Positions 1 through 64,000 of a DNA stretch of 64,000 bases are shown in pieces (within the stretch, counting starts at the first letter, position 1; each line of letters starts with the position of its first letter). A program made the translations under genes and the position numbers. This DNA comes from an uncultured Acidobacteriota bacterium (GTDB taxonomy: Bacteria > Acidobacteriota > Terriglobia > Terriglobales > Acidobacteriaceae), in the NCBI GenBank assembly GCA_963817925.1, contig CAWFQN010000001.1, positions 11,311 through 75,310 of the forward strand. The letters run 5' to 3'. The notes beneath the pieces were generated by a model, which had not been told where the DNA came from, did no database searches, and saw only the letters and a program-made list of their open reading frames with translations.

Positions 1-1014
1 GAGAATTGGACTGAGCTCGGCCTCTCGCCCTTTGGTCATCGGTCGCAGCAGCATTCCGCCTGCGATTCCGAAAAACTGCCACCACAGTTGTCGCGCCTGC
101 TCAAGCCCCTCGGGACGGAAAGGCTCAACCCGAAATCCCGCTCGCTTGAGCGCCTCAGCCGCGGCTCGCACGGTCGCGCGTGTCTCAGCAGTGGCCGGAG
201 TACGTTCATCATCCTCGAAATAGCCGATGCGGAGTTTCTTCAGATCGCTACGGCTTGGCCAGCGCACGGGTACGGGCGCGGCGGAGGGATCGCCATCATC
301 CGGCCCCTGCATCACCTCGAACAGCACCTTCAAATCCGAAACCGTCCGCGCCATCGGCCCAACCACGCCGATCAAAGCGAATGGTCCGACTGAGGTTGGG
401 AAGTGTCCGGTTGCCGGGATGCGGCCCGGCGTCGGCTTCAGGCCGCAGATTCCGCTGAAGTGTGCAGGTACGCGGATCGAACCTCCGCCGTCGCTGCCTA
501 CTCCTCCTGCGGAACATCCGGCGGCTATCGCCGCGGCCTCTCCGCCGCTCGAACCGCCCGCAGTACGCGGGAGATCCCACGGATTATTGGTGCGACCGTA
601 GAGAAGATTATCCGTCTCCCATGCCATTAGTAGTTCGGGCGCGTTGGTGGTGCCCAGAATGATTGCACCTGCTTTGCGAAGGCGCGATACCAGCGGCGCA
701 TCCTTTGGGGCGACGAAGCCTGCACGTAGCTTGCTGCCCGCTTCGCACTTCATGTCCATTACTTCGATCGAACTCTTGATGCTGATCGGAACGCCATGAA
801 GTGGGCCGAGCTTTTCGCCACGTGTCACGGACTCTTCCGCCGCGCGGGCTTGGCGACGCGCACCTTCAGCATCCACCTGCACGAAGGCATTCAGCTTTGG
901 ATTCAGTTTCCCAATGCGGGCGAGATGCGCTTCTACCAATTCAACCGGCGAGAGCTTTTTCTGGCGGATTTGTTCAGCCATGGAAACGGCTGAACGGAAG
1001 CTAAGTTCGCTCAT
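1..1014 (-). CDS. amidase-signature family amidase (GatA-like); C-terminus lies beyond the window edge
   Basis: Not in the ORF track because there is no stop in the window. My reverse translation from ATG 1014..1012 gives MSELSFRSAVSMAEQIRQKKLSPVELVEAHL...TAGGSSGGEAAAIAAGCSAGGVGSDGGGSIRVPAHFSGICGLKPT and stays open to base 1. GGSSGG and GSDxGGSIRxP are the amidase signature. Confidence 0.85.
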   Translation of the reverse strand, partial: MSELSFRSAVSMAEQIRQKKLSPVELVEAHLARIGKLNPKLNAFVQVDAEGARRQARAAEESVTRGEKLGPLHGVPISIKSSIEVMDMKCEAGSKLRAGFVAPKDAPLVSRLRKAGAIILGTTNAPELLMAWETDNLLYGRTNNPWDLPRTAGGSSGGEAAAIAAGCSAGGVGSDGGGSIRVPAHFSGICGLKPTPGRIPATGHFPTSVGPFALIGVVGPMARTVSDLKVLFEVMQGPDDGDPSAAPVPVRWPSRSDLKKLRIGYFEDDERTPATAETRATVRAAAEALKRAGFRVEPFRPEGLEQARQLWWQFFGIAGGMLLRPMTKGREAELSPIL

Positions 1015-1103
1015 ACAGCGTTTTTTCGTGCGAGAGAAAACTGAGTCTAGCACGAGGGAATCGCGAGCTGTAGAGACGTAGCTAGCTAAGTCTCTACAGA
1101 AGA

Positions 1104-1841
1104 TCAGTGCGATGCGTGCGCTGAACGGCGCGCCCTTTGTGGGGGCAAAAGCACGCGTACGGCGTTTTTGGTTTTTGCGCCGCGCTTCGCCAGCCAATTC
1201 TTGAGATGGTGCCGTGACGCGGGAGTCAGACGGGAAAAGAACATCCCGGCGCGGCCATCGTCGTCGGCCCAGATTACCTTGCCGGTCGCTTCCACCAGAT
1301 GCGACGTTCCCGGCAATATAAAACGCAAAGGAACATTTTGTACCGGCGGCAGTGGTTCCGGAGCTTGCAACGCTAAACCTTGCTCGCTCAAATCAAGCAC
1401 GATCGCGGGTATAGCCGCCACTCCGAACTGAAGGTACACCAGGGTTTCCAACTGGTGGCGCGGCGCATGCCGCGGGTTCGGCTTCATGAATCCCTGTCCG
1501 GCGCGCAGCGAGCGTGCTACCTGTTCGTACGCTAATGGTTTGTACAGAACGAAATTTACTCCCGATTGGAACGCCCCGCCCACTGGAGTAAACGCACTGA
1601 CCATAGCAAACACCACCGGCCTTCGCTGCGCCGAGGCCATGCGTGCCATTCGCGCCACCTGTCCGGCGCCTGGCAGATCAAAATCCAGCATCAGCGCCGA
1701 GTGGTGCCCGTGCACCATTAGCTCGACCGCCTCGCCGGCCGATTGGCAGGTCTGGTGCTCGATTTGCAGCACATCCAGAAGCGCCTCCAATACCCGAAGC
1801 GAGGGGCGATCCTGCGATACCAGCAAGGCATTGAGTTTCAT
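1104..1841 (-). CDS. response-regulator receiver domain fused to a C-terminal PilZ domain
   Basis: 245-aa ORF. The N-terminal half is CheY-like (LLVSQD, ALMLDFDLPG, LYKPL). The C-terminal half carries PilZ motifs RHAPRHQ (RxxxR) and DLSEQGLAL (DxSxxG). Confidence 0.75.
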   Translation of the reverse strand: MKLNALLVSQDRPSLRVLEALLDVLQIEHQTCQSAGEAVELMVHGHHSALMLDFDLPGAGQVARMARMASAQRRPVVFAMVSAFTPVGGAFQSGVNFVLYKPLAYEQVARSLRAGQGFMKPNPRHAPRHQLETLVYLQFGVAAIPAIVLDLSEQGLALQAPEPLPPVQNVPLRFILPGTSHLVEATGKVIWADDDGRAGMFFSRLTPASRHHLKNWLAKRGAKTKNAVRVLLPPQRARRSAHASH

Positions 1842-2631
1842 AAACCGGAGCTTATGGCGCGCAGGTGGCTCAGTAAAGTGACAGCGGTAATAAATCGATT
1901 GTTACCGAGCCAAGCTTCATCCCGATTTGGAACTGCGGGGTTGCTGAGGGAGGCCTTGAAATCAGCAGGTTGGAAACTGGATGCCCTCGTTCTGAAGCGA
2001 CGGTCCGCGATCGCATTTCAAGTGAGTGTTGTAGAGGGTCTCAGCGGAATTGGCTCGCCTGACGGGCCTTCTCGAGACTGACTTGGAGGTTGCGTCCCGT
2101 CCCGTTTCGGGCCAAGTTTACTATCTGGTATCGGGTACCCCCCTCCCCCCTTTGCCCGCAAAATCTTGAAAACAAGCTATTTAAATTTCGACTATGTGCT
2201 AGATCTTTGAATTTTAAGGAGTTACACGCAAAATCTAGAGAACATGGGAGTTACGCGGATGGCGTGGAGGCTTGCGGTTCCAATTTGGGAACTCGTTTGT
2301 ACTCGGCCGCCTCACAAAGCCGGTCGCTTTCGCTGCTGCGTGAGTCGGATTGTCAAAGACCGGGTATTATCTTGTAGATAATATAATGCGATTCCAGGTT
2401 ATCTGTTTTGCAGCATGCAGTCAACAAGAAAGGGAACTAGCTCTGGCTTGAAGTCTTGCAGGAGCCCTTTTCGAAAGATGAGAATACGCCATCTATGCCA
2501 TGCGATTTGATTGTTGGTATAAGCGATGATAACGCGCATTGAGAGTTGGCCGACGCTCCTGGGTCAATGAGCGTTATTGCGATGGTACAACAGCAAGCTG
2601 TCTCATGGGATTTGTCAGTCACTCGATCGCC

Positions 2632-3561
2632 CTACGCCTCCGCCGCTGGCCGCAGTTTGTGCCACCCGGTGAACGCAAGATGGAAAAGCAGGTTCGTGGG
2701 CACCATCAGCGACAGATAGACAATCGGGATCATGTAGACGTTGGTGCCCGGAAAGCAGTAACGCGCCACATACAGCACGACAATCACGCTGCGCATGCCG
2801 GTCGAGGTCGCCAACACCCGGCGTGACTCGGGGTCTGGTCCGCCGATCAGCCAGCCGATCAACATGGATAGAAGCAGCAACAAGAGCATCGCCAGGATGG
2901 TCCCGCGTCCGCGGATTGCATTAAAGGCTTCACGGCGCACCAGGCGCGTCTCCCACATAGTAAAGATGAAGACAATCGAGGCCAGAAGGCCCATTGGCAA
3001 TACTAGCCTATGAGCAATTTTCGGCGCGTGTCGCGCCGCCCATAAACCAGCGCACAATGGCAGCGCGATGTACAGGACGATGCTTGCGATCAGGAGGAGG
3101 ATCGGCCGCTGATTGCGCTGCGCAGCTTGCGGCATCAACTCGACGGCCAGAGGGGTCATCGCGATGCTTACCAGCGAGAGCACGAAAGTCATGGCGGCGG
3201 CGAAAGGCAGTCGCGTCTTCGCCTGGCGCGTGAACTGCAATGCGATCGGCGTTCCCGGTATTGCGGCCAGAAGCAGGATGCCTACACTGGCGTCAGGTGT
3301 TAACGGGAAGATGCGAACCAGCAGGAAGCCTATGGCCGGTATGAGGACGCAATTCGCCAGTAGGGTACGGACAAAGAGGGCGCGCTTGCGTACGATATCA
3401 AGCAGTTCTCCGCCGCTGACCCGCAGCCCGATGGAGAACATGACGATGACAACGAACAGGTTCAGCAAAAGCACGGGCCGAATCAGCAAGATTTCCTCCG
3501 CTAAAATCCAGTCGCGCAGCACGCCGATGAACCACAGGAAGGTAATCCTTGCGAACGACAA
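2632..3561 (-). CDS. polytopic membrane transporter, bile acid:Na+ symporter (BASS/SBF)-like
   Basis: 309-aa ORF with about 9-10 hydrophobic segments. The MFSIGLRVSGGEL and LLLAAIPGTPIAL motifs resemble the SBF family. The family call is by recollection only. Confidence 0.55.
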   Translation of the reverse strand: MSFARITFLWFIGVLRDWILAEEILLIRPVLLLNLFVVIVMFSIGLRVSGGELLDIVRKRALFVRTLLANCVLIPAIGFLLVRIFPLTPDASVGILLLAAIPGTPIALQFTRQAKTRLPFAAAMTFVLSLVSIAMTPLAVELMPQAAQRNQRPILLLIASIVLYIALPLCAGLWAARHAPKIAHRLVLPMGLLASIVFIFTMWETRLVRREAFNAIRGRGTILAMLLLLLLSMLIGWLIGGPDPESRRVLATSTGMRSVIVVLYVARYCFPGTNVYMIPIVYLSLMVPTNLLFHLAFTGWHKLRPAAEA

Positions 3562-3624
3562 CCGGTTCGGGGCGGATCGCGATTCCGCTCTCCGCTTCCA
3601 TCGCCTGGGTTATGCGCGAGCGAA

Positions 3625-5064
3625 TCACCTGGCTTTTTCGATGACCGCCTCGACCTTTCCGTCGCGGATCGCACGTTTCAGCGCGGCGTGGTCCTTTTCG
3701 TTCTGGTCGGCATACGCGATCGAGAAGGCGGCGATCGCTTTGTCGAAAGAGTCGCTCTTGCCCAGATAACCGCTGATCATCGCGGCGTCCCCGGAGCGCG
3801 CGTGGGAGAGCGCCAGCGAGTGGCCGCAAAACTGACCGAAGAGGATCATCCTGGCCGTCTCGAAGGTCTCGACGGCAAACTTGATCTTAACGTCGCGGAG
3901 CTGGCGGATATAAAAGTGGCGCCCTCGCCGACCTTCGGTCCAGCCGAGGAAGATGTCGCTCGCCGGCTGCATAAGCCGGTGGCCGTTCACGACACGCTGT
4001 CCGTGGTTCGGGTAGATGCTCTTTCCCGCAACGGCCTCGAGAACCGAGGCGCGCGCCTCTTTGACCTGCAGAATGAGAGGATCTCCTTCGCCGGCAATAA
4101 GGAGCATCATCCAGCAGGCGGTGCCGACGCTCCCCACGCCAACGACCTTGACTGCGGCGTCCTTGAGTTCGTAGCGGTCGAGCAACATGCGGTGGTTCGG
4201 CGCGAGGGTTTCGCGATATTGGGCGAAGCCGTCCTTGACCTCCGGATGGATCTCCCCAGCGGTGTGACCTTTCCAGTGGAAAATCGCCGGGAGTTGGTCT
4301 TTGATGACCTGCGAGCCACCCGAATCATCGACGAGCTTCGGGAAGATGCCTTCCGAAGTGCTGCTTTCACGCGCCTGCGCCAACCTCTTGATCGCGGTGC
4401 GGCGGATTCCGGAATCCTTGACGCTCGCGATCAGCATCTCGGCCTCGACGGCGAAGTACCACAGGTCCAGCACCTTCATTTCGGCGAACTCGGCCATGTG
4501 CTCGCGGTAGGACCTAACGCAGGTGAGGACCGCATCCTTGGCGACGGATTCGCTGAGGCCGTTGTCGCGACAGGCGATCACGAAGCTCGCCGCCAGACGC
4601 TTGAGGTCCCACTCCCAGGGCGCCGGAAGGGTCTCATCGAGATCGTTAATGGCGAAGATGACTTGCCTCTCTGGGGTGGCGAGGCCGCGGAAGTTGACCA
4701 GGTGGGAGTCTCCGCCACATTGCACGCGGATGCCGGTAGACGGAACGCCCGCGAGATCCACCGCCATAGCGAGCGCCGAGCCCCGGTAGAAGGTGAAAGG
4801 GGACGCCACCATGCGCCCGTGGCGAAGGGCTAGGAGATCGGGGAGACGCCCTTCGTCGGCCTTCAGCACAAGTCGGACCGGGTCCGGCCGGTCGTGCGGC
4901 GGCTTCCACTCGGCGTGCGAGGCTCGTGGACACTTTTCCCGCAACGCTTTGCCCATTGCCCTGCGCTCGGCTCGCGAGCGGTGTGCCACGAAGGCCGGGA
5001 GCTTGTTGTTGCCGGATTGGTGGGACTTCGGTTTCTCAACCTTAAGTGGCTGATTCATCCTCAC
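3625..5064 (-). CDS. DUF2252 domain-containing protein
   Basis: 479-aa ORF. RHGRMVASPFTFYRGSALAMAVDLA, VQCGGDSHLVNFRG and FAINDLDETLPAPWEWDLKRLAAS are typical of DUF2252 proteins. Confidence 0.8.
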   Translation of the reverse strand: MRMNQPLKVEKPKSHQSGNNKLPAFVAHRSRAERRAMGKALREKCPRASHAEWKPPHDRPDPVRLVLKADEGRLPDLLALRHGRMVASPFTFYRGSALAMAVDLAGVPSTGIRVQCGGDSHLVNFRGLATPERQVIFAINDLDETLPAPWEWDLKRLAASFVIACRDNGLSESVAKDAVLTCVRSYREHMAEFAEMKVLDLWYFAVEAEMLIASVKDSGIRRTAIKRLAQARESSTSEGIFPKLVDDSGGSQVIKDQLPAIFHWKGHTAGEIHPEVKDGFAQYRETLAPNHRMLLDRYELKDAAVKVVGVGSVGTACWMMLLIAGEGDPLILQVKEARASVLEAVAGKSIYPNHGQRVVNGHRLMQPASDIFLGWTEGRRGRHFYIRQLRDVKIKFAVETFETARMILFGQFCGHSLALSHARSGDAAMISGYLGKSDSFDKAIAAFSIAYADQNEKDHAALKRAIRDGKVEAVIEKAR

Positions 5065-5305
5065 CCTACCTCCTGGAAGCGGCAGGGTTTTGGCCCCTTT
5101 TCGCTTTTTCGACGACTTTAGTTAATCCAACAGCTAGTCCAGCTTGCACATTTCTGAGTGCAGCTGAAGCATAGACTTGTGCGGATGATCTCGTCAAAGA
5201 TGATAATGACCATCGTGGTCGTGAGAGAGTATGGCGCAAGCCGAGTCAAGCAAGTAATTTTTCCGGTGTTCGTGGCCTTTACAATCCCCGTGGGGTCATG
5301 GCGCC

Positions 5306-5656
5306 GTGGATATCTTTGACAGGGCCGGCAATCTGGTCAAGAATCTGACGTCGGCGAGCGGACTCAAAGCCCCGTGGGGATTAGCGATTGCGCCCGCGCA
5401 ATTCGGCCCCGTCAGCGAAGCTTTGTTGGTGGGGAACTTGAACGCTGGCCGCTTTAACGATTTTAACGCGACGACCGGCGCCTTTATCGGGTCTCTCACC
5501 ACGCCACAGGGAAAAATAATCAGCGAAAGCGGACTGTGGGGGATTGCTTTCGGAGGTGGGACTTCGGAAAACGGTAAGACCAACCAGCTCTTCTTCGCGT
5601 CTGTCCCTAATAACGAAAAGGCGGGGCTGTCTGGTGCGATTGTATGCAAGAAATGA
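5306..5656 (+). pseudogene. C-terminal remnant of a TIGR03118-family beta-propeller protein
   Basis: Only 116 aa (APWGLAIAPAQFG..LLVGNLNAGRFNDFN..GLWGIAFGGG..NQLFFAS), matching the last blades of roughly 350-aa TIGR03118 proteins. An in-frame stop lies 16 codons upstream, and only 240 nt separate it from the neighbouring gene. Confidence 0.55.
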
Positions 5657-5696
5657 ATCGTGGGTTTTCGCTCCAAACTACCGCTGCTTCTCGCAG

Positions 5697-6317
5697 CTAT
5701 GATTGTTCGGCGTAGAGGCAGGCATCAGAATATGCTCGCGCGATGCGGGCAGGTTTCTCTGATTGTAAATAAGGCTTAAGAGCCCGCCTGAGGTTGTTGG
5801 CGGCACTCCGAAGTTGCTCCGAGGCGGACGCAAAGTCGATCGTGGCCTGGAGTTTTCTTTCGCTTCCGGTTCTTGCGGCACCGGCTGCCAACGCCCTCGC
5901 GCTCAAGGCGGCATTAACCGCACATCCGTCAATGGAGTCCAATAGACCCTCGAATTCGGACGGAACAACGGCTCTCTCCAAGTCGACCTTTCCTCTCAAC
6001 CAATCAACTGTGTTTCTGCTTGCCAGCACGACTTGCAAGTCTTCTCGGACGGTCGGACTGATCTCCGGCAAACCTCTGACGGACGCGAGAGCGGTCTGGT
6101 AGTGCTTGAGTGCGGCCCTAGTTTCGTCCATAGCGATTTGGATGGAAGCGTTGCCTTTCGCTGGTGTTTTGTCGGTTGTCTGAGCGAACATCAGGCTGGT
6201 GACCCACGCGAGTGCGAGTAACCCGATAACGCGTATTCTGCCGGGCTGGGAATCGCGTTTGATAAAAGCCTCCGACCAGGCAACACCATTCTGCTCTCTC
6301 GTGTGATCGAGGGTCAA
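5697..6317 (-). CDS. hypothetical membrane-anchored/secreted protein
   Basis: 206-aa ORF with one N-terminal hydrophobic segment (RVIGLLALAWVTSLMFAQT) followed by an Ala/Leu-rich helical region. No family recognised. Confidence 0.45.
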   Translation of the reverse strand: MTLDHTREQNGVAWSEAFIKRDSQPGRIRVIGLLALAWVTSLMFAQTTDKTPAKGNASIQIAMDETRAALKHYQTALASVRGLPEISPTVREDLQVVLASRNTVDWLRGKVDLERAVVPSEFEGLLDSIDGCAVNAALSARALAAGAARTGSERKLQATIDFASASEQLRSAANNLRRALKPYLQSEKPARIARAYSDACLYAEQS

Positions 6318-6604
6318 TTGAACATTTTTCCGCCTCCGCAGCCAGGCATCCTCTTCCGGCCAAGCTTCAACTTGACGGAGAAAATGTCAGCGCATGAGTT
6401 TGCGGCTGGATTACTGCTATTTCAGCCATGGAGTAATTTACCAATCCATGCTGAAGAAAAATGCCGACTCTGCCGAGGCAACGCAACAAAACGGCTTCCT
6501 CACTGTAACGTTTGGGCGTTGAAACGCACTACCAAATGGGCGGTGGCGCGCGTATCGGCTCCGTCCAATAGCTGGACAATAGTCCGACACCCAGGGGAGG
6601 TAAC

Positions 6605-6994
6605 ATGTTTGCCCGCAAGGTAGCTGCTCGACTGAAACCGAACTCAATTAACGAATTTACGGATCTTATCGAATGCCATATTCTCCCCTGGCTACGAGAG
6701 CAAGAAGGTTTTCTGGATTTGATCACTCTGGTCACGCCTGACGGCTTGGAGGTCGCGACTATCAGCTTCTGGGATCACCAATGCAATGCACAGGCTTACG
6801 ACGCAAGCGGTTATCCGCAGGTGTTGAAGATTCTGGAAAAGCTCCTGGACGCGGCACCTTACGTCAAGTTTTTCGAGGTTGTGGGCTCGACGTTTCAACT
6901 GGGCGCGCTTGCGCGGCGGCCCGAAGCTGGAAATCTGGTCCCAGAGACTGGATCGCCACAAATTGGGTATCACTCCCAGGAAACCGGCGTGTGA
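6605..6994 (+). CDS. small ABM/dimeric alpha-beta-barrel-like protein
   Basis: 129-aa ORF. The N-terminal 100 aa (KPNSINEFTDLIECHILPWLREQEGFLDL..ISFWDHQCNAQAY) have the pattern of antibiotic-biosynthesis-monooxygenase-like proteins. Confidence 0.4.
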   Translation: MFARKVAARLKPNSINEFTDLIECHILPWLREQEGFLDLITLVTPDGLEVATISFWDHQCNAQAYDASGYPQVLKILEKLLDAAPYVKFFEVVGSTFQLGALARRPEAGNLVPETGSPQIGYHSQETGV

Positions 6995-7108
6995 CGGGAC
7001 TGGCGTGAGATGGTACATGGCCGATTTCTTGCAAAGCAGGAGAAAAGCACCGGGTCTTTCGTAATCTCCCGCCGGAAGCGGTCGGAATGAAATAGTCGAG
7101 CGTAGCGT

Positions 7109-7531
7109 ATGGTCAAAGCTTCCTCGGTAAACGCCACGCCTCGGGCGCCGCGGGTGAAACTCGCAGGCACTGTCCTGTCGCTGGTCCGTTTAGAAAACGG
7201 GCGGCAAACTCGAGGAAGACTGCACCAGCTCTCGATCACGGGCGGACTGCTGCATCTGGAGACGCCTCTGGATGAGGGGATCAAGGTCGAAGTGATCTTC
7301 CACGTGGGCGAAAGCACCGTGCGCAGCAAGGCACGCATGCTGTTTCCGATGTGGGCGACACAAGGCTATCTTCAGCCCTTCGAATTCGACGGCTTGGACG
7401 ACGAGGACCGGTGCAATTTGCAAGTCGATTTGCAACGACTGCTGGATTGCTCGGCCGCAGCGATTGTCTCCACTCCAGCGGAGAATACCGAACTCCCCAC
7501 GGATGCGAATCAGTGGTTGAAGTCCACCTGA
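7109..7531 (+). CDS. PilZ domain protein
   Basis: 140-aa ORF with PRAPRVKL (RxxxR) and QLSITGGLLHL (xxSxxG) about 30 aa apart, followed by a beta-rich segment. Confidence 0.6.
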   Translation: MVKASSVNATPRAPRVKLAGTVLSLVRLENGRQTRGRLHQLSITGGLLHLETPLDEGIKVEVIFHVGESTVRSKARMLFPMWATQGYLQPFEFDGLDDEDRCNLQVDLQRLLDCSAAAIVSTPAENTELPTDANQWLKST

Positions 7532-7571
7532 GCGTTCCTCCGCTAAAATAGATCAAACAGATGGAGGAACC

Positions 7572-7949
7572 ATGGCTCATCAGCATTCCCCTCGTTTTCT
7601 GAAGATCGTTGAAGATACCCGGAAGCGCATTCGGGAAGTAACCATCGATGAGGTCAAAGCGAAGCTCGACCGGAAGGAGAAGTTTCTGCTGATCGATGTG
7701 CGCGAAGAAAGTGAGTACGCGGCCGATCATTTACCGGGCGCGGTGCACCTGGGCAAAGGAATCATCGAGCGCGATGTCGAGGCTCGTGTGCCTGATCAAA
7801 ACACACCCATGGTGCTCTATTGTGGCGGTGGTTTTCGCTCTGCCCTCGCCGCCGACAACCTGCAAAAAATGGGCTATACCCAAGTGCTCTCAATGGACGG
7901 AGGCATTCGGGGCTGGCGTGAAAAAGGTTTCGCTCTGACCAAGGGTTGA
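7572..7949 (+). CDS. rhodanese-like sulfurtransferase domain protein
   Basis: 125-aa ORF with a GGAGG RBS. Has LLIDVREESEY and the active-site loop YCGGGFRSA. Confidence 0.85.
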   Translation: MAHQHSPRFLKIVEDTRKRIREVTIDEVKAKLDRKEKFLLIDVREESEYAADHLPGAVHLGKGIIERDVEARVPDQNTPMVLYCGGGFRSALAADNLQKMGYTQVLSMDGGIRGWREKGFALTKG

Positions 7950-8074
7950 GCGCAGTGCTGCCGGAAACATTTCGCCTGGCTGAAAGTACTTCCGTAACTT
8001 GATGGAGCCACTGCGATACGTCACCATGGTTACGCTTGACGCACAGGGCGATGCGACATTAGTCCTAAGGCGAT

Positions 8075-8635
8075 ATGCAGAGCAAATCAAATTCCGAAAA
8101 AGGCGGTACAGCCGCAGCTCCGGCGCGGGCTTCGAATGCCTCAGTGGAGCATGTGCTGAGCCAGGTTACGACGCCACAGCAATTCTGTGCGGCGCTGGCC
8201 AAGCTTTTCGGAGTGAGGCCTACCGAAGTTGCGCTGATGCGCCTGGAGAAGGGCCTGCTGAATTTCGTCTACCCGGAACAACTGAAAACCGCAGGATCGA
8301 TTCCGGTTTCCAGTTCTTCCGCAGTCGCTGCCCACACGGCGTCCACCAGGAAAACAGAGCTTTTTAATGCGTTTGTGAAAGTGAAACACGCCAGCATTTT
8401 TGAGAGCGTAAAGCTGAACAGTACATCCGAGGATGAAGACCGATCGGGCCAAAACGCCATTCAAAAGCTGATGTCCGCGCCAATTCTTGATCCTAACCGC
8501 AAGGTTCTGGGCGTGGTGCAAGTTTGCCGTAAGGGATTCGACACGGCAACTGCAGGACCGGATTTTTCACAAGAAGACCTGCAGCAGTTGGAGCTCTCCG
8601 CGAAAGTCTTATCCGCGATGCCTTTTATAAAGTAG
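8075..8635 (+). CDS. GAF-domain-like protein
   Basis: 186-aa ORF. LMSAPILDPNRKVLGVVQVCRKG is a typical GAF C-terminal strand pattern. Weak call. Confidence 0.45.
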   Translation: MQSKSNSEKGGTAAAPARASNASVEHVLSQVTTPQQFCAALAKLFGVRPTEVALMRLEKGLLNFVYPEQLKTAGSIPVSSSSAVAAHTASTRKTELFNAFVKVKHASIFESVKLNSTSEDEDRSGQNAIQKLMSAPILDPNRKVLGVVQVCRKGFDTATAGPDFSQEDLQQLELSAKVLSAMPFIK

Positions 8636-8704
8636 AAAGTCCTGCAAGGTCCGCCTACACGGTTATCCTCAGTCGTTCGACTCACTGCCCCTTCGCCGCA
8701 GCCG

Positions 8705-9478
8705 TCATCGCAATCTTCTGCCTCGGCCCGCGGACGCCTGTTGCATGGCTCGATCGAGAGTAAGTTTCTCCGTATCTGTTAGAGGTCGGGAAGCACCTTT
8801 CGGGAGATCGCCGAGCACAACCGGCCCGATGGAGACACGGAGCAGGCGCAGCACGTTCATCCCAAGCTGCGACAGCATCCGGCGAATGTGGCGATTCTTG
8901 CCTTCATCGAGCACAATCTCGAGCCAGGTATTTTTTGCCCCACCACGCAGAATTTGCACACCCTTTGCGCGCAGTAAACTGCCATCGTCGATTCTGACTC
9001 CTTTTGTGATGGATTCGATCAGCGCGGCGCTCGCGACCGCGCCAATTTGTACGTGATAGGTCTTGTCGAGGTGCGTCTCCGGCGCGAGCACACGAGCGGC
9101 CCACACGGAATCGTTGGTTAGAAGCAGCAGTCCTTCGCTAGCTTTATCCAAACGTCCCACGGGTGCAACCCACGGTAAGTGCTCGTCCAGGCACGCGTAC
9201 ACGGTCTGGCGTCCCTTTTCGTCGGAAGCCGTCGTCACCACACCACGAGGCTTATTGAGCATCAGGTAAAGCTTGGCCTGGGCTGCGAGTTCCTCGCCGT
9301 CCACTTCGATCCGATTGCGGTCCGAGTGGACGGGAGCTTCCGGATCACGACAGATTCGGTCGTTCAAGCTCACCCGCCCCGCACGGATGAGATCAAACGC
9401 TTTCGACCGCGAGCAATAACCGCGCTTGGAAAGCGCACGGGCCAGACCGATTCGCGGGGATGATTCCGTGGGGGTCAC
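8705..9478 (-). CDS. pseudouridine synthase, RsuA/RluB family, with N-terminal S4 domain
   Basis: 257-aa ORF with an S4 motif (RIGLARALSKRGYCSRSKAFDLIRAGRVSLN) and the catalytic motif PVGRLDKASEGLLLLTND. Confidence 0.9.
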   Translation of the reverse strand: MTPTESSPRIGLARALSKRGYCSRSKAFDLIRAGRVSLNDRICRDPEAPVHSDRNRIEVDGEELAAQAKLYLMLNKPRGVVTTASDEKGRQTVYACLDEHLPWVAPVGRLDKASEGLLLLTNDSVWAARVLAPETHLDKTYHVQIGAVASAALIESITKGVRIDDGSLLRAKGVQILRGGAKNTWLEIVLDEGKNRHIRRMLSQLGMNVLRLLRVSIGPVVLGDLPKGASRPLTDTEKLTLDRAMQQASAGRGRRLR

Positions 9479-9678
9479 GACTTCATGCTAAACCACGTTC
9501 CACTCGCAACCCCGAGCCGAAAGAATCCACTATTACAGAACCCTCATGTTTTGTGCCCGGGATTTTCTTCTCACGACGGTGACTAACTTCGGGCTCTATG
9601 CAGGATCGCGCGTCATCTGATAAAGTCTTCGGTTTGTCCTGCAGTTCTAAAGTTGCATTTCTCTTGTGAGGAATTTCC

Positions 9679-10674
9679 ATGTTCTATCGCGTCGGCGCAA
9701 TCTCCCGTCTGCTCACTGCTGTGGCCCTACTCGCACTTGTGACTGCCCCCTTTACTTTCGTGCCTGCAGCAGAGGCGCAATCGGTGACATGGAAGAAGCT
9801 TTCTCCAAAAAACTCCCCGTCCGCCCGAGCCTATTCGGCGATGGCCTACGACCCGGTCAGCAAGAAAATCGTGCTCTTTAGCGGATTCAACGGAACTAGC
9901 TATCCGCAAGAGACCTGGACGTTCGATGGAACCACATGGAGCAAGCAGAAGACGACGGTGGCGCCTTCCGGGCGTGCTGGGGCTTCGATGGCTTTTGACC
10001 GGGTGACGCGCAAGCTAGTGTTGTTTGGAGGCTTCGACGGCACGCACTACCTCGGCGACACTTGGCTTTGGGACGGAGCCACTTCCAGTTGGACACAAGC
10101 GCATCCCAAGTCGTCGCCCACAGCCGTGACCGGTCCCATGCTGTTCACGGATCCGAAAAACGGTCATGCCGACCAGTTTGGCGGTTACGATGGCAAGTTC
10201 TACCAACTTACAACTTGGCGCTGGAATGGCAGCACCTGGGTACAGTTGCATCCGACAAACACGCCCGGGGCACGGTCGATCGCCGTGGCTGCGCTCGACA
10301 GCGCGAGAAAGAATGTTGTGCTCTTTGGCGGACTGGGCGATGTGAGGACCGACAATACATGGACGTGGGACGGCACCGACTGGACCCAGCAATCTCCCTC
10401 CGTCCAACCACCGACTCGTTATGGGGCAGGCGCCGCGTTCGATCCGAAATTGCACATGGTGGTCATCTTTGGTGGCGGGGTCGGTGGAGTGGATCAGAAT
10501 CAGACTTGGGCGTGGACGGGATCGGACTGGACTCAACTGACAACTCCGAAGTTCCCGGCTGCGCGTGAATCCATGGGGATGGCCTACGACGCAGCCAGCA
10601 GCCAATTCCTGGTCTTCGGCGGGATTGGTGGCAACACTCTCTTCCGAGACACGTGGCAGTTGATTGGGCACTAA
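9679..10674 (+). CDS. secreted Kelch-repeat beta-propeller protein
   Basis: 331-aa ORF with a signal peptide (LLALVTAPFTFVPAAEAQ) and six repeats of the FGG(F/Y)DG..Y..DTW.WDG..W type. Confidence 0.85.
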   Translation: MFYRVGAISRLLTAVALLALVTAPFTFVPAAEAQSVTWKKLSPKNSPSARAYSAMAYDPVSKKIVLFSGFNGTSYPQETWTFDGTTWSKQKTTVAPSGRAGASMAFDRVTRKLVLFGGFDGTHYLGDTWLWDGATSSWTQAHPKSSPTAVTGPMLFTDPKNGHADQFGGYDGKFYQLTTWRWNGSTWVQLHPTNTPGARSIAVAALDSARKNVVLFGGLGDVRTDNTWTWDGTDWTQQSPSVQPPTRYGAGAAFDPKLHMVVIFGGGVGGVDQNQTWAWTGSDWTQLTTPKFPAARESMGMAYDAASSQFLVFGGIGGNTLFRDTWQLIGH

Positions 10675-10759
10675 TAGGGCAGCGGAAGACGTGCTGATTT
10701 TTCAACGCTGCACTGGCTGATTTCTCCCCAGTGGCGACGTGTGATAACCTCGGCGTTCG

Positions 10760-11089
10760 ATGTCCGAGCCTACCTCCGACCGTCGCTCTCGCAAACGAGT
10801 ACCCGTGCGCCTGGGTGTCTCGATCCGATCCCCGCAGAGTGAACCGGCCACGGGATATACCCGTGACCTAAGTACGAGCGGGATCTTCCTCTACGCGGAT
10901 TCCGAGATTCTCGCGGGAAGTGAATTGGAGATGGTGTTGATGCTCCCAACCCAGCTCACCGATGGAGAAAAGCGTTGGGTATGTTGTCAAGCCTCGGTTG
11001 TCCGCGTGGAGCCTGGAGGAGAAGACGGCCGTTTCGGCGTGGCGGCCAGAATCCGGAGTATCGCGAGCTTGCCGGAAATTCCGGGCTGA
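10760..11089 (+). CDS. PilZ domain protein
   Basis: 109-aa ORF with RRSRKRVPVR (RxxxR) and DLSTSGIFLY (DxSxxG). Confidence 0.75.
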   Translation: MSEPTSDRRSRKRVPVRLGVSIRSPQSEPATGYTRDLSTSGIFLYADSEILAGSELEMVLMLPTQLTDGEKRWVCCQASVVRVEPGGEDGRFGVAARIRSIASLPEIPG

Positions 11090-11262
11090 CCTTAGCTCTA
11101 CTGGCGAACCACGCCGGCGCTGAGAGCCGACGGATTGGTGGCTCCGACGGCGGCCTGTAAGAAAATTATCAAAAATTTAGGAATCCACTTCCCTTTGCAT
11201 GACATTTGGTGCAATAATTCTGGCCCTTGGATTGCTCTGGTCCAAGAGGTCGAGATTAAAGA

Positions 11263-11628
11263 TTGCAAATGTCAGGTGATCCGGTTATGTGGATGGAAAA
11301 GCTCGCCCAAGGTGTATTGCGCGTACTCACACCGCTGGGACCACGGTATCTCAATCCTTCATTCGCCCAGCGCCTCTACCTGCTGTGGATTTTCCGCAAC
11401 TTTGAAACTTTGCCCGTGAAGGTACTCAGCCCGGGACAACAAAGACGTATCGAGGCGATGTGCGCTCGCCACGGATTTGTGTCCGTCCTAGAGCCAAATG
11501 GCTTAGTGGATACTCCACTGCTCGGGACCTTGGAACAACGCCCGCCGGTTGCATCGCCACGTCGGCCGAATCGAAGTGTGTCCGATGCAGTGGGATCGTT
11601 TGCGGCGGATCTTCGACAAGGCTCCTAA
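11263..11628 (+). CDS. hypothetical protein
   Basis: 121-aa ORF in a gap with no competing gene. No motif recognised. The start is uncertain (MWMEKL or MEKL is possible). Confidence 0.3.
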   Translation: MQMSGDPVMWMEKLAQGVLRVLTPLGPRYLNPSFAQRLYLLWIFRNFETLPVKVLSPGQQRRIEAMCARHGFVSVLEPNGLVDTPLLGTLEQRPPVASPRRPNRSVSDAVGSFAADLRQGS

Positions 11629-11731
11629 GGCGCGTCAAGCCTAGCCGTCAACTAGACAATACCCTCGGTCGCGACGCGAATGCAGCAGCGATGGGCCGAG
11701 TCACTACAGTCGCTTCCAGCGTTCGCTCTCG

Positions 11732-12163
11732 CTATTGCGGCTTGCTACCCGCTGATGTCATCTCACCGCACGGGCCTCCACTGTGCACGCCACCCATATG
11801 CGGCCCTTCACCTCGGCTCTCCCGGCATGACTTGATCGCAGCCTCTTGCTGCGGCGTAATCAGACCTCCTACCTGCTTCTGCGCCTCTTGGTGGAGTTGC
11901 TGGATTTTCTGTTGCTTCTGCTGTGGCGTGAGGGAAGAATCGCTGCACACGGCCTCAATCTGGCTGTGCGTGTTCTCTTCAATTTGTTTACGCTGCTGCA
12001 TCGCCGACTGAGAGACCCCTGCCTGTTGCCAGCAGGGTTGCTTGTGCGTTGGAGTGGCTCCGCGGGGTGAGACCGGAGAAGTAGCTGTTTGCGCTACCAG
12101 CGGATATGTCCCGAGCAAAGTGAATAATGTTGCTGCACAACCAAACCACTTCATTTTTGTCAT
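11732..12163 (-). CDS. secreted Gln-rich hypothetical protein
   Basis: I trimmed the ORF 11732..12256 to ATG 12163, which is preceded by GGGAGG. Signal peptide MTKMKWFGCAATLFTLLGTYPLVAQ, then a QQKQQKIQQLHQEAQKQ repeat region. Confidence 0.5.
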   Translation of the reverse strand: MTKMKWFGCAATLFTLLGTYPLVAQTATSPVSPRGATPTHKQPCWQQAGVSQSAMQQRKQIEENTHSQIEAVCSDSSLTPQQKQQKIQQLHQEAQKQVGGLITPQQEAAIKSCRESRGEGPHMGGVHSGGPCGEMTSAGSKPQ

Positions 12164-12420
12164 GGAGACCTCCCTGTGTGCGAAACCCAATCCCAGAAAG
12201 AAAGTTGCTGGGAAAAGATGCTGGCGGTTGGCGCATAGGAGGTGGCCGAGCGCCACTGCGAATTACCGTGAAGAATTTGGAAGCAGAAAGGTCTACGGCA
12301 CGGCGAACCACGCCCGATGGCGTGTATACTGGGCGCGCTTTTTGAATCAAGAAGGAACTCCTGCCGCGGATGGCCGGGATCCAGCCTGGTTGCGGCAGGT
12401 AAGAGATAGAAAGAGCGCCG

Positions 12421-13659
12421 TTGAAAATCATTCGCCTCAAGACAGCGGTGGTGGAAGGAAATTTCGATTGGACCTTTGTCCGCATCGAGACCGACGAAAC
12501 CGTCACCGGCCTCGGTGAGTGTTTTTTTGCTCCCGGCCTCACTTCGATTCTGCGCTCGCTCGAGCCGCTCCTGCTGGGAGAAGACCCGCGCGATATTCAT
12601 CGGTTGTTCCGCAAACTGCAACTCGCGACTTCGGGCGCGGGTTCGGTGGCGGGGATCGTGTACAACGCGATCAGCGGCATCGAAGCGGCGCTTTGGGACT
12701 TGCTTGGCCAGTGGCTCGATGTACCCATCTATCGCTTGTTGGGAGGAAAGTTTCGCGACCGAGTCCGCATATATGCGGATTGTCACGGGGGAGAAGCGCT
12801 CGAGAGCCTGGACGAGGTGTTGCGCTCCCGCCCAGCGTCGTGGGCGCCGAAAGATCCCAAGCACACTGCGAGAGATTATTTCGGCGAGGCGGGCGAAGAT
12901 TCTCCTGCTTCGCCCGACGACTATCGCCGCCAAGCGCTGGCGAAGAGAGCTGAAGGCTTCACCGCCCTGAAGTTCGACCTGGATGTGCCGGGCACGGAAG
13001 GCTCCGACCCGCACAATCGAGTGCTCAGCAATCGCGCGATCGATCGCATGGTGAGCTTGATTGGCGCGGTTCACGACGCGGTGGGTAGGGATACGGACAT
13101 CGCGGTTGATTGCCATTGGCGCTACAACGCCAGCGACGTTGTGAAAGTGGCGCGCGAGCTGGAGCCTTTTCGCCTGCTGTGGCTCGAAGATCCGGTCCCT
13201 CCCAATAACGCCGCCGCGCTGAGGGAAGTCAGCTCGAGAGTGCGGGTGCCGATTGCGACCGGGGAGAATCTTTTTCTCTTTGAAGGCTTTCAGGAAATCG
13301 TCGCGCAACACGCGCTGAGCATTGTTACCCCCGACCTTCAGAAGGTGGGAGGCTTGTCCGTCGCACAGAGTATTGCACAGTTTGCCGATGTGCATACCAT
13401 GCCGGTTGCTCCGCACAACATCAGCAGTCCGATCGGCACTTTAGCTGCGGCCCACTTCTGTGCGGCGATCCCAAACGTTCTTGCGCTTGAGTTTCATGCC
13501 TCTGACGTTCCTTTCTGGAATGACCTTGTTGAAGGATTACCCACGCCAATCATTCGGGATGGATTCATTTCCATCCCGGAGAAACCCGGCCTCGGGGTCA
13601 AGTTGAATGAGGAGGTAGCCCGGCGCTATGCGCGCAAGGGAGAGCCGTTTTTTGAATAG
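12421..13659 (+). CDS. enolase-superfamily enzyme (mandelate racemase/muconate lactonizing family, sugar-acid dehydratase-like)
   Basis: 412-aa ORF with MKIIRLKTAVVEGNFDWTFVRIETDETVTGLGE, ALKFDLD, DCHWRY and LLWLEDP. Confidence 0.85.
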   Translation: MKIIRLKTAVVEGNFDWTFVRIETDETVTGLGECFFAPGLTSILRSLEPLLLGEDPRDIHRLFRKLQLATSGAGSVAGIVYNAISGIEAALWDLLGQWLDVPIYRLLGGKFRDRVRIYADCHGGEALESLDEVLRSRPASWAPKDPKHTARDYFGEAGEDSPASPDDYRRQALAKRAEGFTALKFDLDVPGTEGSDPHNRVLSNRAIDRMVSLIGAVHDAVGRDTDIAVDCHWRYNASDVVKVARELEPFRLLWLEDPVPPNNAAALREVSSRVRVPIATGENLFLFEGFQEIVAQHALSIVTPDLQKVGGLSVAQSIAQFADVHTMPVAPHNISSPIGTLAAAHFCAAIPNVLALEFHASDVPFWNDLVEGLPTPIIRDGFISIPEKPGLGVKLNEEVARRYARKGEPFFE

Positions 13660-13740
13660 CGTGTGTAACCCATCGCAGTGGCGGGTTATGCTAAAACCGT
13701 ACAGTACTTCGCAGCGTTCGCTTCAGCCTTAGAACTGCCA

Positions 13741-14442
13741 ATGAGCAAAACCAGTTTATGGAAATCCGACGACGAACTCTTCATTATCGTGCAGCGCGAA
13801 CTTTTCACCTGCGTCGTGGGCGATGTGATGGACAAGCTCGAGCTTCAGCATCAGTTCCTTCCGCCGCAAATTCAGCCTCTCCGGCCGGATATGGTCGTGA
13901 TCGGCCGCGCGATGCCGGTTCTCTCGGTGGATGTTTTTGCCGAAAAAATCTCCGGCAGCGCCAACAAGTTAATGGAGAAATCGTTTGGCCTGATGCTGGA
14001 AGCGCTCGACGACCTTCGCAGTAACGAAGTCTACGTCAACACTGGTTCCTCACCACGAAACGCGCTGTGGGGAGAACTCATGAGCACACGAGCCCGCAAG
14101 CTGGGCTGCCGGGGCGCGGTGTTGAACGGCTACGTGAGAGATACCAGGGCTATTCTGAATATGAGCTTTCCTACTTTCGGTTTCGGCTCCTACGGACAAG
14201 ACGCAGCCCCACGCTACAAAGTGGTCGACTTCCGTATTCCGGTTGAGATCGGATCGGTACGTGTTCGTCCCGGAGATATTCTTTTTGGCGACATTGATGG
14301 TGTCTTGGTCGTTCCCGCTGAAGCCGAAGCTGAGGTTTTCACGCGGGCTCTCGAAAAGGCGCGCGGTGAAAAGCTAGTTAGAAAAGCCATTGAAGAAGGA
14401 AGCAGTGCGGTCGAAGCCTTCGAGAAGTATGGAATCATGTAA
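13741..14442 (+). CDS. RraA-family protein (HMG/CHA-aldolase-like)
   Basis: I prefer the ATG at 13741, giving 233 aa, within the ORF 13678..14442. GELMSTRARKLGCRGAVLNGYVRD and GDILFGDIDGVLVVP are typical of the RraA-like fold. Confidence 0.7.
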   Translation: MSKTSLWKSDDELFIIVQRELFTCVVGDVMDKLELQHQFLPPQIQPLRPDMVVIGRAMPVLSVDVFAEKISGSANKLMEKSFGLMLEALDDLRSNEVYVNTGSSPRNALWGELMSTRARKLGCRGAVLNGYVRDTRAILNMSFPTFGFGSYGQDAAPRYKVVDFRIPVEIGSVRVRPGDILFGDIDGVLVVPAEAEAEVFTRALEKARGEKLVRKAIEEGSSAVEAFEKYGIM

Positions 14443-14448
14443 GGGAAA

Positions 14449-15657
14449 ATGGGGACCCGAATCGTGAGTACAAACCTCGTGACTGCAAACACGATCCCTC
14501 GTGCACAACAGATACGCACCTTTCTCCAGCAACATGATTTGCGTGCCTGGATCGCGTGGAGGCCTGACGAGCTCCTCATGCTGTCGGGGTATTTTCCCTA
14601 CTGGGGCGCTTCGTTGCTGATTTGCTTCGCGGACGCGGAGCCCATCCTTTTCGTTCCGCTCCTTGAGCCAAGGGACCATATTCCCGCCGGGTTGCGGGTT
14701 CAAGAATATCCCTGGGGCGATCTCAAGTGCAGCGATCCGTATTCAGTCCTGGTGTCGGCGGTTGGCGGTGAACTGAGTAAAGCAAAAACAAAGAGCGAAC
14801 AGGTTGGAATGAATCTCAGCTCCTCGAGAATTTCTCTCCCGATTCAAGCCGCCGAGCAAATTCCTATCCCGGAAGGCTTTTCCGGACAGCTATCTGCGCT
14901 CTCCGCGAAACTAGACCGTAAGTGCGAGACCGCTTTCGCGGACCTTTACTTAAGAAAAACTCCGGAAGAAATCGCTGGAATCCGTCAGGCAAACCGAGTG
15001 GCGGATGTTGGCCTGCAGGCTTTCTTTGAGAATCTGCGACCAGGCATCGCGGAGGCGGAGGTCGCCGCCGAGGTGGAGTCAGCCATTTATCGCCAAATCG
15101 GCTGCGATGGAATATTCCATTCCCGAGGGTGGGCCATGGTTCAATCCGGCCCCAACAGCGCCGATGCAGGGCGATTTAACCGCTCAACCGGGCGGCGCTT
15201 AGAGGACGGCGACCTGGTTTTGATCGAATTGGCGACTTGCGTCAACGGCTATTGGAGCGACCTTACGCGCACTGCCGCGGTAGGTTCTCCCAAGCCTGAA
15301 GTTGCGCGAATTCTCGCCATTGCTACCGACGCGCAGCAAGCCGCTGTCGACGGCGTACGTCCCGGTGTCACCGCCGGCCACATTGACTCGTTGGCGAGAG
15401 ATAAGATCGCAGCGCAAGGTCTCTCGTCTTTCTTCACCCATCACACGGGTCATCATGTTGGCTTCCGCTATCACGATCCCGGATTTTTGATTCTCCCCGG
15501 AGAATCCGCCAAGCTTGAGCCCGGGATGGTGATTACGCTCGAGCCGGGAGTGTACGTTCCCGAACGTGGTTGTGGCGCGCGCATCGAGGACAACGTTCTG
15601 GTAACCGAATCCGGTCACGAAGTGCTTTCGAGATTTGAGGGGAGCGAACTGCAGTGA
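14449..15657 (+). CDS. M24-family metallopeptidase (Xaa-Pro aminopeptidase/creatinase-like)
   Basis: 402-aa ORF with HHTGHHVGFRYHDPG, LEPGVYVP and ARIEDNVLVTE metal-ligand motifs. Confidence 0.8.
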   Translation: MGTRIVSTNLVTANTIPRAQQIRTFLQQHDLRAWIAWRPDELLMLSGYFPYWGASLLICFADAEPILFVPLLEPRDHIPAGLRVQEYPWGDLKCSDPYSVLVSAVGGELSKAKTKSEQVGMNLSSSRISLPIQAAEQIPIPEGFSGQLSALSAKLDRKCETAFADLYLRKTPEEIAGIRQANRVADVGLQAFFENLRPGIAEAEVAAEVESAIYRQIGCDGIFHSRGWAMVQSGPNSADAGRFNRSTGRRLEDGDLVLIELATCVNGYWSDLTRTAAVGSPKPEVARILAIATDAQQAAVDGVRPGVTAGHIDSLARDKIAAQGLSSFFTHHTGHHVGFRYHDPGFLILPGESAKLEPGMVITLEPGVYVPERGCGARIEDNVLVTESGHEVLSRFEGSELQ

Positions 15658-16427
15658 TCAGCATTGATCTTTCCGGCAAAACGATCCTGATCACTGGGGC
15701 ATTGGGTGCGATTGCCGAGCACGTGGTGCGGAGGCTCGCTGCAAGCGGCGCTACGCTAGTGCTCACCGACATAAAGCCGGCAGGCGAGGCACGGCGTACG
15801 CTCGACGATTGGCAGATTCTGCCCTCGTCTTACTTATATCTTGCCGCCGACATTACCGACTCCGGCCAGGTTGACCGCGTGGTGAGTGCCGCGTTCGAAA
15901 AGTTTCCGGGCATGGATACGGTTATCGGCCATGCGGGCGGCTGTGGATTGCATCCGTTCGCCAGCACCTCGGAAGCCGATTATGAGCGCATCTTTCGCTT
16001 CAACTACTTCGCACAAACTTATCTCGCGCGGTCGGTGCTCGCACAATGGACCCAGCGCAACATTGCCGGCCATCTGATCTTTACATCCTCCTACGTAGCG
16101 CGAATGCCGCACTCGCAAATCTCTTCGTACGCCTCGGCCAAAGCGGCGCTGGAAAACTTCGCGCGCAGCCTGGCCCTTGAATATGCGCTGACCGGCATCC
16201 GGGTGAATGTGGTTTCGCCCGGAAATGTCGCCGCCGGCAGCTCGCTGAAAGTTTTCGAGGAAGACCCCGCATACCGGGAATTTGTGCTGCGAGTTTCGCT
16301 CGGCAGAAGAAACAGCCCAGAGTCGGTTGCCGACGCGTTTGTTTTTTTGTGCTCACCGCTGGCCAGCGAGATCAACGGGCAAATTCTCAGCCCCGACTAT
16401 GGCGGAGGCATCGGAAATCGGTTATGA
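15654..16427 (+). CDS. SDR-family oxidoreductase
   Basis: 257-aa ORF. The GTG start overlaps the upstream stop (GTGA). Has ITGALGAIAEH (TGxxxGxG variant) and YASAKAAL (YxxxK). Confidence 0.85.
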   Translation: MISIDLSGKTILITGALGAIAEHVVRRLAASGATLVLTDIKPAGEARRTLDDWQILPSSYLYLAADITDSGQVDRVVSAAFEKFPGMDTVIGHAGGCGLHPFASTSEADYERIFRFNYFAQTYLARSVLAQWTQRNIAGHLIFTSSYVARMPHSQISSYASAKAALENFARSLALEYALTGIRVNVVSPGNVAAGSSLKVFEEDPAYREFVLRVSLGRRNSPESVADAFVFLCSPLASEINGQILSPDYGGGIGNRL

Positions 16428-17539
16428 AGATTGGCCTCGGCCTCTATCGTCACATGCTGACCCGCGAATATTACGACTTCGCGTGCCAGGCAGGCTGCAC
16501 GCACGTCGTAGCCCATCTAGTCGATTACTTCAATCAAGGCTCTTCAAACCCGCGTAACAACCAACCCACGGGCGCAAAATACGAGCCGTGGGGTGTCGCA
16601 GGCGATCCCAATCAACTTTGGACTGTTAACGAACTAAAAGCCCTTCGCGGCGAGATTGAAAACTCTGGCCTGGTGTTAGCCGCGATCGAAAACCTCGATC
16701 CCGCACACTGGCACGATATTCTGCTCGATGGCCCGCAACGTCCACAACAGATCGAAAACGTGAAGACCATTATTCGCCACCTCGGCGAAGCTGGTATTCC
16801 GGTACTCGGCTACAACTTCAGTTTGGCCGGTGTCTGCGGCCGTGTATCTGCACCGCTGGGACGCGGCCATGCGATCACCTTGGGCATGGACGGTCCCGCC
16901 GAGGACGTGCCCATTCCGAATGGCACGGTCTGGAACATGGTGTACAACCGCAACGCACCTGCCGGCACTCTGCCCTCGATTTCGCATGAAGAACTGTGGC
17001 GGCGCCTGCAGAGATTTCTGGAAGAAGTGATCCCCGTCGCAGAGCAGTCGGGGGTGCAGCTAGCCGCCCATCCTGACGATCCTCCCATGCCGACCATGCG
17101 ACAGCAGCCGCGTCTGGTTTACCAGCCTCACATGTACCAAACGCTGATTGATCTAGCTCCAAGCCGCAGTAACGCCCTCGAGCTTTGCGTGGGAACTTTG
17201 GCCGAAATGACCGAAGGCAACATCTACGACGCGGTCGATAAATACAGCAAACAAGGTAAGATTGCCTACATTCACCTCCGCAATGTCGTGGGGAAGGTGC
17301 CGCACTATCGCGAGACCTTCATCGACGAGGGCGATGTGGACATGATTCGCATTCTACGAATTCTGCACCACAATCACTTCGACGGTGTGCTCATTCCCGA
17401 CCATACTCCGCAAATGACCTGCTCAGCGCCCTGGCATGCTGGAATGGCGCACACTCTCGGCTTTATGCTGGCGGCAAAAGCGGTCGTCGAATCTTCCCAA
17501 GGCGCGGAACTAACGCGCACCGTTAATGAGGGCGCGTAA
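16424..17539 (+). CDS. uxuA: mannonate dehydratase (UxuA)-like, TIM-barrel sugar-acid dehydratase
   Basis: Trimmed to ATG 16424, which overlaps the SDR stop as ATGA. Starts MKIGLGLYRHML. The C-terminal IPDHTPQM aligns with the UxuA PDHGHQM motif as I recall it. Confidence 0.6.
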   Translation: MKIGLGLYRHMLTREYYDFACQAGCTHVVAHLVDYFNQGSSNPRNNQPTGAKYEPWGVAGDPNQLWTVNELKALRGEIENSGLVLAAIENLDPAHWHDILLDGPQRPQQIENVKTIIRHLGEAGIPVLGYNFSLAGVCGRVSAPLGRGHAITLGMDGPAEDVPIPNGTVWNMVYNRNAPAGTLPSISHEELWRRLQRFLEEVIPVAEQSGVQLAAHPDDPPMPTMRQQPRLVYQPHMYQTLIDLAPSRSNALELCVGTLAEMTEGNIYDAVDKYSKQGKIAYIHLRNVVGKVPHYRETFIDEGDVDMIRILRILHHNHFDGVLIPDHTPQMTCSAPWHAGMAHTLGFMLAAKAVVESSQGAELTRTVNEGA

Positions 17540-18959
17540 CCTGAACTCCCTATCCAGTCCATCGCATTCTCGCGCTCCTCTAGTTATTGCAGCCAGCGTC
17601 GCCACGCTTGGCGGTTTTCTGTTTGGCTACGACAACATTGTCATCAGCGGCGCAATTGGATTCTTGAGCCAGCTGTTTCACCTGGACGCAGCGGGCATCG
17701 GCTGGGCCGCGGGATGCGCGTTGATCGGATGCATCGCCGGCTGCGTCGCGGCAGGAACCGTTGCCGACTATCTAGGCAAGAAAAAGGGTCTCGCGTTGTG
17801 CGCCCTTTGTTTCGCTCTTTCGTCGGTGGGCATGATTTTTGCCGCCGATCTCCATCAGTTCGTTCTCTGGCGGCTGATCGGCGGAGTGGGGATCGGGGCG
17901 GCGTCGGTGATTTCTCCGAACTACATCGCGGAGATTGCTCCCACCCGGGTTCGCGGCCGCTGCGTGACTCTTTATCAGCTTGGCATCGTAGTCGGAATTC
18001 TCGCCGCCGTCTTCGTCAACATGCTCATTCAACGCATGGGCGATGAAGCTTGGAACATCTCCACTGGCTGGCGCTGGATGTTTCTCGCCGGCGTCGTACC
18101 AGCGATTCTGTTCGGATTGATGATTTTGCCTGCGGTCGAAAGTCCGCGGTGGCTGATGAAAATGGGCCGGCGGGATCAGGCCATCGAAGTCCTTGCCAAA
18201 ATCAACGGCGCTGACGTTGCAAGGAGCGAAGCTGCCGAGATTGAGAACTCGCTCGCCATCGAAGAGGGTCACATCTCGGAACTCTTCACCACCTTCCGTC
18301 GCCCGCTGCTGCTGGGCATCATGCTGGCGGGACTGCAACAGATCAGCGGAATCACGCCGCTCTTTTCCTTTTTGCCGGAGATTTTTCGTGCCGCTGGAAC
18401 CGCGACCAGCGACGCATTTTTTCAGTCCGTGCTGGTCAGCCTCATCAATCTTTTGTTTACCCTGTTCGCCCTATGGCTGGTCGACCGCGCCGGACGCAAG
18501 ACATTAATCCTCGCCGGGACCACCCTGCAATTCATCTCTTTCGTATTAGTCGGTTGGTTCTATCACATCCACGGCAGCGGTCTGGCAGTCCTGATCTTCG
18601 TGATGAGCTTCGTCGCCGGTCATGCCTTTGGCAATGGAGTGGCGTGCTGGGTCATCATCTCGGAAATTTATCCCACCAAGGTCCGCGGCCGCGGGATGTC
18701 CATCGCTACGACCGCGCTCTGGCTAGTGGGCTACCTGGGCAACCAACTGTTTCCGATTATGCAAAAGCGTCTGGGATCGGATGGCACCTTCTGGCTTTTC
18801 AGCGCCGGCGCACTCTTGACGGTCGTACTCGTCGCCTGGCTGGTTCCAGAGACCAAAGGCCGGTCGCTGGAGGAGATCACGAAATTGTGGACGGAAGAGA
18901 AATCGGCCGTCGGTCCCGTCCGTTGGGAGGGCGAGGCCGTGATCCCGTTTTGGAACTGA
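17526..18959 (+). CDS. MFS sugar porter
   Basis: 477-aa ORF with GFLFGYD, GKKKG, VESPRWLM and PETKGRSLEEI sugar-porter signatures, and 12 hydrophobic segments. Confidence 0.9.
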   Translation: MRARNLNSLSSPSHSRAPLVIAASVATLGGFLFGYDNIVISGAIGFLSQLFHLDAAGIGWAAGCALIGCIAGCVAAGTVADYLGKKKGLALCALCFALSSVGMIFAADLHQFVLWRLIGGVGIGAASVISPNYIAEIAPTRVRGRCVTLYQLGIVVGILAAVFVNMLIQRMGDEAWNISTGWRWMFLAGVVPAILFGLMILPAVESPRWLMKMGRRDQAIEVLAKINGADVARSEAAEIENSLAIEEGHISELFTTFRRPLLLGIMLAGLQQISGITPLFSFLPEIFRAAGTATSDAFFQSVLVSLINLLFTLFALWLVDRAGRKTLILAGTTLQFISFVLVGWFYHIHGSGLAVLIFVMSFVAGHAFGNGVACWVIISEIYPTKVRGRGMSIATTALWLVGYLGNQLFPIMQKRLGSDGTFWLFSAGALLTVVLVAWLVPETKGRSLEEITKLWTEEKSAVGPVRWEGEAVIPFWN

Positions 18960-19045
18960 AACCACTACCCAGCTAAAGAAATGCCTTGCCAGCCGCGATG
19001 ATTGCTGCTAAATTACAATCGCGGAGTAAAACTTAAAGCAAAAAG

Positions 19046-19073
19046 CGCGGCCCCTCAAGGGCCGCGTTTCTAT
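19046..19073 (+). terminator. intrinsic terminator after the sugar-acid operon
   Basis: 8-bp all-GC stem CGCGGCCC/GGGCCGCG with loop CTCAA, followed by TTTCTATT and preceded by AAAA. Confidence 0.65.
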
Positions 19074-19141
19074 TAGCCCTACTTTTTAGGGACTTTTCGA
19101 CAGAGATTTCCCAGGACAGGAGTTTTCCAGAGGATTTATTC

Positions 19142-19684
19142 ATGACAAAACCGAGAGTAAAGATCAAACACCCCAAGCGGCGCGGGGAATGGGCCGAGAT
19201 GCTCTTCATGGCCATGGCGGCGGAAAATGGACTGGAGGTGACCAAGCCGTTTGGCGAGATGGCGCGCTACGACTTCATAGTGGAATACGAAGGTAAGTTT
19301 GCCCGGGTGCAGGTAAAGTCCACGATCCGTACCCTTGGCTCGGGCTATGCCTGTACCATGCGGGGCTGGCGGGATCCGTACGGGCGCAACGAGTTCGATT
19401 TCGTGGCTGTATATTTAGTCCTGGAAGACCTCTGGTACATCATTCCAGCCAAGCATGTCCTTGGAAAATGGAGTATCGCGCTATGTCCCCACTCGAGGAA
19501 GGCGAAGTACGACCCATACCGCGAAGCCTGGCACCTCTTGCGCGGAGAGTCGGCGAAAAGTGGCAGGGTTCGGTCCATCCAGGCCTGCGCCGAGGAGCAG
19601 ACGATCTCTCCGTTCTCACTCCCCGGCTCTCACGACGAGAGGCCTCATACCTGTTACCCGGTACCGACCGGAGGTCGGAATTAA
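19142..19684 (+). CDS. PD-(D/E)XK-type endonuclease-like protein (PDDEXK_5-like)
   Basis: 180-aa ORF. GEWAEMLFMAMAAENG...YDFIVEYEGKFARVQVKS fits the E...D...(E/Q)xK nuclease core. Confidence 0.55.
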   Translation: MTKPRVKIKHPKRRGEWAEMLFMAMAAENGLEVTKPFGEMARYDFIVEYEGKFARVQVKSTIRTLGSGYACTMRGWRDPYGRNEFDFVAVYLVLEDLWYIIPAKHVLGKWSIALCPHSRKAKYDPYREAWHLLRGESAKSGRVRSIQACAEEQTISPFSLPGSHDERPHTCYPVPTGGRN

Positions 19685-19705
19685 TCGGCTCCTAACTCTG
19701 CCTTG

Positions 19706-20035
19706 CTAGGGAGTGCTTGGCGGGAGCTTCCTATCTAGCTTTATCTCGCCGTTGGTCTTTTCAAAGTTGTCGATAGCACTACGAAGATTGTTACAAAAAA
19801 GCTTGGCGTTATGCCATGTAAGGGTTACCGCGGCGCGTTCCTCGGCGACTCCGACATACTTGCCTCCGGGATTGCGTGACTCTGAGCTGGTGACCATCTG
19901 CGCCAGTCTGATGCGGACATCGTCGACAGTCCACGTAATATGGGCCATGTTTGCATATACTTCAAAAATTCCATGCGGCGACTCAACCCATTCCATAGGA
20001 GCTCGCTTCGATTGATCCGTGTCCTTGTCGCCCAT
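19706..20035 (-). CDS. DUF3467-like protein
   Basis: 109-aa ORF. YANMAHITWTVDDVRIRL and AAVTLTWHNAKLFCNNLRSAIDNFEKTNGEI match the DUF3467 pattern as I recall it. Its start overlaps the upstream stop (TAATG). Confidence 0.55.
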   Translation of the reverse strand: MGDKDTDQSKRAPMEWVESPHGIFEVYANMAHITWTVDDVRIRLAQMVTSSESRNPGGKYVGVAEERAAVTLTWHNAKLFCNNLRSAIDNFEKTNGEIKLDRKLPPSTP

Positions 20036-20574
20036 TAGTTTTCACCTACTGTAGTAGAACTACATGCCATCTCCGACACTGAGGCTGGACCCTTTTTCCT
20101 GGCGAAAGCGAAGTCATCGGCTCCAAGCCCACTAGTAGCGGCAGCCATACCATCGGAGTCGACGGCTTTGCCAGCGCTGGGGTTAAGAAATGCCTCATCT
20201 TCTTCTAGGCGAGGAGACACGTCAAAAGTATCTTGCGAATAGCTGTTCTCCCAGTGCAGCATCTCGCTAAAGGGCACAAACTTCACGATCAGTCCAACCT
20301 TTAGCCCAGCAGCTATATTCGCCAATGTTTCCAGTGTTACATTCGCTGCCCCCGGAGTTTCGAACATAGAAATTCTAGATTGATGCAAACCAGTTTCACG
20401 AGCCAAGTCGCTTTGACGCGGCATAGGGGGATTCACCGATTTCATACGGAGAGCGCGAATTTGGGAGGGCACCAACACGCTTAGTTTGGCCCTAACGTAA
20501 GCGGCTCTTGAGTTTTGATTGTTGAGTAGTCTACAGATTCGGTTCGATCGTTCTCTCATCGACATTCGCCCCAT
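20035..20574 (-). CDS. XRE-family HTH protein, putative antitoxin
   Basis: 179-aa ORF with an HTH (RQSDLARETGLHQSRISMFE). Lies immediately downstream of, and overlapping, the toxin-like gene. Confidence 0.75.
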   Translation of the reverse strand: MGRMSMRERSNRICRLLNNQNSRAAYVRAKLSVLVPSQIRALRMKSVNPPMPRQSDLARETGLHQSRISMFETPGAANVTLETLANIAAGLKVGLIVKFVPFSEMLHWENSYSQDTFDVSPRLEEDEAFLNPSAGKAVDSDGMAAATSGLGADDFAFARKKGPASVSEMACSSTTVGEN

Positions 20575-21007
20575 TTCTTACTTCCCTAGCCCGCTTTAGC
20601 GCGATCTCAAGACACCTTGGGGGAGTGTAAACCTTGCCCTTGTGGAAACAGCCGATAAGAAATATCGCTTCTCTGCGTTTAGTTCCAAAAATACCAAGAA
20701 GACGTTGCTGACGGTCATCAGCGAGGAATCTCCATTCCCAAATCCCTTCTTTCTTGTGCTCGCCCTGGAGAACCTTGCTGCATCCCCAGTTGATCGGCAA
20801 CGGGGTTTTGGCATTTTGCTTCAGCAGTGCGTCAAAAATATCCTGCCCAGACTCGGATAATCCTTGATACCAAGGCTCGATGACGTTCCGCCCGTCCTCC
20901 AAATAATCGAAGAATCGCCATACATATTCACCGCCTGAAGTGCCATACGGAAATGGTATCACTTTTTTATGATTTTGCAAGCGTTTTCCTTGCACGACTA
21001 GTATCAT
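20531..21007 (-). CDS. Gp49/HigB-like (RelE/ParE superfamily) toxin
   Basis: 158-aa ORF. GIWEWRFLADDRQQRLLGIFGTKRREAIFLIGCFHKGK is the Gp49-like (DUF891) core. Confidence 0.65.
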   Translation of the reverse strand: MILVVQGKRLQNHKKVIPFPYGTSGGEYVWRFFDYLEDGRNVIEPWYQGLSESGQDIFDALLKQNAKTPLPINWGCSKVLQGEHKKEGIWEWRFLADDRQQRLLGIFGTKRREAIFLIGCFHKGKVYTPPRCLEIALKRAREVRNGANVDERTIEPNL

Positions 21008-21129
21008 TTATATATGATACACGATATGCCACGGAACCTAATCGACGGTCGATCCCAAGGAACCGTCAAAACAACAAAAGGGGCCTTTAGCGGGGCACCA
21101 TCCCCGCAAAAAGCCCCCTCATTGCTGTG

Positions 21130-21200
21130 GTGTCCCTAGCTTAAACGTAGAGCAGACGCCTCGTGATCGTTTGATGTGGGTTCGACTCCCACGGGACACC
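21130..21200 (+). tRNA. tRNA-like sequence, possibly tRNA-Thr(CGU) or a degenerate tRNA
   Basis: Perfect 7-bp acceptor stem (GTGTCCC/GGGACAC). Canonical T-arm GTGGG-TTCGACT-CCCAC. The D-loop AAACGTA lacks GG. The anticodon stem has a C-U mismatch, and the loop CTCGTGA has G37. No encoded CCA. Confidence 0.4.
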
Positions 21201-21443
21201 CGACCAAAACAGACGCCCAGCGCCAGTTTGCAACCGACGCAGGGCCATTTCAGCAGCCGGTTGAGCCGCCACCGGCCTCGAAACGCATTATCGACCTATG
21301 CCCGGAGAAAGGCAAGAGACAATAGATCAGCGGCTTTCGTCGTCGGCTGGCGGAATAACGTCCACATGATGTCGGATCAGGCAGACCGGCTCTCATCATC
21401 CCTCACCCTTCCGCGTGATGGCTTCTCTCTTTACCTTACTCAA

Positions 21444-22043
21444 TCACTCCGGCGAGTACTGCTCCTGCAGTTCGGCGTCGGCTGGGTTCGCGGTGGCGGT
21501 TAAGGCGGTGATTCCGTATTCCAGTCCTTTTTCGAAGGCCTTCAGGTTCAGCTCTCGGAAGCTTGCAGGGAACGGAATCGGCAACTGCTTTGCCGACGGC
21601 ATCGGGGTCCAGCAGGTGTGTGACTGCGGTGAAGAATCCGACCATCACGGAATTCAGCACCATGCGCTTGCCGAGCACCTCGGCGATGCGGGTGGCGGGG
21701 ACGCTGTAGACCTGAATTTCCTTACTCAGAGATCGGAAACTCGCACCAGATCCTCTTCGACAATCAGGATGCCCCCGTCTTTCAACTCGGGCACGAAGCG
21801 CACATAAGCCTCTTGCGACATTACCACGAGGATGTCCGGCTGCGTGACGTACGGGTACAAGATTGGCGAATCGGAAAGCACGAGTTGCGCGCTGCAGGCG
21901 CCGCCGCGGGCTTCCGGGCCGAAGTTCTGAGTCATGGTGGCAAACGCGCCTTGAAAAATCGAAGCGGCCTTGCCAAGGACGATGGCCGAGAGAATCACGC
22001 CCTGGCCGCCGAAGCCTGCGATACGAATTTCAGTTAGCTGCAT
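21444..22043 (-). pseudogene. 2-oxoacid:ferredoxin oxidoreductase gamma subunit, interrupted by two frameshifts
   Basis: Segment 1 (22043-21729) reads MQLTEIRIAGFGGQGV..EEDLVRVSDL and then hits a stop. The middle part, SKEIQVYSVPATRIAEVLGKRMVLNSVMVGFF..AVADSVP, is in another frame. The tail ASFRELNLKAFEKGLEYGITALTA.. is back in the first frame, with its stop at 21444. Confidence 0.8.
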
Positions 22044-22924
22044 ACCATCTCCGCCTGTTCCACGAAGCGCTCGCCCAGCGATTGGGCGAATTTCGCTCGC
22101 ATCAAGGTTTGGTAGTCGGGGCGGTCGCGGTCTACGAATTTGCCCACGACGATTTCTCCGGTCATGGTCAGGCCGACTTCGCTGGTCGGCGCGCCGTGCC
22201 GGACTTTGCTTTTTTCCTTGTAGTACTTCATGGTGTCAAGGCCATCGCCCAGCTTGTTGCGGCGCTGGTAAAGGGTGGGGCACGGCGAGATCACTTCGAT
22301 GAACGAGAAACCTTTTTTCTGGAAGGCTTCGCTGATGGAGCGCGCCAGTTGCCGTACGTGGAACGTGGTCCAGCGCGCGACATAAACTGCGCCCGCGGCT
22401 TCGACCAGGTGCGGCAAATTGAACGACGGCTCGAACACTCCGTAGGGATTCGTCGAAGTAATCGAGTCATCGGGAGTAGTGGGCGCGGTCTGCCCGCCAG
22501 TCATCGCATAGATCAGATTGTTCACGCAGATGACTTTCAGATCGATGTTGCGGCGCGCGGCGTGGATCAGATGATTGCCGCCGATGGCCGACAGATCGCC
22601 ATCGCCGGAATAGACGACGACGTTCAGTTTCGGATTCGCCAGTTTCAATCCAGTGGCGAACGGGATGGCGCGACCGTGCGTGGTATGGAAAGAATCCAGC
22701 TTGACGTAGCCCGCCACGCGGCCCGTGCAGCCGATGCCCGAGACCAGAGCCAGCGACTGCAAATCGACTTTCGATTCGATGAGCGCCCGCGCAAACGAGT
22801 TTACGGTGGTGCCGATGCCGCATCCCGGGCACCAGATGTGAGGGATGCGATCGCTGCGCAGGAACGGCTCGACCGGATTGGCGACATCGTTAATCGAAAT
22901 CTCTGGGATCAAACTGTCGCTCAT
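22034..22924 (-). CDS. 2-oxoacid:ferredoxin oxidoreductase beta subunit (TPP-binding)
   Basis: Trimmed to ATG 22924, which overlaps the alpha stop as ATGA. Has WCPGCGIG, GIGCTGR and YSGDGDLSAIGGNH. Confidence 0.9.
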   Translation of the reverse strand: MSDSLIPEISINDVANPVEPFLRSDRIPHIWCPGCGIGTTVNSFARALIESKVDLQSLALVSGIGCTGRVAGYVKLDSFHTTHGRAIPFATGLKLANPKLNVVVYSGDGDLSAIGGNHLIHAARRNIDLKVICVNNLIYAMTGGQTAPTTPDDSITSTNPYGVFEPSFNLPHLVEAAGAVYVARWTTFHVRQLARSISEAFQKKGFSFIEVISPCPTLYQRRNKLGDGLDTMKYYKEKSKVRHGAPTSEVGLTMTGEIVVGKFVDRDRPDYQTLMRAKFAQSLGERFVEQAEMVCS

Positions 22925-24078
22925 CGGCTGGCCTCCACGATTACTTTGAGAATGTCCTGCGGGTTGTGAACTCCGCCACCCGCGTGCGATACGGCAAATG
23001 TCTTCGCCCGGCCTGCGGCAGCGCGCTCTACTTCTCGCACCATCTGGCCCAGATTGAGTTCGGGGACGACGAATGCTTTCACTTTGACTGCGAGCCCGCG
23101 GATCTTGCTTTCGGGGAAGGGCCACGCGGTGATCAGTCGCAGTTTGCCGACGCACAGACCCTGTTCACGAGCGGCTTCGATGGCTCGTTGCGCCACGCGG
23201 GAGGTGATTCCGTAGGAGACAACAACGACATCGGCGCCTTCGAGTTGCTCTTCTTCGAACAGGGCAATGCGATCGGCGGCATCGCGAATCTTGCTTTGCA
23301 GACGGCGAACCAATTTGTCTTGGACTTGCGGAGTCATGTTGGGATAGCCGCGTTCGTCGTGAGTCAACCCGGTGACATGAAACTTGTAGCCTTCGCCGGC
23401 GTGCGCCATTTCCGGAACCTGGTCGCCGTTGGTTTCATAGGGGAGGTAGTCGTCAACTGACTTGCGAGTGTGGCGGCGCGGCACGACATCGATCTGGTCG
23501 GCGGGAGGAATCACCACCTTCTCGGTCATGTGCCCCACGACTTCGTCCATCATGAACATCACGGGCACGCGAAATTCTTCGGCCAGGTTGAAAGCTTTGA
23601 TGGTGAGATCAAAACATTCCTGCGGAGAATTAGGGCACAGGGCGATGATCTCATAGTCGCCATGCGATCCCCACTTTGCTTGCATCATGTCGCTTTGTGC
23701 GGGGAGCGTGGGCAGGCCGGTGGATGGTCCCCCGCGCTGTACATCGACAAACACACACGGGGTTTCGGTCATGGCGGCGTAGCCGATGTGTTCCATCATT
23801 AGAGAAAAGCCAGGGCCGGAGGTCACGGTGAATGCCTTGGCTCCGCCCCACACCGCGCCTTGCAGGGTGATCGAGGCCGCGAGTTCGTCTTCCATCTGGA
23901 TAAACGTTCCACCTACGGTCGGGACACGCGAGGCGAAGCGCTCCACGATTTCGGTGGATGGAGTAATTGGGTATCCGGCAGAAAATCGGGCGCCGGCGGC
24001 CAATGCGCCTTCGCAGCAGGCGTGGTCGCCATCGATGAAGTGAGTGCCGGTGAGCACGCCACGAGGATCGGCTTTCAT
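22921..24078 (-). CDS. 2-oxoacid:ferredoxin oxidoreductase alpha subunit
   Basis: 385-aa ORF with GDHACCEGALAAGARFSAGYPITPSTEI and VDVQRGGPSTGLPT. Confidence 0.9.
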   Translation of the reverse strand: MKADPRGVLTGTHFIDGDHACCEGALAAGARFSAGYPITPSTEIVERFASRVPTVGGTFIQMEDELAASITLQGAVWGGAKAFTVTSGPGFSLMMEHIGYAAMTETPCVFVDVQRGGPSTGLPTLPAQSDMMQAKWGSHGDYEIIALCPNSPQECFDLTIKAFNLAEEFRVPVMFMMDEVVGHMTEKVVIPPADQIDVVPRRHTRKSVDDYLPYETNGDQVPEMAHAGEGYKFHVTGLTHDERGYPNMTPQVQDKLVRRLQSKIRDAADRIALFEEEQLEGADVVVVSYGITSRVAQRAIEAAREQGLCVGKLRLITAWPFPESKIRGLAVKVKAFVVPELNLGQMVREVERAAAGRAKTFAVSHAGGGVHNPQDILKVIVEASR

Positions 24079-24362
24079 TGGTCACCTCCGCCAGCCGGAG
24101 TTACCTTGGTTGCGTAAATGGCGAAGTCGGGGCAGAACATTCCGCACAAGTCACAGCCGCTGCACTTTTCCGGATGCACCACGTGCGGTGGATGGTAGCC
24201 CTTGGAGTTGAAAGCGGAAGAGAGCGCGAGCACGTGGGTCGGACAGAACTCCACGCAAAAACCGCAGGCTTTGCAGCGCTCGACGACAACGGAAACACGT
24301 CCTTTTGCCACGGGATCTCCACCCTCGGGGCGGTAGAAAACTCCCCGAAATCTTGACGTCAT
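24075..24362 (-). CDS. 4Fe-4S dicluster ferredoxin-type delta subunit
   Basis: Two CxxCxxCxxxCP motifs (CKACGFCVEFCP, CSGCDLCGMFCP). Overlaps the alpha start (ATGA). Start is ATG 24362, or GTG 24311, which has a better RBS (GAGGGTGGAG). Confidence 0.8.
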   Translation of the reverse strand: MTSRFRGVFYRPEGGDPVAKGRVSVVVERCKACGFCVEFCPTHVLALSSAFNSKGYHPPHVVHPEKCSGCDLCGMFCPDFAIYATKVTPAGGGDQ

Positions 24363-24388
24363 TATTGCGTTGTGGCGGCGCAGCTGGA

Positions 24389-24404
24389 TGTGACAGGAGT
24401 CACG
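24389..24404. promoter_or_regulatory. CRP-type site TGTGA-N6-TCACG upstream of the oxidoreductase operon
   Basis: TGTGACAGGAGTCACG, a 9/10 match to TGTGA-N6-TCACA. It is intergenic, 27 nt from ATG 24362 and 78 nt from GTG 24311. Confidence 0.5.
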
Positions 24405-24535
24405 GACGTAGGTGAGGACGCGCACACGCTGAGGAACCGAGTTTTCCTCAGGTACAGCCTCATGGTGATAGGAGACACAATCACTTGTGCCTTTGATCAC
24501 CGCAATTGGGGAAAGGGTGGACTAAGAATTAGAGA

Positions 24536-25249
24536 GTGGTGGACGAATTGGGACCTTTTCGAGAGGAGGATGCCATGTTTGAAGCTGAGGTTGAAATGGA
24601 AAGGCGTTCAGCGTTTTTGCCGCTGCTGCTGATGGCGTGTCTGGTAACGGCGATTGTGGGTACGGTGGCGTACATCGCATTGCAGGTCCGGGCGAGAGCA
24701 CCGCTCAGTGCGCAGGAGGCGAGCGTGATCGTGGCATCGGCCCTCCAGGGACCCGGTCCCGCGGTCATTCATTTCCACACCGGTCTGGTGAAGCCCAGCG
24801 TCATTGAGAAACCGGGAGACCCTCATTATCGATTGCTGGAAAAGGCCGGCCTTGTGAAATTGGCTTCTGCACCCCGCGGCAGCGAAGTGATCTCGCTCAC
24901 TCCAGCAGGAGAACATCTGATGAGCGTGCTGCCAGGCGTCAGGAAATCGAAGGAAACGGATGGCACGTTCTCCTATCAAGTTCCCCTGGCTCAGCGCCAA
25001 CTGGTGAGCATCACTGCAGTCACCATGAGCGGAGTGAACAACGCAACCATCGAGTACACCTGGAAATGGGTACCCAACCAAATGGGAGACCTGTTTGACG
25101 CAGGCGGCTCGCTGGTGAAGGGCTTCAATCTCTGGGACCGCGAAACCCTGATCAATAAATACGAAGCTGACTTCTATCACGGGAATCCGACCAAATCGAC
25201 ATTAGCGCTAGCGCGGACCGACCAAGGATGGAGAACGTCGGCGCAATAG
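24536..25249 (+). CDS. hypothetical membrane-anchored protein
   Basis: 237-aa ORF with one TM segment (FLPLLLMACLVTAIVGTVAYIAL). No family recognised. The start is uncertain. Confidence 0.45.
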   Translation: MVDELGPFREEDAMFEAEVEMERRSAFLPLLLMACLVTAIVGTVAYIALQVRARAPLSAQEASVIVASALQGPGPAVIHFHTGLVKPSVIEKPGDPHYRLLEKAGLVKLASAPRGSEVISLTPAGEHLMSVLPGVRKSKETDGTFSYQVPLAQRQLVSITAVTMSGVNNATIEYTWKWVPNQMGDLFDAGGSLVKGFNLWDRETLINKYEADFYHGNPTKSTLALARTDQGWRTSAQ

Positions 25250-25342
25250 CGGATGAGAGTGGAAGGTACAACGTAGTCGAGCGTTAAGTTTGAGTATGCC
25301 TGGACTGAAGAAAAGACAGTCTCGGTTCTAAGGAGAAATGTG

Positions 25343-25792
25343 ATGTTTATAAAGAAACTGGCTTTAATATTTACCGCCGTAATCGTTATCACCTGCATGG
25401 TCGCCGCGCAGGACCAACCGCAGGATCAAAATCAGAAAGTGATCCAGCACTCCAACATTCAGCCCACGTCGCCCGCCTCGGGCAAGGAAATGTACACGAC
25501 CTACTGTGCCGTGTGCCACGGAACTGACGGCAAAGGCGGAGGCCCTGCTGCCACTGCGCTGAAGGTTCCTCCCACTGACCTTACTACTCTGAGCAAGAAC
25601 AACGGAGGGAAATTCCCTGCCATGAAAGTGATGTACGCGATCAGCGGCCAATCCGCTGTCCCCGCGCACGGATCCAAGGAAATGCCGGTATGGGGCTCGT
25701 TATTTTGGAACATGAGCCACGGACACGAGGGCGAGGTGCAGCAACGCGAGGCAAACCTTACCAAGTACGTTGAGTCTTTGCAGGCGAAGTAG
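25343..25792 (+). CDS. secreted monoheme class I c-type cytochrome
   Basis: ATG 25343 lies 7 nt after AGGAG. Has a signal peptide, the single heme motif CAVCHGTDGKGGG, and a distal Met region SKEMPVWG. Confidence 0.85.
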   Translation: MFIKKLALIFTAVIVITCMVAAQDQPQDQNQKVIQHSNIQPTSPASGKEMYTTYCAVCHGTDGKGGGPAATALKVPPTDLTTLSKNNGGKFPAMKVMYAISGQSAVPAHGSKEMPVWGSLFWNMSHGHEGEVQQREANLTKYVESLQAK

Positions 25793-25837
25793 TGGGTCTG
25801 GGCAGGATCTGTAAACCGGGAACTGCAAAGCCAGCCA

Positions 25838-25860
25838 GGGCACAAGCCCCGCTTGTGCCC
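25838..25860. terminator. GC-rich hairpin between convergent genes
   Basis: GGGCACAAGC-CCC-GCTTGTGCCC forms a 9-10-bp stem. No clear T tract follows, so terminator function is uncertain. Confidence 0.3.
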
Positions 25861-25929
25861 GCTCTCGCTGTTTCAGAGGATTGAGACGAGCCGTCGTGAC
25901 CGGTGGGCGTGTATTGCAAAAGTGATGTT

Positions 25930-26970
25930 CTAGTCTCCGCTAAGAATTCTCCAGGCTTCGCGGCCGGTGACCATGACGTGCTGCACACTTTTCACCGCCT
26001 TCATGTACTGCGCACGTTCGAAGGCTGAGGGATTGGGACAGCGGATCTGACTCATGCTCCCCTTCATTTGCTGCACTGAATCGTATTCGTGCTTCTCCAT
26101 CCATAACAGCAAGCCATCTTCGATGTATCGAAGATGCCTGATGCCGTTCCGCAGCAGGGTCGAGCAGAGCATGGTAACGTCGGCACCGACCATCAACAGT
26201 TTGACGACATCCTCTGGACCGTGCACGCCGCTGGTAGCTGCCAGGTTGGCTCGGATGCGGCCGGAAAGGATGCCGATCCAGGTCAGCGGAAGCCGCAGCG
26301 CTTGCGGAGTGCTGAGCAACACATTGGGCTGGATCTCCAACTCATCGAGGTTAATGTCGGGTTGATAGAAGCGGTTGAACAACACCAGTCCGTTCGCGCC
26401 CGCCTGATCGAACCGCTTCGCCATATTGGCCATATTGCTGAAAAAAGGGCTTACCTTCACCGCGACGGGAATCGTCACGACCGACTTCACCGCCTTGAGA
26501 ATGTCGAGATATTGTTGCTCGACTGCAGCGGAGGTGAGGTCAGGATCGGTGGGAATGGAGTAGATGTTACATTCCAGGGCGTCCGCTCCGGCCTGCTCGA
26601 TCTGCTTGGCATAATTCGTCCATCCGCCAACCGTGCTCCCGTTTAGGCTCGCGATAATGGGCACCGATACTGCTTCCTTGGCACGGCGGATGTGATTTAG
26701 ATATCCCTCGGGACCCAAGTGGAATTCAGCCGGCTGCGGGAAAAATGAGGCGGCCTCGGCGAAGCTGTCTGTCCCTTCCGCCAGATGATGTTCCAGTTCG
26801 AAGCTTTCCTGCCGCAACTGCTCCTCGAACAGCGAATACAACACCACGGCGGATGCGCCTGCCTCTTCGAGATGGCGTATGCCGTCGAGGTCTTGCGATA
26901 GTGGCGATGCGGAAGCGACCAAAGGCGTGCGGAGCCGCAAACCGAGGTAAGTGGTGCTTAGATCGATCAT
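25930..26970 (-). CDS. dihydroorotate dehydrogenase-like (class 1 DHOD fold) protein
   Basis: Trimmed to ATG 26970, preceded by AGGAGG. Starts MIDLSTTYLGLRLRTPLVASASPL, with VAVKVSPF and GLVLFNR. Lies 49 nt downstream of nifJ. Confidence 0.8.
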   Translation of the reverse strand: MIDLSTTYLGLRLRTPLVASASPLSQDLDGIRHLEEAGASAVVLYSLFEEQLRQESFELEHHLAEGTDSFAEAASFFPQPAEFHLGPEGYLNHIRRAKEAVSVPIIASLNGSTVGGWTNYAKQIEQAGADALECNIYSIPTDPDLTSAAVEQQYLDILKAVKSVVTIPVAVKVSPFFSNMANMAKRFDQAGANGLVLFNRFYQPDINLDELEIQPNVLLSTPQALRLPLTWIGILSGRIRANLAATSGVHGPEDVVKLLMVGADVTMLCSTLLRNGIRHLRYIEDGLLLWMEKHEYDSVQQMKGSMSQIRCPNPSAFERAQYMKAVKSVQHVMVTGREAWRILSGD

Positions 26971-27019
26971 CGTTCCTCCTGGTATGCGAGACGTTGCAAG
27001 CAACGTCTCTACCGCTGTC

Positions 27020-30000
27020 TTACGTTTTCTGTAGAGACGCAGCTGGCTGCGTCTCTTTCGGCTGCGGCGGGTTAGCCGGTTCTTTGCCGTTCTTCCGCTG
27101 CGCCAGATATTCATAGAGGTGGAAGCGGGTCTCGGCGTCATGCTGCGCCTCATGCCAGAGATGCTTGGCCTCGTCCGGATTACTCTTAGTGAGCATCTTG
27201 AAACGCGTTTCCATCTGCAGATAATCCGCAACTTTGCGCGTAGGCGTTCGTGAATCGAGGGTCAGCGGATTCTCGCCCTGCGCCGCACGTTCCGGGTTGT
27301 AGCGATAGAGTAGCCACTGTCCAGAATCGACTGCCGCTTTCTGATTCGACATCGCCGTGGTCATGTTGATGCCGTGAGCGATGCAGTGCGAATACGCGAT
27401 GATGAGGCTGGGCCCGTTGTAGGCCTCAGCTTCGAGGAATGCTTTCAGCGTGTGTTCGTCTTTTGCGCCCATGGCCACGCTTGCGACATAAATGTTGCCG
27501 TAGCTCATCGCGATGAGCCCGAGATCTTTCTTCGGACCCGGCTTGCCGCCAGCGGCGAATTTCGCCACTGCGGCACGCGGGGTGGATTTGGAGGCCTGAC
27601 CTCCCGTGTTTGAGTAGACCTCGGTGTCGAGCACCAGCACGTTCACGTTGCGTCCGCTGGCCAACACGTGATCGAGACCGCCGTAGCCGATGTCATAAGC
27701 CCAGCCGTCCCCGCCAACGATCCAAATGCTTTTCTTGACCAGCAGGTCGGCGACTGCGAGCAGTTGCTTGGCGTCCAACGAATTCAATCCGAGGAGTTTT
27801 TCCTTTAGCAGGTCTACGCGCTGGCGTTGTTCGTAGATGTCGGATTCATCTTTCTGCGGGGAACTGAGTATCGCCGTAGCGAGTTCTTCGCCGATCGTTC
27901 CTGCCACGCGTTTCACCAGTTCCTGTGCGAACTCGGTCTGCTTATCGATCGAGAGGCGGAAGCCCAGGCCGAATTCCGCGTTGTCTTCGAACAGAGAGTT
28001 TGACCAGGCAGGTCCGCGGCCGGCGGCGTTTTTCGTCCAAGGCGTAGTCGGCAGATTGCCACCGTAAATCGACGAGCATCCCGTAGCGTTGGCAATGATT
28101 GCGCGGTCGCCAAACAGCTGCGACATCAGCTTGAGATATGGAGTTTCCCCGCAACCGGAGCAGGCGCCGGAGAACTCAAACAGCGGTTCCTGAACTTGCT
28201 GTTGGCGGATATTGGTGACCTTAATGTTACGGCGGTCGAGTTCCGGGATCTTGAGAAAGAAGTCCCAGTTGTCGCGCTCGGGCACGCGCAGCGGAGGCTG
28301 CGGTACCATGTTGATCGCCTTGAGCCGCGTTTCGGCCTTGTTCTTCACCGGACAAACTTCAACGCAGATGCCGCAACCGGTGCAGTCTTCCGGCGCCACT
28401 TGAATTGTATATTTGAGACTTTGCCATTCTTTGTCGCGGCTCTCCGTGGACTTGAACGTTGCGGGAGCGCCTTGCAGTTCTTTCGTGTCGTAAACCTTGA
28501 TGCGAATCACCGAGTGCGGACAAACCATGGCGCACTTTCCGCACTGGATGCAAATCTTCGGATCCCAGGTGGGAATTTCGAGCGCCAGGTTGCGCTTCTC
28601 CCATTTTGCGGTGCCAGTCGGGAAAGTTCCATCTACGGGGAATGCACTGACAGGCAATTCATCGCCGCGTCCCGCGTAGATCACGCCCAGTACGTCTCGC
28701 TCGAATTCCGGGGCTGAGGGAGAGAACGGTGGCGGCATCTCAATGGTGCTGCTCAATTCGGCCGGGACTTTCACTTCGAACAAGTGCGCCAGAGTTTCGT
28801 CCACGGCTTTCATGTTCTTCTGTACGATCTCTTCGCCCTTGCGGCCGTAGGTGTCGCGAATCGATTTGCGAATCGCCTCGATCGCTTGATCCCCTGGTAA
28901 AACCTTAGAGATGGCGAAGAAGCACACCTGCAAAATCGTGTTCATGCGGCTGCCCATGCCGGTGTCGCGCGCTACCTGGTAGGCGTCGATTACGTAGAAC
29001 TTGGCGCGCTTCGCAATGAGCTGCTCCTGAACCGGACGCGGGAGATGGTCCCAAACTTCATCCTTCCCGAAGGGGCTGTTGAGCAGGAAAGTGCCGCCGG
29101 AAACCAGGGCACTGAGCATGTCATAGCGCTCGAGGAATATCCACTGATGACAAGCCACAAAATTAGCTTTCGAGACCAGATAACTCGAGCGAATGGGCTG
29201 CGGTCCGAAGCGGAGGTGCGAAATAGTTGCCGCCCCCGACTTCTTCGAATCGTAGACGAAGTAGCCCTGCGCGTAGTTGTCGGTGTTCTCACCAATGATT
29301 TTGATCGAATTCTTATTGGCACCCACTGTACCGTCCGCGCCCAGACCGTAAAACATGGCGCGGACAACATTGTCAGGCTCGGTTGAAAACTCGGGATTGT
29401 AGGACAAACTGGTGTGGCTGACGTCGTCCTGAATGCCAATGGTGAAATGATCTTTTACCTGGTGATCGAACTGATCCGCTTTCAGATTGTCGTAGACCGC
29501 CTTGACCATTGCGGGGGTGAATTCTTTGGAAGAGAGCCCGTAGCGGCCACCGACAACCACCGGCGCAGTCAGCCGAGGGCTGTAGCCTGCTTTGACGCCT
29601 TCGTGCAGCGCGTTCACCACATCGAGATAGAGCGGTTCGCCGATCGCGCCCGATTCCTTGGTGCGATCGAGGACGGCGATCTTCCGCACGCTGGCAGGCA
29701 AGGCTTCCAGGAACGCCTGCACCGGGAAGGGACGATACAAATGCACTTTCAGCAGCGCAAGCTTTTCGCCTCGCGCGTTGAGATACTCGACGGCTTCGTG
29801 AGCCACCTCTGCGCCCGACCCCATCAATACGATCACGCGATCGGCATCCGGCGCACCAACATAGTCCACCAAGTGATAGGACCGCCCCACAGCCTCGGCG
29901 AACTTAGTCATTACGGATTGAACGATTTCTGGGCAAGCGTCGTAGTAAGAGTTCGCCCGCTCGCGCATCTGGAAAAACACATCGGGATTCTGCGCCGTGC

Positions 30001-30649
30001 CGCGCAAAACGGGATGGTCCGGCGAGAGGGCGCGCTGGCGATGCTCGATGATGCGATCCATGTTGATGAGCGCCCGCATATCGTCTTCTGCAAGCATTTC
30101 GATTTTGTTGACCTCATGCGAGGTTCGGAAGCCGTCGAAGAAATGCAGGAAAGGAATGCGCGATTCGAGCGCAGCGGCGTGCGCGATCAGTGCCATGTCC
30201 ATGGCTTCCTGCACGGAATTGGAACTGAGCATGGCGAATCCGGTAGCGCGGCAGGACATGACATCCGAATGGTCGCCGAAAATCGAGAGCGCGTGGGTAG
30301 CCAAGGTACGAGCAGAAACGTGGAACGCTGTGGGCGTAAGTTCTCCCGCAATCTTATTCATGTTCGGGATCATGAGCAGCAAGCCCTGGGAGGCAGTAAA
30401 GGTTGTGGCCAGCGAGCCAGTCTGCAGCGCGCCGTGCACAGCCCCGGCGGCTCCGCCTTCGCTCTGCATCTCCATCACGTGGGGAACCGTGCCCCAGATG
30501 TTCTGGATTCTTTGCGACGACCACTCGTCCGCCCATTCGCCCATGTTCGAGGAAGGAGTAATGGGATAAATGGCAATCACTTCGTTAACCCGATAGGCGA
30601 CGTAGGCGACCGCCTCGTTTGCATCCATGGTCTTGAACTTGCGCTTCAT
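27020..30649 (-). CDS. nifJ: pyruvate:ferredoxin (flavodoxin) oxidoreductase
   Basis: About 1209 aa from ATG 30649 (MKRKFKTMDANEAVAYVAYR). Internal ferredoxin domain CIQCGKCAMVCP / CTGCGICVEVCP, and TPP motif GGDGWAYDIGYGGLDHV. Confidence 0.95.
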   Translation of the reverse strand: MKRKFKTMDANEAVAYVAYRVNEVIAIYPITPSSNMGEWADEWSSQRIQNIWGTVPHVMEMQSEGGAAGAVHGALQTGSLATTFTASQGLLLMIPNMNKIAGELTPTAFHVSARTLATHALSIFGDHSDVMSCRATGFAMLSSNSVQEAMDMALIAHAAALESRIPFLHFFDGFRTSHEVNKIEMLAEDDMRALINMDRIIEHRQRALSPDHPVLRGTAQNPDVFFQMRERANSYYDACPEIVQSVMTKFAEAVGRSYHLVDYVGAPDADRVIVLMGSGAEVAHEAVEYLNARGEKLALLKVHLYRPFPVQAFLEALPASVRKIAVLDRTKESGAIGEPLYLDVVNALHEGVKAGYSPRLTAPVVVGGRYGLSSKEFTPAMVKAVYDNLKADQFDHQVKDHFTIGIQDDVSHTSLSYNPEFSTEPDNVVRAMFYGLGADGTVGANKNSIKIIGENTDNYAQGYFVYDSKKSGAATISHLRFGPQPIRSSYLVSKANFVACHQWIFLERYDMLSALVSGGTFLLNSPFGKDEVWDHLPRPVQEQLIAKRAKFYVIDAYQVARDTGMGSRMNTILQVCFFAISKVLPGDQAIEAIRKSIRDTYGRKGEEIVQKNMKAVDETLAHLFEVKVPAELSSTIEMPPPFSPSAPEFERDVLGVIYAGRGDELPVSAFPVDGTFPTGTAKWEKRNLALEIPTWDPKICIQCGKCAMVCPHSVIRIKVYDTKELQGAPATFKSTESRDKEWQSLKYTIQVAPEDCTGCGICVEVCPVKNKAETRLKAINMVPQPPLRVPERDNWDFFLKIPELDRRNIKVTNIRQQQVQEPLFEFSGACSGCGETPYLKLMSQLFGDRAIIANATGCSSIYGGNLPTTPWTKNAAGRGPAWSNSLFEDNAEFGLGFRLSIDKQTEFAQELVKRVAGTIGEELATAILSSPQKDESDIYEQRQRVDLLKEKLLGLNSLDAKQLLAVADLLVKKSIWIVGGDGWAYDIGYGGLDHVLASGRNVNVLVLDTEVYSNTGGQASKSTPRAAVAKFAAGGKPGPKKDLGLIAMSYGNIYVASVAMGAKDEHTLKAFLEAEAYNGPSLIIAYSHCIAHGINMTTAMSNQKAAVDSGQWLLYRYNPERAAQGENPLTLDSRTPTRKVADYLQMETRFKMLTKSNPDEAKHLWHEAQHDAETRFHLYEYLAQRKNGKEPANPPQPKETQPAASLQKT

Positions 30650-30761
30650 AACGTCGACCGCCCTTGTGTTCAATAGAGTCTGTAACTTCCCCGCTCCCAC
30701 TTTGACTGCTTAAGAATGGACGATACGAGGCCTGAACGCAGCAAGGCACATCACAGACGCT

Positions 30762-30777
30762 TGTGACGCACGTCACA
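30762..30777. promoter_or_regulatory. perfect CRP-type palindrome TGTGA-N6-TCACA (site 1, nifJ/regulator divergent region)
   Basis: TGTGACGCACGTCACA, read directly from the sequence. Confidence 0.7.
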
Positions 30778-30785
30778 CACGCTGC

Positions 30786-30801
30786 TGTGAGCAAGGTCAC
30801 A
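30786..30801. promoter_or_regulatory. perfect CRP-type palindrome TGTGA-N6-TCACA (site 2)
   Basis: TGTGAGCAAGGTCACA, centred 24 bp from site 1. Confidence 0.7.
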
Positions 30802-30958
30802 ACGGCGTGTGCCTTGCAGCACAGCCAAACGTTTCATCCGGGCAGACACTGACCTCAGACGGGACTGGCCCCGCTGGCTGTGGACTGCGCAGGAACGCGA
30901 CTCAACCAGTCAGCCCGACCCGAGGCCGTCATAGAAGGGTTTTCGAGGAGGCTAGTTT

Positions 30959-31681
30959 ATGCTCTCACCATACGGAATGGAAATTGTAGAAAGCTGTCTT
31001 ACCTGCAAGCTACGGGCGGATCGGATCTTCTGCGATCTGCCGGCGACCGCGCTGCACGCCTTTGAAAGCATCAAGTATGCGACCGCGTATCCTCAAGGAG
31101 CTGTGCTGTTTGTCGAAGGGCAGCTGCCACGCGGCATCTTCGTGCTCTGCAAAGGCAGCGTAAAGCTTTCCATTAACTCTCCGAACGGCAGAACCATGAT
31201 TGTGAAACTTGCCGAGCCAGGGGAAGTACTGGGATTGAGCGCCACCATCTCGGGCAAACCTTACGAAGTCACGGCAGAGACACTGGACCCCTGCCAGGTC
31301 AACTTCGTAAAGCGCGATGACTTTCTTCGTTTCCTGAAGGACGATGTTGAGGCCTGCTTCAAAGTGGCAGAGCAGTTAAGCGACAAGTATCACACGGCTT
31401 GCCAGGAAGTACGCTCGCTCGGACTGTCCCACTCTGCCGCCGAGAAATTGGCGAACCTGCTTCTGGAATGGAGCTGCAAGAACGGCGAATCTTCCAAGGC
31501 GGAACCGCGGCTGAAGCTGAGGCTCACTCACGAGGAGATCGCACAGATGATTGGGACGTCGCGAGAGACAGTGACCCGGCTGTTTGCTGAAATGAAGAGG
31601 CGTCAGATCGTGCAGTCGAAGGGTTCGACGCTGCTGATTCGAAACACGGCAGCGCTGCGCGAGATCGCAAACCACAACTAG
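30959..31681 (+). CDS. Crp/Fnr-family transcriptional regulator with FNR-like Cys cluster
   Basis: 240-aa ORF with a cNMP-binding-like beta-roll and an HTH (IGTSRETVTRLFAEMKRRQIV). Cys13, Cys16, Cys26 and Cys112 align with FNR Cys20/23/29/122. Confidence 0.9.
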   Translation: MLSPYGMEIVESCLTCKLRADRIFCDLPATALHAFESIKYATAYPQGAVLFVEGQLPRGIFVLCKGSVKLSINSPNGRTMIVKLAEPGEVLGLSATISGKPYEVTAETLDPCQVNFVKRDDFLRFLKDDVEACFKVAEQLSDKYHTACQEVRSLGLSHSAAEKLANLLLEWSCKNGESSKAEPRLKLRLTHEEIAQMIGTSRETVTRLFAEMKRRQIVQSKGSTLLIRNTAALREIANHN

Positions 31682-31781
31682 GCGCACATCCCGTTACTGG
31701 AGGCCGGGCGTCCCCGCCCGGCGGGACGGGCGGGATGGCTGTTCTCCATCGCCCGGATAAGAAACATAACGACTTAGGTCT

Positions 31782-31797
31782 TGTGATCGAGATCACA
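31782..31797. promoter_or_regulatory. perfect CRP-type palindrome upstream of the radical SAM gene
   Basis: TGTGATCGAGATCACA. The arms extend to 8 bp (TTGTGATC/GATCACAA). Centred about 111 nt upstream of ATG 31901. Confidence 0.7.
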
Positions 31798-31803
31798 ATT
31801 TCG

Positions 31804-31819
31804 GGTGATGACTGTCACC
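31804..31819. promoter_or_regulatory. second, weaker CRP-type site (GGTGA-N6-TCACC)
   Basis: GGTGATGACTGTCACC. The core GTGA-N6-TCAC is intact. Lies 22 bp from the perfect site. Confidence 0.4.
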
Positions 31820-31900
31820 GCCTGTCGATTCATCCTCTTCTATTGTTTCGCCAAGGGTGAGCAGCAGAACCACAGGCTAAAGTACATAGGGAGGTTGCAT

Positions 31901-33175
31901 ATGGCATCGGCAAACGGCAACGGGCAGCATTCAGGTCAGGCAAACCAGAACAAGCCGAGACTAGTTTTCTGGGAGTTGACCAAAGGCTGTAACCTCCGCT
32001 GTATCCATTGCCGTGCCAGCGCTACCGAGCTGAGTTCTCCGTCTGACCTCTCAACCCAATCTGCATGCGAGATCATCGATCAGATCGCCGAGGTGTCCAC
32101 TCCAATTCTGGTGTTGAGCGGAGGTGAACCGCTTTTCCGTTCGGATATTTTTCAGTTGGCGCGTTATGGCACCGACAAAGGTCTGCGCGTCGCGTTAGCG
32201 ACGAACGGCACGCTGGTTACCAAGCACGTTGCGCAAATGATCGTCGACAGCGGTGTACGTCGAGTTGCTATCAGCCTGGACGGCGCTGATGCGCTTACCC
32301 ACGACACCTTCCGCGGCATTCCCGGCGCATTCGATGCCGCCATTGCCGGTTTCCGCAATTTGAAGAATCTGGGCATGTCGGTGCAGATCAACACTACGAT
32401 CGCCCGCCACAATGCCCATCAGCTTCCGCTGGTGCTCGAACTGGCGAAGTCGCTGGGAGCGGATGCGCTGCATACCTTCCTGTTGGTGCCGGTGGGCTGC
32501 GGCGTGGATATCGCTGCCGAACAGATGGTTCCGCCGGAGGAGTACGAGCGCATGCTGAACTGGTTCTACGATCGCTCGCTCGAAGGTGGAATCGAGCTCA
32601 AAGCGACCTGTGCGCCACACTACTTCCGGGTGGTTCGCCAACGCCGTGTCGCGGAACGCCGTTCCGAAGCTGCAGCCGCTCAGGCTGCTCATCCGGTGGC
32701 TGAAGTGGCGCAGCATTTGCCGAGTATCGGCCCTACCGAGATGGCAATGCCCGGCTCAACCGGCATCGAACTGAAGCCTCATGGGATCGGACACGCAATC
32801 GGGCACCCCGGCACGCATCCTTCCGACATGAACGCCATGACTAAGGGATGCCTGGCTGGAACCGCGGTGTGTTTCATCTCTCATCAAGGCGAGGTCTATC
32901 CCTGTGGATATTTGCCGGCCCTGGCAGGAGACCTGAAAAAGCAATCGTTCGCCGACATCTGGGAAAACTCGGTGGTGTTCAATCAACTCCGCGACGTCAA
33001 CAACCTGAAGGGCAAGTGCGGCTGTTGCGAGTTCCGCAATATTTGCATGGGCTGCCGCGCGCGCGCCTACGCCGCAACCGGCAACTATCTCGACGAGGAG
33101 CCGTTCTGCGTCTACCAGCCGCGTACGACAAGTTTGAAGGAGAAGGATACGGTCCCGGTGGAAGTCGCACGGTAA
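31901..33175 (+). CDS. radical SAM/SPASM-domain protein, AhbD/NirJ-like
   Basis: Trimmed to ATG 31901, preceded by GGGAGG. Has CNLRCIHC (CxxxCxxC) and a C-terminal Cys-rich SPASM region (CGYLP..KGKCGCCEFRNICMGCRARA). A His/Gly-rich insert lies between the two domains. Confidence 0.8.
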   Translation: MASANGNGQHSGQANQNKPRLVFWELTKGCNLRCIHCRASATELSSPSDLSTQSACEIIDQIAEVSTPILVLSGGEPLFRSDIFQLARYGTDKGLRVALATNGTLVTKHVAQMIVDSGVRRVAISLDGADALTHDTFRGIPGAFDAAIAGFRNLKNLGMSVQINTTIARHNAHQLPLVLELAKSLGADALHTFLLVPVGCGVDIAAEQMVPPEEYERMLNWFYDRSLEGGIELKATCAPHYFRVVRQRRVAERRSEAAAAQAAHPVAEVAQHLPSIGPTEMAMPGSTGIELKPHGIGHAIGHPGTHPSDMNAMTKGCLAGTAVCFISHQGEVYPCGYLPALAGDLKKQSFADIWENSVVFNQLRDVNNLKGKCGCCEFRNICMGCRARAYAATGNYLDEEPFCVYQPRTTSLKEKDTVPVEVAR

Positions 33176-33244
33176 CAGGACGCTCCTCTCGTCGAAGGGC
33201 CAATCACCGTCGAGGCGCGGATCCTGATCATTGACTCCAAATCG

Positions 33245-33595
33245 TTGACCACTTTCTTCCGCGATCAGGGGATCTATCTGTTCATTGCTCTCGTGGTCGG
33301 CTCGACTTTCTGGGCAATTGGCCAGCCCATAAATCCTTTCACCGTCATCTTGTACTCGCTGTGCATTGGCAATTTCGTTTCGCCCCCGATGCAATGGCTG
33401 CATGCCCTGTACGAAAAACCGTCTCCCTATGACTGGCTGATCTTCCTCAGCGTGCTATGCGTCGTGATGTTTCCCGTTTACGCGCTGAGCAGCGTAATTG
33501 TCTGGTGGTTGGCCCCGCCTGATCCGCAATCGCTTGAGCACTTGATCGCCACTGGCTGGAAGATGCCCTTCTTGATCACCTCGTCTATGGCGTGA
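33245..33595 (+). CDS. membrane module (3-4 TM) probably belonging to the downstream PP2C phosphatase
   Basis: 116-aa hydrophobic ORF ending inside a helix (GWKMPFLITSSMA*). Overlaps the next ORF by GTGA. Confidence 0.5.
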   Translation: MTTFFRDQGIYLFIALVVGSTFWAIGQPINPFTVILYSLCIGNFVSPPMQWLHALYEKPSPYDWLIFLSVLCVVMFPVYALSSVIVWWLAPPDPQSLEHLIATGWKMPFLITSSMA

Positions 33596-34407
33596 CGAAT
33601 TTTCTCTACGGCAAGACGAAGGCGCGCCTTGAGCGCCGTAACGTCGAACTGCAGGGCATGGTCCAGTCGGGCGCGGCTCGCCTGGAAATCCACGAGCAAG
33701 AATTGCAACGCGCACGCGATATCCAGCTGTCGCTTTTACCCAAGGAAATTCCTCAGCTTCCGGGAATCGCCGTAGCCACCGCCTGGCGCCCGGCGCGCGA
33801 GGTCGGCGGAGATTACTTCGATGTACTGCGGCTCGACGGCAACAGACTGGCCGTGTGCATTGCCGATGTCTCCGGCAAGGGCGTTCCCGCCGCCTTGCTT
33901 ATGGCCAATGTCCAGGCCAGCCTGCGCGCATCCGTTCGCGACTTGGATAGCCCGGCGCGCGTCTGCGGGATCGTGAACGGCATGCTGTGCGAAAGCGTCG
34001 CTGCTAATAAGTTCGTGACGTCTCTCTGCGGCGTTCTCGATGGCAATACAGGCATGTTTCGCTACTGCAATGCCGGTCATCCTTATCCCATTCTGGTTTC
34101 GGCCGGGGCTGCGCACACCCTGGATCAGGGTGGCGCGGTGCTCGGCGTTTTCCCCTCGTGGAATTACCAAGACTGCAGCGTCAACCTGAAGCCCGGAGAC
34201 AGGCTGCTCCTATTTACCGACGGCATCACCGAAGCCGAGGACGCGCAAGGCGAAGAGTTTGGAGTGGAGAGGGTCGCTGCATTCGTCAAGGCGCACACGG
34301 CCAGCTCCGCTGCTGAATTGAATGAGCAACTGCTGGCGATGGTTTCGGATTTTTGCGGCGCGCATTTCCAAGACGACGCCACCCTGGTGGTTCTCGCCGT
34401 AGATTAA
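33592..34407 (+). CDS. PP2C-family (SpoIIE/RsbU-type) serine phosphatase
   Basis: 271-aa ORF with ARDIQLSLLP, GGDYFDV, VCIADVSGKGVPAALLMA and LLLFTDGITEA. Confidence 0.85.
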   Translation: MTNFLYGKTKARLERRNVELQGMVQSGAARLEIHEQELQRARDIQLSLLPKEIPQLPGIAVATAWRPAREVGGDYFDVLRLDGNRLAVCIADVSGKGVPAALLMANVQASLRASVRDLDSPARVCGIVNGMLCESVAANKFVTSLCGVLDGNTGMFRYCNAGHPYPILVSAGAAHTLDQGGAVLGVFPSWNYQDCSVNLKPGDRLLLFTDGITEAEDAQGEEFGVERVAAFVKAHTASSAAELNEQLLAMVSDFCGAHFQDDATLVVLAVD

Positions 34408-34715
34408 CGTCAAAGCCCGAAATTCTACATCGAACTGAGCTTTTTGGAGCCTTTTCGTTTTTGCGCGGCACGATCAGCAGCCACTTTAACGATCAGCGTA
34501 CTTTAAGGAGGGTTTTCAGCATTCGTGGGGAATCGACTCGAACCGGGCAGACTTTCTCTGTGTCTCTGTGGTGAAATGCCTCAGGGGCTAAAACACGCGG
34601 TTCAGCGTGATATCCCGCAATCTTAGCCTGGCAAGCCCCGCGTTCTGCCCGACTCCAACCGCCGTAACTCAATGAAAACACACGTCGATTACTGCTCGTG
34701 CGCGGAGCCATGCTT

Positions 34716-34730
34716 TGGCACGGAGCATGC
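34716..34730 (+). promoter_or_regulatory. candidate sigma54 -24/-12 promoter upstream of hemA
   Basis: TGGCACGGAGCATGC. The GG-N10-GC spacing is correct and the -24 box is perfect, but the -12 box is ATGC rather than TTGC. Lies 33 nt before the TTG start. Confidence 0.3.
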
Positions 34731-34762
34731 CTTTCCCAGTAGTGGTTTGCAGGAGATAAGTC

Positions 34763-36076
34763 TTGGAACCCTCTCTAATGGTCGTCGGCCTGAACTACCG
34801 AACAGCCCCGGTAGCCGTGCGGGAACGCTTCTGGATCGCCGAAAACCGGCGGTACGAAGCCTTGGCGCAGCTGTCAAGGGCGGAAGGCATCGACGAAGTG
34901 ATTGTCATGGCCACCTGCAACCGGACGGAGTTTTGGCTGTGGGCCGACGACGTCACCCTGGCCGCCAACTCGGTGATGCGGCTGCTCGGAGCCGAATATG
35001 GACTCAAGCTGTGCGAGTGGAAGCACTTCTACCGCTTACTGGATGAAGCTGCCCTTCTCCATATCTTCCGAGTCGCATCCAGCCTCGATTCCATGGTAGT
35101 GGGCGAGCCCCAGGTCGTCTCTCAGGTGAAACAGGCTTGGCAACAAGCGCAGAAGATGGGGGCGACCGGCCGCTTCCTCGACACCGTGCTGCAAAAGGCG
35201 CTCACCGTCTCGAAGCGGGTGCGCAGTGAGACGGCGATTGGCAACGCGGCGGTTTCGATTCCTTATGCCGCCGTCGAGCTCGCACGGCAGATTTTCGGCA
35301 CGCTCGAAAACAAAAATGTTCTCCTGCTGGGCGCGGGCAAGATGAGTGAACTCTCAGCTCGTGGATTGCTCAACCACGGAGCCAGCTCTGTCCTGGTGAT
35401 TAATCGCACACTCGAGCATGCGGCTGAACTTGCCGCGAAGCTGGGTGGCCTCGCGATCCCGTTCGAGGAGCGCTGGCAACACATGGCGGAAGCCGACATC
35501 ATCATCAGCTCGACATCGTGCCCACATACGATTCTGAGCCGCGAGGAAGCCGAGATCCTGATTAGCGAACGCAAGAGTCGGGGGCGTAAAGATCAGCCTC
35601 TGGTGATCGTGGATATCGCGATGCCCCGCGACATCGACTCCGGCGTGCGCGACGTCGAGGGGGTTTTCCTGTATGACCTCGATGACCTGGAAAACGTCGT
35701 CGACCACAACGCGGGCGAGCGCGAGGCTGCCGCAGCCGCCGCACAGAAGATTCTGCAAGCCGAGGCGCAAGGTTTCCGTCGCAAGCTGATGGCGGAGCGC
35801 GTAGTTCCGACCATCGTCGCTCTGCGCCTGCGGCTGGACGAGATTTGCCGGCAAGAACTGGATTCCTTTCGACAAGAGAACGGACCGTTCTCCAAAGACC
35901 AGGATGAAATGTTAAACGCAGTCATGTCCCGGATGACACAAAGAATCGCCGGGTCCCTGGCCCGCGAACTAAAGGAACTTCCAGAAAAAGTGCAGCAGGA
36001 ACAGATGACCACTGCTTTGCGGCAACTGTTCCATCTTCAACCGCCCGAAACGGCGCTTGCCGGCACCAGACCCTAA
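34763..36076 (+). CDS. hemA: glutamyl-tRNA reductase
   Basis: 437-aa ORF with [26 protein letters not shown] and [13 protein letters not shown] 34763 lies 7 nt after AGGAG. The alternative ATG is at 34778. Confidence 0.95.
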
Positions 36077-36094
36077 AAGGAGTAGCGAAAACCC

Positions 36095-36763
36095 ATGGAA
36101 AAAGTGGAGCAGACAGCGCACTTTGTATCTCATCCCCAAACCGCCGAACGCGGAAGCTGGACTGGTACACAGGCGTACATGCTGGCAGTCTTTTGCCTGG
36201 TGCTGGGCGTAGCCCTCGGCTACCTGTTTCGCGGCTCCGCTTCGCCTGCTTCAGAGACAACCGTAGCGCTTCGTGCCAACGACAGCGCGGCAAGCACGTC
36301 GACGCAGGCCCAAGTGACTCCCGCGCAACAAAAAGAAATGTTGAACCAGTCGGTCGCCCCGCTGCTTGAGACCCTGAAGACCAACCCTGACGACGTCGAC
36401 ACAATTGTGAAGGTAGGCAATCTGTACTACGACGGGCAGCAATACCAGGAGGCGGTCAAGTACTACCGACTCGCAGCCAAGAGCCAGCCTAAGAACGCAG
36501 ACTTGTTAACCGATCTGGGCACGTCGCTCTGGTATACCGGAGACGCCGACGGGGCCATCGCCGAGTTCCAGAAGGCGCTGAAGTATCAGCCCGATCATCC
36601 CGGAACGCTGTTCAACCTGGGCATAGTTCGCTGGCAAGGCAAGAGCGATCCCAACGGCGCGGTCGAAGCCTGGGAAGAGTTGCTGCAAAAGAACCCGAAC
36701 TACCCACAGAAGCAGCAACTGGAGGAATACATCGAAAAGGCCAAACAGCACTCCAAGGGGTAA
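36095..36763 (+). CDS. TM-anchored TPR protein (CcmI/NrfG-like C-terminal TPR)
   Basis: 222-aa ORF with one TM (AYMLAVFCLVLGVALGYLF) and three TPR units. Paralogue of the gene at 59134..59838. Confidence 0.7.
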   Translation: MEKVEQTAHFVSHPQTAERGSWTGTQAYMLAVFCLVLGVALGYLFRGSASPASETTVALRANDSAASTSTQAQVTPAQQKEMLNQSVAPLLETLKTNPDDVDTIVKVGNLYYDGQQYQEAVKYYRLAAKSQPKNADLLTDLGTSLWYTGDADGAIAEFQKALKYQPDHPGTLFNLGIVRWQGKSDPNGAVEAWEELLQKNPNYPQKQQLEEYIEKAKQHSKG

Positions 36764-36845
36764 GGGGATTGTACGCCTTTGGAGTGTAAGGATCTGACTT
36801 TTGATCTTTGTCCCTTTTCTTATTCCATAGATCAAGCGGGCAAAT

Positions 36846-37301
36846 ATGAATGCGAAGAATCAACCAACCGCCAACTTCCCCAGGATTTCACGAATTCTTG
36901 TGGCCACCGACTTTTCGGATCAGGCGAGCAAAGCTTTGGAGTGGGCCCAGTCTCTTGCCGCGGCATTCCGAGCGAAGTTGGTTCCACTGCATGTCATCGA
37001 CATCTTTAGCTTGGCAGAAACAAGTTGCGTGACCGCTGGCCTTGATCCGCTTCCCCTGCTTCGAGAGCAAGCCCGGCAGCGTATGGATGGGCTAAAGCAG
37101 CTGATACCCGATGCAGAGACATTGGTTCGCGAAGGTTCGCCGCGACCCGCGATTGTGGATGCCGCATTGGAATTGAAGTGCCAAATGATCATCATGGGAA
37201 CCCATGGCCGTTCAGGCTTGGCGCATTTACTGCTGGGCAGCGTCGCAGAGTATGTCGTCAGAAACAGTAAGGTACCCGTGCTCACTGTCCGCACGCATTG
37301 A
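36846..37301 (+). CDS. universal stress protein (UspA family)
   Basis: 151-aa ORF with RILVATDFSDQASKALEWA, IIMGTHGRSGLAHLLLGSVAEYVVRNSKVPVLTV. Confidence 0.9.
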   Translation: MNAKNQPTANFPRISRILVATDFSDQASKALEWAQSLAAAFRAKLVPLHVIDIFSLAETSCVTAGLDPLPLLREQARQRMDGLKQLIPDAETLVREGSPRPAIVDAALELKCQMIIMGTHGRSGLAHLLLGSVAEYVVRNSKVPVLTVRTH

Positions 37302-37470
37302 CACCGGATGCACGCAGTTGCGCCCCCGTTCACTAAAACCTTCGATCGCGCTGGGAAATCCATGAATCCGGAATACAAAGACCTGCGCCAGGCTGATCCG
37401 TCCGATGACAGCTTCTCGCTCGCATTCTTGCAACGGAAGGACTCTGCGCGTGCCCTGGCGCACATACGCC

Positions 37471-37486
37471 TGTGCGCTCCGTCACA
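37471..37486. promoter_or_regulatory. CRP-type site TGTGC-N6-TCACA upstream of adh
   Basis: TGTGCGCTCCGTCACA, a 9/10 match. Centred about 223 nt upstream of ATG 37702. Confidence 0.35.
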
Positions 37487-37654
37487 TACAGGTCGCACGG
37501 AATTGGCGACCATGGCTTTTGATTTCATGCGGTAACTCCTTTCGGCTCCGCTGGACGAACAATCGAAGAACCCAAGGGAAGTAAGTGAAGTAATGTGCTC
37601 GGCAGAAAGCAGGCGGGCGTTTCGCAGTTTAATTCAAATTGATTCCGAGTCCGC

Positions 37655-37672
37655 TGGACTGCAAGCAGTCCA
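37655..37672. promoter_or_regulatory. perfect 18-bp palindrome (8-bp arms, 2-bp spacer) just upstream of adh
   Basis: TGGACTGC-AA-GCAGTCCA. A third TGGACT copy lies at 37681. Ends 30 nt before the start codon. Confidence 0.4.
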
Positions 37673-37701
37673 ATAGACGGTGGACTCCCAGGAGACATAC
37701 T

Positions 37702-38787
37702 ATGGCGAAAACAATGAAAGCGGCCTTCGTCGATAAATTCGGCGAGCCATTGAAGATTCGGGAAGTTCCAATTCCAGATCCAGGGCCTGGACAGGCACTG
37801 GTCGAGATCGCGGCGAGCGGTGTCTGTCATACCGACCTGCACGCGGCGGATGGCGATTGGCCGATCAAACCAACTCTGCCCTTTACACCCGGACATGAAG
37901 GCGCAGGTTTCGTAGCCAAGCTGGGCCCGGGCGTTACCCACTTGAAGGAAGGCGATCGCGTCGGAATCGCATGGCTGCACAGCGCCTGCGGGCATTGTGA
38001 ATTCTGCCTTACCGGGTGGGAAACGCTCTGTCCGGAGCAACAGATGTCGGGTTATACCGTAAACGGCACCTTCGCTGAGTATGCGTTGGGCCAGGCAGAT
38101 TACCTGGGCCGCATTCCAGACAAACTGTCGTTTATCGATGCCGCGCCGATTCTCTGCGCCGGCGTTACCACTTACAAGGGTTTGAAACAAACGCAAGCGC
38201 GGCCCGGCGAGTGGGTCGTGATCTCGGGTGTGGGCGGTCTCGGCCACGTCGCGGTCCAATATGCGAAGGCTATGGGGTTGCACGTCGCCGCCATTGACAT
38301 CGGACCGGAGAAGCTGGCATTGGCCCGCAAGCTCGGGGCAGATGTAACCGTGGATGCGAAGGAAGAAGACGTAGTGCAGACGATCCAGACAAAAATCGGA
38401 GGCGCTCATGGTGTATTGGTCACCGCCGTGTCTCTGCCCGCGTTCAAACAGGCGCTCGGAACGCTACGCCGGGGCGGAACCTGCGTGCTGAATGGCCTGC
38501 CTCCTGGCGAATTCCCCGTCTCTATTTTCGATCTGGTGCTGAATGGCCAGACCGTGCGGGGTTCGATTGTGGGCACGCGCAAGGACCTCGAGGAAGCACT
38601 GCAGTTTGCCGCCGAAGGCAAGGTGAAGGCGACCATCGAGGAGCAACCGCTGGGATCGATCAACGATATTTTTGACCGGCTCAAGAAGGGGAAGGTTAAC
38701 GGTCGAATCGTTCTCGACATCGCCGCGGAGTCCGGTGCCAAGAAATCAACCGGTGCTAAGCCATATAAGAGTCACGCGGTCGCCTGA
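37702..38787 (+). CDS. adhP: zinc-dependent alcohol dehydrogenase (AdhP-type)
   Basis: Trimmed to ATG 37702. Has [36 protein letters not shown] and SGVGGLGH. Confidence 0.85.
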
Positions 38788-38936
38788 GTTCCTAGGTCAC
38801 CTGAGTTCTCGGATCGTGTGATTCTGCGTTGCGCAAGTTAAGCAAGAGGCGGATTCCTGCGCTCGCCGCACAATGCGAGCAACGACGTCCGCCTCTGTCC
38901 ATTTTTTGAGCGGGTTGGGCAACCATCACAGATAGA

Positions 38937-38952
38937 CGTGACGAGGCTCACC
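38937..38952. promoter_or_regulatory. CRP-type core site CGTGA-N6-TCACC upstream of the aldehyde dehydrogenase gene
   Basis: CGTGACGAGGCTCACC, preceded by TCACA-N6, the same alternating half-site pattern as at nifJ. Centred about 91 nt before ATG 39036. Confidence 0.4.
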
Positions 38953-39035
38953 GACGCTCGCCAACTTCAGCGCTATGTTCGTCGCACACGGGGAATTATC
39001 GCGTTCTGAACATTCATAAATAAGGAGATATCGTC

Positions 39036-40583
39036 ATGGCAGTTGCAGATCTCGTGAAACAAACATCCGTCCAGCAAGCGGTGGACACGCTTCGCAAGGG
39101 CGGCGTCAAATCCAAGTATGAGAACTTCATCGGCGGCCGATGGGTCGCGCCGGTGAAGGGAAAGTATTTTACCGATTACAGCCCGATCAACGGTGAGCCG
39201 ATTTGCGAGATTGCCCGTTCATCAGCAGAAGACGTTGAGAAAGCTCTCGACGCAGCCCATGCAGTCAAGGATCTCTGGGGCCGCACCGCCCCCGCGCTCC
39301 GCTCCTCCATCCTGCTTAAGATCGCCGACAAGATGGAAGAAAATCTCGAACTTTTGGCCCTCGCCGAAACGCTGGACAACGGCAAGCCGATTCGCGAGAC
39401 TCGTGCCGCCGACGTTCCTCTTTCCATCGATCACTTCCGTTACTTCGCCGGCTGCATCCGCGCCGAGGAAGGCACAGTGGGCGAGATCGATAACGACACC
39501 ATCGCCTATCATTTCAAGGAACCTCTTGGCGTCGTCGGTCAGATCATTCCCTGGAATTTCCCGCTATTGATGGCTGCCTGGAAACTGGCGCCCGCCATCG
39601 TTGCTGGGAATTGTGTGGTGATCAAGCCGGCTTCCAACACACCGCTCAGCTTGTTGGTGCTGATGGGGCTGATTGGGGATTTGCTACCACCTGGCGTCCT
39701 CAACGTAGTCACTGGCCCCGGAGGCGAGATTGGAAAAGCCCTGGCCAGCAACTCCCGCATTGCGAAAATCGGATTCACCGGAGAAACCACGACCGGCCGC
39801 CTGATCATGCAGTACGCTTCTGAACCCATCATCCCGCAAACCCTGGAGTTGGGCGGCAAGTCTCCCAACATCTTCTTTGCCGACGTGATGGACGCTGACG
39901 ATGAATACTTCGACAAGGCACTGGAAGGCTTTGCCCTGTTCGCCTTCAACAAAGGCGAAGTGTGCACCTGCCCGTCCCGCGCTCTGATTCAGGAATCGAT
40001 CTTCGACAAGTTCCTGGAACGCGCAGTGGCCCGCGTGGGCAAGATCAAGGTCGGCAATCCGCTTGATCCTTCCACGATGATGGGCGCGCAGGCGTCGCGC
40101 GATCAATTGGAGAAGATTCTAGGCTACATCCAGATCGGCAAGGGCGAGGGAGCGCGTTGCGCCATTGGCGGCGAACAAGCTCATCTCGGAAACGATCTGG
40201 AAAACGGCTACTACGTCAAACCGACCGTCTTTACCGGTCACAACAAGATGCGCATCTTCCAGGAAGAGATCTTCGGTCCCGTACTCTCCGTGACCAAGTT
40301 CAAGGACCTCGAAGACGCCATTGCGATCGGCAACGACACGGTCTACGGCCTGGGCGCTGGCGTCTGGTCACGCAATGCCACCAACGCCTACCGCGTAGGC
40401 CGCGAAATCAAGGCCGGCCGCGTGTGGACAAACTGCTACCACCTGTATCCGGCGCATGCCGCATTCGGAGGATACAAACAGTCGGGTTTTGGCCGCGAGA
40501 CCCACAAGATGATCCTCGACCACTACCAACAGACCAAGAACCTGCTGGTAAGTTACAGCCCGAAGGCGTTGGGATTCTTTTAA
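39036..40583 (+). CDS. NAD(P)-dependent aldehyde dehydrogenase
   Basis: 515-aa ORF with [30 protein letters not shown] and EEIFGPV. Confidence 0.95.
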
Positions 40584-40604
40584 ACGACCTGAAGACGGAC
40601 GTTG

Positions 40605-40641
40605 CAGGGCGGGTGTACGCCACTCGCCCTGTATTTTTTTT
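40605..40641 (+). terminator. intrinsic terminator after the aldehyde dehydrogenase gene
   Basis: Stem CAGGGCGGGTG/CACTCGCCCTG (the outer 7 bp are perfect), followed by a T9 run. Confidence 0.75.
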
Positions 40642-40783
40642 GGGCTGTGTCGAAAGCAAATGGTGACATCCGTGCCTCGGAAACCGTCCCGATCTCGGAC
40701 GCCCACATGTAATAGTTTTGTAACTTGTATTAAAGATCACTGCGAAGAATTTTGCCGAGGGCTACGCTCTAAACAACAATCAT

Positions 40784-42433
40784 ATGGAAACTCATCCAAA
40801 GGGCAGTAACGCTCGTATTTTGCTGAGTTCAGTCTTCGGGCCTTACGCACAAGACGACGAATTTGGCAGCCGCTCCATCAATCCCATGGAGCTCTATCAC
40901 AACCAGGTCACGCGCGCGCAAGGCAGCTTCTCGCTGCGCATGTTCCATCGCTCATGGGGCATCATGTTGATTCAGGAAAACATTTCAGCACCCTGCAGCG
41001 TGCTCGATTTCCCGACGCGCGAAAGCTTTGCTCGAGAATTAACCACCAACCACTACGACGTCGTTGGTATCTCTTCGATCATCGTGAATGTTTTGAAGGT
41101 CCGGGAGATGTGCCGCATGGTGAGGGAATTGTCGCCGGGTTCGGTGATCGCGGTGGGCGGACATGTAGCTGCCATTCCCGGCCTGGAAGCAATGATCGAT
41201 GCCGACCACATCGTGCGCGGAGAAGGCATCGCGTGGATGCGTCGGTACCTTGGCGAAGACGAGCACGCGCCCGTCCGTCATCCCGCCATTGTCTCCGGTC
41301 TACAAACACGCATCATGGGCATACGCCTGCCGCAGCGGAAGGGCGGGACGGCGGCAACCATCATTCCGTCGGTGGGGTGCCCGATGGGATGCAACTTCTG
41401 TACCACGTCGGCTTTTTTTGGCGGTAAAGGGAAGTTTGTCAACTTTTACCAGACCGGCGACGAACTGTTTGACGTGATGTGCAAGATCGAGTCCGAACTC
41501 AAAGTACATTCCTTCTTTGTGATGGACGAGAACTTCCTGCTTCAACGCACGCGTGCCATGCGCTTGCTGGAACGCATGAAGCAGGCAGGCAAGAGCTGGG
41601 AGTTCGCCGTCTTTGCTTCCGTCAATGCGATTCGCAAGTACACCATGCTGGAACTGGTTGAACTTGGCATTTCCTGGGTGTGGATGGGTTTGGAATCTCC
41701 CAAGTCCAGTTATAACAAGCTGCACGGTTCGGACGTAGGGCAACTCACGCGCGAGCTTCGCGAACATGGCATACGAGTGCAGGGCTCGACCATCATCGGG
41801 CTCGAGCACCACACCCCGGACAACATCGTCGGAGAAATCGAATCGGCAGTTGACTATCAGACCGATTTCCACCAGTTTATGCTCTACACGCCAGTTCCGG
41901 GCACACCGCTGTACGAGGAAATGTCTGATCAGGGCCGAATGCTGACGGATGTTGATTTCGCCGACGTGCATGGGCAGTACAAATTCAACTTCCGCCACCA
42001 CGCAATTTCGCGCGAGGATTCAAAAAGGTTCCTGGACTGGGCGTTCTGGCGCGATTTCGAGCGCAACGGGCCGAGTCTTTATCGCATGTGCCAGACCATG
42101 CTGCTCGGCTGGCGACGCTACAAGGACTACCCGGATGCGCGCGTCCGCGAGCGCTTCGCACGAGAAGCGAAAAAGCTGAGCAGTGCTTATAATGCGGCGC
42201 TTTGGGCCATGGAGCGGGAATTCAAGAAGGTCAATCGTAGCGTGAGCGAGCAGATCCACAAACTGCGCCGCGAAGTCGAGAAGGAGTTTCCGGTCATCGC
42301 CCGCCTCACCGCTGCATCGTTGGGTCCCATCTTGTTGTGGTCCACACGCCGGGAGGAGAATCGGCTTGCATCCGGACGCACCTACGAACCCCCGACTTTT
42401 GTCGAGCGTCGCAATTGGGTTTCGAGTTCATAG
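40784..42433 (+). CDS. B12-binding-domain radical SAM protein (class B)
   Basis: 549-aa ORF with an N-terminal Rossmann-like B12 domain (YDVVGISSII..VIAVGGHVA) and SVGCPMGCNFCTT (CxxxCxxC). Confidence 0.8.
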   Translation: METHPKGSNARILLSSVFGPYAQDDEFGSRSINPMELYHNQVTRAQGSFSLRMFHRSWGIMLIQENISAPCSVLDFPTRESFARELTTNHYDVVGISSIIVNVLKVREMCRMVRELSPGSVIAVGGHVAAIPGLEAMIDADHIVRGEGIAWMRRYLGEDEHAPVRHPAIVSGLQTRIMGIRLPQRKGGTAATIIPSVGCPMGCNFCTTSAFFGGKGKFVNFYQTGDELFDVMCKIESELKVHSFFVMDENFLLQRTRAMRLLERMKQAGKSWEFAVFASVNAIRKYTMLELVELGISWVWMGLESPKSSYNKLHGSDVGQLTRELREHGIRVQGSTIIGLEHHTPDNIVGEIESAVDYQTDFHQFMLYTPVPGTPLYEEMSDQGRMLTDVDFADVHGQYKFNFRHHAISREDSKRFLDWAFWRDFERNGPSLYRMCQTMLLGWRRYKDYPDARVRERFAREAKKLSSAYNAALWAMEREFKKVNRSVSEQIHKLRREVEKEFPVIARLTAASLGPILLWSTRREENRLASGRTYEPPTFVERRNWVSSS

Positions 42434-42481
42434 TCCTGCCGCGATGCGATGGCTTCGATCACGGATTGCTCGCAGCGGTTC

Positions 42482-43946
42482 TCACTGATCCTCGGCCACG
42501 GTGGTCTGAGAGGCTTCTTCGTCTCCGCGGATCAGGCCGAATTTCTTTAGCTTGTAGCGGAGAGCATCGCGGCTTATGTCCAGCAGCTTGGCTGCGTGGG
42601 TCTGGTTGCCGTTGGCTTGGCGCATTGCCAACTCGACCATGTGGTGCTCCACCTCTTCCAATGAGGTGCCGCCTTCCGGGATATAAAGCCGCGGGAGGGT
42701 GCGGCCGTTGGGTAGGGTCTGTCCGCCGTCACTGGGTGAAGTTCGTTCAAACACAGTGCGGCCACCTGACTCGCCGACGGAGAACGGCAGGTATACCGGG
42801 CGCAGGAATGGCTCGTCTTCGAGGATCATGCCACGCTCGATGGTGTTTTTGAGTTCGCGAACATTGCCCGGCCAGTTGTGAGTGAGAATGAGGCGGCGGG
42901 TATCATCGGTAACGCCGCGAATCGACTTCTTGAATCTGCGATTGTAGCGGTCGATGAAGAAGTCCACCAAGGGCAGGATGTCTTCTTTGCGGTCGCGCAG
43001 TGGAGGGATGAAGATCGCAATGATGGCCAGGCGGTAATAGAGATCCTGACGAAATTGCCCTTCGCGCACCGCCTTTTCGAGATCGCGGTTGGAGGCTGCG
43101 ATTACGCGTACATCCACCTGCATATCCTTGATACCGCCGACGCGACGAATTACCTGGTCTTCGAGAACACGCAGGAGTTTGGCTTGCAGCAAGCGGAGAG
43201 AGTTCGCCGATTTCGTCGAGGAAGAGCGTACCGCCATCGGCAGCCTCGAAGAGGCCTTTCTTCATCTGCTTGGCATCAGTGAAGGCGCCCTTTTCGTGGC
43301 CGAAGAGTTCGGCTTCCATCAGCGTCTCCGGGATGGCGGAGCAGTTGATCGCAACAAACGGCTTCTCATGGCGGGAGCTTTCGTAGTGGATGGCTTTTGC
43401 GATCAGGTCCTTGCCAGTGCCGCTCTCGCCCTGTATCAGAATCGTCGTCGCTTCGCTGGAGGCAACCTTGCGGACGAAATTCATGAGCTCGGTCATCTTC
43501 GGGGAGACGCTCACGACGCTGTTATAGCCGGCGTCGCGCCGTACCTCGCCGCGCAGGCTCTGGACTTCGGCGCGCAGGCTCGTGGCCTCGAGGGCATTTT
43601 TGATGGTGACGTGAAGCTCATCGAAGTCGACCGGTTTGCCGACGAAGTCGTAGGCTCCGAGCTTGAGCGCGGCTTTGACATCGTCGAGTTGGGGGTCGGC
43701 GGTGATCATGATGACGGCGCGGGCGTCGCCACTTTTCTTGAGTTGATCAAGAACTTCGATACCGGTGAGGTCGGGCATGCGCACGTCGAGGAGGACTAGA
43801 TCAGGCGATTCGTGCTGCGCTAGTTTGAGCGCAGGCTCGCCCGCATCGGCCTCGATTACGTGGTAGCCCCACTCTTCGCACTTCTGGCGCAGCGACCAGC
43901 GGACCAGGCGCTCGTCGTCCACGATCATAATTTTCTCGGCGGGCAT
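42482..43946 (-). pseudogene. sigma54-dependent response regulator (NtrC family) with a frameshift in the AAA+ domain
   Basis: REC domain ([16 protein letters not shown]). AAA+ motifs [14 protein letters not shown] and [10 protein letters not shown], then the frame is lost. [27 protein letters not shown]..Fis-type HTH continues in ORF 42482..43237. Confidence 0.85.
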
Positions 43947-44029
43947 CGGTGTTTAATTTACTACGAAATGGAAGGGGATTGCTGAGGGGAGCCGCTTGGT
44001 AGCGCCGCCGTCCCGGCGGCTAAAGCGGC

Positions 44030-45250
44030 CTAGGAAGCGGCGACCTGCACGACCGGCATTTGAAATGGTAGCAGCACCGTAAACGTACTTCCCTTTCCGA
44101 CGACACTGCTGACTTCGATGCGACCATGATGATCTTCGACGATGCGGTGGGCGAGAGAGAGGCCGAGGCCGGTGCCGTCGCCCTTGGTGGTGTAGAAAGG
44201 CCGGAAGATGTTGGGCAGGTTCTGAGGAGCGATGCCGCGGCCGGTGTCACTGACGACCACTCTGGCAAAACCATCACGCTCGCCAATCTCAACATTCACT
44301 GTGCCCGTCTTCTCTACAGCTTGGACGGCGTTCAGGAGCAGATTCAGAAGCACATGGTGAACCTGATCGCTGTCGTGCTCGACTTCGGGGAGATCGGGCG
44401 CCTTCTGCAACTCGATCTTGATTGGTCTTGAGAGCACCTGCTGGCGGGCCAGCATCACCGCGTGTTCTACGGTGGTATTGAGGTTGCTGCGGCGAACCTC
44501 GGGTCGGCGAGGCCGTGCCGTTTCCAGAAGGTCGGTCAGAGTGCGGCTGATGCGCGAGATTTCCAGGCGAACGTCCTTCACGACTGCACGCGCGGGACTG
44601 GTCGCAGGCAGATCGCGGCCGACGATTTCGATCACTCCCGCAATTCCGGCGAGGGGGTTGCGAATCTCGTGGGCTAGGCCTGTGGCCAGTTCGCCGAGCG
44701 TTGCCAGATGTTCGGCGCGAGACATCTGGGTGCGATGCAGGCGCTCGATTTCTTCCCGACTCTCGCGCAACTGTTGCATCATGTGATTGAAGTTGCGGCC
44801 GAGGTCTCCGATTTCGTCGTTGCGCTGAGCGAAGCTAACCGCGACGTTCAGGTTGCCTTCACTCACCTGCGCGATTTTCTCCTGCAATTCGACCATGGGC
44901 CGCTGAATCAAATAGGCAAGGACAACAATTAGAACAGCGCAGATGGCGACTGCTCCCGCGCCCGCGACGATCAGGACCGCGTGGCGTTCGGGGTCGCGCA
45001 GAGACACGGTCGCGAGAATGAAGAGAAGCAGCCCCGACAATAGAACGAGGCCCACCGGCAAGATTGCCTTGAGCTGCCAGTTGACCCGTACGGAACTCAA
45101 TCGGATGTCCTCCACCTGTGAGCGGTCTGCAGACTTGGTGTGCTCGTTGCCGGCGGGCCGACTCGGCGGAGGGCGGACCGGAGCGGTGGTTTGGACTGCC
45201 ACTCCCGGTGGTCCGGTGGCCTGGGTCGCGGATTGAGGGCGGCTAAGCAT
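44030..45250 (-). CDS. sensor histidine kinase (2 TM, HAMP, HisKA, HATPase_c)
   Basis: 406-aa ORF with H-box [14 protein letters not shown]-box [11 protein letters not shown], and G-boxes DTGRGI and GTGLGLS. The periplasmic loop is only about 8 aa. Confidence 0.9.
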
Positions 45251-46646
45251 AAGCGTGCATTCCGGGCAGCAAGTAAGTCACGCCGAAGAAAGTGAACATG
45301 ACCACGGCAAAGCCCAAGATGGCGAAGTACGCAGCGCGCCGGCCACGCCATCCACGGGTGACGCGCATGTGCAGGTAACCAGCGTAAACCAACCAAGTAA
45401 TCGCAGCCCAGGTTTCTTTTGGATCCCAACTCCAATAAGAACCCCAGGTGCGATTGGCCCAGTAGGCGCCCGCTGCGATCATCAGGGTGAGTAATGGAAA
45501 TGCGATCGCGATGGTTTTGTAGGTGATGCGGTCGAGTTCCTCGGCGCTAGGCAGCATGCGCTCCAGATCTTCACGCCGCCACAGAAGTAAGAGGTATAAA
45601 AGTGAAACAAAGATTCCGCCTACCAGGCCCGACAGAATGAACGGGCTGGCTGCCAGGCTGGTTGAGAACAAACCGTCGGCGTCGAGGGAACCGTAGCGGC
45701 CATCGCGCGCTCGGAGCAGGAAGAACATCAGCGCCAGCACCTGCAGCAGGATGCTGATAAACACTGCGCGGTTCGCGATGTCGATGAAGTTTTCATTGCG
45801 GGTCTTACGCCAGATAACATACAGAACCAACGGCGCTGCGACCGCGGCGAGGACTAGCAGCATCAGCCAGCCAAGATCGGGGATGACAACGAAGAGGCGC
45901 ACGCCTTTGGCCAGAAACATCTCGGATTTTTCTTCTGGATTCCAGGCGATCACGCTCAGGCCACCCCATTTCTCGAAACGAGTCAGCACGCCGAGGTATG
46001 TCCCGATGCCAAAAAGGCTGGTTGCTGCCAGGAAGGTCTCGGTCTTCATCTTGTCCTGAATGAGGAACATCATGGCCAGGGCGAAGCTGAGAGCACACGC
46101 TGCGTAAGCCAACATGGCCAGGGTGACGTGGACGTGCAGCCAGGTCGATTGCAACGCGGGCACGAGTGGGTGAACTTCAGTCCGCAGCAACTGCATCAAC
46201 ACAACGCCTACGATGGCGACAGGCATGGTCACGGTTCCAATGACTTTCACGCCGAACTTCTTTTCGGCAATCAGTGTCAGGACAGCGAGCGTCCAGACGA
46301 AACTGAGCAACATTTCGTAGATGCTCGCGAAGGGGGGATGTCCAGCTTCATACCAGCGATGCGCCACGGCCCCCGTGTTCGCGATCAGGCCGGCCCACGT
46401 CGCCAGCGAGGCGAAGCGCACGTAAGAAGGAATTCCGGTGACGCCGAAGCCGAGATAAAGTGTTCCCGCGGCGGAATAGAAAATGAGCGCGGCGTAGAGC
46501 AGGTTGGAGTCGTTGAGCAGATTGCCGCTCTTGACTACGTTCAAAAATGCCATGAACAACAGGAAAGTAACTCCCAACCCCACCATCACGACCAGCGTTG
46601 TGCCGGTTGCGGCTGGTTGTTGTTCGGCTCTTGCGACTCGTGACAT
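45243..46646 (-). CDS. ccsA: cytochrome c biogenesis protein CcsA (system II heme handling)
   Basis: 467-aa polytopic ORF with the WWD-type motif [14 protein letters not shown] and conserved His residues. Confidence 0.9.
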
Positions 46647-46670
46647 GGACGCATCCTCCCTTGCCGGATC

Positions 46671-48119
46671 TCACCGTCCGGCGAACGCGGTAACAGGCGC
46701 GTCGGCGCCTGCCTTCGATGAAACTTTAATTTCTGATTCGATTTGTTCAACCAGCTTGCGAAAACGTTGCTCGAATACGTCTTTGTTCTTGTTTGCGGTT
46801 CCGCCAATCCAAAGCGTCAGTCTGCCGCGGGCATCGCGTACGGGCACGGCCCACACGCGTACATGGATGAAGTAGAAGACCACGGCCAGGCCGAAACCCA
46901 TGACGAGCACGCCCGCCCAAACCGACCACTGCCCGGGTTCGTGCGAAACTTCCAAACCGGTGAAGTAGGCCATCTGTACGTCTTTGCCTTCGAATGTGTA
47001 CGGCGAAGCCGCGTTCTCCTCAAGGCCGGGGATCGGAGGCAGCCAAACGTTTACGGCCTTGCCCGAGTTCCTGGATTCGACCACCAGGTGCGCGGCGGGA
47101 TTTTCAAGGTCGCCGGAGCGGGCATAAATCTGACCGTCGCGCAGCACATAGTCGGGAATGAACTCGGCGAGGCGAACCGTAGTGTCAGAGTCCAGGGGGA
47201 GGGTCTCGTCCAAGCCAATCGTGATGTCCTTAGGGGCGTTACCATCGCGTGCAGTCGCGGTGAGCACAAGTTTGTCGATCTTTCCGGTCTTCCCGTAGCT
47301 CGCCTGATAAAAGCGTACGCCCTGATAAACCAGGGGATCGTTGACGACGATCTGCTTGCTCACGACGACGGTCTGTCCGTTGTCGACGATCGCCAGATCT
47401 GACCACCAGCGTTTGGGAGTGCCGTCGGTATAGTTCTCCTGACCAGCGCCGTCGCAGCGGATGGCAAAACCCAGGTTGCGTTTGCTCCCGTTTTGGGTCC
47501 GCACCTGGCTCGATTGCTGTCCGCGAGTCAGAGTGACGAATGCACGCCAGCCGTAAAGGGCGTCGACGATGCCACCGAGAAAGATGAGAAGCAGACTCGC
47601 ATGCACGATATAAACCGACATTTCCGAAAAGCGATTGCGCTCGCCGAAGAGGGAAAAGCTGTTTTCGCGGACAATCCGCTCGGGGCTGAAACCTGCCTTG
47701 TGAAAGACTCGCTCAGCGACGCTTAACCCGGTTTCTTCGTCACTGATCGGAATCGCGGCCTGCGTCGCCAGCGCCTTGCGGAAGGCATCATCAGGACTCT
47801 TATAAGGACGTGCGTAGTGACGCCATGAGTTCGGGAAGCGCTGTATGGATGCGACGATGATGCTGAGGCTCACCAGCACTAGCAGCGTGACGAACCACCA
47901 GGCATGGAAGACGTCCGTCAAGCCGACTCCATCCAGCAGGCGCAAAACCTGGGGCGAATAGGCTCTCTGCATTTCATCCGCATCGGTCGCAGGACGCTGC
48001 AGAATCACCGTCCCCGCTGCCGAAATGATGACGACGAGAATGAGCAGAACAACGCCAGTCTTGATCGCGCCCAGGGTTTGCCAGGTTTTTCGGGCTGCCG
48101 AGTGAACGGATGTCGCCAT
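46671..48119 (-). CDS. resB: cytochrome c biogenesis protein ResB/CcsB
   Basis: Trimmed to ATG 48119. Starts MATSVHSAARKTWQTLGAIKTGVVLLILVVI. Has a large periplasmic domain and a C-terminal TM, and lies directly upstream of ccsA. Confidence 0.85.
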   Translation of the reverse strand: MATSVHSAARKTWQTLGAIKTGVVLLILVVIISAAGTVILQRPATDADEMQRAYSPQVLRLLDGVGLTDVFHAWWFVTLLVLVSLSIIVASIQRFPNSWRHYARPYKSPDDAFRKALATQAAIPISDEETGLSVAERVFHKAGFSPERIVRENSFSLFGERNRFSEMSVYIVHASLLLIFLGGIVDALYGWRAFVTLTRGQQSSQVRTQNGSKRNLGFAIRCDGAGQENYTDGTPKRWWSDLAIVDNGQTVVVSKQIVVNDPLVYQGVRFYQASYGKTGKIDKLVLTATARDGNAPKDITIGLDETLPLDSDTTVRLAEFIPDYVLRDGQIYARSGDLENPAAHLVVESRNSGKAVNVWLPPIPGLEENAASPYTFEGKDVQMAYFTGLEVSHEPGQWSVWAGVLVMGFGLAVVFYFIHVRVWAVPVRDARGRLTLWIGGTANKNKDVFEQRFRKLVEQIESEIKVSSKAGADAPVTAFAGR

Positions 48120-48586
48120 ATCTTCCTCTTCCCCATTTGGCGAAAGCACGTTTTGCGCCATTGCTGAAAATTCGGCGAAGTTGCTGAAATTTCTGGCAAT
48201 GAGTCAGATCGGTTGGAAAACAGCGAGCTCGGTTTGAGCCATATCACACAGCAGATTGGACTTCCGTTGGAATTTGGCGCACTCTCCTGGTAACCGGTGT
48301 AGAAACATTTCAGCAATCTGATTTACCGGCCGATAAGCAACACACGGCGTGGTGACTTGGGTCATTTGGTCCATTTCACTGTGGGAGAATCCCCATTGTG
48401 ATGAACCTTGCAACAGTCTCGATTTCTTACAGATGCGAGTTCAGTTCCCAACTGATTTTGTTGCAATCTGTTAGAAGACTTGCTCCGAAGCTTGCTTCAT
48501 TGAAGAAATAAGGCGAGATGCGTGCACTGGCGAATGAAGAGACGATAGTGGGTGTGACGTTGGAATTATTCAAATCGAGTCCGAGT

Positions 48587-50011
48587 ATGACTCACAGAGT
48601 AAGAGCGCTGGCCTGTTTCATCGTGGTGCTCATCCTGACTGGCCGCGTCTACGCTGCGAAGCATCCTGTCCCGCTTGACCCGAAGGCGGACACTTCCACC
48701 TGCCTGGCCTGCCATGAGGACAAGACCAAAGGCAAGTCGATCCATTCGGCGATGGCTATGGGCTGCACCAGTTGCCATGAGATCCGGGTAAATAAAGACA
48801 TCACTCGGGTAAAACTGATCACGACCACGCCCCTTGCCCTTTGTCTGACCTGCCACGCCGACAAAAATGCCGCCGACATAAAAGGTACGGTCCATCCTCC
48901 GGCAGTTCGAGACTGCGTGAAGTGCCACGATCCGCACTCCTCGGACTATAAGAATCAGTTGTTGAAGCCGACCTCGGGGGATCAGAAAGAAAACCTCTGC
49001 CTCAGCTGCCATACGACCGGGCTGAATGTGCCCGAAAAAGGCAGCCGCCATGCCGCCCTCGACATGGGCTGCGACACATGCCACGTTACGCACAAAACGG
49101 GGGAGATCGGCAAGGCTGAATTCGATTTTCATCTCACCAAGGCGCCGCCCGCCCTCTGCATAGATTGCCATGACGTCAAGGGTGCGGACCTGCAGAAGGC
49201 GCACCAGAATCAGCCGTTCGAAACGTCCAATTGCGTGAGCTGTCACGATCCCCACGCGTCCGCAGCTCCCAAGCTGATGGCAAAATTCACCCATCCGCCA
49301 TTTGCCGATAAGCAGTGCGAAGTCTGCCACGCCCCGGCCAAGAATGGAAAAGTGGTGCTGACGCAGGCCGATGCCAAGGCGCTGTGCGTGACCTGCCATG
49401 ACGATAAAGCCAAGTTAATCGAGACCGCCAAAGTTCAGCATCCAGGAGCGGCGGGCGACTGCACTGATTGCCACAGCCCACACGCCAGCAGGCAGCCCGG
49501 ACTTCCCAAAACGAACACAGTGGATATCTGCCTGGGCTGTCACAGCGACATCGCGGACCAAGCCAAGAAACCGGTCCACCACCAGCCGGCGTTCCGTCAG
49601 GGTTGTGCTACCTGTCATCAGCCACATGGCGGCGACAACGATCATTTGCTGCGCGCCCAGACGCCGAACGCACTTTGCCTGGAATGCCATGGACCGGAGA
49701 GGCAACCGAAGAAGCTGGAGGGTCAGCCTGTGATCACCATCTTCAACGGAAGTGTGAAACTTCCCGACGACTATTTCGCAAAAAACAAGGTCGTGGTTCT
49801 ACCGCTGAAATTCGGTATGGGACACCCTGTGGCGGGACATCCCGTCTCTGACTTGCTGGATCCAGCAGACCCGACCAAAGTGAAAACACCGATGAGCTGC
49901 CTGACCTGCCACCAGCCGCACTCCTCGGCTCAGCCCGATTTGCTGGTGAAGGATCAGGCCAACAACATGGCATTTTGCTCTACGTGCCACAAGGATTTGA
50001 AAACGCGATAG
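48587..50011 (+). CDS. 16-heme c-type cytochrome (c3/c7-like repeats), secreted
   Basis: Trimmed to ATG 48587. Has a signal peptide, and I count 16 CxxCH motifs in about 450 mature residues, with recurring CxxCHDPH and CLTCH units. Confidence 0.9.
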   Translation: MTHRVRALACFIVVLILTGRVYAAKHPVPLDPKADTSTCLACHEDKTKGKSIHSAMAMGCTSCHEIRVNKDITRVKLITTTPLALCLTCHADKNAADIKGTVHPPAVRDCVKCHDPHSSDYKNQLLKPTSGDQKENLCLSCHTTGLNVPEKGSRHAALDMGCDTCHVTHKTGEIGKAEFDFHLTKAPPALCIDCHDVKGADLQKAHQNQPFETSNCVSCHDPHASAAPKLMAKFTHPPFADKQCEVCHAPAKNGKVVLTQADAKALCVTCHDDKAKLIETAKVQHPGAAGDCTDCHSPHASRQPGLPKTNTVDICLGCHSDIADQAKKPVHHQPAFRQGCATCHQPHGGDNDHLLRAQTPNALCLECHGPERQPKKLEGQPVITIFNGSVKLPDDYFAKNKVVVLPLKFGMGHPVAGHPVSDLLDPADPTKVKTPMSCLTCHQPHSSAQPDLLVKDQANNMAFCSTCHKDLKTR

Positions 50012-50032
50012 GCGCAGTTAGGAGAAACTTCG

Positions 50033-51289
50033 ATGTTTTCCATTCGACCAAACCCGACGCGCAGGGGCCAGCGGTTTCTGGCTTTGCTTGTTCTTTTGGG
50101 CCTGGGGCTGGGATCGCCGGTCTCCGTGTTCGGAGGAAAGAAAAAGCCGGCCGACACTGCAGCTCCGAAGGCGCCGCCAGTGATCGACTATTCCAATATC
50201 GTTTGGCCGAATCCGCCAGCAATCGCCCGCATCAAGTACCAGGCGTTTTATGCGGCCGAAAAAATCTCCCAGGTAGACAAGCCCAACACCAAGAAGCAAA
50301 CCTGGATGGACCGGCTCGCGGGCACACAACCCTCCACCGACAATACCAAAGTTCTCTTCCAACTCGCAGAGCCTTATGGCATGGCGGTGGATTCAAAGGG
50401 CAACCTCTATGTCGCCGACCAGAAGGTGGGCGCTATCTTCATCTTCAACACGGAAACCCGGGACGTTGAGCTCATCAAGAATAAAACCCACGGGCACTTC
50501 GTTCGCATCATCGGTTTGGCGATGGACGACAATGACCGCCTGTTTGTCTCCGACCCTGGTTTGCGTCATGTGCTGGTTTTCAACGCCAAACACCAACCCG
50601 AGGACGTAATCACTGATGGATTGGTCGAACCGGGTGGGCTCGCCATTGATACCGAGAACCGGCTTCTTTATGTTGCTGACGTCGACCAGGATCAGGTTCT
50701 GGTTTACGACGCTGACACTCTGAAGCTGAAGCGGCGAATCGGCACCGGCGGGCACAAACACGAACTTACCACGCCCGGAGATTTCGCCCGGCCGGGGGGA
50801 TTGGCGGTCGACCGGGACGGCAATCTCTACGTGGCCGACTCCCTCAACAACCGTATCGAGATCTTCGATGGCGACGGCAAATTCATCAGTACGTTTGGCA
50901 AAGCCGGCGACGGCCCAGGATATTTCTCGCGGCCCAAAGGGGTTGCCATTGACAGTGATGACCATATCTGGGTGGTCGACGGGATGCAGGATCGAGTGCA
51001 GGTCTTCAATCAAGACGCCCAGTTGCTCATTAGCTTCGGCGGCCATGGACTTCTTCCCGGCATGTTCCAAGGGGTGGTCGGCATCACGATCGACAAGGCA
51101 AACCGCGTTTTCACCTCGGAGATCTTCCCCGGACGAGTCCAGCAATTCCGCTACGTGACCGACTCCGAGGCCGATCAGTTGCGCCAGCAGAAAGACGCAT
51201 CGCGGGAAAAGAAGGCTGGCGTATCCAACAACGAAGTGGTTCCGATAGCGGATCCTGCGATTCAGGCACAGAGTCCGCAAAGCAAATAG
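50033..51289 (+). CDS. NHL-repeat beta-propeller protein 1, secreted
   Basis: 418-aa ORF with AGGAG RBS and a signal peptide. Carries six NHL-type units (P.G.AVD..GNLYVAD..N.RI..F). Confidence 0.85.
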   Translation: MFSIRPNPTRRGQRFLALLVLLGLGLGSPVSVFGGKKKPADTAAPKAPPVIDYSNIVWPNPPAIARIKYQAFYAAEKISQVDKPNTKKQTWMDRLAGTQPSTDNTKVLFQLAEPYGMAVDSKGNLYVADQKVGAIFIFNTETRDVELIKNKTHGHFVRIIGLAMDDNDRLFVSDPGLRHVLVFNAKHQPEDVITDGLVEPGGLAIDTENRLLYVADVDQDQVLVYDADTLKLKRRIGTGGHKHELTTPGDFARPGGLAVDRDGNLYVADSLNNRIEIFDGDGKFISTFGKAGDGPGYFSRPKGVAIDSDDHIWVVDGMQDRVQVFNQDAQLLISFGGHGLLPGMFQGVVGITIDKANRVFTSEIFPGRVQQFRYVTDSEADQLRQQKDASREKKAGVSNNEVVPIADPAIQAQSPQSK

Positions 51290-51717
51290 AGTCACCTCGG
51301 CGAGACGATTCTCGACGCAAATCAGCTCTCGAGGGTGTCGCTGTCGCACATGATGGCCGACCGGGCCTTCTGCAATTTCCTGCTGTTGCGTTTCTCAACA
51401 CAATCGCTTCAAGTGCAGGTTCCAGCATTGCGTTGATTCAAATCCGATTGCGGAATTTAACCAACAGTAACGAAGGCATTGGTTCTTTTCCCCCAGCAGT
51501 CCTCTTTCCCAGTTTGGGACGGAATGGGATGATATTGCACTTAACATCATTGTAATCAAATACGTACATCGAATCTCCGCAACACTGGCGACGTCTCTGG
51601 CTTCGGTTGGACAGTTGCATAACCCAGAGCAGGGGGCGGTTGCAAGGAGTTGCAGCCCGGGCCTAAGCCTCCAAGGGTTTTAGAGTTTTGCAATTAAACG
51701 AGGAGGTTTTTACTTAT

Positions 51718-52635
51718 ATGAAAAAAGTAATGTTACTTGCAATCTTCGTTCTTGCCGTTACGGGATTGATGATGGCCCAAAACTGGTCGTCAACGGTCGA
51801 CGTGCTCGGCGCGCATAACAATCAGGGCCGCGGCTGCGCGGGCTGCCATGCTCCGCATAGCGGTTCGTTTGGCTCCGGTCACGGCGGCGCAGCAGACGCT
51901 GGCAGCTATGCATTATGGGGCCAGGATGCCAGCCCACTGTATGGCCAAACCATTAAGTTCGGCGACAATGGGCAATACGTTGAAGTTCTGCCCACCAGCA
52001 TCACCAGCGGCAGCACTGAAGTCGGCGGCATTTTGCTCTGCCTGAGCTGCCACGACGGCAACCTCACCGCCTCCAACATGATGACCAATCAATCGTATGA
52101 ACAAAAGATTGGCCTCTTGACCAACACCACGTACGGCAGCAAGCCGATTCCAACCCTGCTTGGCAATGATGGCACGACCGCCGGTAATTACACCAACGAC
52201 CATCCGGTGGGCGTCAATGCCAACATCAGCACGACTCAGCCTGGCTTGGTCTGGGCGGCCGGAAAATTCACCGTCACTCCAGGAAGCCCGTATGCGCAAT
52301 TCGTAGCGAATTACGGTTGGCCGGCTCTGGCGCCTGGAAAGTGGTCCACCCCATACGGCGTCAACAGCGCTGGTCTTCCCTATGTGGCCTGCACCACTTG
52401 CCACAACCAACATGTCATGACCGTTTACACGTCTTCTGCCAATAGCCAGATCCGGAATGACGGCGGCGGCAAGTTCTATGCCACCTACTTCTTCGTGAAC
52501 GGCCCCTACAACCCGAACCTTCAGACCTACGCCAGCACTTCGGCACCGTCGACGACACAGTTCTGCCGTCAATGCCACTTTGGCGAAGCGAATGAGGCTA
52601 ACAACACCAACACCATCACGACGCAATTCCAGTAA
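51718..52635 (+). CDS. secreted tetraheme c-type cytochrome
   Basis: ATG 51718 follows GAGGAGG. Signal peptide MKKVMLLAIFVLAVTGLMMAQ. Four CxxCH motifs: CAGCH, CLSCH, CTTCH, CRQCH. Confidence 0.9.
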   Translation: MKKVMLLAIFVLAVTGLMMAQNWSSTVDVLGAHNNQGRGCAGCHAPHSGSFGSGHGGAADAGSYALWGQDASPLYGQTIKFGDNGQYVEVLPTSITSGSTEVGGILLCLSCHDGNLTASNMMTNQSYEQKIGLLTNTTYGSKPIPTLLGNDGTTAGNYTNDHPVGVNANISTTQPGLVWAAGKFTVTPGSPYAQFVANYGWPALAPGKWSTPYGVNSAGLPYVACTTCHNQHVMTVYTSSANSQIRNDGGGKFYATYFFVNGPYNPNLQTYASTSAPSTTQFCRQCHFGEANEANNTNTITTQFQ

Positions 52636-52652
52636 AGACGGTTTGAACCCAA

Positions 52653-52681
52653 GGGGAGAGACTTATCTCTCCCCTTTTTTC
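52653..52681 (+). terminator. strong intrinsic terminator after the tetraheme gene
   Basis: GGGGAGAGA-CTTA-TCTCTCCCC forms a perfect 9-bp stem, followed by TTTTTT. Confidence 0.85.
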
Positions 52682-52703
52682 TGAGGTAACGAGCGAGGAA
52701 TTT

Positions 52704-53732
52704 ATGAAATACAAACTCTCAATCTGGATCCTGCTAGTGGCGGCGACCGCCGCAGCTCAAGTTGCCTCTCATACTCCAACCAGCGTGGGGACGCCGTCCG
52801 CGACTGCTTCTCCCGTATCACCTTTGCAGGTGAGCGATAAGCCGGTGGCGCGGGTCAATGGGGCGGTGCTGACGGACCGCGATCTACTGCGTGAGATGTT
52901 TGCCATCTTTCCGTATGCCAAGCAGCACAACGGATTTCCCAAAGCGCAGGAAGCCTCCATCCGCCAGGGTGCGCTCGAGATGATCATTTTCGAGGAACTC
53001 GTATATCAGGAAGCTGGCCGACGGAAGTTGACAGTTTCCGCTGCGAGCCTGAACCGCGCCGAGGCTGATTTTCGCAAGCAGTTCAACAGTCCCGATGAAT
53101 ACGAACAATACATGCAGACAGAGATGCACGGTTCCCGCCAGGTGTTGCGCCAGCAGATCCAGCGTTCGCTCCTGATCGAACAAGTGTTGAAAACTGAGGT
53201 GGAAGACAAAGCCACTGTATCGCCGACCGAGGTCAAAGCCTATTACGATAAGAACACAGCACGCTTCGAGCAACCGGAGTCATTTAGCATACAAAGCATT
53301 TCCATTCTTCCTCCCCGAAATGGCAACGTTACCCCGGAGATAGTGAACGAAAACCGTAAACGCGCAGAAGACGGGCTGCGCCAAGCCAAGGCGACGAAGA
53401 GCTACGAGGAATTCGGCTTGCTGGCGGAAAAAATCTCCCAGGACGATTTTCGCGTCAACATGGGCGACCACAAGGCCGTAGGGCGCGATAAATTGCCACC
53501 CCAGATCGTGAAGGCGGCGCTGACGATGCAGGCGGGACAGGTCAGCGGATTGATCCAGATTGAAAACGCGTTCACAATTTTCCGGCTGAATGCACACAAT
53601 CCACCCGAAAAGCAGAGCTTGGCGGACGTCAAGGCTAACCTGCAAACGGAATTGCAAAAGCGCAAGTATGAACAGTTGCGTTCGAATCTTGCAAAGAGCC
53701 TTCGCGCCAAGGCCAAGATCGAAATCGTGTAA
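52704..53732 (+). CDS. SurA/PrsA-like periplasmic chaperone with parvulin-type peptidyl-prolyl isomerase domain
   Basis: 342-aa ORF with a signal peptide, a SurA_N-like region (VARVNGAVLTDRDLLRE) and a PpiC-like region (FGLLAEKISQD...GQVSGLIQIENAFTIFRL). Confidence 0.75.
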   Translation: MKYKLSIWILLVAATAAAQVASHTPTSVGTPSATASPVSPLQVSDKPVARVNGAVLTDRDLLREMFAIFPYAKQHNGFPKAQEASIRQGALEMIIFEELVYQEAGRRKLTVSAASLNRAEADFRKQFNSPDEYEQYMQTEMHGSRQVLRQQIQRSLLIEQVLKTEVEDKATVSPTEVKAYYDKNTARFEQPESFSIQSISILPPRNGNVTPEIVNENRKRAEDGLRQAKATKSYEEFGLLAEKISQDDFRVNMGDHKAVGRDKLPPQIVKAALTMQAGQVSGLIQIENAFTIFRLNAHNPPEKQSLADVKANLQTELQKRKYEQLRSNLAKSLRAKAKIEIV

Positions 53733-53992
53733 CGCCTTGCCGCGATGAATAGCGCCCGTGCCTGCCTCACGCAGAGGTGGCTGGCCGCGCCTCACGGGAC
53801 CTCGCTCAAGTCGAGCCCCGTTTATCGTCTCCTCTCCGGTTTTCGAGGGTCCCATTACATGTTGAGTTATTAAGCACGCCGCTCGGGTTATATGGCGCAG
53901 CCCGAGCTAGCAATGATCGTCAGGTGTTTGCCATGGAACACATAACAGTCTTTGTTTCAACAGTTTATCTGCTCCCACCACACTGCCGAGAG

Positions 53993-54007
53993 TGGCACAA
54001 AGTGTGC
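53993..54007 (+). promoter_or_regulatory. candidate sigma54 -24/-12 promoter (also a GGCACA/TGTGCC palindrome) upstream of the OMP gene
   Basis: TGGCACAAAGTGTGC, i.e. TGGCAC-N5-GTGC with correct GG-N10-GC spacing. Lies 62 nt before ATG 54069. Confidence 0.45.
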
Positions 54008-54068
54008 CTTCAGTAACAGCATCTGGCCGGACTAGTGAGGGAGTTCAGGGGTGGAAGGAACTGGCACA

Positions 54069-55901
54069 ATGACGAGGTTGGCGGCGGGCATTGTTGGGCT
54101 GCTCCTTGTGATCGTAATACCGCTGGCCCGGGCCCAAGTGCAGATTGGAGACAACCTCCAGATGAAGGCCGGCGGACTGCTCACGGTGGGGTACCAGGGA
54201 GACTACGGAGACGATATCCAATCGAGCCACGGACTAAACTTCGGACTTAACGGCAACGTCTCCGGCTCTTATTACAATCCTAGCTTCCTCTCCTTCGACT
54301 TCACCCCCTATTACAATCAGTCACAGGCCAATTCCAACTTCCAATCGTTGACAGGCGCCAGCGGATTTACAGGGACAGCCAATCTTTTTACCGGAAGCCA
54401 TTTCCCAGGATCGGTCAGCTATCGCGACGACTACAACAGCACCGGCACTTTCGGACTTCCGGGTCAACCCGACTTCACCACTCACGGCCACGGGCAGGGC
54501 TTCGGCATTGGATGGAGCGCACTGATTCCGGGCTTGCCCACTCTGTCAACCAGCTACTCACAGGGCAGCGGATCCGGCACTGTGTACGGAACCAATCAGG
54601 AGACTGGTTCTGATACGAAGCTGTTCAATGTGAGGTCTACGTACGCGATAGAGGGTTTCCACCTGAACGGTTTCTACGATCACAACACTCTTCACTCCAC
54701 GTACCCGGAATTCCTGGCCGGTGAGCAGGAATCGGTATCGGACACCACTGGCCACGATTTTGGTTTTGGCGCGAACCGCAACTTGCCGATCAACGGCTCC
54801 TTCTATGTCAACTACACCCGCTCAGAAGCAACTACCGATTTTCAGGGACAAGCGGACAACACGACCAACTATACGACCAGCACCGAGACCTCCGGCGCTA
54901 CCATCCGCCCTCTCCAAAAGCTGAGCCTGTTTGCCAACGAGAGCTACACCGACAATCTGTCGGGCTATTTTAACCAGAACCTCATCAACACCGGAACGGT
55001 GCAGACACCCTTCAATTTCGGATCAGGCTCAAGATCATTCACGGTGGGTGGAGGCGCTACTTATCAGTTCACCAATTACCTGTCCACGCAAGCACAGGCC
55101 ACTTATTACGATCAATACTATTTTGACAAGAGTTACACCGGGACTTATATCACCGGCACGGTGAATTATGCACGCAGGCTCTTCGACATGTTTACCTTCT
55201 CCGCGGGCGTAGTGGAGGAGTCCAATGGCCAGGGCAGCAACTCGGTGGGTTTCATCGGCAATATGAATTATTTTCGTAGGATCAAAGGTTGGGAGACTTC
55301 AGGTTCATTCAGTTATGCCCAAAACGTGCAGTCAATCTTAGTCACCTATACATCCTCTTACTACAACTACAGTGCCCGGTTGCATCGCCGCTTCGGACAT
55401 GGCTTGGCGTGGATCGCGAGCTTTAACGGCAGCCACAGTGGTCTGACAAATCAACCGGGCAGCAATAATGACAGCAAGAGCTATTCCACTTCCTTCAGCA
55501 TGCGCCGGTTCACCTTAACCGGTAACTATACGCAGGCAAGTGGAAACTCGATTCTCACAAATGCCGGGCTGGTGCCGCTTCCACCGACGCCTGGGGTGCC
55601 GGCGAGCGATCTCATCATTTACAACGGGGACAGCTATGGCGGCGGGCTTTCCGCGACGCCTCTGCGCCGGCTCACGCTTTCGGCAACCTACAGCCGCGCT
55701 CTCAGTAACACGCTCGGCAACACGACGAATTCGCACAATAATACGGAGATCTTCAATGCTCAGATGCAATACCATCTCAGGAGAATTGGCCTGCTAGGCG
55801 GCTTTACCAGGTTCAGTCAGAGCATCAGTGCGGTCGGCATTCCTCCGGGAACCGCGAATTCGTATTTCATTGGAGTGTCCAGATGGTTCGATTTCTTCTG
55901 A
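54069..55901 (+). CDS. outer-membrane beta-barrel protein (porin-like, about 20+ strands)
   Basis: Signal peptide MTRLAAGIVGLLLVIVIPLARAQ. Rich in Gly, Ser, Thr, Asn and Tyr, with alternating hydrophobic dyads throughout. C-terminus ...YFIGVSRWFDFF ends in an aromatic residue. Confidence 0.75.
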   Translation: MTRLAAGIVGLLLVIVIPLARAQVQIGDNLQMKAGGLLTVGYQGDYGDDIQSSHGLNFGLNGNVSGSYYNPSFLSFDFTPYYNQSQANSNFQSLTGASGFTGTANLFTGSHFPGSVSYRDDYNSTGTFGLPGQPDFTTHGHGQGFGIGWSALIPGLPTLSTSYSQGSGSGTVYGTNQETGSDTKLFNVRSTYAIEGFHLNGFYDHNTLHSTYPEFLAGEQESVSDTTGHDFGFGANRNLPINGSFYVNYTRSEATTDFQGQADNTTNYTTSTETSGATIRPLQKLSLFANESYTDNLSGYFNQNLINTGTVQTPFNFGSGSRSFTVGGGATYQFTNYLSTQAQATYYDQYYFDKSYTGTYITGTVNYARRLFDMFTFSAGVVEESNGQGSNSVGFIGNMNYFRRIKGWETSGSFSYAQNVQSILVTYTSSYYNYSARLHRRFGHGLAWIASFNGSHSGLTNQPGSNNDSKSYSTSFSMRRFTLTGNYTQASGNSILTNAGLVPLPPTPGVPASDLIIYNGDSYGGGLSATPLRRLTLSATYSRALSNTLGNTTNSHNNTEIFNAQMQYHLRRIGLLGGFTRFSQSISAVGIPPGTANSYFIGVSRWFDFF

Positions 55902-56989
55902 GAGAACGATTCGCGGGACGGTTGCAGTGGGCTTTTACCGTTGCCGGTCTTGTCGTATTGCTGGGCATGCCGGCGGTCGCCGGCAAACCCTCCAAAACGA
56001 CTGCTGTCCAGCCCGCTCCCCCGGATTTGCTGCTGGACGGCGGACGGAAACTGACGTTTGAACGCAGCTTCAGTCTGGAGCGCGAAGTGAAGCCGAAGCG
56101 GAGCTTCTGGACTCGTGTGGTCGACGTCATCGCCGGTGAACCAGACTTCCACTATCTGGTCAGTCCCTACAGCATCGCAACCGATTCGCACGGACGAGTC
56201 ATCGTAACCGACCCTGGAGCCGACGGAATTCACATCTTCGATTTCACCGAAAAGAAATACAAGTTTCTCTCCCGCAAGGACAGCGGCAAGGATCCGATGC
56301 TGTCGCCGCAATGCGTTGCGGTGGACGCGCAAGACAATATTTATGTGACCGATTCGCAGGCGGGAAAGATTTTCGTTTTCGACGTCAAGGGGAAGTTCCG
56401 GCATGTGATCGGCGGCCTGAAAGGCGGAGAAGGATATTTCAAACGTCCCACTGGAATCGCGGTCGATTCTGCGGCCCAGCGCATTTACATCACGGACACC
56501 TTGCGTAACAAGATTTTTGTAATGGATTTGCAAGGCAGCGTGCTGGCGACGATTGGGAAAACGGGTACGGGCGAAGGCGAATTTAATTATCCGACGGAGT
56601 TGCGGCTGAGTGGTCCTGAGTTGTTCGTAGTCGATGCCATGAATTTTCGGGTGCAAGTCCTTGACCGATCCGGCAGCTTTCACTATGCCATCGGGAAGAT
56701 CGGAGACTCTAAGGGATCGATGTTCCGACCCAAGGGGATCAGCTTCGATTCCGAAGGACATCTTTATGTCGTAGACGGCCTCTGGGGCATCGTGCAGGTA
56801 TTTGACCGGGAAGGCCGGCTTTTGTATTACTTCGGGCAGCGTGGAAGCGGACTGGGAGATTTCCAATTGCCGACCGGACTGCAAATTGACAACAACGATC
56901 GAATCTATGTCGTGGATTCCTTCAATCGCCGCATCGAGGTATTTCACTACTACGCGACCGCAAGAGCCGTTGACGGGGGCAAGCAATGA
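55883..56989 (+). CDS. NHL-repeat beta-propeller protein 2, secreted
   Basis: 368-aa ORF whose start overlaps the OMP 3' end by 19 nt. Has a signal peptide and six NHL units (GIAVDSAAQRIYITDTLRNKIFVMD etc.). Confidence 0.85.
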   Translation: MVRFLLRERFAGRLQWAFTVAGLVVLLGMPAVAGKPSKTTAVQPAPPDLLLDGGRKLTFERSFSLEREVKPKRSFWTRVVDVIAGEPDFHYLVSPYSIATDSHGRVIVTDPGADGIHIFDFTEKKYKFLSRKDSGKDPMLSPQCVAVDAQDNIYVTDSQAGKIFVFDVKGKFRHVIGGLKGGEGYFKRPTGIAVDSAAQRIYITDTLRNKIFVMDLQGSVLATIGKTGTGEGEFNYPTELRLSGPELFVVDAMNFRVQVLDRSGSFHYAIGKIGDSKGSMFRPKGISFDSEGHLYVVDGLWGIVQVFDREGRLLYYFGQRGSGLGDFQLPTGLQIDNNDRIYVVDSFNRRIEVFHYYATARAVDGGKQ

Positions 56990-58899
56990 GGTGGATCTTG
57001 GCCTCCGCTTGTGTAGTGGTTCTGGCTCAAAGCTTTGCCAATGCGCAAGTCATCACCGGAGATGTGATGGGCATGCATAACCTGTCACCCCCCAGCGGAG
57101 CCTCGGTGTATTCGCAGGGAAGCCTCGGCTGCACCTTCTGCCACGCTCCGCATAGCGGACTGGGAGGAGCATCTCCGTTATGGAACCAGACATTGTCGAA
57201 GTCGACCTATACTCCGTATTCCAGTTCAACCTACGTCGAGCGAGGCAACACCCAGCCCACCCTCGGAGTAACCAGCAGTCTGTGCCTGAGTTGCCACGAC
57301 GGCACGGTCGCGGTAGGACAGTCGGCAGCTTATGGCACCCTCCCTATGACGGGCTCGATGAACAGCATCGACTCCTTTGGGACGAACCTTGGTGGCACCC
57401 ATCCCTTCAGCCTGCTTTTGCCGATGAAGGACGCCTCCAATCTGGTGGCTTCATTAGTTTCGCAGGGCAAGACGGCCGATCCAACCGGGGCCGTGAAATT
57501 GATTAAAGGGAATATCGAGTGCACCAGTTGTCACAACCCGCACGTGCAGGGCACGGATAAGGTCGCGCAGGATTTCCTGGTCCGCGACAGTTCCAGCGGC
57601 CAGATGTGTCTCGCCTGCCACGATCCCAACCGGATCATTCCCGGACAGCCGAACCCGCTTGTGGGCTGGACGAACGGTATACACCAAACGGCAACCAACC
57701 AGCCAGCAGCCAATGCGCATGTGGGTTCTTACAGCACGGTTGCCCTCAATGCTTGCTCTTCCTGCCACATGGAGCATGACGCAATGGCGCCAGCACGGCT
57801 GCTTCGGCCGGCCAACCCGCCAGCACCCGGCACCGACAATGCGACCCAGGATTGCATGACTTGTCACAGTGGCGGAACGCTGCTTGCGCCAGCGGCTCCG
57901 AATGTCATGGCTGAGATCGCTAAGATAAGCCATCCTCTGCCTGCGGGAACCAATTTTCACGACGCAGCCGAAACCGCTGTGCTCAACAACAATCGCCACG
58001 CCACCTGTGTGGATTGTCACAGCGCTCACGGATCCAATCAGGTGGTCACATTTGCTGCCCCTCCCGCGATTCGCCCCTCGCAGGCGAACCTGACCGGCAT
58101 CAGCGCGACGGACGGAGTGACGGTTCTGCTTCCGGCCCTGAACCAGTATGAGAACTGCCTGCGCTGTCACGGTACGAGCGTAGGAAAACAAAGATTGATG
58201 ATTTACGGATATGCGCCGACGAGAATAGTTTCAGCGCCGGATCCCCTGAACGTGATTCCGGAATTCAGCGCGGCCGCAACCTCGAGCCATCCCGTCACGC
58301 ACGACAGTCTGAGCCCGTTGCCGCAGCCTAGCTTGCTCACGAACATGCTGAATCAGAATGGCACGGCAGGGCGCTTGATGGGTGTCCGGATTTTCTGCAG
58401 CGATTGCCACAACAGCGACGACAATCGCGAGTTCGGTGGAATCGGCCCGAACGGTCCTCACGGTTCGGTCTACTCGCATATCCTCGAGCACAACTATCAA
58501 TTCAGCCAAGCCACCGTGCCCGGCGGACAAGTCACGAACCTGTTTCCCAATCCAGACGTAAGCCTCAATGGGCCTTATGGCATGTGCGCCAAATGTCATG
58601 ATCTGAACAAGGTTGAGGCTAACACTAGCTTTACGAAGCACAGCAACCACGTGTCTCAGGATGGCTTCTCCTGTTCCGTGTGCCATACTGCGCACGGCAT
58701 GGGTTCGATAGCTCCTGGGGTTTCGGGCGAACGCCTGGTGAATTTTGACATTAACGTGGTGGGGCAAAACAACGGCGCTCCAATCTCCTACAACCGCGGC
58801 AGCAATACCTGCACTTTGACCTGCCACCAGACCGCCCATAATGCCGATGGCTCAATCTCCAGCGCCCAAGGTTCCGGCCAACACGCGAGAAAAAAATAA
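56986..58899 (+). CDS. secreted multiheme c-type cytochrome (11 CxxCH + 1 CxxxCH)
   Basis: 637-aa ORF whose start overlaps the NHL stop as ATGA. Has a signal peptide. I count 11 CxxCH motifs plus a C-terminal CTLTCH. Confidence 0.9.
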   Translation: MRWILASACVVVLAQSFANAQVITGDVMGMHNLSPPSGASVYSQGSLGCTFCHAPHSGLGGASPLWNQTLSKSTYTPYSSSTYVERGNTQPTLGVTSSLCLSCHDGTVAVGQSAAYGTLPMTGSMNSIDSFGTNLGGTHPFSLLLPMKDASNLVASLVSQGKTADPTGAVKLIKGNIECTSCHNPHVQGTDKVAQDFLVRDSSSGQMCLACHDPNRIIPGQPNPLVGWTNGIHQTATNQPAANAHVGSYSTVALNACSSCHMEHDAMAPARLLRPANPPAPGTDNATQDCMTCHSGGTLLAPAAPNVMAEIAKISHPLPAGTNFHDAAETAVLNNNRHATCVDCHSAHGSNQVVTFAAPPAIRPSQANLTGISATDGVTVLLPALNQYENCLRCHGTSVGKQRLMIYGYAPTRIVSAPDPLNVIPEFSAAATSSHPVTHDSLSPLPQPSLLTNMLNQNGTAGRLMGVRIFCSDCHNSDDNREFGGIGPNGPHGSVYSHILEHNYQFSQATVPGGQVTNLFPNPDVSLNGPYGMCAKCHDLNKVEANTSFTKHSNHVSQDGFSCSVCHTAHGMGSIAPGVSGERLVNFDINVVGQNNGAPISYNRGSNTCTLTCHQTAHNADGSISSAQGSGQHARKK

Positions 58900-59133
58900 C
58901 TCCTCACCCCAGGGGCAAAACGCGCCCAGAGTGAGGATAAAGACCCGATTCGGGCCAGCCTTCTGACGTCAGCCGTCAGACTCGCTCCCTCACAAGTCGC
59001 TGAAATCAGGACCACAATCGGCCAGGCCGACCCAGGGTGTAGTTTTGGCAATGCCGATGCATTCCTTCTCAGGGGTGTTTGCGAAGCTTGCCCACAGGTG
59101 GGCCTCGGCAACGCGCAAAACGGGAGCTTAAGG

Positions 59134-59838
59134 ATGGCAGACGAACCGAATTTAGCCGTGACATCGAAGCTGAGCTGGCAGCCCCGGCAGTTATTAGTAA
59201 TGTGCGCTGTGTGCCTCGTATTGGGGTTTCTGGCGGGCTACTTTCTGAGAGGCTCGGCCTCCGCGCCGGCGCCGGCACTTTCGGCTGCAGCGCAAGAGAC
59301 TGGCGCCTCGTCTCACGCGACGAGCCAAGATACGGGACCAACGACGCAGCAGATGCCAAAAGAAGCACCCACTTTGGACGACCTGAAGCGCATGGCAGAC
59401 AAGAAGGCTGCGCCGGTCCTGGAGAAATTAAAGTCTGACCCAAAGAATCCGCAGCTGTGGAATCAGGTCGGACTGATCTACAAAAGTGCTCACCAATTCA
59501 AAGAGGCCGCAGGATACTTCGAGAAATCTCTGCAGTACGATCCGAAAGACCTGGGGGTGCGAGCCGACTACGCTTCTTGCTTGTATTATTCCGGCGACGT
59601 GGATGGAGCCCTCGCACAACTCAACCAATCCCTGGCTTACGATCCGAAGCACGCAGGCACGCTGATGAATATCGGCATCATCAAATGGAGAGGCAAGAAT
59701 GATGTCGATGGTGCCGTGGCTGCCTGGGAAAAACTGCTGCAATACCATCCCGATTTCCCCCAGAAAGACTTGGTCCAGCAGATGCTCACGCAAGCCAAAC
59801 AGGGCGTGAAGGTGGCTAACCAGGGACAAAAGGGATAA
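59134..59838 (+). CDS. TM-anchored TPR protein (paralogue of 36095..36763)
   Basis: I prefer ATG 59134 (MADEPNL..), which aligns with the paralogue. Shares CLVLGFLAGYFLRGSAS and the C-terminal GIIKWRGKNDVDGAVAAWEKLLQYHPDFPQK. Confidence 0.7.
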   Translation: MADEPNLAVTSKLSWQPRQLLVMCAVCLVLGFLAGYFLRGSASAPAPALSAAAQETGASSHATSQDTGPTTQQMPKEAPTLDDLKRMADKKAAPVLEKLKSDPKNPQLWNQVGLIYKSAHQFKEAAGYFEKSLQYDPKDLGVRADYASCLYYSGDVDGALAQLNQSLAYDPKHAGTLMNIGIIKWRGKNDVDGAVAAWEKLLQYHPDFPQKDLVQQMLTQAKQGVKVANQGQKG

Positions 59839-59852
59839 ATCGCGCAGCCAAT

Positions 59853-59888
59853 CGGATTGCAGATCGGCGGATTGCAGATCGACGGATG
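59853..59888. repeat. 15-nt tandem direct repeat, 2.4 copies
   Basis: CGGATTGCAGATCGG / CGGATTGCAGATCGA / CGGATG, intergenic. Confidence 0.8.
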
Positions 59889-60042
59889 CTGAAGTGAGTA
59901 CATGGATTCGGCCTTCCTCGGCGAGAGCGTGTCCTCGCGTTTGCGGGGCGTACGCCCGAGGACGGCCAGGGCTGGATGCAAACGGGTCTGACGACCAAGG
60001 TTAGGCCCAAGGAATCAGATCCGATCCAGCCCTGATCGTTGT

Positions 60043-61755
60043 GTGGGAACTCGACCATCTGATGCTATGGCAGAACAGGTCACAGTGCTTGCTTCTACAG
60101 AAACCGAGCATGTTGCTTCCGGCTGGCGTGTTTGGGCGCTGCGCATTGCGATCACCCTCATTACTCCATTAGTGCTACTCGGGCTGGTGGAAGCAGCTTT
60201 GCGGATTTGCGGAGTCGGATTTCCCACCGATGTCACCGTTCCCTGCACCGTCCAGGGCCAACCTGCCTCTTGCTATAACTTGTTCTTCACCGCTCCGTTT
60301 TTCCCGCCAGGCATGATCAAGACGCCACAAATGTATGCCATTCCGACGGAAAAACCGCCCGGAACTTTTCGCATTATCGTCCTCGGAGAATCCGCAGCCA
60401 TGGGAGATCCCGAGCCGGCATTCGGATTCAGCCGATACCTGGACGTGATGCTAAGCGAACGCTATCCCTCCATGAAATTTGAGATTGTGAATACTGGCAG
60501 CGTCGCCATCAACTCGCATGTCGTGTTGCCGATCGCCAAAGGGCTGGCAAACTATCGTCCGGACGTATTCATTATTTACTCAGGCAACAATGAGGTCGTC
60601 GGACCGTATGGTCCAGGTACGGCGCTTACTTCTGCCGGGATGAGCCTTCCGATCATTCGTAGCAGTATTTTCTATCGTTCGACCCGCATTGGACAGCTCC
60701 TCACCAAGGTGGGCACGCCGAAAAAAGACTGGGGCGGGATGGCAATGTTTCTCGACAAGCAGGTTCGCGCCAGTGCGCCGCTCATGAAGTATGCTTACGC
60801 GAACTTCGCATCCAACCTGCGCGATACTATCGCCGTGGCTCGCAACGCCGGGGCTAGAGTAATCGTGTCCACCGTGGCCACGAATCTGAAGGACTGTGCG
60901 CCGTTCGGGTCTTTGCACCGTGAGGGTTTGGGACCAGATGCTTTGCGCTCCTGGTCCACCCTGGTTCAACAGGGAGCTGAGCAGGAAAATGCTGGCTCCT
61001 ACGCGGAGGCATTGAAATCGTATCGCGCGGCAGCGAACATAGACGACGAATATGCCGAACTCGCGTTCCGGATCGCCCGTTGCCTGGAGGCTCTCGGAGA
61101 CTACAACGCCGCGAGGGAATATTTTCTTCGTGCCCGTGAACTCGACACGTTGCGTTTTCGTGCTGATAGCAAAATCAATGACGTCAACCGCTCGGTAGCA
61201 TCTTCATCCGCGGCAGTCGAATTGGTAGACGCAGATGAGATCTTTGCCGAAGAAAGTCCAAACGGAATCATTGGTAGTGACCTCGTGTATGAGCACGTGC
61301 ACCTGGCTCCGAGTGGCAATTACTTGCTGGCTCGCGCCATGTTCCTTCAGATCGCGAAGCAGTTGCCTTCTGACGCAGGGCATCCACCTCAGGCTGAAGA
61401 CGTACCCACGCAAGCCGAATGCGAGCGTTTGTTGGCATTCACCAAATTTGATCGTTCCCGAGTAATCGCGGAGATGTTGCGACGGCTGCGAGAGCCTCCT
61501 TTCACGAATCAACTGAACCATTCCGATCAGATTTTGCGGTTGATGATGAAGGCAGACAATTCGGACGAAAGCCCCGATGACACAGTTGCGCAGTATCAAT
61601 GGGCGCTCGCGAGACGGCCAAACGACCGCATCTTACACTTCAATTACGGAGTCTTTCTTAACCAGTACGACCCCGCGGCTGCGGCTGCGCAGTTCGGCGT
61701 CGCGCGCCCGTGCGACGGATTCCCCCTGGTCACGCCTGACGGCACCGTGCATTAA
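60043..61755 (+). CDS. membrane-anchored SGNH/GDSL-like hydrolase with C-terminal TPR-like region
   Basis: 570-aa ORF with an alternative ATG at 60067. One TM, then FRIIVLGESAAMG and IIYSGNNEV blocks, and TPR-like AEALKSYRAAANIDDEYAELAFRIARCLEALGDYNAA. Confidence 0.6.
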   Translation: MGTRPSDAMAEQVTVLASTETEHVASGWRVWALRIAITLITPLVLLGLVEAALRICGVGFPTDVTVPCTVQGQPASCYNLFFTAPFFPPGMIKTPQMYAIPTEKPPGTFRIIVLGESAAMGDPEPAFGFSRYLDVMLSERYPSMKFEIVNTGSVAINSHVVLPIAKGLANYRPDVFIIYSGNNEVVGPYGPGTALTSAGMSLPIIRSSIFYRSTRIGQLLTKVGTPKKDWGGMAMFLDKQVRASAPLMKYAYANFASNLRDTIAVARNAGARVIVSTVATNLKDCAPFGSLHREGLGPDALRSWSTLVQQGAEQENAGSYAEALKSYRAAANIDDEYAELAFRIARCLEALGDYNAAREYFLRARELDTLRFRADSKINDVNRSVASSSAAVELVDADEIFAEESPNGIIGSDLVYEHVHLAPSGNYLLARAMFLQIAKQLPSDAGHPPQAEDVPTQAECERLLAFTKFDRSRVIAEMLRRLREPPFTNQLNHSDQILRLMMKADNSDESPDDTVAQYQWALARRPNDRILHFNYGVFLNQYDPAAAAAQFGVARPCDGFPLVTPDGTVH

Positions 61756-61773
61756 ATTCCGAAGAAGGGATAC

Positions 61774-62220
61774 TTAATCCTGCGTTTTCATCTCAGCTTC
61801 GTGAACTTCTGAAGCCCTCATTTTTTCATCGATATGCCGTTGCACGCGCTCCCATTCTGAGCGAACCATCATTTCCTTGATTGTGAACTTGGTTTCGTGT
61901 TTCGCATCATCGACACGGACCGCCAGTTCGTTTTTGTGTAAACGGAAGTCGATGGTTTCAGCCAGCGGAATTAACTGATTGGACGACTTTCCCACGATGA
62001 CGAAGACGACGTTGTCCGACACCAGTGTGTACTCCGGGCAGGACTCCTGTTCCATCGGTGTCGAGGGACCGCCGAAGGCCACCATGAATCCATGGTGGGC
62101 GAGAATACAGTCGCCCATGTGCATCCTGACGACTGTGCCATGTTGATAGATTCCAGTTTGCGCCGTCAGCAAACCCGGCAAAGCGCAAAACAGTAACAGC
62201 AGCGAAAATGTTGGTTTCAT
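61774..62220 (-). CDS. secreted hypothetical protein
   Basis: 148-aa ORF with signal peptide MKPTFSLLLLFCALPGLLTAQ. Lies 9 nt downstream of the VWA gene. Confidence 0.5.
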   Translation of the reverse strand: MKPTFSLLLLFCALPGLLTAQTGIYQHGTVVRMHMGDCILAHHGFMVAFGGPSTPMEQESCPEYTLVSDNVVFVIVGKSSNQLIPLAETIDFRLHKNELAVRVDDAKHETKFTIKEMMVRSEWERVQRHIDEKMRASEVHEAEMKTQD

Positions 62221-62229
62221 GGACTCCTC

Positions 62230-63198
62230 CTACTGAGCGCCGCCTCGGCTGTAGTAACCGCGGCGGCAGCGGAATTGCAGTTTAAGGTTGCGGGTGGGGA
62301 GAATGCGAATCGAGTGGAAAGCCGTGCCGGACTCCGGCGGCAGGTACGTGACTACGCGGGCTGAATGCAAATCTTCGATGACATCGCTGAAGACTTTGAC
62401 CACGCCTTCGATGATCGGGACACGGCGGCCGCCAGAGTCCTCAGCAATCCTTTGCAGCGTTGCGGTTCCGTTTGACGGTCGCTCCGGACTGCCAACGTCG
62501 ACGGCATAAATCTGCACCTCGCTGGTCAGGATTTTCTCCAGCGTCCCATGCAATGACGCCCTGCTGATCGTATCCTCACCATCAGAGAAGAGAATGATGA
62601 CTGGCCAAACATCTGGCTGCCTGCGCTGGATCAGGAGGTTCGTCGCAATTTCAACCGCGTCAAACAGTGGCGTCGGTCCCCCTCTGGGCAAAGAAGCGAG
62701 CCGATCGGAAGTAAACGAACTGCCACAATTTCCGGCGCAGATGAGGTGCGCTTCCTCACCGCTGAACGAAAGAACCGATACGTTGTCCCCTGAACCCCAC
62801 GGCGATTGCAAAATCAGTTGTTGAACCTCGGTGATTTCCTGTTCGAAGTACGGCAGAACGGATTCGCTGGAATCAATCAGCACGACCACATCGAGTTTGA
62901 TTACGTCAGAGCGCGTGAAGCTACGGAACTCTCGAATCACCCTCTCGTCGTCGACCACGGCAAAATCGTTCTTCTGAAGTCCTTCCACCAAGTGATTGTG
63001 TTCGTCCGTCGCGAAAAACACGAGACGTACTTCGGAGACACTGCTGTGGTAGGTGAGACGCGAGGAGTCCTCAGAACTGCTCGGGGTTGATTGGCCGAAA
63101 AGTAGGTCGTGGGCGCAAAGGGTTGTGACCAGAAACAACGGCAAGAGCCAAGCACTGGGCCGATTGCGCATAAGCATGGTTCCGGGAAATTTGGACAT
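62230..63198 (-). CDS. VWA-domain protein (acidobacterial TIGR03436-like)
   Basis: 322-aa ORF with a signal peptide, a MIDAS motif VVVLIDSSESV, and IILFSDGEDT. Confidence 0.75.
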   Translation of the reverse strand: MSKFPGTMLMRNRPSAWLLPLFLVTTLCAHDLLFGQSTPSSSEDSSRLTYHSSVSEVRLVFFATDEHNHLVEGLQKNDFAVVDDERVIREFRSFTRSDVIKLDVVVLIDSSESVLPYFEQEITEVQQLILQSPWGSGDNVSVLSFSGEEAHLICAGNCGSSFTSDRLASLPRGGPTPLFDAVEIATNLLIQRRQPDVWPVIILFSDGEDTISRASLHGTLEKILTSEVQIYAVDVGSPERPSNGTATLQRIAEDSGGRRVPIIEGVVKVFSDVIEDLHSARVVTYLPPESGTAFHSIRILPTRNLKLQFRCRRGYYSRGGAQ

Positions 63199-63474
63199 AG
63201 TAGCAAACGGCGAATAATGTTGTCATCGGCAAAAGATGTTGACAAGTTGAGAACCACTTGATTCAAACGGGTTACCGAGGTTTCGAAGAAGGGTGCGCCG
63301 AGAAATGGGTGGTCAGAGGCGATGGCCGCGAACGTCGCGGCGGAAATCCCAAGACGATAGTTTTGATGCGACCAACGCAAATTATGGATTGGACTGTTCC
63401 CATGCGAGCCGTTATTTTGAAATTATCGTAGCATCGTCACGCCTCGCCGGCGTAGTCATCGAGAGGAGCCATGT

Positions 63475-63849
63475 ATGAAATCCGCACGAATTTCCTTCCG
63501 GCGCTCGGCCCGGGCGTCTCGCCACCGCACTTGTGAAAACGGCGGCAGAACTGTGTTCGTATCCAAATGCCTCGCCCGCGCTCAATCATTCGAGCGAAGT
63601 GAAACAGCAGATGCATCCCCGCTTCCGGTGGAGCACGGGAGTGGGGAGGTTGCTAAGAAACGACCATCGGATGCCATCGATCTGGAAACACTGTTGCATT
63701 TTTCCCAGCAGTTGTATGCTCACGCTCTCACCTTGCAAGAAGTGATCCGCAACGAGGGGGAAGCAACGTACGAAATGTTGAGACCGAAATTCGACCGACA
63801 GGCCGCACAACAATTTGAGGTTTTCTATCACACCTTCAAGCAACCCTAA
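63475..63849 (+). CDS. hypothetical protein
   Basis: 124-aa ORF with a basic N-terminus. No motif recognised. Confidence 0.3.
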   Translation: MKSARISFRRSARASRHRTCENGGRTVFVSKCLARAQSFERSETADASPLPVEHGSGEVAKKRPSDAIDLETLLHFSQQLYAHALTLQEVIRNEGEATYEMLRPKFDRQAAQQFEVFYHTFKQP

Positions 63850-64000
63850 GGGCTTGGCAAGAGTCGTGTGGCATCTTGTGAATAGCGTTATGCATTTCCA
63901 GTCTAGAAACGGCGATACATGAACTGGGCGGCGCCAGCATCTTGCGTATGGGTCACGATCGACACCAAGAGTAACGTCAATCCATACAGAGGTGGGACCC

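Follow-up and report, generated by a model that had tools for sequence, protein, structure and literature searches.

Two genes face away from each other in a 64,000-nucleotide stretch of DNA from an uncultured Acidobacteriota bacterium (GCA_963817925.1, CAWFQN010000001.1:11311-75310; the whole stretch is called the window here). One is nifJ, which encodes a pyruvate:ferredoxin (flavodoxin) oxidoreductase on the minus strand (27020..30649), and the other encodes a Crp/Fnr family regulator of 240 residues on the plus strand (30959..31681). The DNA between them is crowded with TGTGA and TCACA half-sites. A first reading, made from the sequence alone, described a single array of six CRP-type half-sites at roughly 11-bp phasing, bracketed by an inverted repeat and possibly bound by the adjacent regulator in an oxygen-dependent manner. 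What is the functional unit of this array, which protein would read it and which genes would it serve? The closest relatives of the locus lie in the Terriglobales, which are dominant in peat and soil and mostly thought to be aerobes.

Results

The half-sites have the order and coordinates that the sequence-only reading gave them. Read directly, the region 30741-30817 consists of GCAAGGCACA (30741-50), TCACA (30751-55), N6, TGTGA (30762-66), N6, TCACA (30773-77), N8, TGTGA (30786-90), N6, TCACA (30797-801), N6 and TGTGCCTTGC (30808-17), with start-to-start steps of 11, 11, 13, 11 and 11 bp. The 10-bp inverted repeat that brackets the array is present and forms part of longer arms (30738-50 / 30808-20; 13 nt, 92% complementary). 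Profile matches confirmed both neighbouring genes, nifJ with TIGR02176 (1870 bits) and the regulator through its cNMP_binding and HTH_Crp_2 domains (PF00027, PF13545, PF00325). The perfect dyad TGTGA-N6-TCACA occurs three times in 64 kb (30762-77, 30786-801 and 31782-97), and all three copies are intergenic and lie on either side of the Crp/Fnr gene. Dinucleotide-preserving shuffles yielded 0.05 perfect dyads on average and three or more in 0 of 100 shuffles, and a chance origin of the dyads is excluded. The bases at the edges of the spacers of these three sites are c..g, g..g and t..a. All perfect and paired sites in the window are intergenic 16-bp dyads, composed of 5-bp inverted half-sites with a 6-bp gap.

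When up to two mismatches are allowed, the window contains 27 dyads and 22.4 are expected, hence no overall excess. Pairs of such dyads exactly 22 bp apart, in contrast, were found four times versus 0.005 expected (200 shuffles). A relaxed scan (at most three mismatches in each dyad and five in sum) gave seven pairs with a 22-bp spacing, whereas spacings of 18-21, 23, 25 and 26 bp were not represented at all. Judged from spacing and conservation, two 16-bp dyads with centres 22 bp apart together make up the functional unit. Between nifJ and the regulator gene two such pairs stand back to back in the order weak-strong/strong-weak, with start-to-start distances of 22, 24 and 22 bp. The nifJ-proximal weak element (30740..30755, minus strand, TGTGATGTGCCTTGCT) lies 22 bp from site 1 and combines a perfect TGTGA half with a conserved CCTTGCT. 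It follows the consensus TGTGAC.TGcCTTGCTGCG in the loci with nifJ, its left half being perfect and conserved and its right half conserved yet non-consensus; that this element has only one good half-site counts against the explanation we favour below. Site 1 (TGTGACGCACGTCACA, 30762..30777) and site 2 (TGTGAGCAAGGTCACA, 30786..30801) are the strong, perfect dyads and would be the distal sites of the nifJ promoter and of the regulator's own promoter, respectively. Site 3 (TGTGCCTTGCAGCACA, 30808..30823) is degenerate and would be the weak proximal site of the latter. On this assignment, the sixth half-site of the earlier description is the left half of the third dyad, TGTGC-N6-GCACA (30808-23), and its first TCACA is the TGTGA left half of the nifJ-side weak element viewed on the plus strand.

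For the comparison among relatives, a protein-based scan returned 531 candidate stretches encoding a relative of the regulator, from which 80 species-level Terriglobales genomes with a regulator 81-100% identical were retained. The 80 loci were picked by similarity of the regulator protein only, blind to DNA motifs. The relatives were recovered from metagenomes of peat, bog and fen. A perfect dyad lies 5' of the regulator gene in 74/80 related genomes, and two of the other six are one base off; by these comparative criteria we regard the dyads as functional. When the 74 loci are aligned on site 2 (profile TGTGAGg.a.aTCACA), the 6-bp spacer and the upstream flank hold almost no information. A site with at most three mismatches follows at +22 from site 2 in 72 of them, whereas a match of the site 3 type is almost never seen at other offsets between 16 and 30. 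Two perfect dyads are present in 32/39 loci with a divergent nifJ but in only 2/41 without it, and 34 of the latter 41 carry a single perfect dyad. The two dyads are 24, 25, 26, 28, 35, 36, 41, 84 or 164 bp apart depending on the species, while the centre of the nifJ-side dyad keeps a distance of 106-127 bp to the nifJ ATG. Since the dyad spacing varies, the phasing of about 11 bp over the whole array is not conserved, and since site 1 also tracks nifJ, each of the two perfect dyads belongs to a promoter of its own, the two promoters being divergent. The view of six phased half-sites and their bracket as one unit is thus not upheld, as the spacing ranges from 24 to 164 bp and the bracket decays; two back-to-back promoters, each with a 22-bp dyad pair, take its place on the comparative evidence. 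Among paralogue loci, site 3 is kept in two (L070 and L078) and a third (L071) retains the downstream part of the block alone. L078 lies in the same genome as the window and encodes a paralogue 85% identical to the regulator; either paralogue could occupy the sites, a point against our assignment of them.

Both pairs are followed at a fixed distance by a hexamer resembling a -10 element. In the regulator promoter the predicted hexamer is GACACT (30845..30850, plus strand), 21 nt after site 3 and part of a conserved GAcACTg block. In the nifJ promoter it is CATTCT (30713..30718, minus strand), 21 nt after the weak element, and reads CATGCT in relatives, where the alignment of the nifJ upstream regions shows GTcCAT.CTTa.gcAGtCaa to be conserved. 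A third pair 22 bp apart (TGTGATCGAGATCACA, 31782-97, and GGTGATGACTGTCACC, 31804-19; together 31782..31819, plus strand) lies 3' of the regulator gene and 5' of a gene for an AhbD-like radical-SAM/SPASM enzyme (31901..33175, plus strand), a putative oxygen-independent haem b synthase and predicted target. Its match to TIGR04545 reaches 481 bits, slightly below the 500-bit cut-off. The predicted -10 hexamer is TATTGT (31841..31846, plus strand), 21 nt after the proximal dyad, and the arrangement nGTGA-N6-TCACA, AATTTCN, nGTGA-N6-TCACC, 21 nt, TATnGT is found in 67/67 loci in which ahbD comes after the regulator gene. A SpoIIE-type phosphatase gene and hemA are likewise located downstream of the regulator gene.

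Applied to the other promoters, the geometry of the ahbD promoter yields the -10-like hexamers TATGTT (aldehyde dehydrogenase gene), AATAAT and AAGAAT (kor region), GACACT (regulator gene) and CATTCT/CATGCT (nifJ). As an independent set for this geometry we used 122 paired motifs from a pattern scan of metagenomes, leaving 22-bp tandem-repeat arrays among the 120 metagenome hits (e.g. L081, L086, L106 and L136) out of the statistics. TAnnnT peaked 21-22 nt after the proximal (outer) dyad, with 13 and 9 occurrences versus a background of about 2. Given the fixed distance to the -10-like hexamer, the dyad centres would lie at about -41.5 and -63.5 from the expected start, a predicted class-II layout with start sites deduced from the hexamer spacing. 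The nifJ-proximal weak element and site 3 are accordingly predicted to be centred at about -41.5 of the nifJ and the regulator promoter, and sites 1 and 2 at about -63.5. A scan of 30600-31950 for sigma-70 consensus promoters and terminators found none. A -10-like hexamer at a fixed class-II distance without a -35 element is typical of activator-dependent promoters. The hexamers of nifJ and of the regulator gene (CATTCT and GACACT) are poor matches, and this weighs against our explanation, as does the negative sigma-70 scan.

Other elements were considered for the same DNA and rejected. A sigma-54 promoter could be read into cGGCgtG-N4-TTGCA (30803-30818), but its GG and TTGC are lost in relatives (compare atagcatgtgtctggcag). 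CCTTGC(A/T) as a -35 element would sit 20-25 bp from the -10-like hexamer, and relative to the dyad it is shifted by 5 bp from one promoter to the other. A structured 5' leader of the regulator mRNA was dismissed after RNAalifold had returned no consensus pairs on 25 leaders, and an Rfam search of 30500-32000 at the E-value threshold retrieved no RNA family, only two sub-threshold chance hits.

Further pairs in the window point to additional candidate targets. One (TGTGACAGGAGTCACG and GGTGAGGACGCGCACA, 24389..24426, minus strand, with AATAAT at 24366..24361 of that strand) would drive korDAB, an operon (24311 down to about 22034) for a 2-oxoacid:ferredoxin oxidoreductase with delta, alpha and beta subunits. 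Back to back with it, a second pair (GGTGATAGGAGACACA and TGTGCCTTTGATCACC, 24464..24501, plus strand, with AAGAAT at 24524-29) precedes a gene for a conserved hypothetical protein of 224 residues (24575-25249) and a cytochrome c gene. The comparison of this region was based on diverged homologues of the 224-residue neighbour. Both pairs are kept in four such loci (L204-L207), where the neighbouring protein is 70-77% identical; the pair 5' of its gene keeps its position (-108 to -112 relative to the ATG), and the spacer between the two pairs changes in length while the back-to-back design is repeated. Exact matches to the KorD-like ferredoxin came from two contigs with an identical intergenic region and are hence uninformative. 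Two more pairs were seen in the window only: a weaker one (CGTGCCCTGGCGCACA and TGTGCGCTCCGTCACA, 37449..37486, plus strand) 5' of a gene for a Zn-dependent alcohol dehydrogenase (37639-38787), and another (TTGGGCAACCATCACA and CGTGACGAGGCTCACC, followed after 21 nt by TATGTT at 38974-79; 38915..38979, plus strand) 5' of an aldehyde dehydrogenase gene (39036-40583). Both dehydrogenase genes are probably members of the regulon.

In 700 kb of metagenome loci with the paired motif, 30/120 loci encode a regulator homologue 43-82% identical, often adjoining the motif. Genes facing the motif whose xAxxxT hexamer is correctly placed encode a small Cys-rich protein of about 140 residues without a Pfam match (13/16), tandem universal stress proteins (9/11) and AhbD-like enzymes (3/3), as well as c-type and multihaem cytochromes and OsmC.

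The regulator is predicted to have an N-terminal beta-roll of the cNMP-binding type, a long dimerisation helix and a C-terminal Crp-type helix-turn-helix. Its AlphaFold model (pLDDT 89.9) superposes on GlxR, Mtb CRP, Clr and holo-FNR with a TM of about 0.8 (0.8-0.84). No curated NCBIfam model matched the regulator at its cut-off, CRP (NF008732) scoring 74.9 bits with a cut-off of 266 and Fnr (NF008365) 43.5 bits with a cut-off of 228. In the E. coli CRP and FNR sequences used for comparison the residue numbering agrees with the literature. BLASTP aligns the recognition helix SRETVTR with SRETVGR of CRP and TVETISR of FNR. Helix positions 1, 2 and 6 are occupied by Arg, Glu and Arg, as in CRP (R180, E181 and R185), and R-E-x-x-[TS]-R is found in 82 of 97 family representatives (37-61% identity). 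As the three base-contacting residues of CRP are present, a specificity for TGTGA rather than TTGAT is expected. The cAMP-contacting residues E72, R82 and S83 are unmatched, G-L-S...P-Y-E facing the G-E-L...E-R-S of CRP in the BLASTP alignment.

The cysteines of interest in the regulator are Cys13, Cys16, Cys25, Cys64 and Cys112. The first three form an N-terminal C-x2-C-x8-C motif, and no cysteine lies after residue 173. Cys112 aligns with Cys122 of FNR (BLASTP). Cys13, Cys16, Cys25 and Cys64 occur together in 61/97 representatives, 31 of which also have Cys112; singly, Cys64 is kept in 75/97 and Cys112 in 48/97. From these counts, the fourth family-conserved cysteine is Cys64, on the strand VLCKG, rather than Cys112. 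From jelly-roll topology Cys64 should adjoin the strand that bears Cys112. However, Cys64 is without an FNR counterpart and Cys112 is only half conserved, which speaks against our explanation as far as the cluster is concerned.

Discussion

The regulator encoded at 30959-31681 is probably an FNR-like, autoregulated class-II activator of an anaerobic regulon that acts through paired dyads and is likely to sense oxygen by an Fe-S cluster. Its dimer would bind the sites of the form nGTGA-N6-TCACn, with the Arg-Glu-x-x-x-Arg helix reading TGTGA. The protein most probably carries an oxygen-labile Fe-S cluster and would bind DNA only when oxygen is scarce. The intergenic region would then comprise two divergent promoters back to back, with dyads starting at 30740 and 30762 for nifJ and at 30786 and 30808 for the regulator gene. 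Each of them would have a strong dyad in the distal position (about -63.5) and a weak one in the proximal position (about -41.5). The weak dyad would stand in for the -35 element 21-22 nt before the -10-like hexamer, and two adjacent dimers would activate transcription in class-II fashion. Targets would be the regulator's own gene (a positive feedback), nifJ, ahbD, korDAB and the divergent operon of the hypothetical protein and cytochrome c, probably along with the alcohol and aldehyde dehydrogenase genes. What the sequences themselves show are the sites with their conservation and 22-bp pairing, the constant spacing to -10-like hexamers, the association with this regulator family and the residue patterns; from these we infer the binding, the direction of regulation, the start sites, the cofactor and the signal. 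The earlier proposal that the dyads are CRP-type operators of the adjacent regulator gains good though indirect support from the 74/80 genomes that keep the dyad, from the homologues encoded in paired-motif metagenome loci and from the R-E-x-x-x-R helix. The suggested role in the response to oxic and anoxic conditions is plausible, given that the predicted targets are oxygen-sensitive or anaerobic enzymes.

The same sites and the same regulator could also serve a signal other than oxygen, for instance NO or haem, a thiol-redox switch or a metabolite bound in the beta-roll. Such a reading is rather unlikely, yet it has a precedent in HcpR1, which shares the dyad and the autoregulation and presumably senses NO by means of haem, and it would fit with a Cys112 (the counterpart of FNR Cys122) that is merely half conserved. 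The layout of three N-terminal cysteines plus a fourth conserved one resembles FNR, however, the targets have classical oxygen-sensitive or anaerobic functions rather than roles in NO detoxification, and no hcp gene was seen among the genes neighbouring the sites. A regulator that chiefly represses, be it other genes or its own, with proximal dyads that block the promoter instead of recruiting RNA polymerase, seems improbable to us. The proximal dyads do overlap the -35 region, and many Crp/Fnr genes, fnr, crp and fixK2 among them, are negatively autoregulated. But a promoter that lacks a -35 hexamer and has its -10-like hexamer at the fixed class-II distance is the layout of an activated gene, and an FNR-like sensor repressing anaerobic enzymes would be physiologically odd.

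Different proteins might also use the dyads, namely a Rex-type NADH/NAD+ repressor or cAMP-CRP. Rex has been reported on sites with a TGTGA/TCACA core, its regulons in other phyla include fermentation and haem genes, and the dyad is identical to the E. coli CRP consensus. We nevertheless consider this very unlikely: across the 74 loci the first spacer base is G and the last one A or G (TGTGAG....ATCACA), unlike the A....T of Rex; the dyad goes with this regulator gene irrespective of the neighbours; a quarter of the paired-motif metagenome loci (30/120) encode a homologue of it; and the regulator is without the residues that contact cAMP. Finally, the nested inverted repeats could form a DNA cruciform or an RNA hairpin with the 10-bp bracket as closing stem, and an 83-nt stretch indeed folds at -39.1 kcal/mol (z = -2.65). 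Good folding is expected of any palindrome cluster, though, and the region lies upstream of both deduced start sites. The bracket is perfect only in the closest relatives and 5-7/10 complementary elsewhere, its arms lie anywhere from 24 to 164 bp apart, and loci without nifJ also lack the left arm. Owing to this decay and to 109 broken versus 9 compensated changes, the bracket repeat is best seen as a by-product and not as a helix, and we give a structural role hardly any credence.

An FNR-like activator remains our preferred reading, and E. coli FNR is the natural comparison. E. coli FNR is a [4Fe-4S] oxygen sensor with the ligands C20, C23, C29 and C122 and a class-II activator at -41.5. Common to both proteins are the fold (TM about 0.8 to holo-FNR), an N-terminal cysteine cluster, a cysteine aligned with Cys122, a proximal site centred some 41.5 bp before the (here deduced) start and anaerobic targets. 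FNR and Anr control hemN, to which the predicted oxygen-independent haem-synthesis target here is analogous. The half-site differs, being TTGAT (in TTGAT-N4-ATCAA) in E. coli and TGTGA here, as does the recognition helix, V-E-T-I-S-R in FNR and R-E-T-V-T-R here. FNR has E209, S212 and R213 in this helix; the regulator departs from it in having Arg at the position of Val208 and Thr at that of Ser212. Its cysteines are spaced C-x2-C-x8-C instead of C-x2-C-x5-C, the fourth conserved cysteine is Cys64 instead of one at Cys122, and the site pairs at 22 bp appear obligatory here.

That a Crp/Fnr protein without cAMP uses TGTGA-N6-TCACA is already known from Bacillus and Paenibacillus Fnr and from HcpR1. 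Fnr of Bacillus and Paenibacillus is an oxygen regulator with this very consensus site, and the cluster ligands in Bacillus are the C-terminal Cys227, Cys230 and Cys235 plus Asp141. The regulator described here resembles it as a probable FNR-type oxygen regulator with the same site, but has no C-terminal cysteines and an N-terminal motif instead. The fnr gene of B. subtilis is itself activated by Fnr. HcpR1 of Desulfovibrio desulfuricans recognises a perfect TGTGA-N6-TCACA, shows the residues R, E and R in its helix (positions 1, 2 and 6) and binds 5' of its own gene. Several inverted repeats of graded affinity occur in one promoter and have been interpreted as class III; the protein is a presumed haem-based NO sensor and is considered to regulate nap and nitrosative-stress genes. 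The dyad, the R-E-R helix and the sites upstream of its own gene are as here, whereas neither an N-terminal cysteine motif nor a fixed 22-bp pairing is described for HcpR1. With E. coli CRP the system shares the core dyad, the recognition residues and, by prediction, a -41.5 site in place of the -35 element, but not the cAMP-contacting residues. The sites of two-site CRP promoters are usually 40-50 bp or more apart and do not abut at 22 bp. The Rex operator TTGTGAA-N4-TTCACAA has the TGTGA/TCACA core in common with the dyads, and the target genes are likewise of redox or fermentation metabolism; the inner spacer bases here are off the Rex consensus, however, and the sites co-occur with a Crp/Fnr gene. 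Rex is a Rossmann-fold repressor unrelated to the Crp/Fnr family.

A bolder version of our reading, which we put forward tentatively and with more doubt than belief, makes the dimer of dimers obligatory and the regulator a master anaerobic switch of the Terriglobales with a non-canonical cluster. The high-affinity dyad at -63.5 would serve as an anchor that loads the deliberately weak dyad at -41.5 by protein-protein cooperativity, and this cooperativity would result in a sharp threshold response to anoxia. The cluster ligands would be Cys13, Cys16 and Cys25 together with Cys64 from the beta-roll. In a limited literature search we found neither the strict strong/weak pairing at -63.5/-41.5 with 22 bp nor the C-x2-C-x8-C plus Cys64 pattern described, and no paper on an acidobacterial Crp/Fnr regulon. 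Mechanistically, the comparisons indicate an ordinary kind of switch, unusual only in its strict paired layout and its cysteine pattern.

In peat and acidic soils few bacteria are more abundant than Terriglobales Acidobacteria, and to our knowledge their response to anoxia in waterlogged peat is poorly understood. The present analysis suggests that this unstudied, ecologically important lineage uses a familiar regulatory device with a distinctive operator grammar: two copies of nGTGA-N6-TCACn, 22 bp apart, 21-22 nt before a -10 element. The grammar could be applied to the control of anaerobic genes in thousands of soil MAGs and in metatranscriptomes. It yields a first predicted regulon with PFOR, a 2-oxoacid:ferredoxin oxidoreductase, an AhbD-like synthase, alcohol and aldehyde dehydrogenases, cytochromes, universal stress proteins and a frequently encountered small Cys-rich protein. 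If the bolder version is true, the Terriglobales would possess a switch over ferredoxin-dependent 2-oxoacid oxidation, fermentation, anaerobic haem synthesis, cytochromes and universal stress proteins.

Gene context in the window

Low-oxygen metabolism seems to be concentrated in an island-like stretch between positions 22034 and 40583, which carries a korDAB-like 2-oxoacid:ferredoxin oxidoreductase, a gene resembling dihydroorotate dehydrogenase (25930-27231) together with PFOR, an AhbD-like haem synthase, a SpoIIE-type phosphatase, hemA, a TPR protein, a universal stress protein (36846-37301) and a Zn-dependent alcohol dehydrogenase with an aldehyde dehydrogenase. Farther along the sequence, ResB is encoded at 46671-48161, and a gene for a multihaem cytochrome c occupies 48518-50011. 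Divergent from korD, we found a gene for a 224-aa protein (24575-25249) that matched no entry in Pfam or NCBIfam. It has 744 homologues, every named one of which belongs to the Terriglobales, and the next gene after it always encodes a class-I cytochrome c of about 149 aa.

Sequences around the regulator gene

Between site 3 and the start codon of the Crp/Fnr-family regulator (30824-30958), conservation reaches well past the dyads (GCACAGCCAAGCGTTTCATCC.GACGGACACTGAC…). The middle segment of this leader is prone to indels and is deleted in L008, L014, L028 and L036, among others; RNAalifold found no consensus structure for the region and Rfam returned no match to it. The regulator stop codon is closely followed by a GC-rich hairpin (31695-31735), whose sequence CCGGGCG-tcccc-GCCCGG runs on into GGGACGGGCGGG. 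It is without a T-run, matches CRISPR-DR29 below threshold (E = 0.21) and probably separates the regulator gene from the ahbD promoter as a terminator or an insulator.

One hexamer, CCTTGC (GCAAGG on the opposite strand), turns up repeatedly: in or beside the weak dyad of the nifJ promoter (30741-30749), likewise at that of the regulator promoter (30812-30817), and within TGTGATGAACCTTGCA (48406-48411), which precedes the gene for the multihaem cytochrome. Measured against TGTG, its position shifts by 5 bp from one promoter to another, and it can be read neither as a -35 hexamer nor as a sigma-54 element.

Related motifs in metagenomes and the second regulator copy

In soil metagenomes, the gene that most commonly faces the paired motif (two dyads 22 bp apart) encodes a small protein rich in Cys, about 130-145 aa long, with the pattern …LLEVLKFELEFLE.GGYGR…FEDSPTCMN…C..C…, and a regulator paralogue is usually divergent from it. 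This protein, found on contig L113 (3589-4293 and neighbours) and also on L093, L098, L120, L123, L135 and L137, has no Pfam match and no homologue in the window. On several metagenome contigs, a 22-bp unit containing GTGA-N6-TCAC is repeated head to tail in arrays, for example TGTGACATGACTCACTCACATG and CGTGACGGTTGTCACGAAACAA (L081 957-1060, L086 1561-1640, L106 2649-2788, L136 9-88; also L109, L184 and L192). Usually no ORF is close by. These stretches may represent either repeat arrays or regions with multiple operators for a different regulator.

The source genome encodes a second copy of the regulator with 85% identity at locus L078, on the same contig as locus L001 and about 515 kb apart from it. 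Upstream of this copy, the weak dyad and the conserved leader are kept and the strong dyad is reduced to its right half, TCACA; L070 and L071 are grouped with L078 as paralogue loci. Two paralogues are likewise present in the genomes of L010 and L071. In such two-paralogue genomes, the regulon may be split between both proteins.

Follow-up and report, generated by a model that had tools for sequence, protein, structure and literature searches.

The gene cluster at positions 48587-59838 of the analysed window, a 64-kb stretch of DNA from an uncultured, Terriglobales/Sulfotelmatobacter-like soil acidobacterium, is best read, with a probability of about 0.55, as an extracellular electron-transfer module of the OmcE type, most likely comprising an outer-membrane electron conduit and a putative OmcE-like surface polymer. 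Of the characterised systems, it is most closely related to the OmcE nanowire cluster of Desulfuromonadia, and not to OmcS/osc. A preliminary description of this DNA had proposed an acidobacterial host, which was borne out: a Terriglobales MAG encodes a protein with 100% identity to g3, and 79 of the best 80 related loci carry an Acidobacteriota label, the remaining one (L054) being labelled Candidatus Eisenbacteria. All hosts of the cluster are uncultured MAGs.

The cluster consists of eight co-directional genes on the forward strand, g1 to g8, encoding three cytochromes (g1, g3 and g7, the only multiheme ORFs in the 64 kb), two NHL beta-propellers (g2 and g6), a prolyl isomerase (g4), a large barrel (g5) and a TPR protein (g8). 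The g5 and g6 reading frames overlap by 19 nt and g6 and g7 share an ATGA; these overlaps, the genes, their heme counts and their domains were all present where the preliminary description had placed them. A further gene, g9 (60043-61755, forward strand), encoding a protein with TM and TPR regions and a weak Pfam GDSL/SGNH signal, is of uncertain membership and comes after g7 or g8 in 49 of the best 80 related loci. Conservation was counted over these 80 loci, from species-level genomes, and the unit, whose persistence in relatives had been put forward as a check, was indeed retained: the order g1-g7 is kept in 54/80 loci and g5-g7, the most strongly conserved unit, in 73/80. It is conserved in Terriglobales/Sulfotelmatobacter genomes, with a more distant version at L090. 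The synteny survey found g1 and g2 absent beside the core in some related loci, and, in a few genomes (L034, L037 and L061), g3, which shows the highest conservation within the cluster, at another place on the locus. The numbers of heme motifs were the same in orthologues (16 for g1 in 57/57, four for g3 in 65/65, and 11 plus one for g7 in 68/69), so the motif pattern is not due to chance.

The assignment to the OmcE type relies first on g3 (51718-52635, with the mechanical ORF running from 51688), which encodes a 305-aa tetraheme cytochrome. The preliminary description had listed this protein as one cytochrome of three; its four CxxCH motifs were confirmed, and its profile further identifies it as a member of the OmcE family and as the best candidate for a filament subunit, or for a major surface subunit. 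Searched against the PDB, the g3 family profile matched the OmcE filament of D. soudanensis (9yuq, E=2.8e-10) and G. sulfurreducens OmcE (7tfs, E=0.35), and its alignment with the OmcE family in hhalign reached a probability of 99.5% (E=3e-23), with the homology lying mainly in hemes 1-2 and the C-terminal half matched by ordered motifs only. A BLASTP comparison with the OmcE of locus L087 gave 7.6e-9. The invariant residues of g3 are those of its four CxxCH motifs plus His33, His47, His162 and His232, amounting to all eight Cys and eight His. A monomeric bis-His tetraheme would likewise show eight conserved His per four hemes, a point against reading g3 as a filament subunit. The heme-free AF2 model of g3 was of low quality over the N-terminal half (pLDDT 62.8), and a Foldseek search with this model returned no match.

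The second complete OmcE module of the cluster, as judged by profile, opens g7 (56986-58899). This predicted 12-heme cytochrome carries 11 CxxCH motifs and one CxxxCH, and is composed of an N-terminal OmcE module of four hemes (residues 1-212) and a C-terminal extension of eight. Its family profile aligned end to end with 9yuq (E=6.8e-14) and matched the g3 family in hhalign at 99.3% (E=5e-20), and BLASTP against the L087 OmcE gave 2.8e-15. The g3 and g7 profiles found OmcE in the PDB, with no match to OmcS, OmcZ or MtrC. These results bear on the earlier proposal of an osc-type machinery, in which OscD/E/F/G/H orthologues would assemble an OmcS-like hexaheme wire. The locus does share with osc of G. 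sulfurreducens, as far as that system is described in the source available (Shen et al. 2025, via PMC13194489), the generic combination of a prolyl isomerase, a beta-propeller and a channel-like outer-membrane component beside extracellular cytochromes; the subunit family, however, is OmcE-like here and OmcS-like there, and the window holds no hexaheme or OmcS-like protein, making this the least probable of all readings, already disfavoured. The suspected kinship with a cytochrome-filament system thus stood, and its assignment to OmcS/osc did not.

The regulatory sequences around g3 set it apart from its neighbours. A sigma54-type -24/-12 element (CGG-N6-AGTTGCAT) lies at 51604..51620 on the forward strand, 98 nt upstream of the g3 start codon, and occurs once in the window; an element of this type is found 87-127 nt upstream of g3 in 48/65 loci, and 48 of its 60 matches across all loci are at this position. 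Directly 3' of g3, at 52651..52682 on the same strand, is an intrinsic-terminator-like hairpin with an 11-bp stem followed by T6 (-20 kcal/mol), and the GGGGAGAG..CTCTCCCC hairpin with its T-run recurs in 62/62 related loci. Having its own sigma54-type promoter and its own terminator, g3 should exceed the assembly genes in output, as expected of a high-copy subunit. A second sigma54-type element (TGGCAC-N5-GTGCC, 53993..54008, forward strand) lies ~60 nt upstream of g5, and TGGCA-N6-KTGC was found at this place in 69/79 loci, giving the overlapping g5-g6-g7 genes a promoter of their own.

The proteins that could form the conduit are g5 and g1. The g5 gene (54069-55901) encodes a protein of 610 aa (616 aa if a GTG start at 54051 is used) that matched nothing in Pfam or NCBIfam. 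It ends in ...SRWFDFF, with the terminal Phe (usually in RWFDFF) present in 77/78 orthologues, and is modelled by AF2 as an outer-membrane barrel of 28 long strands (pLDDT 71) with an MtrB-like fold, MtrB (6r2q_B) being its best PDB match in Foldseek (E=4.6e-10, TM 0.48) at a sequence identity of ~10%. The g1 gene (48587-50011, alternative start 48518) encodes 16 CxxCH motifs in eight Paired_CXXCH_1 stretches (Pfam). Its profile matches place it as MtrA/DmsE-like: it matched MtrA in the PDB (6r2q_A, E=1.5e-18) and scored 187 bits against TIGR03508 DmsE, below the cut-off of 192. The likeness to porin-cytochrome conduits drawn in the preliminary description was therefore upheld. Compared to MtrCAB/Pcc systems, the locus shares the periplasmic paired-CxxCH cytochrome and the barrel, but has 16 hemes in place of 10, 28 modelled strands in place of 26, and no outer cytochrome of the MtrC/OmcA family. 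That the locus encodes a redox enzyme or detoxification system of the periplasm, with no part in extracellular electron transfer, is highly improbable; multiheme cytochromes are also known among nitrite, sulfite and hydroxylamine enzymes, and NrfB/NrfH-type profiles gave weak matches, but every Nrf-type match fell far under its cut-off, no catalytic-type CxxCK motif or enzyme domain was found, and the locus shows specific OmcE homology and a dedicated outer-membrane barrel modelled with 28 strands.

A possible, though less probable, reading is that of a porin-cytochrome conduit alone, an Mtr-like complex with g1 inside, the g5 barrel and g7 outside, in which no filament is made, g3 acts as a tetraheme shuttle that is either soluble in the periplasm or loosely attached to the surface, and the OmcE-like folds are compact heme carriers only. 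The MtrA-like g1 and MtrB-like g5 suit it, as do the conservation, overlaps and own promoter of g5-g6-g7, and the few genomes with a displaced g3. Moreover, OmcE-like tetrahemes are widespread and common outside nanowire clusters, and not all of them need polymerise (bioRxiv 10.1101/2025.10.22.684050). The composition of g3 argues otherwise: with 7.7% charged residues, near the value of solved OmcE, it is of the extracellular type, unlike the periplasmic-looking g1 (22%). The same low-charge, Ser/Thr/Asn/Gly-rich composition is found in g7 (10.6% charged residues), solved OmcE and the g5 barrel, while g2, g4, g6 and g8 look periplasmic like g1. In addition, OmcE homologues have been classed as nanowire-capable on the operational criterion that a barrel and a propeller lie close by (bioRxiv 10.1101/2025.10.22.684050), as they do for g3, and the separate promoter, terminator and top conservation of g3 fit a high-copy structural subunit.

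The two propellers, g2 (50033-51289, six-bladed) and g6 (55883-56989), are 30% identical to each other. Both have an SPI-type signal; g2, which lacks Cys and matches Pfam NHL and DUF5128, has no lipobox, and in g6 a lipobox is absent in orthologues too. The g2 protein is 27-30% identical to propellers of omcE clusters, and g6 matched the NHL domains of TRIM71 and Thin in the PDB (E down to 2e-53), the similarity to omcE-cluster propellers being no higher than that to the eukaryotic TRIM71 NHL domains. The g4 gene (52704-53732) encodes a SurA-type chaperone/parvulin prolyl isomerase with SurA_N_3 and Rotamase_2 domains (Pfam); among solved structures, it is closest to E. coli SurA (2pv3 and 1m5y, with E of around 1e-13 to 1e-14). 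In favour of the OmcE-type reading, OmcZ nanowire production requires a prolyl isomerase. OscH, for its part, has been proposed to fold OmcS, according to the account given in PMC13194489 (Shen et al. 2025).

Heme-maturation genes adjoin the cluster upstream, as described previously: resB/ccsB (46671..48161, PF05140, 269 bits) and ccsA (45243..46646, PF01578, 165 bits), both of System II. They lie on the reverse strand, divergent from g1 across an intergenic region of 356-425 nt, and so are not co-directional with the cluster. This divergent arrangement of resB and g1 is found in 48/80 loci, and ccsA retains a mean identity of 81% in distant loci. At the other end, g8 (59134-59838, alternative start 59098) encodes a TPR protein of the CcmH/CycH/NrfG type that is anchored in the membrane, with one TM segment and a TPR_CcmH_CycH match (PF23914, 45 bits against a cut-off of 42), and is probably an apocytochrome chaperone; it is present in only 27 of the best 80 related loci, the closer relatives. 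Together, these observations support reading the locus as a dedicated module of multiheme cytochromes and a porin, equipped with maturation and chaperone genes of its own.

Candidate regulators are found on the reverse strand beyond ccsA. A sensor histidine kinase (44030..45250; HAMP, HisKA and HATPase domains in Pfam) overlaps ccsA by 8 nt and adjoins ccsA-resB in most related loci. Beyond it, a sigma54-dependent NtrC-type response regulator (42482..43946) is split by a frameshift into two overlapping ORFs because 1 nt is inserted near 43194 by comparison with the near-identical contig L001, where the gene is intact (481 aa; Response_reg, Sigma54_activat and HTH_8); its frameshifted state in the window speaks against the overall reading. 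The adjacency of this regulator, together with the sigma54-type promoters, leads us to infer that it is linked to the cluster. The resB-g1 intergenic region further contains an imperfect palindrome (48377..48400, forward strand), conserved in an alignment of 12 loci and unique in the window, which is possibly a regulator site.

Among known systems, the omcE cluster of Desulfuromonadia (the G. sulfurreducens GSU0618 region and D. soudanensis WTL OmcE, PDB 9yuq) has a matching set of parts. Its minimal form comprises an OmcE subunit, two multiheme cytochromes, two beta-propellers and a large barrel, with adjoining resB/ccsB (bioRxiv 10.1101/2025.10.22.684050), a parts list we saw directly in L087, L091 and L092. 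The duplicated propellers and cytochromes, previously described as departing from Geobacter layouts, are therefore not unusual, being those of a minimal omcE cluster. OmcE and g3 share four CxxCH, four conserved distal His and the motifs CxxCHxPH..LW, CLSCHDG, DHP and CxxCHxxH; each cluster also has two more multiheme cytochromes, of which one is a long rod of paired CxxCH (g1 shares 31% identity with a 19-heme protein in an omcE cluster of Geothermobacteraceae, E=1.7e-40), as well as two NHL propellers, a large barrel without a Pfam match and adjoining resB/ccsA. The gene order, however, differs, and the acidobacterial locus adds the SurA-like isomerase and the CcmH-like TPR protein. Its propellers are SPI-type, whereas those of Desulfuromonadia are lipoproteins; its barrel has 610 aa against 738-785 aa, with no sequence homology detected between them; its subunit has 305 aa against about 210-230 aa; and its second OmcE module is fused to the 8-heme extension of g7. 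The propeller and barrel differences weigh against the OmcE-type reading, as does the absence of g1 and g2 beside the core in some loci. Acidobacteriota are also outside the five phyla listed for omcE clusters (bioRxiv 10.1101/2025.10.22.684050).

In layout, by order and parts as described, the locus most resembles the uet (undecaheme electron transfer) cluster of Tenderiales, known from Ca. Tenderia electrophaga and also from Gallionella, and proposed to serve electron uptake (bioRxiv 10.1101/2022.05.06.490989; PMC9900912). The order uetA-B-C..H/I-J-ccsAB-nrfG parallels the local series of tetraheme (UetA), prolyl isomerase (UetB), barrel (UetC, with 28 predicted strands), NHL protein (UetH/I) and cytochrome of 11-12 motifs (UetJ), and CcsA/CcsB, an NrfG-like TPR protein and VWA proteins nearby are also shared. 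Here, by contrast, the c7 trihemes (UetDEG) and the cupredoxin (UetF) are absent, one NHL gene and the 16-heme MtrA-like protein lie upstream, and ccsBA is divergent rather than downstream. This nearest gene order, the occurrence of uet in cathode-oxidising and iron-oxidising bacteria, and the name 'Candidatus Acidoferrum' borne by some relatives among the best 80 loci would agree with the same hardware mainly taking up electrons, by oxidising Fe(II), reduced humics or cathodes, instead of reducing extracellular acceptors. We consider this unlikely, given the missing uet components, the role of Geobacter OmcE in Fe(III) oxide reduction, and the outward transfer to organic matter argued for in a peat preprint (bioRxiv 10.64898/2026.05.27.727921), though multiheme chains are reversible and direction is thus not decidable from sequence.

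That preprint (Fiorito et al., May 2026), in the portion available, describes and models EET1 'Porin-NHL-CytC', a Terriglobales/UBA7540 cluster transcribed in peat. As drawn from its descriptions, EET1 shares with g5-g6-g7 the three-gene core, the order of genes and the bacterial order; its porin also has MtrB as best structural match (TM 0.48), its NHL protein matches 6XG7, its cytochrome is OmcE-like, and MAGs from SPRUCE and Stordalen include relatives. The core is modelled there as an Mtr-like complex, in agreement with a conduit alone. Its representative cytochrome was counted at 13 motifs (7 CxxCH plus variants) against 11 plus one here, and the separate OmcE-family tetraheme, isomerase, 16-heme protein, ccsBA/TPR genes, promoters and terminator are not treated in that portion. 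The porin-NHL-cytochrome core is thus already reported in peat Acidobacteria; the cluster varies a kind that is already known and is not a new system, and the earlier statement that such systems are essentially uncharacterised in the phylum no longer holds.

To summarize, in the OmcE-type module that we favour, System II ResB/CcsA, aided by g8, would load the three apocytochromes with heme in the periplasm, while g4 and the periplasmic propellers g2 and g6 may fold, escort or scaffold the loop-rich cytochromes and the barrel. By analogy to MtrAB, the g1 rod, seated in the g5 barrel, would carry respiratory electrons across the periplasm to g7 on the outer face, whose 8-heme C-terminal part would touch the conduit with its N-terminal OmcE module pointing outward. 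Candidate natural partners for the electron exchange are Fe(III), humic or particulate organic matter and other cells. Expression may be under the control of the neighbouring histidine kinase and sigma54-dependent regulator, with g3 presumably transcribed alone from its sigma54-type promoter and stopping at its own terminator. The g3 protein would most likely assemble into an OmcE-like polymer, either a heme wire or a surface layer, which the OmcE module of g7 may possibly seed or anchor.

The eight co-directional genes that the preliminary description had read in this region are present as described, namely a 16-heme cytochrome (g1, 48587-50011), an NHL propeller (g2, 50033-51289), a 4-heme cytochrome (g3, 51718-52635), a SurA-type isomerase (g4, 52704-53732), a beta-barrel protein of about 610 aa with the expected WFDFF end (g5, 54069-55901), a second NHL propeller (g6, 55883-56989), a 12-heme cytochrome (g7, 56986-58899) and a membrane-anchored TPR protein (g8, 59134-59838). 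The heme counts were confirmed (16 CxxCH in g1, four in g3, and 11 CxxCH plus one CxxxCH in g7), as were the overlaps of 19 nt between g5 and g6 and of ATGA between g6 and g7. Pfam and NCBIfam likewise supported the two NHL propellers, the SurA_N and parvulin domains of the isomerase and the anchored TPR protein, with g8 passing the Pfam TPR_CcmH_CycH cut-off, and returned no family match for g5. The genes resB and ccsA, said to lie directly upstream, were both identified and do adjoin g1, but on the minus strand and divergent from it; next beyond them come a histidine kinase and then a sigma54-dependent response regulator. The only multiheme ORFs of the 64-kb window are g1, g3 and g7, and their heme-motif counts are not a matter of chance, since they are unchanged in 57/57, 65/65 and 68/69 orthologues, respectively.

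Single-sequence phmmer searches of g3 and g7 against the PDB returned noise alone, and so family profiles were required for both. The g3 family comprised 370 clusters at 50% identity in an exhaustive search, and about 5000 non-redundant homologues of g3 were found. Aligning 30 full-length members revealed exactly four CxxCH motifs and four further invariant or near-invariant histidines, together with the family motifs CxxCHxPH..LW, CLSCHDG and (N)DHP. The invariant residues of g3 (H33, C40/C43/H44, H47, C108/C111/H112, H162, C225/C228/H229, H232 and C283/C286/H287) have as their counterparts in OmcE H27, C45/48/H49, H52, C99/102/H103, H143, C186/189/H190, H193 and C212/215/H216, and all eight cysteines and eight histidines of the family match OmcE in order. 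The g3-family profile had a sole clear match in the PDB, 9yuq (E=2.8e-10; next cytochromes at E of at least 0.005), which is the OmcE of D. soudanensis, with 100% identity to that species' annotated protein, and whose filament-bundle structure has been described (bioRxiv 10.1101/2025.10.22.684050). Against G. sulfurreducens OmcE (7tfs) the profile scored E=0.35 with the same motifs aligned, and against a 40-member OmcE alignment hhalign gave a probability of 99.5% (E=3e-23), covering hemes 1-2. By sequence, g3 is a member of the OmcE family. A heme-free AF2 model of g3 (55-sequence alignment) reached a pLDDT of 62.8, with its N-terminal half below 50, and a Foldseek search with this low-confidence model found no PDB match below E=3; a prediction this poor tells nothing either way and does not count against an OmcE fold. 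In composition, g3 and g7 are low in charge and rich in Ser/Thr/Asn/Gly, as are solved OmcE and the barrel g5, and by the same measure g1, g2, g4, g6 and g8 look periplasmic.

Two further observations concern the g3 family. Its members end in a conserved T-x-F, followed in close relatives by Q (52615-52635 in g3; family alignment A2), which resembles an outer-membrane-protein C-terminal signal; OmcE instead ends in CxxCHxK. In addition, a distant g3 homologue (36-41% identical) occurs in another gene context (GCA_037024635.1, 4583-13978), where it comes after MBOAT, AMP-binding and PP-binding genes and a TPR protein like g9, the TPR gene downstream of our cluster, and precedes a 934-aa cytochrome with Fn3_assoc/CHB_HEX_C domains.

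The 12-heme cytochrome g7 proved to be related to the same family. Its residues 1-214 align with the entire g3-family profile (hhalign 99.3%, E=5e-20), and positions 1-212 of the g7-family profile align end to end with residues 1-217 of D. soudanensis OmcE (E=6.8e-14). The remaining ~425 residues carry eight more heme sites, the conserved CxxxCH among them, and matched nothing specific in profile searches. By these alignments, g7 is a fusion of an N-terminal OmcE module and an 8-heme extension. A second OmcE module in residues 215-637 was considered and found unsupported (hhalign probability 33%).

We next turn to the proteins resembling porin-cytochrome conduits. g1 matched MtrA (PDB 6r2q chain A, E=1.5e-18) and scored 187 bits on TIGR03508, slightly under the cut-off of 192.2, with 16 hemes compared to 10 in MtrA; by its sequence it appears to be an MtrA/DmsE-like rod of paired CxxCH motifs. 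The AF2 model of g5 (pLDDT 71) has 28 long strands, and its best structural match in the PDB was MtrB (E=4.6e-10), but at a TM of 0.48 and 10% identity, and with 26 strands in MtrB; the next matches were 22-strand TonB-dependent receptors. As modelled, g5 is a large MtrB-like barrel. The main rival reading of the cluster is a plain Mtr-like conduit in which g3 would act as a shuttle; the likeness of g1 to MtrA and of g5 to MtrB is in keeping with it, and the cluster holds no outer decaheme of the MtrC/OmcA family, g7 having no TIGR03507 match and g1 only a partial one of 34.5 bits. As to the accessory proteins, the closest relative of g4 is SurA, and g2 and g6 are six-bladed NHL propellers with 30% mutual identity; g2 has no Cys, g6 has one non-lipobox Cys, and their orthologues carry SPI-type signals.

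To place the cluster among related genomes, a barrel-alignment scan with one genome per species was performed; relatives were present in 240 genomes, and the 80 best of these were analysed. All 80 are MAGs, from soil, peat and permafrost, and 79 of them are labelled Acidobacteriota (Terriglobales, Ca. Sulfotelmatobacter, Acidoferrales and Korobacteraceae). Near-identical contigs to the window occur in several assemblies, and a Terriglobales MAG encodes a protein with 100% identity to g3. Synteny was assessed by tblastn of each window protein against the best 80 of the 240 loci. The order of the window was kept for g1-g7 in 54/80 loci, for g3-g7 in 62/80 and for g5-g6-g7 in 73/80, with divergent resB/ccsA also there in 48/80, and the other loci are mostly broken by contig ends or assembly frameshifts. 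A more distant version (g3 37% and barrel 39% identical to the window) has the layout HK-ccsA-resB | cytochrome-NHL-tetraheme-isomerase-barrel-NHL-multiheme. From these gene orders and this distant locus we conclude that the cluster is conserved as a unit in its relatives, while g8 is restricted to the closer ones (27/80 loci). The most conserved of the cluster's secreted proteins is g3, with a mean identity of 76.9% compared to 59.5% for the barrel (29 distant loci).

Several neighbouring features were also recorded. The cluster is followed in 49/80 loci by g9 (60043-61755, plus strand), a TM and TPR protein with a weak GDSL-like signal, and a 148-aa ORF (61774-62220, minus strand) and a VWA-domain protein (62230-63198, minus strand) are also conserved in closer relatives. 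The cluster also occurs in one locus labelled 'Candidatus Eisenbacteria' (DATJWZ010000871.1), where identity to the window is 82% for g3 and 57% for the barrel; this contig may have been mis-binned or may reflect a recent transfer.

The intergenic regions pointed to how the cluster may be expressed. Between the g3 stop codon and g4 lies a hairpin followed by T6 (52651-52682, plus strand; 11-bp GC-rich stem, -20 kcal/mol), and this terminator-like structure is kept in 62/62 related loci. A sigma54-type (-24/-12) GG-N10-GC element, CGG-N6-AGTTGCAT (51604-51620, plus strand), lies 98 nt upstream of g3, and is found 87-127 nt upstream of g3 in 48/65 loci, which account for 48 of all 60 matches of this element across all loci. 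A second such element, TGGCAC-N5-GTGCC (53993-54008, plus strand), stands before g5 and precedes it in 69/79 loci. Scanning the window with a generic sigma54 consensus gave no more matches than expected by chance, and sigma70-type matches were about as frequent as chance predicts; what led us to accept the two promoter-like sites was their position-specific conservation across loci. Taken with the terminator and the adjacent sigma54-dependent regulator and kinase, these elements suggest two regulated transcription units, one of g3 with read-through into g4 and one of g5-g6-g7, and cluster expression would be under sigma54 control. As a separate unit, g3 would be made in excess, as major structural subunits usually are. 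The top conservation of g3 and the OmcE-like composition of g3 and g7 fit this reading of g3 as a major subunit. The regulator itself (42482-43946, minus strand) is read as two overlapping ORFs owing to a 1-nt insertion near 43194 relative to L001, a near-identical contig that has the whole gene (481 aa); the frameshift may be an assembly error, or else the strain truly has a pseudogene here.

Other conserved noncoding blocks were seen as well. The stem sequence of the hairpin, GGGGAGAG/CTCTCCCC, is conserved while its loops vary. The divergent intergenic region between resB and g1 has a conserved imperfect palindrome, CACTGTGGGAGAATCCCCATTGTG (48377-48400, plus strand), which may be a regulator binding site, and a conserved TTGCAA block downstream of it. 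A TGG...TTTTCCCCCA block is conserved in the g2-g3 intergenic region (51290-51600, plus strand) and a GCAGCCCG..GGCCTAAGCCTCC block in the g3 leader; neither matches an Rfam family, and no Rfam family was found within 42-64 kb of the window.

We then compared the cluster to loci of related Geothermobacteraceae and Desulfuromonadia, taken around close OmcE homologues. These encode a 19-21-heme protein, an 8-heme protein and OmcE, two propeller lipoproteins and a 738-785-aa barrel, in which the published minimal omcE set is seen; they adjoin resB/ccsA or purHDE, are followed by a methyltransferase and ffh, and have no isomerase gene. In BLASTP, OmcE of one of them (L087) matched the g7 N-terminus (2.8e-15) and g3 (7.6e-9), and its 19-heme protein matched g1 (1.7e-40). 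As in g3, the tetraheme subunit of omcE clusters has four CxxCH and four further conserved heme-ligating His. The two extra multiheme cytochromes beside resB/ccsB correspond to g1 and g7 with divergent resB/ccsA. The propellers of L087 and of a second such locus (L086) matched g2 and g6 at 1e-35 to 5e-53 and are 27-32% identical to them over the full length, a likeness generic to NHL domains; they are lipoproteins with a lipobox-type ...AC(S/A), whereas g2 and g6 are SPI-type with no lipobox. A large barrel stands beside the subunit gene in omcE clusters and one gene downstream of g3 in the window, yet this likeness is one of presence and not of orthology, because g5 has no detectable homology to the Desulfuromonadia barrels: BLASTP of the L087 barrel gave no match, and hhalign gave probabilities of 0.9% with the L087 barrel alone and 0.1% with four Desulfuromonadia barrels. 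A further Geobacter-type omcE cluster (L092, JGI 3300037047) has two OmcE-like tetrahemes (6679-7344 and 10001-10627; 221 and 208 aa) and three propeller genes, with glycosyltransferases after them, and so Acidobacteria are not alone in having the OmcE module twice in a cluster.

The closest overall layout is that of the uet cluster (PMC9900912; bioRxiv 10.1101/2022.05.06.490989), which encodes a tetraheme (UetA), an isomerase (UetB), a barrel with 28 predicted strands (UetC), c7 trihemes (UetDEG), a cupredoxin (UetF), NHL proteins (UetH/I) and an undecaheme (UetJ, with 11-12 motifs among homologues), and ends with CcsA, CcsB, an NrfG-like TPR protein and BatD/B/A. Compared by this published description, UetA-B-C has the order of g3-g4-g5, and the NHL proteins, UetJ, CcsAB and TPR protein that follow have their like in g6-g7 (11+1 motifs), ccsA/resB and g8; for the terminal BatA/B/D VWA genes the window has the nearby VWA protein at 62230-63198. 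The window differs in the absence of UetDEFG, having three multiheme ORFs in all and no cupredoxin domain in the cluster, and in the addition of g1 and g2.

The Geobacter osc machinery, to which the cluster had been likened, includes the prolyl isomerase OscH, the channel OscEFG and the propeller OscD (Shen et al. 2025, as relayed in PMC13194489), and its counterparts here, the SurA-like isomerase, barrel and NHL propellers, are domain-level analogues. No 6-heme ORF is present in the window, and the g3 and g7 family profiles had no OmcS match in the PDB. The original interpretation is supported in part: the cluster has MtrA-like and MtrB-like components and is related to a cytochrome-filament system, which by these searches is of the OmcE type and not of the OmcS type.

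Nor is the system uncharacterised in Acidobacteriota, as had been supposed. The order porin, NHL, OmcE-like multiheme cytochrome in Terriglobales, described as EET1 (Fiorito et al., bioRxiv 10.64898/2026.05.27.727921), is, by that description, the order g5-g6-g7. According to this preprint, the EET1 porin has MtrB as its best match (TM 0.48), 6XG7 is matched by the NHL protein and OmcE 7tfs by the cytochrome (TM 0.70), and transcripts of the core genes were found through peat profiles. As our independent results for g5, g6 and g7 coincide with these, that preprint has in effect described the g5-g7 core before us; in the parts of it covered here we found no discussion of the separate tetraheme, the isomerase, g1/g2, ccsBA/TPR or regulatory signals.

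To summarize, this is an OmcE/uet-type cluster in Acidobacteriota whose core has been published as EET1, and to which comparative sequence analysis adds a SurA-like isomerase, System II maturation genes, a CcmH-like TPR protein, conserved synteny, and predicted promoters and terminator. In the arrangement we favor, g1 would lie inside the barrel g5 and g7 on its outer face, g3 would polymerise or build up an array on the surface, perhaps with the OmcE module of g7 as its anchor, and, as osc and OmcZ suggest by analogy, the propellers and isomerase would assist folding and assembly. As for the direction of electron flow, uptake has been proposed for uet, Fe(III) reduction for OmcE and organic-matter reduction for EET1.

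A bolder reading, to which we give roughly one chance in five, is that of a complete, self-contained nanowire system with the base of the wire visible in the genome, g3 being the polymer and g7 the long-sought anchor or initiator leading into the g1/g5 conduit. Highly expressed g3 would form the polymer at the cell surface. Within it, one subunit position would be taken by the OmcE module of g7, acting as donor or acceptor of the inter-subunit His-heme contact, and through its 8-heme tail g7 would connect the wire to the g1/g5 porin-cytochrome conduit. If true, this would explain how insulated cytochrome wires attach to the outer membrane and connect to it electrically, a question left open by the D. 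soudanensis OmcE study (bioRxiv 10.1101/2025.10.22.684050), and the g7 fusion is a concrete candidate for the filament-membrane (conduit) adaptor.

The cluster joins three literatures so far treated separately, those of omcE clusters, uet and EET1, and extends OmcE-type systems to a sixth phylum, the five listed to date not including Acidobacteriota (bioRxiv 10.1101/2025.10.22.684050). If the nanowire reading is true, nanowires would occur in a phylum that ranks with the most abundant ones of soil and peat. Acidic soils and peat count Terriglobales and Sulfotelmatobacter-like Acidobacteriota among their most abundant bacteria. Were an OmcE-type wire or conduit to carry electrons out to iron minerals or redox-active organic matter, the cluster would provide a respiratory route competing with methanogenesis in a very large carbon store, an argument made for peat by Fiorito et al. 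(bioRxiv 10.64898/2026.05.27.727921).

Follow-up and report, generated by a model that had tools for sequence, protein, structure and literature searches.

A tetraheme cytochrome in the omcE position of a conserved Terriglobia gene cluster is a divergent OmcE-family protein and a candidate nanowire subunit

In the window, that is, the whole 64,000-nucleotide stretch analyzed here from an uncultured Acidobacteriota bacterium of soil or peat, the forward-strand gene at 51718 to 52635 encodes a tetraheme c-type cytochrome whose family is, on sequence grounds, a divergent variant of OmcE, and this gene occupies the omcE position in an OmcE-type cluster. OmcE itself is the subunit of "insulated" extracellular cytochrome nanowires, the electrically conductive filaments of Geobacter. 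We lean modestly toward the full explanation, in which the protein represents a divergent OmcE-family branch found across Terriglobia and is a plausible filament subunit that polymerizes outside the cell. Because a distant OmcE relative sits in a matching assembly cluster, Acidobacteria may build similar nanowires. The original prediction of a filament subunit is strengthened by the OmcE homology and by the cluster position, while polymerization is still something that we infer.

The tetraheme gene starts with ATG and encodes 305 amino acids, with four CxxCH motifs at residues 40, 108, 225, and 283 (nucleotides 51835 to 51849, 52039 to 52053, 52390 to 52404, and 52564 to 52578). Residues 1 to 20 form a predicted Sec-type signal peptide without a lipobox, and cleavage after A20 would leave 285 mature residues; the predicted number of heme motifs thus stands, and the mature length is close to the ~283 residues predicted. 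The expected richness in Thr, Ser, Asn, and Gly is borne out by a combined content of 41%, with Lys, Arg, Asp, and Glu together contributing only 7.7%. Heme density is low (71 residues per heme), the predicted structure is mostly coil, and four candidate distal histidines (H33, H47, H162, and H232) are conserved. Pfam and NCBIfam returned only generic heme-motif models (Paired_CXXCH_1, c3, and c7), near or below their cutoffs. AlphaFold2 models were poor both with a 25-sequence alignment (pLDDT 38.5) and with a 115-sequence alignment to which a second Terriglobia clade and OmcE-family sequences had been added (pLDDT 51.0); the zero matches obtained with these low-confidence models in a Foldseek search of the PDB are uninformative rather than negative.

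The original prediction had called for a comparison with filament-forming cytochromes, and homology to one of them, OmcE, was indeed found. A profile of 37 diverse family representatives, taken from clusters at 50% identity, retrieved 9YUQ (E = 6.1e-11) and 7TFS (E = 2.4e-3) from the PDB, and the next matches were nonsignificant; 7TFS is the Geobacter sulfurreducens OmcE filament (GSU0618) and 9YUQ the OmcE bundle of D. soudanensis WTL. The link surfaced only with this profile. Single-sequence phmmer did not find OmcE in the PDB, and together with a shallow profile (80 to 100% identity) it gave only spurious low-complexity matches, such as ASXL1. The archaeal tetraheme filament proteins PcECN (8E5F) and AvECN (8E5G) were absent at E ≤ 10 from the PDB searches with the single sequence and both profiles. 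Comparison of the tetraheme family with an OmcE-family alignment in hhalign gave a probability of 99.4% (E = 7e-22), or 98.8% (E = 4.6e-17) after removal of signal peptides. Searches in both directions agreed: scored as for 1e6 sequences, the OmcE HMM matched the tetraheme protein at E = 2e-9, and two canonical OmcE homologues were in turn recovered with the tetraheme-family HMM (E = 5e-8 and 4e-5).

The tetraheme protein and OmcE each carry four hemes, whose motifs follow the same order with the same flanks (CxxCHxPH, LW, CLSCHDG, NDHP(V/I)G, CxxCHxxH, and a C-terminal CxxCH). The invariant columns of the joint 115-sequence alignment include C40, C43, H44, P46, H47, L66, W67, C108, C111, H112, D113, D161, H162, P163, C225, C228, H229, H232, C283, and H287. 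All four distal histidines of OmcE have counterparts: H47, H162, and H232 fall in invariant columns of the joint alignment together with histidines of OmcE, and H33, invariant in the tetraheme family, maps to the His of the OmcE "KHDLS" segment by way of the 12-heme paralogue described below, across an indel of about 10 residues. The loop leading from the N-terminal His to heme 1 is some 10 to 11 residues shorter than in OmcE. Eight conserved histidines for four hemes fit a monomer and a polymer equally.

The homology covers the N-terminal ~130 mature residues. OmcE has ~200 mature residues, compared with ~285 in the tetraheme protein, and full-length alignment failed, the C-terminal halves meeting only at the heme-3 motif (hhalign of these halves, E = 1.6e-4, probability 50%). 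Here this half exceeds its OmcE counterpart by about 70 residues, and a conserved 18-residue tail follows H287, whereas OmcE ends 2 to 3 residues after heme 4; the C-terminal interface may therefore differ from that of OmcE.

The tetraheme gene is the third of seven genes on the forward strand. The first encodes a multiheme cytochrome with 16 CxxCH motifs and DmsE/MtrA-like parts (48518 to 50011), and the second encodes an NHL-repeat β-propeller (50033 to 51289) that shares 31% identity (E = 1e-44) with the propeller encoded upstream of a canonical omcE homologue. Downstream of the tetraheme gene lie those of a SurA-like periplasmic peptidyl-prolyl isomerase/chaperone (PPIase; 52704 to 53732), a 616-residue protein (54051 to 55901), a second NHL β-propeller (55883 to 56989), and a 637-residue 12-heme cytochrome (56986 to 58899). 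The second propeller gene overlaps the preceding gene by 19 nucleotides and the next by 4 nucleotides (ATGA). The 616-residue protein has a signal peptide, is rich in Tyr, Thr, Ser, and Gly, and ends in RWFDFF; it is presumed to be a large outer-membrane β-barrel from its composition and C-terminal Phe, and no Pfam model matched it. Two TPR proteins (59098 to 59838 and 60043 to 61755, forward strand) follow, as they do in some related loci only. Divergent from the cluster, on the reverse strand, are the System II cytochrome c maturation genes (CcsA, 45243 to 46646; ResB, 46671 to 48161), as well as genes for a sigma-54-dependent response regulator (42903 to 43946) and a histidine kinase (44030 to 45250). 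Of 80 Terriglobia species genomes, about 70 retain the order of the seven genes, mostly with the tetraheme protein as the best-conserved product, and a contig scan found a relative in at least 570 species genomes.

The minimal OmcE cluster has been described as two multiheme cytochromes, two β-propellers, OmcE, and a large β-barrel, with resB/ccsB nearby (bioRxiv 10.1101/2025.10.22.684050), and the content of the window cluster agrees with it. As in a canonical locus, where the order is NHL propeller, omcE, and barrel and the omcE homologue has its own terminator, the tetraheme gene stands between an NHL propeller and a large presumed barrel and carries its own terminator; the two further multiheme cytochromes and resB/ccsA are close by. 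There are also differences. The PPIase gene is inserted between the subunit and barrel genes relative to the OmcE cluster, and the propellers lack a lipobox cysteine and are not lipoproteins, unlike those of the canonical cluster. The presumed barrel is ~600 residues long, compared with ~760 to 785 in OmcE clusters, and BLASTP detected no similarity between it and a 785-residue OmcE-cluster barrel.

The signals around the tetraheme gene suggest expression apart from its neighbors, as the original prediction had proposed on fewer grounds. Since the upstream open reading frame ends at 51289, the spacer (51290 to 51717) measures 428 nucleotides as predicted (median 442 in 73 loci), and it contains conserved blocks, for instance, at 51447 to 51495 and 51633 to 51672. 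It also holds, on the forward strand at 51605 to 51619, an element resembling a sigma-54-type −24/−12 promoter (GG-N8-TTGCA; GGTTGGACAGTTGCA), and presumed to act as one; in 58 of 81 loci a similar element precedes the ATG by 100 to 136 nucleotides, compared with about 1 expected by chance. The predicted Shine-Dalgarno sequence GAGGAGG is present at 51700 to 51706, and 78 of 80 related loci likewise have GGAGG ahead of the start codon. Past the stop codon, at 52651 to 52681, an intrinsic terminator (GGGGAGAGA-CTTA-TCTCTCCCC) combines T6 with a stem of 9 perfect pairs, or 11 when the flanking A-T pairs are included, and the same GGGGAGAG...CTCTCCCC hairpin with a T-run is found in 69 of 80 related loci (median ΔG, −16.2 kcal/mol). 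Its predicted structure thus held, but not its rank as the strongest terminator of the window: a hairpin scan gave it −15.8 kcal/mol, compared with −22.8 kcal/mol for a forward-strand hairpin that ends at about 40633 and has a 13-bp stem and T8. We make no claim of a riboswitch or other RNA element in the leader, as the fold of 51625 to 51720 was no more stable than shuffled sequences (z = −1.0) and Rfam gave no match. The ribosome-binding site, terminator, and promoter-like element, kept across about 80 species, strengthen the proposal of separate expression; the tetraheme subunit is apparently overexpressed, and these conserved signals together suggest that it is made in far more than stoichiometric amounts relative to the barrel.

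The alternative that survives best, which we regard as a real but lesser possibility, is that the tetraheme protein is a nonpolymerizing, accessory or stoichiometric part of a porin-NHL-cytochrome conduit. It would then be either a small surface cytochrome docked on the barrel or the 12-heme protein or a relay from the periplasmic 16-heme protein to the outer components, and any long reach would be supplied by the 12- or 13-heme OmcE-like protein. The 12-heme protein (11 CxxCH motifs and one CxxxCH) is central to this alternative: its residues ~1 to 213 make up a complete OmcE-like module, which matched 7TFS in phmmer at E = 6e-12 with all four hemes and four distal histidines covered and which is closer to OmcE than the tetraheme protein is (E = 6e-22 against 2e-9 with the OmcE HMM). 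The 12-heme protein is also a paralogue of the tetraheme protein: BLASTP aligned tetraheme residues 6 to 253 with residues 4 to 207 of the 12-heme protein (E = 3e-10, 25% identity), extending the predicted N-terminal paralogy from two heme motifs to three. In addition, the cluster follows an Mtr-like logic, in that it combines a DmsE/MtrA-like multiheme protein with a barrel and a large cytochrome of the extracellular type.

The "EET1" porin-NHL-CytC cluster of peat Terriglobales is apparently the same type of locus from the same taxa, matched here by gene content and not by sequence identity; its three-gene core would correspond to the barrel at 54051, the second propeller at 55883, and the 12-heme protein at 56986. 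EET1 was reported to be transcribed in deep peat and to consist of a porin, an NHL protein, and a 13-heme OmcE-like cytochrome (TM score of 0.70 to 7TFS), and the 13-heme protein, not the tetraheme, was proposed as the long-range element (Fiorito et al. 2026, bioRxiv 10.64898/2026.05.27.727921). In a term search of the main text and supplement of that study, neither the tetraheme gene nor the PPIase came up, and nanowires did so only in connection with the 7TFS structural match. A second parallel is the Uet system of "Ca. Tenderia electrophaga," a gammaproteobacterium, for which electron uptake has been proposed and whose authors speculated that one cytochrome might polymerize (bioRxiv 10.1101/2022.05.06.490989). 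The order of tetraheme UetA, PPIase UetB, β-barrel UetC, NHL proteins UetH and UetI, 11-heme UetJ, and the TPR protein NrfG matches that of the window, and ccsAB and VWA (Bat) proteins are likewise encoded after UetJ; however, the three c7-type triheme proteins and the cupredoxin encoded between the Uet barrel and NHL genes are absent from the window cluster. UetA (ALP54622.1) is likened to the tetraheme protein by gene order, not by sequence, and its extracellular location is itself only predicted.

Several observations weigh against such a conduit component. The excess over the barrel for which the conserved promoter-like element, strong ribosome-binding site, and terminator argue would be unusual for a 1:1 part; the gene stands where omcE stands, and the entire OmcE ligand set is kept. 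Furthermore, one would expect the 12-heme protein, with its 8-heme C-terminal extension, to be impeded in head-to-tail polymerization through its OmcE-like module.

Far less probable is a soluble periplasmic tetraheme carrier of the STC/CctA or PpcA type, highly expressed because it would shuttle inner-membrane electrons to the conduit. The Sec signal peptide without a lipobox would suit such a protein, as would high expression, which is also typical of periplasmic electron carriers, and there are weak sub-threshold matches to c3/c7 models and to CctA, the last scoring 21 bits against a cutoff of 180 over residues 1 to 49, which comprise the signal peptide and the first heme motif. Nevertheless, STC and PpcA are compact, with 20 to 25 residues per heme, compared with 71 here; the specific homology is to OmcE rather than STC or c7, the uncharged composition is rich in Thr, Ser, Asn, and Gly, and the gene is tightly coupled to those for the barrel, propeller, and PPIase.

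That the tetraheme protein is an OmcS-family member minus two hemes is scarcely credible, because BLASTP against the OmcS N terminus gave fragments only, all out of register, and because it has four hemes, not the six that OmcS (6EF8; 407 residues) carries. No sequence similarity to OmcS was detectable, 6EF8 being absent at E ≤ 10 from the phmmer and hmmsearch runs against the PDB with the single sequence and two profiles. The OmcS N terminus quoted in the original prediction matches 6EF8 residue for residue, and the likeness drawn from it holds as a short ligand pattern, not as statistical similarity: the H-x6-CxxCH-xx-H spacing is identical (H33...C40xxC43H44xxH47 here; F1-H2...C9xxC12H13xxH16 in OmcS), the CLxCH and CxxCHxxH motifs are OmcS-like, and the heme densities are similar (~68 to 71 residues per heme). 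This pattern is a general OmcS/OmcE feature, as the two proteins share CxxCH motifs and distal histidines, which can be superimposed for the first four hemes (PMC9473688).

Under the preferred reading of an OmcE-type filament, the subunit gene would be transcribed from its own sigma-54-dependent promoter and most transcripts would halt at the terminator; the downstream assembly proteins would be expressed by read-through, and the subunit would therefore greatly outnumber them. The apoprotein would be exported by Sec and receive its hemes from ResB/CcsA, the propellers and the PPIase would hold it in an assembly-competent state, and it would be handed to, or through, the barrel. The osc companion operon of OmcS is reported to encode folding and secretion factors (cited in PMC13194489). 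Outside the cell, the subunits would polymerize head to tail with one distal His ligating a heme of the neighboring subunit, as adjacent-subunit histidines do in OmcE and OmcS (PMC9473688), and the resulting continuous chain of bis-His hemes could carry electrons over micrometers to particulate acceptors. The 12-heme protein may, by means of its OmcE module, attach to one end of the filament and thereby wire it to the envelope conduit.

A stronger form of this last step, which we consider rather unlikely, is a two-part nanowire in which the 12-heme protein seeds, anchors, or caps a homopolymer of the tetraheme protein. The OmcE module of the 12-heme protein would join the filament end through the same His-swap interface, and its eight extra hemes would link to the barrel conduit or to the substrate. 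If true, it would provide the first candidate for a base or tip adaptor of OmcE-type filaments, which the OmcE literature reports not having found in OmcE operons, and it would extend cytochrome nanowires to the bacteria that dominate peat and acidic soils.

To our knowledge, structures of cytochrome nanowires come only from Desulfuromonadia (Geobacter and Desulfuromonas) and two archaea, and OmcE homologues have been reported from five phyla, Acidobacteriota not among them. Terriglobia rank with the most abundant bacteria in peat and in acidic soils, where electron transfer to particulate organic matter has been invoked to account for CO2 that is produced with no accompanying methane. An OmcE-type subunit that is widespread, strongly conserved, and apparently overexpressed, and that comes with a full assembly cluster, is a concrete and testable candidate for such particulate electron transfer. 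With its longer C-terminal half, its PPIase, and an OmcE module fused into a larger cytochrome, this divergent branch would also help in probing how filaments are secreted, started, and anchored in OmcE and OmcS systems.

The tetraheme c-type cytochrome gene encodes a 305-residue protein (ORF at 51718-52635, forward strand) whose N terminus is a typical Sec signal peptide (MKKVMLLAIFVLAVTGLMMA|Q, cleavage before Q). CxxCH occurs four times in the protein, at residues 40, 108, 225, and 283. Thr, Ser, Asn, and Gly make up 41% of the 285 mature residues, and only 7.7% are charged. Thousands of close relatives are present in databases, always annotated as hypothetical and exclusively from Terriglobales, Ca. 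Sulfotelmatobacter, or Acidoferrum MAGs; because they are too alike, a profile built from them reached no known family. When a library of 50%-identity representatives was scanned with the target family, 395 representatives were obtained at E≤1e-3, and the full-length proteins among the best 150 are mostly ~280 to 360 residues long. In an alignment of 37 full-length representatives (31 to 59% identity to the target), the four CxxCH motifs, H33, H47, H162, H232, D113, G114, P163, F195, N292, and E293 are invariant or nearly so, and the conserved histidines number exactly eight, for four hemes.

Searched against the PDB, the profile of this alignment matched two solved OmcE filaments, 9yuq_N (E 6.1e-11) and 7tfs_A (E 2.4e-3), and had no other significant match. 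9YUQ is the OmcE nanowire bundle of D. soudanensis WTL (bioRxiv 10.1101/2025.10.22.684050), whose reconstructed chain is 100% identical to a D. soudanensis protein, and 7TFS is the OmcE filament of G. sulfurreducens, according to Fiorito et al. (10.64898/2026.05.27.727921). Comparison with an alignment of 34 OmcE-family sequences by hhalign gave a probability of 99.4% (E 7e-22), and of 98.8% (E 4.6e-17; 106 columns spanning heme 1 to NDHPVG) after removal of the signal peptides. The HMM matches are reciprocal, since the OmcE HMM recovers the target (E 2e-9) and the target-family HMM recovers canonical OmcE homologues (E 5e-8 and 4e-5), all scored as if against 1e6 sequences. In a joint alignment of 115 sequences, the invariant columns hold all four heme motifs, three distal histidines, P46, L66/W67, D113, and D161/P163. 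The fourth distal histidine of the target, H33, is shifted by an indel relative to OmcE and is bridged by the 12-heme paralogue, whose “GMHNLS” aligns with both “GAHN” of the target and “KHDLS” of OmcE; ~10 residues between H33 and heme 1 have simply been lost in the target. The C-terminal halves can be aligned at the heme-3 motif CxxCHxxH only (E 1.6e-4, probability 50%). From H162 to the C terminus, there are 143 residues in the target and 75 in OmcE, and heme 4 is followed by a conserved 18-residue tail in the target, whereas OmcE ends within 2 to 3 residues.

The original prediction had pointed to an OmcS-like N terminus. The OmcS sequence it gave is correct (an exact match to 6EF8), and the pattern H-x6-CxxCH-xx-H has equal spacing in the two proteins; however, OmcS was not among the PDB matches at E≤10 for the target sequence or two profiles, and pairwise BLASTP returned out-of-register fragments only. 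The resemblance is explained by the structures: the hemes of OmcE, with their ligands, coincide on superposition with hemes 1 to 4 of OmcS, and in both proteins, a heme is ligated by a histidine of the adjacent subunit (PMC9473688). Judged by these alignments, the real relative of the target is OmcE rather than OmcS.

The window encodes a closer OmcE relative than the stand-alone tetraheme protein, namely, the N-terminal part of the 12-heme protein, a 637-residue ORF at 56986-58899 (+) with 11 CxxCH motifs and one CxxxCH. Residues 1 to 213 of this ORF (56986-57624) form a complete OmcE module, covered at full length by the OmcE HMM (E 6e-22), with eight more hemes C-terminal to it. In a phmmer comparison with 7TFS (E 6e-12), its four hemes and four distal histidines are aligned, “MHNLS” corresponding to “KHDLS.” The proposed paralogy of the target to this N terminus was borne out by BLASTP (E 3e-10), which aligned target residues 6 to 253, including three heme motifs and the “DHPVG”/“THPFS” histidine. 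The canonical OmcE-type locus L082 encodes two full-length OmcE paralogues, at 6679-7344 (221 residues; OmcE HMM E 4e-63) and 10001-10627 (208 residues; E 6e-86), and two OmcE-like modules per cluster may be a general feature.

According to the window annotation, a sigma-54 response regulator and histidine kinase (42903-45250, reverse strand), followed by CcsA and ResB on the same strand, lie to the left of the cluster. Divergent from CcsA/ResB is a cytochrome with DmsE/MtrA-like parts (48518-50011); it has 16 CxxCH motifs, more than the DmsE/MtrA decaheme, and the true start may lie 3′ of the listed one, since a signal-like segment begins near residue 24. An NHL propeller ending at 51289 directly precedes the tetraheme gene, which is followed in the same direction by a SurA-like PPIase, a 616-residue protein, a second NHL propeller (NHL2, from 55883), the 12-heme cytochrome, and two TPR proteins. 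The 616-residue protein is taken as an outer-membrane barrel because it has a signal peptide, a ...RWFDFF end, and no Pfam match. The NHL2 ORF shares 19 nt with the barrel ORF (55883-55901) and 4 nt (ATGA, 56986-56989) with the 12-heme ORF, which suggests translational coupling of these three genes, the core of the published EET1 cluster.

L082 has the order ResB, CcsA, 19-heme cytochrome, NHL, NHL, OmcE paralogue, 8-heme cytochrome, NHL, omcE homologue, 785-residue barrel, and glycosyltransferases, and L083, a second canonical locus, has NHL, omcE homologue, and 756-residue barrel; therefore, the target sits at the position of omcE. The propellers upstream of the target and of the canonical omcE homologue share an N-terminal WPxPP motif and 31% identity over 326 residues (E 1e-44), and the barrels have no BLASTP similarity. 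L082 and L083 lack a PPIase gene between those for subunit and barrel. The Uet cluster of Ca. Tenderia has one, and its gene order agrees well with that of the window: UetA tetraheme, UetB PPIase, UetC barrel ... UetH/I NHL, UetJ undecaheme, ccsAB, TPR, and VWA (10.1101/2022.05.06.490989). A TPR protein and then Bat/VWA genes follow the Uet cluster, and a VWA-domain (BatA/B-like) gene (62230-63198, reverse strand) likewise lies 3′ of the TPR genes here. We are highly confident that the target is a divergent OmcE-family tetraheme cytochrome within an OmcE-type cluster.

In a scan in which a single genome stood for each GTDB species, at least 570 genomes carry a relative, and the best 80 of these, from which the conservation figures derive, are all Terriglobia MAGs (peat, bog, fen, and soil) except one labelled Verrucomicrobiia. 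By tblastn with the window proteins, seven genes have the same order and orientation in ~70 of the 80, the exceptions being mostly contig ends. The tetraheme protein is mostly the best-conserved product (in one locus, L050, 75% identity versus 48 to 72% for the others). A distant clade from Terracidiphilus/Acidobacteriaceae (~292 residues, ~50% identity) keeps the tetraheme protein, PPIase, a 593-residue barrel (...RWFNFF), a 343-residue protein, and a multiheme cytochrome, adjoined by a sigma-54 activator. Some Terriglobia genomes have a second tetraheme-family copy: in L001, it is a 284-residue paralogue (16894-17748, reverse strand) at the opposite end of the cluster, and in L070, L072, and L081, few or no other cluster genes lie within 8 kb.

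The tetraheme gene carries expression signals of its own. A GAGGAGG Shine-Dalgarno sequence is located at 51700-51706 (+), and 78 of 80 loci have GGAGG ahead of the start codon. The 428-nt spacer after the NHL gene (median 442 nt across 80 loci) contains blocks conserved across loci, including a sigma-54-type –24/–12-like element (GG-N8-TTGC[AT], GGTTGGACAGTTGCA; 51605-51619, +) that matches the GG-N10-GC spacing 113 nt 5′ of the ATG; 58 of 81 loci have such an element 100 to 136 nt before the ATG, where shuffled sequence would be expected to yield ~1, and the sigma-54 activator and kinase are encoded nearby. For a conserved leader block at 51633-51672 (...GGCCTAAGCCTCC), pairing with the GGAGG ribosome-binding site (51700-51708) is predicted, and the block could be an anti-Shine-Dalgarno sequence; the leader fold has no extra stability relative to shuffles (z –1.0) and no Rfam match. 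Downstream, a hairpin with T6 (52651-52681, +) has a perfect 9-bp stem, or 11 bp including flanking A-T pairs, and GGGGAGAG...CTCTCCCC plus a T-run recurs in 69 of 80 loci, ~35 to 45 nt past the stop codon, with variable loops and a median ΔG of –16.2 kcal/mol. The canonical omcE homologue of L082 also has its own terminator (12-bp stem, T7). The original prediction described the gene accurately, from ORF and heme motifs to spacer and hairpin, except in calling its terminator the strongest in the window: a both-strand hairpin scan gave –15.8 kcal/mol here and –22.8 kcal/mol for a hairpin ending at ~40633 (+). The latter (~40603-40641, 13-bp stem, T8) lies 3′ of an aldehyde dehydrogenase gene (39036-40583). 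The conserved ribosome-binding site, terminator, and sigma-54-like element support the predicted separate, probably high, expression. Filament operons usually overproduce the major subunit and rely on read-through for expression of the assembly genes, a design that these signals would fit.

Given the homology, cluster position, conserved ligand set, and conserved over-expression signals, the most economical reading, which we hold with moderate confidence, is that the target polymerises into an extracellular filament. The main rival, which appears less likely, assigns the reach to the OmcE-like 12-heme protein and makes the target a non-polymerising component of a porin-cytochrome conduit. A May 2026 preprint describes the conserved, transcribed “EET1 porin-NHL-CytC” cluster of peat Terriglobales, whose 13-heme cytochrome models onto 7TFS (10.64898/2026.05.27.727921), and the EET1 trio corresponds to the barrel, NHL2, and 12-heme genes of the window. 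By term search, its main text and supplement mention neither the tetraheme protein nor the PPIase, and nanowires solely in the sentence on the 7TFS match. Speculatively, the OmcE module of the 12-heme protein might serve as an adaptor at the base or tip of a filament by docking on its end, a component that Petersen et al. report they could not find in OmcE operons (bioRxiv 10.1101/2025.10.22.684050). As an OmcE-family member, the target would come from a phylum, Acidobacteriota, outside those for which OmcE homologues have been reported, namely, Thermodesulfobacteriota, Pseudomonadota, Aquificota, Campylobacterota, and Nitrospirota (bioRxiv 10.1101/2025.10.22.684050).
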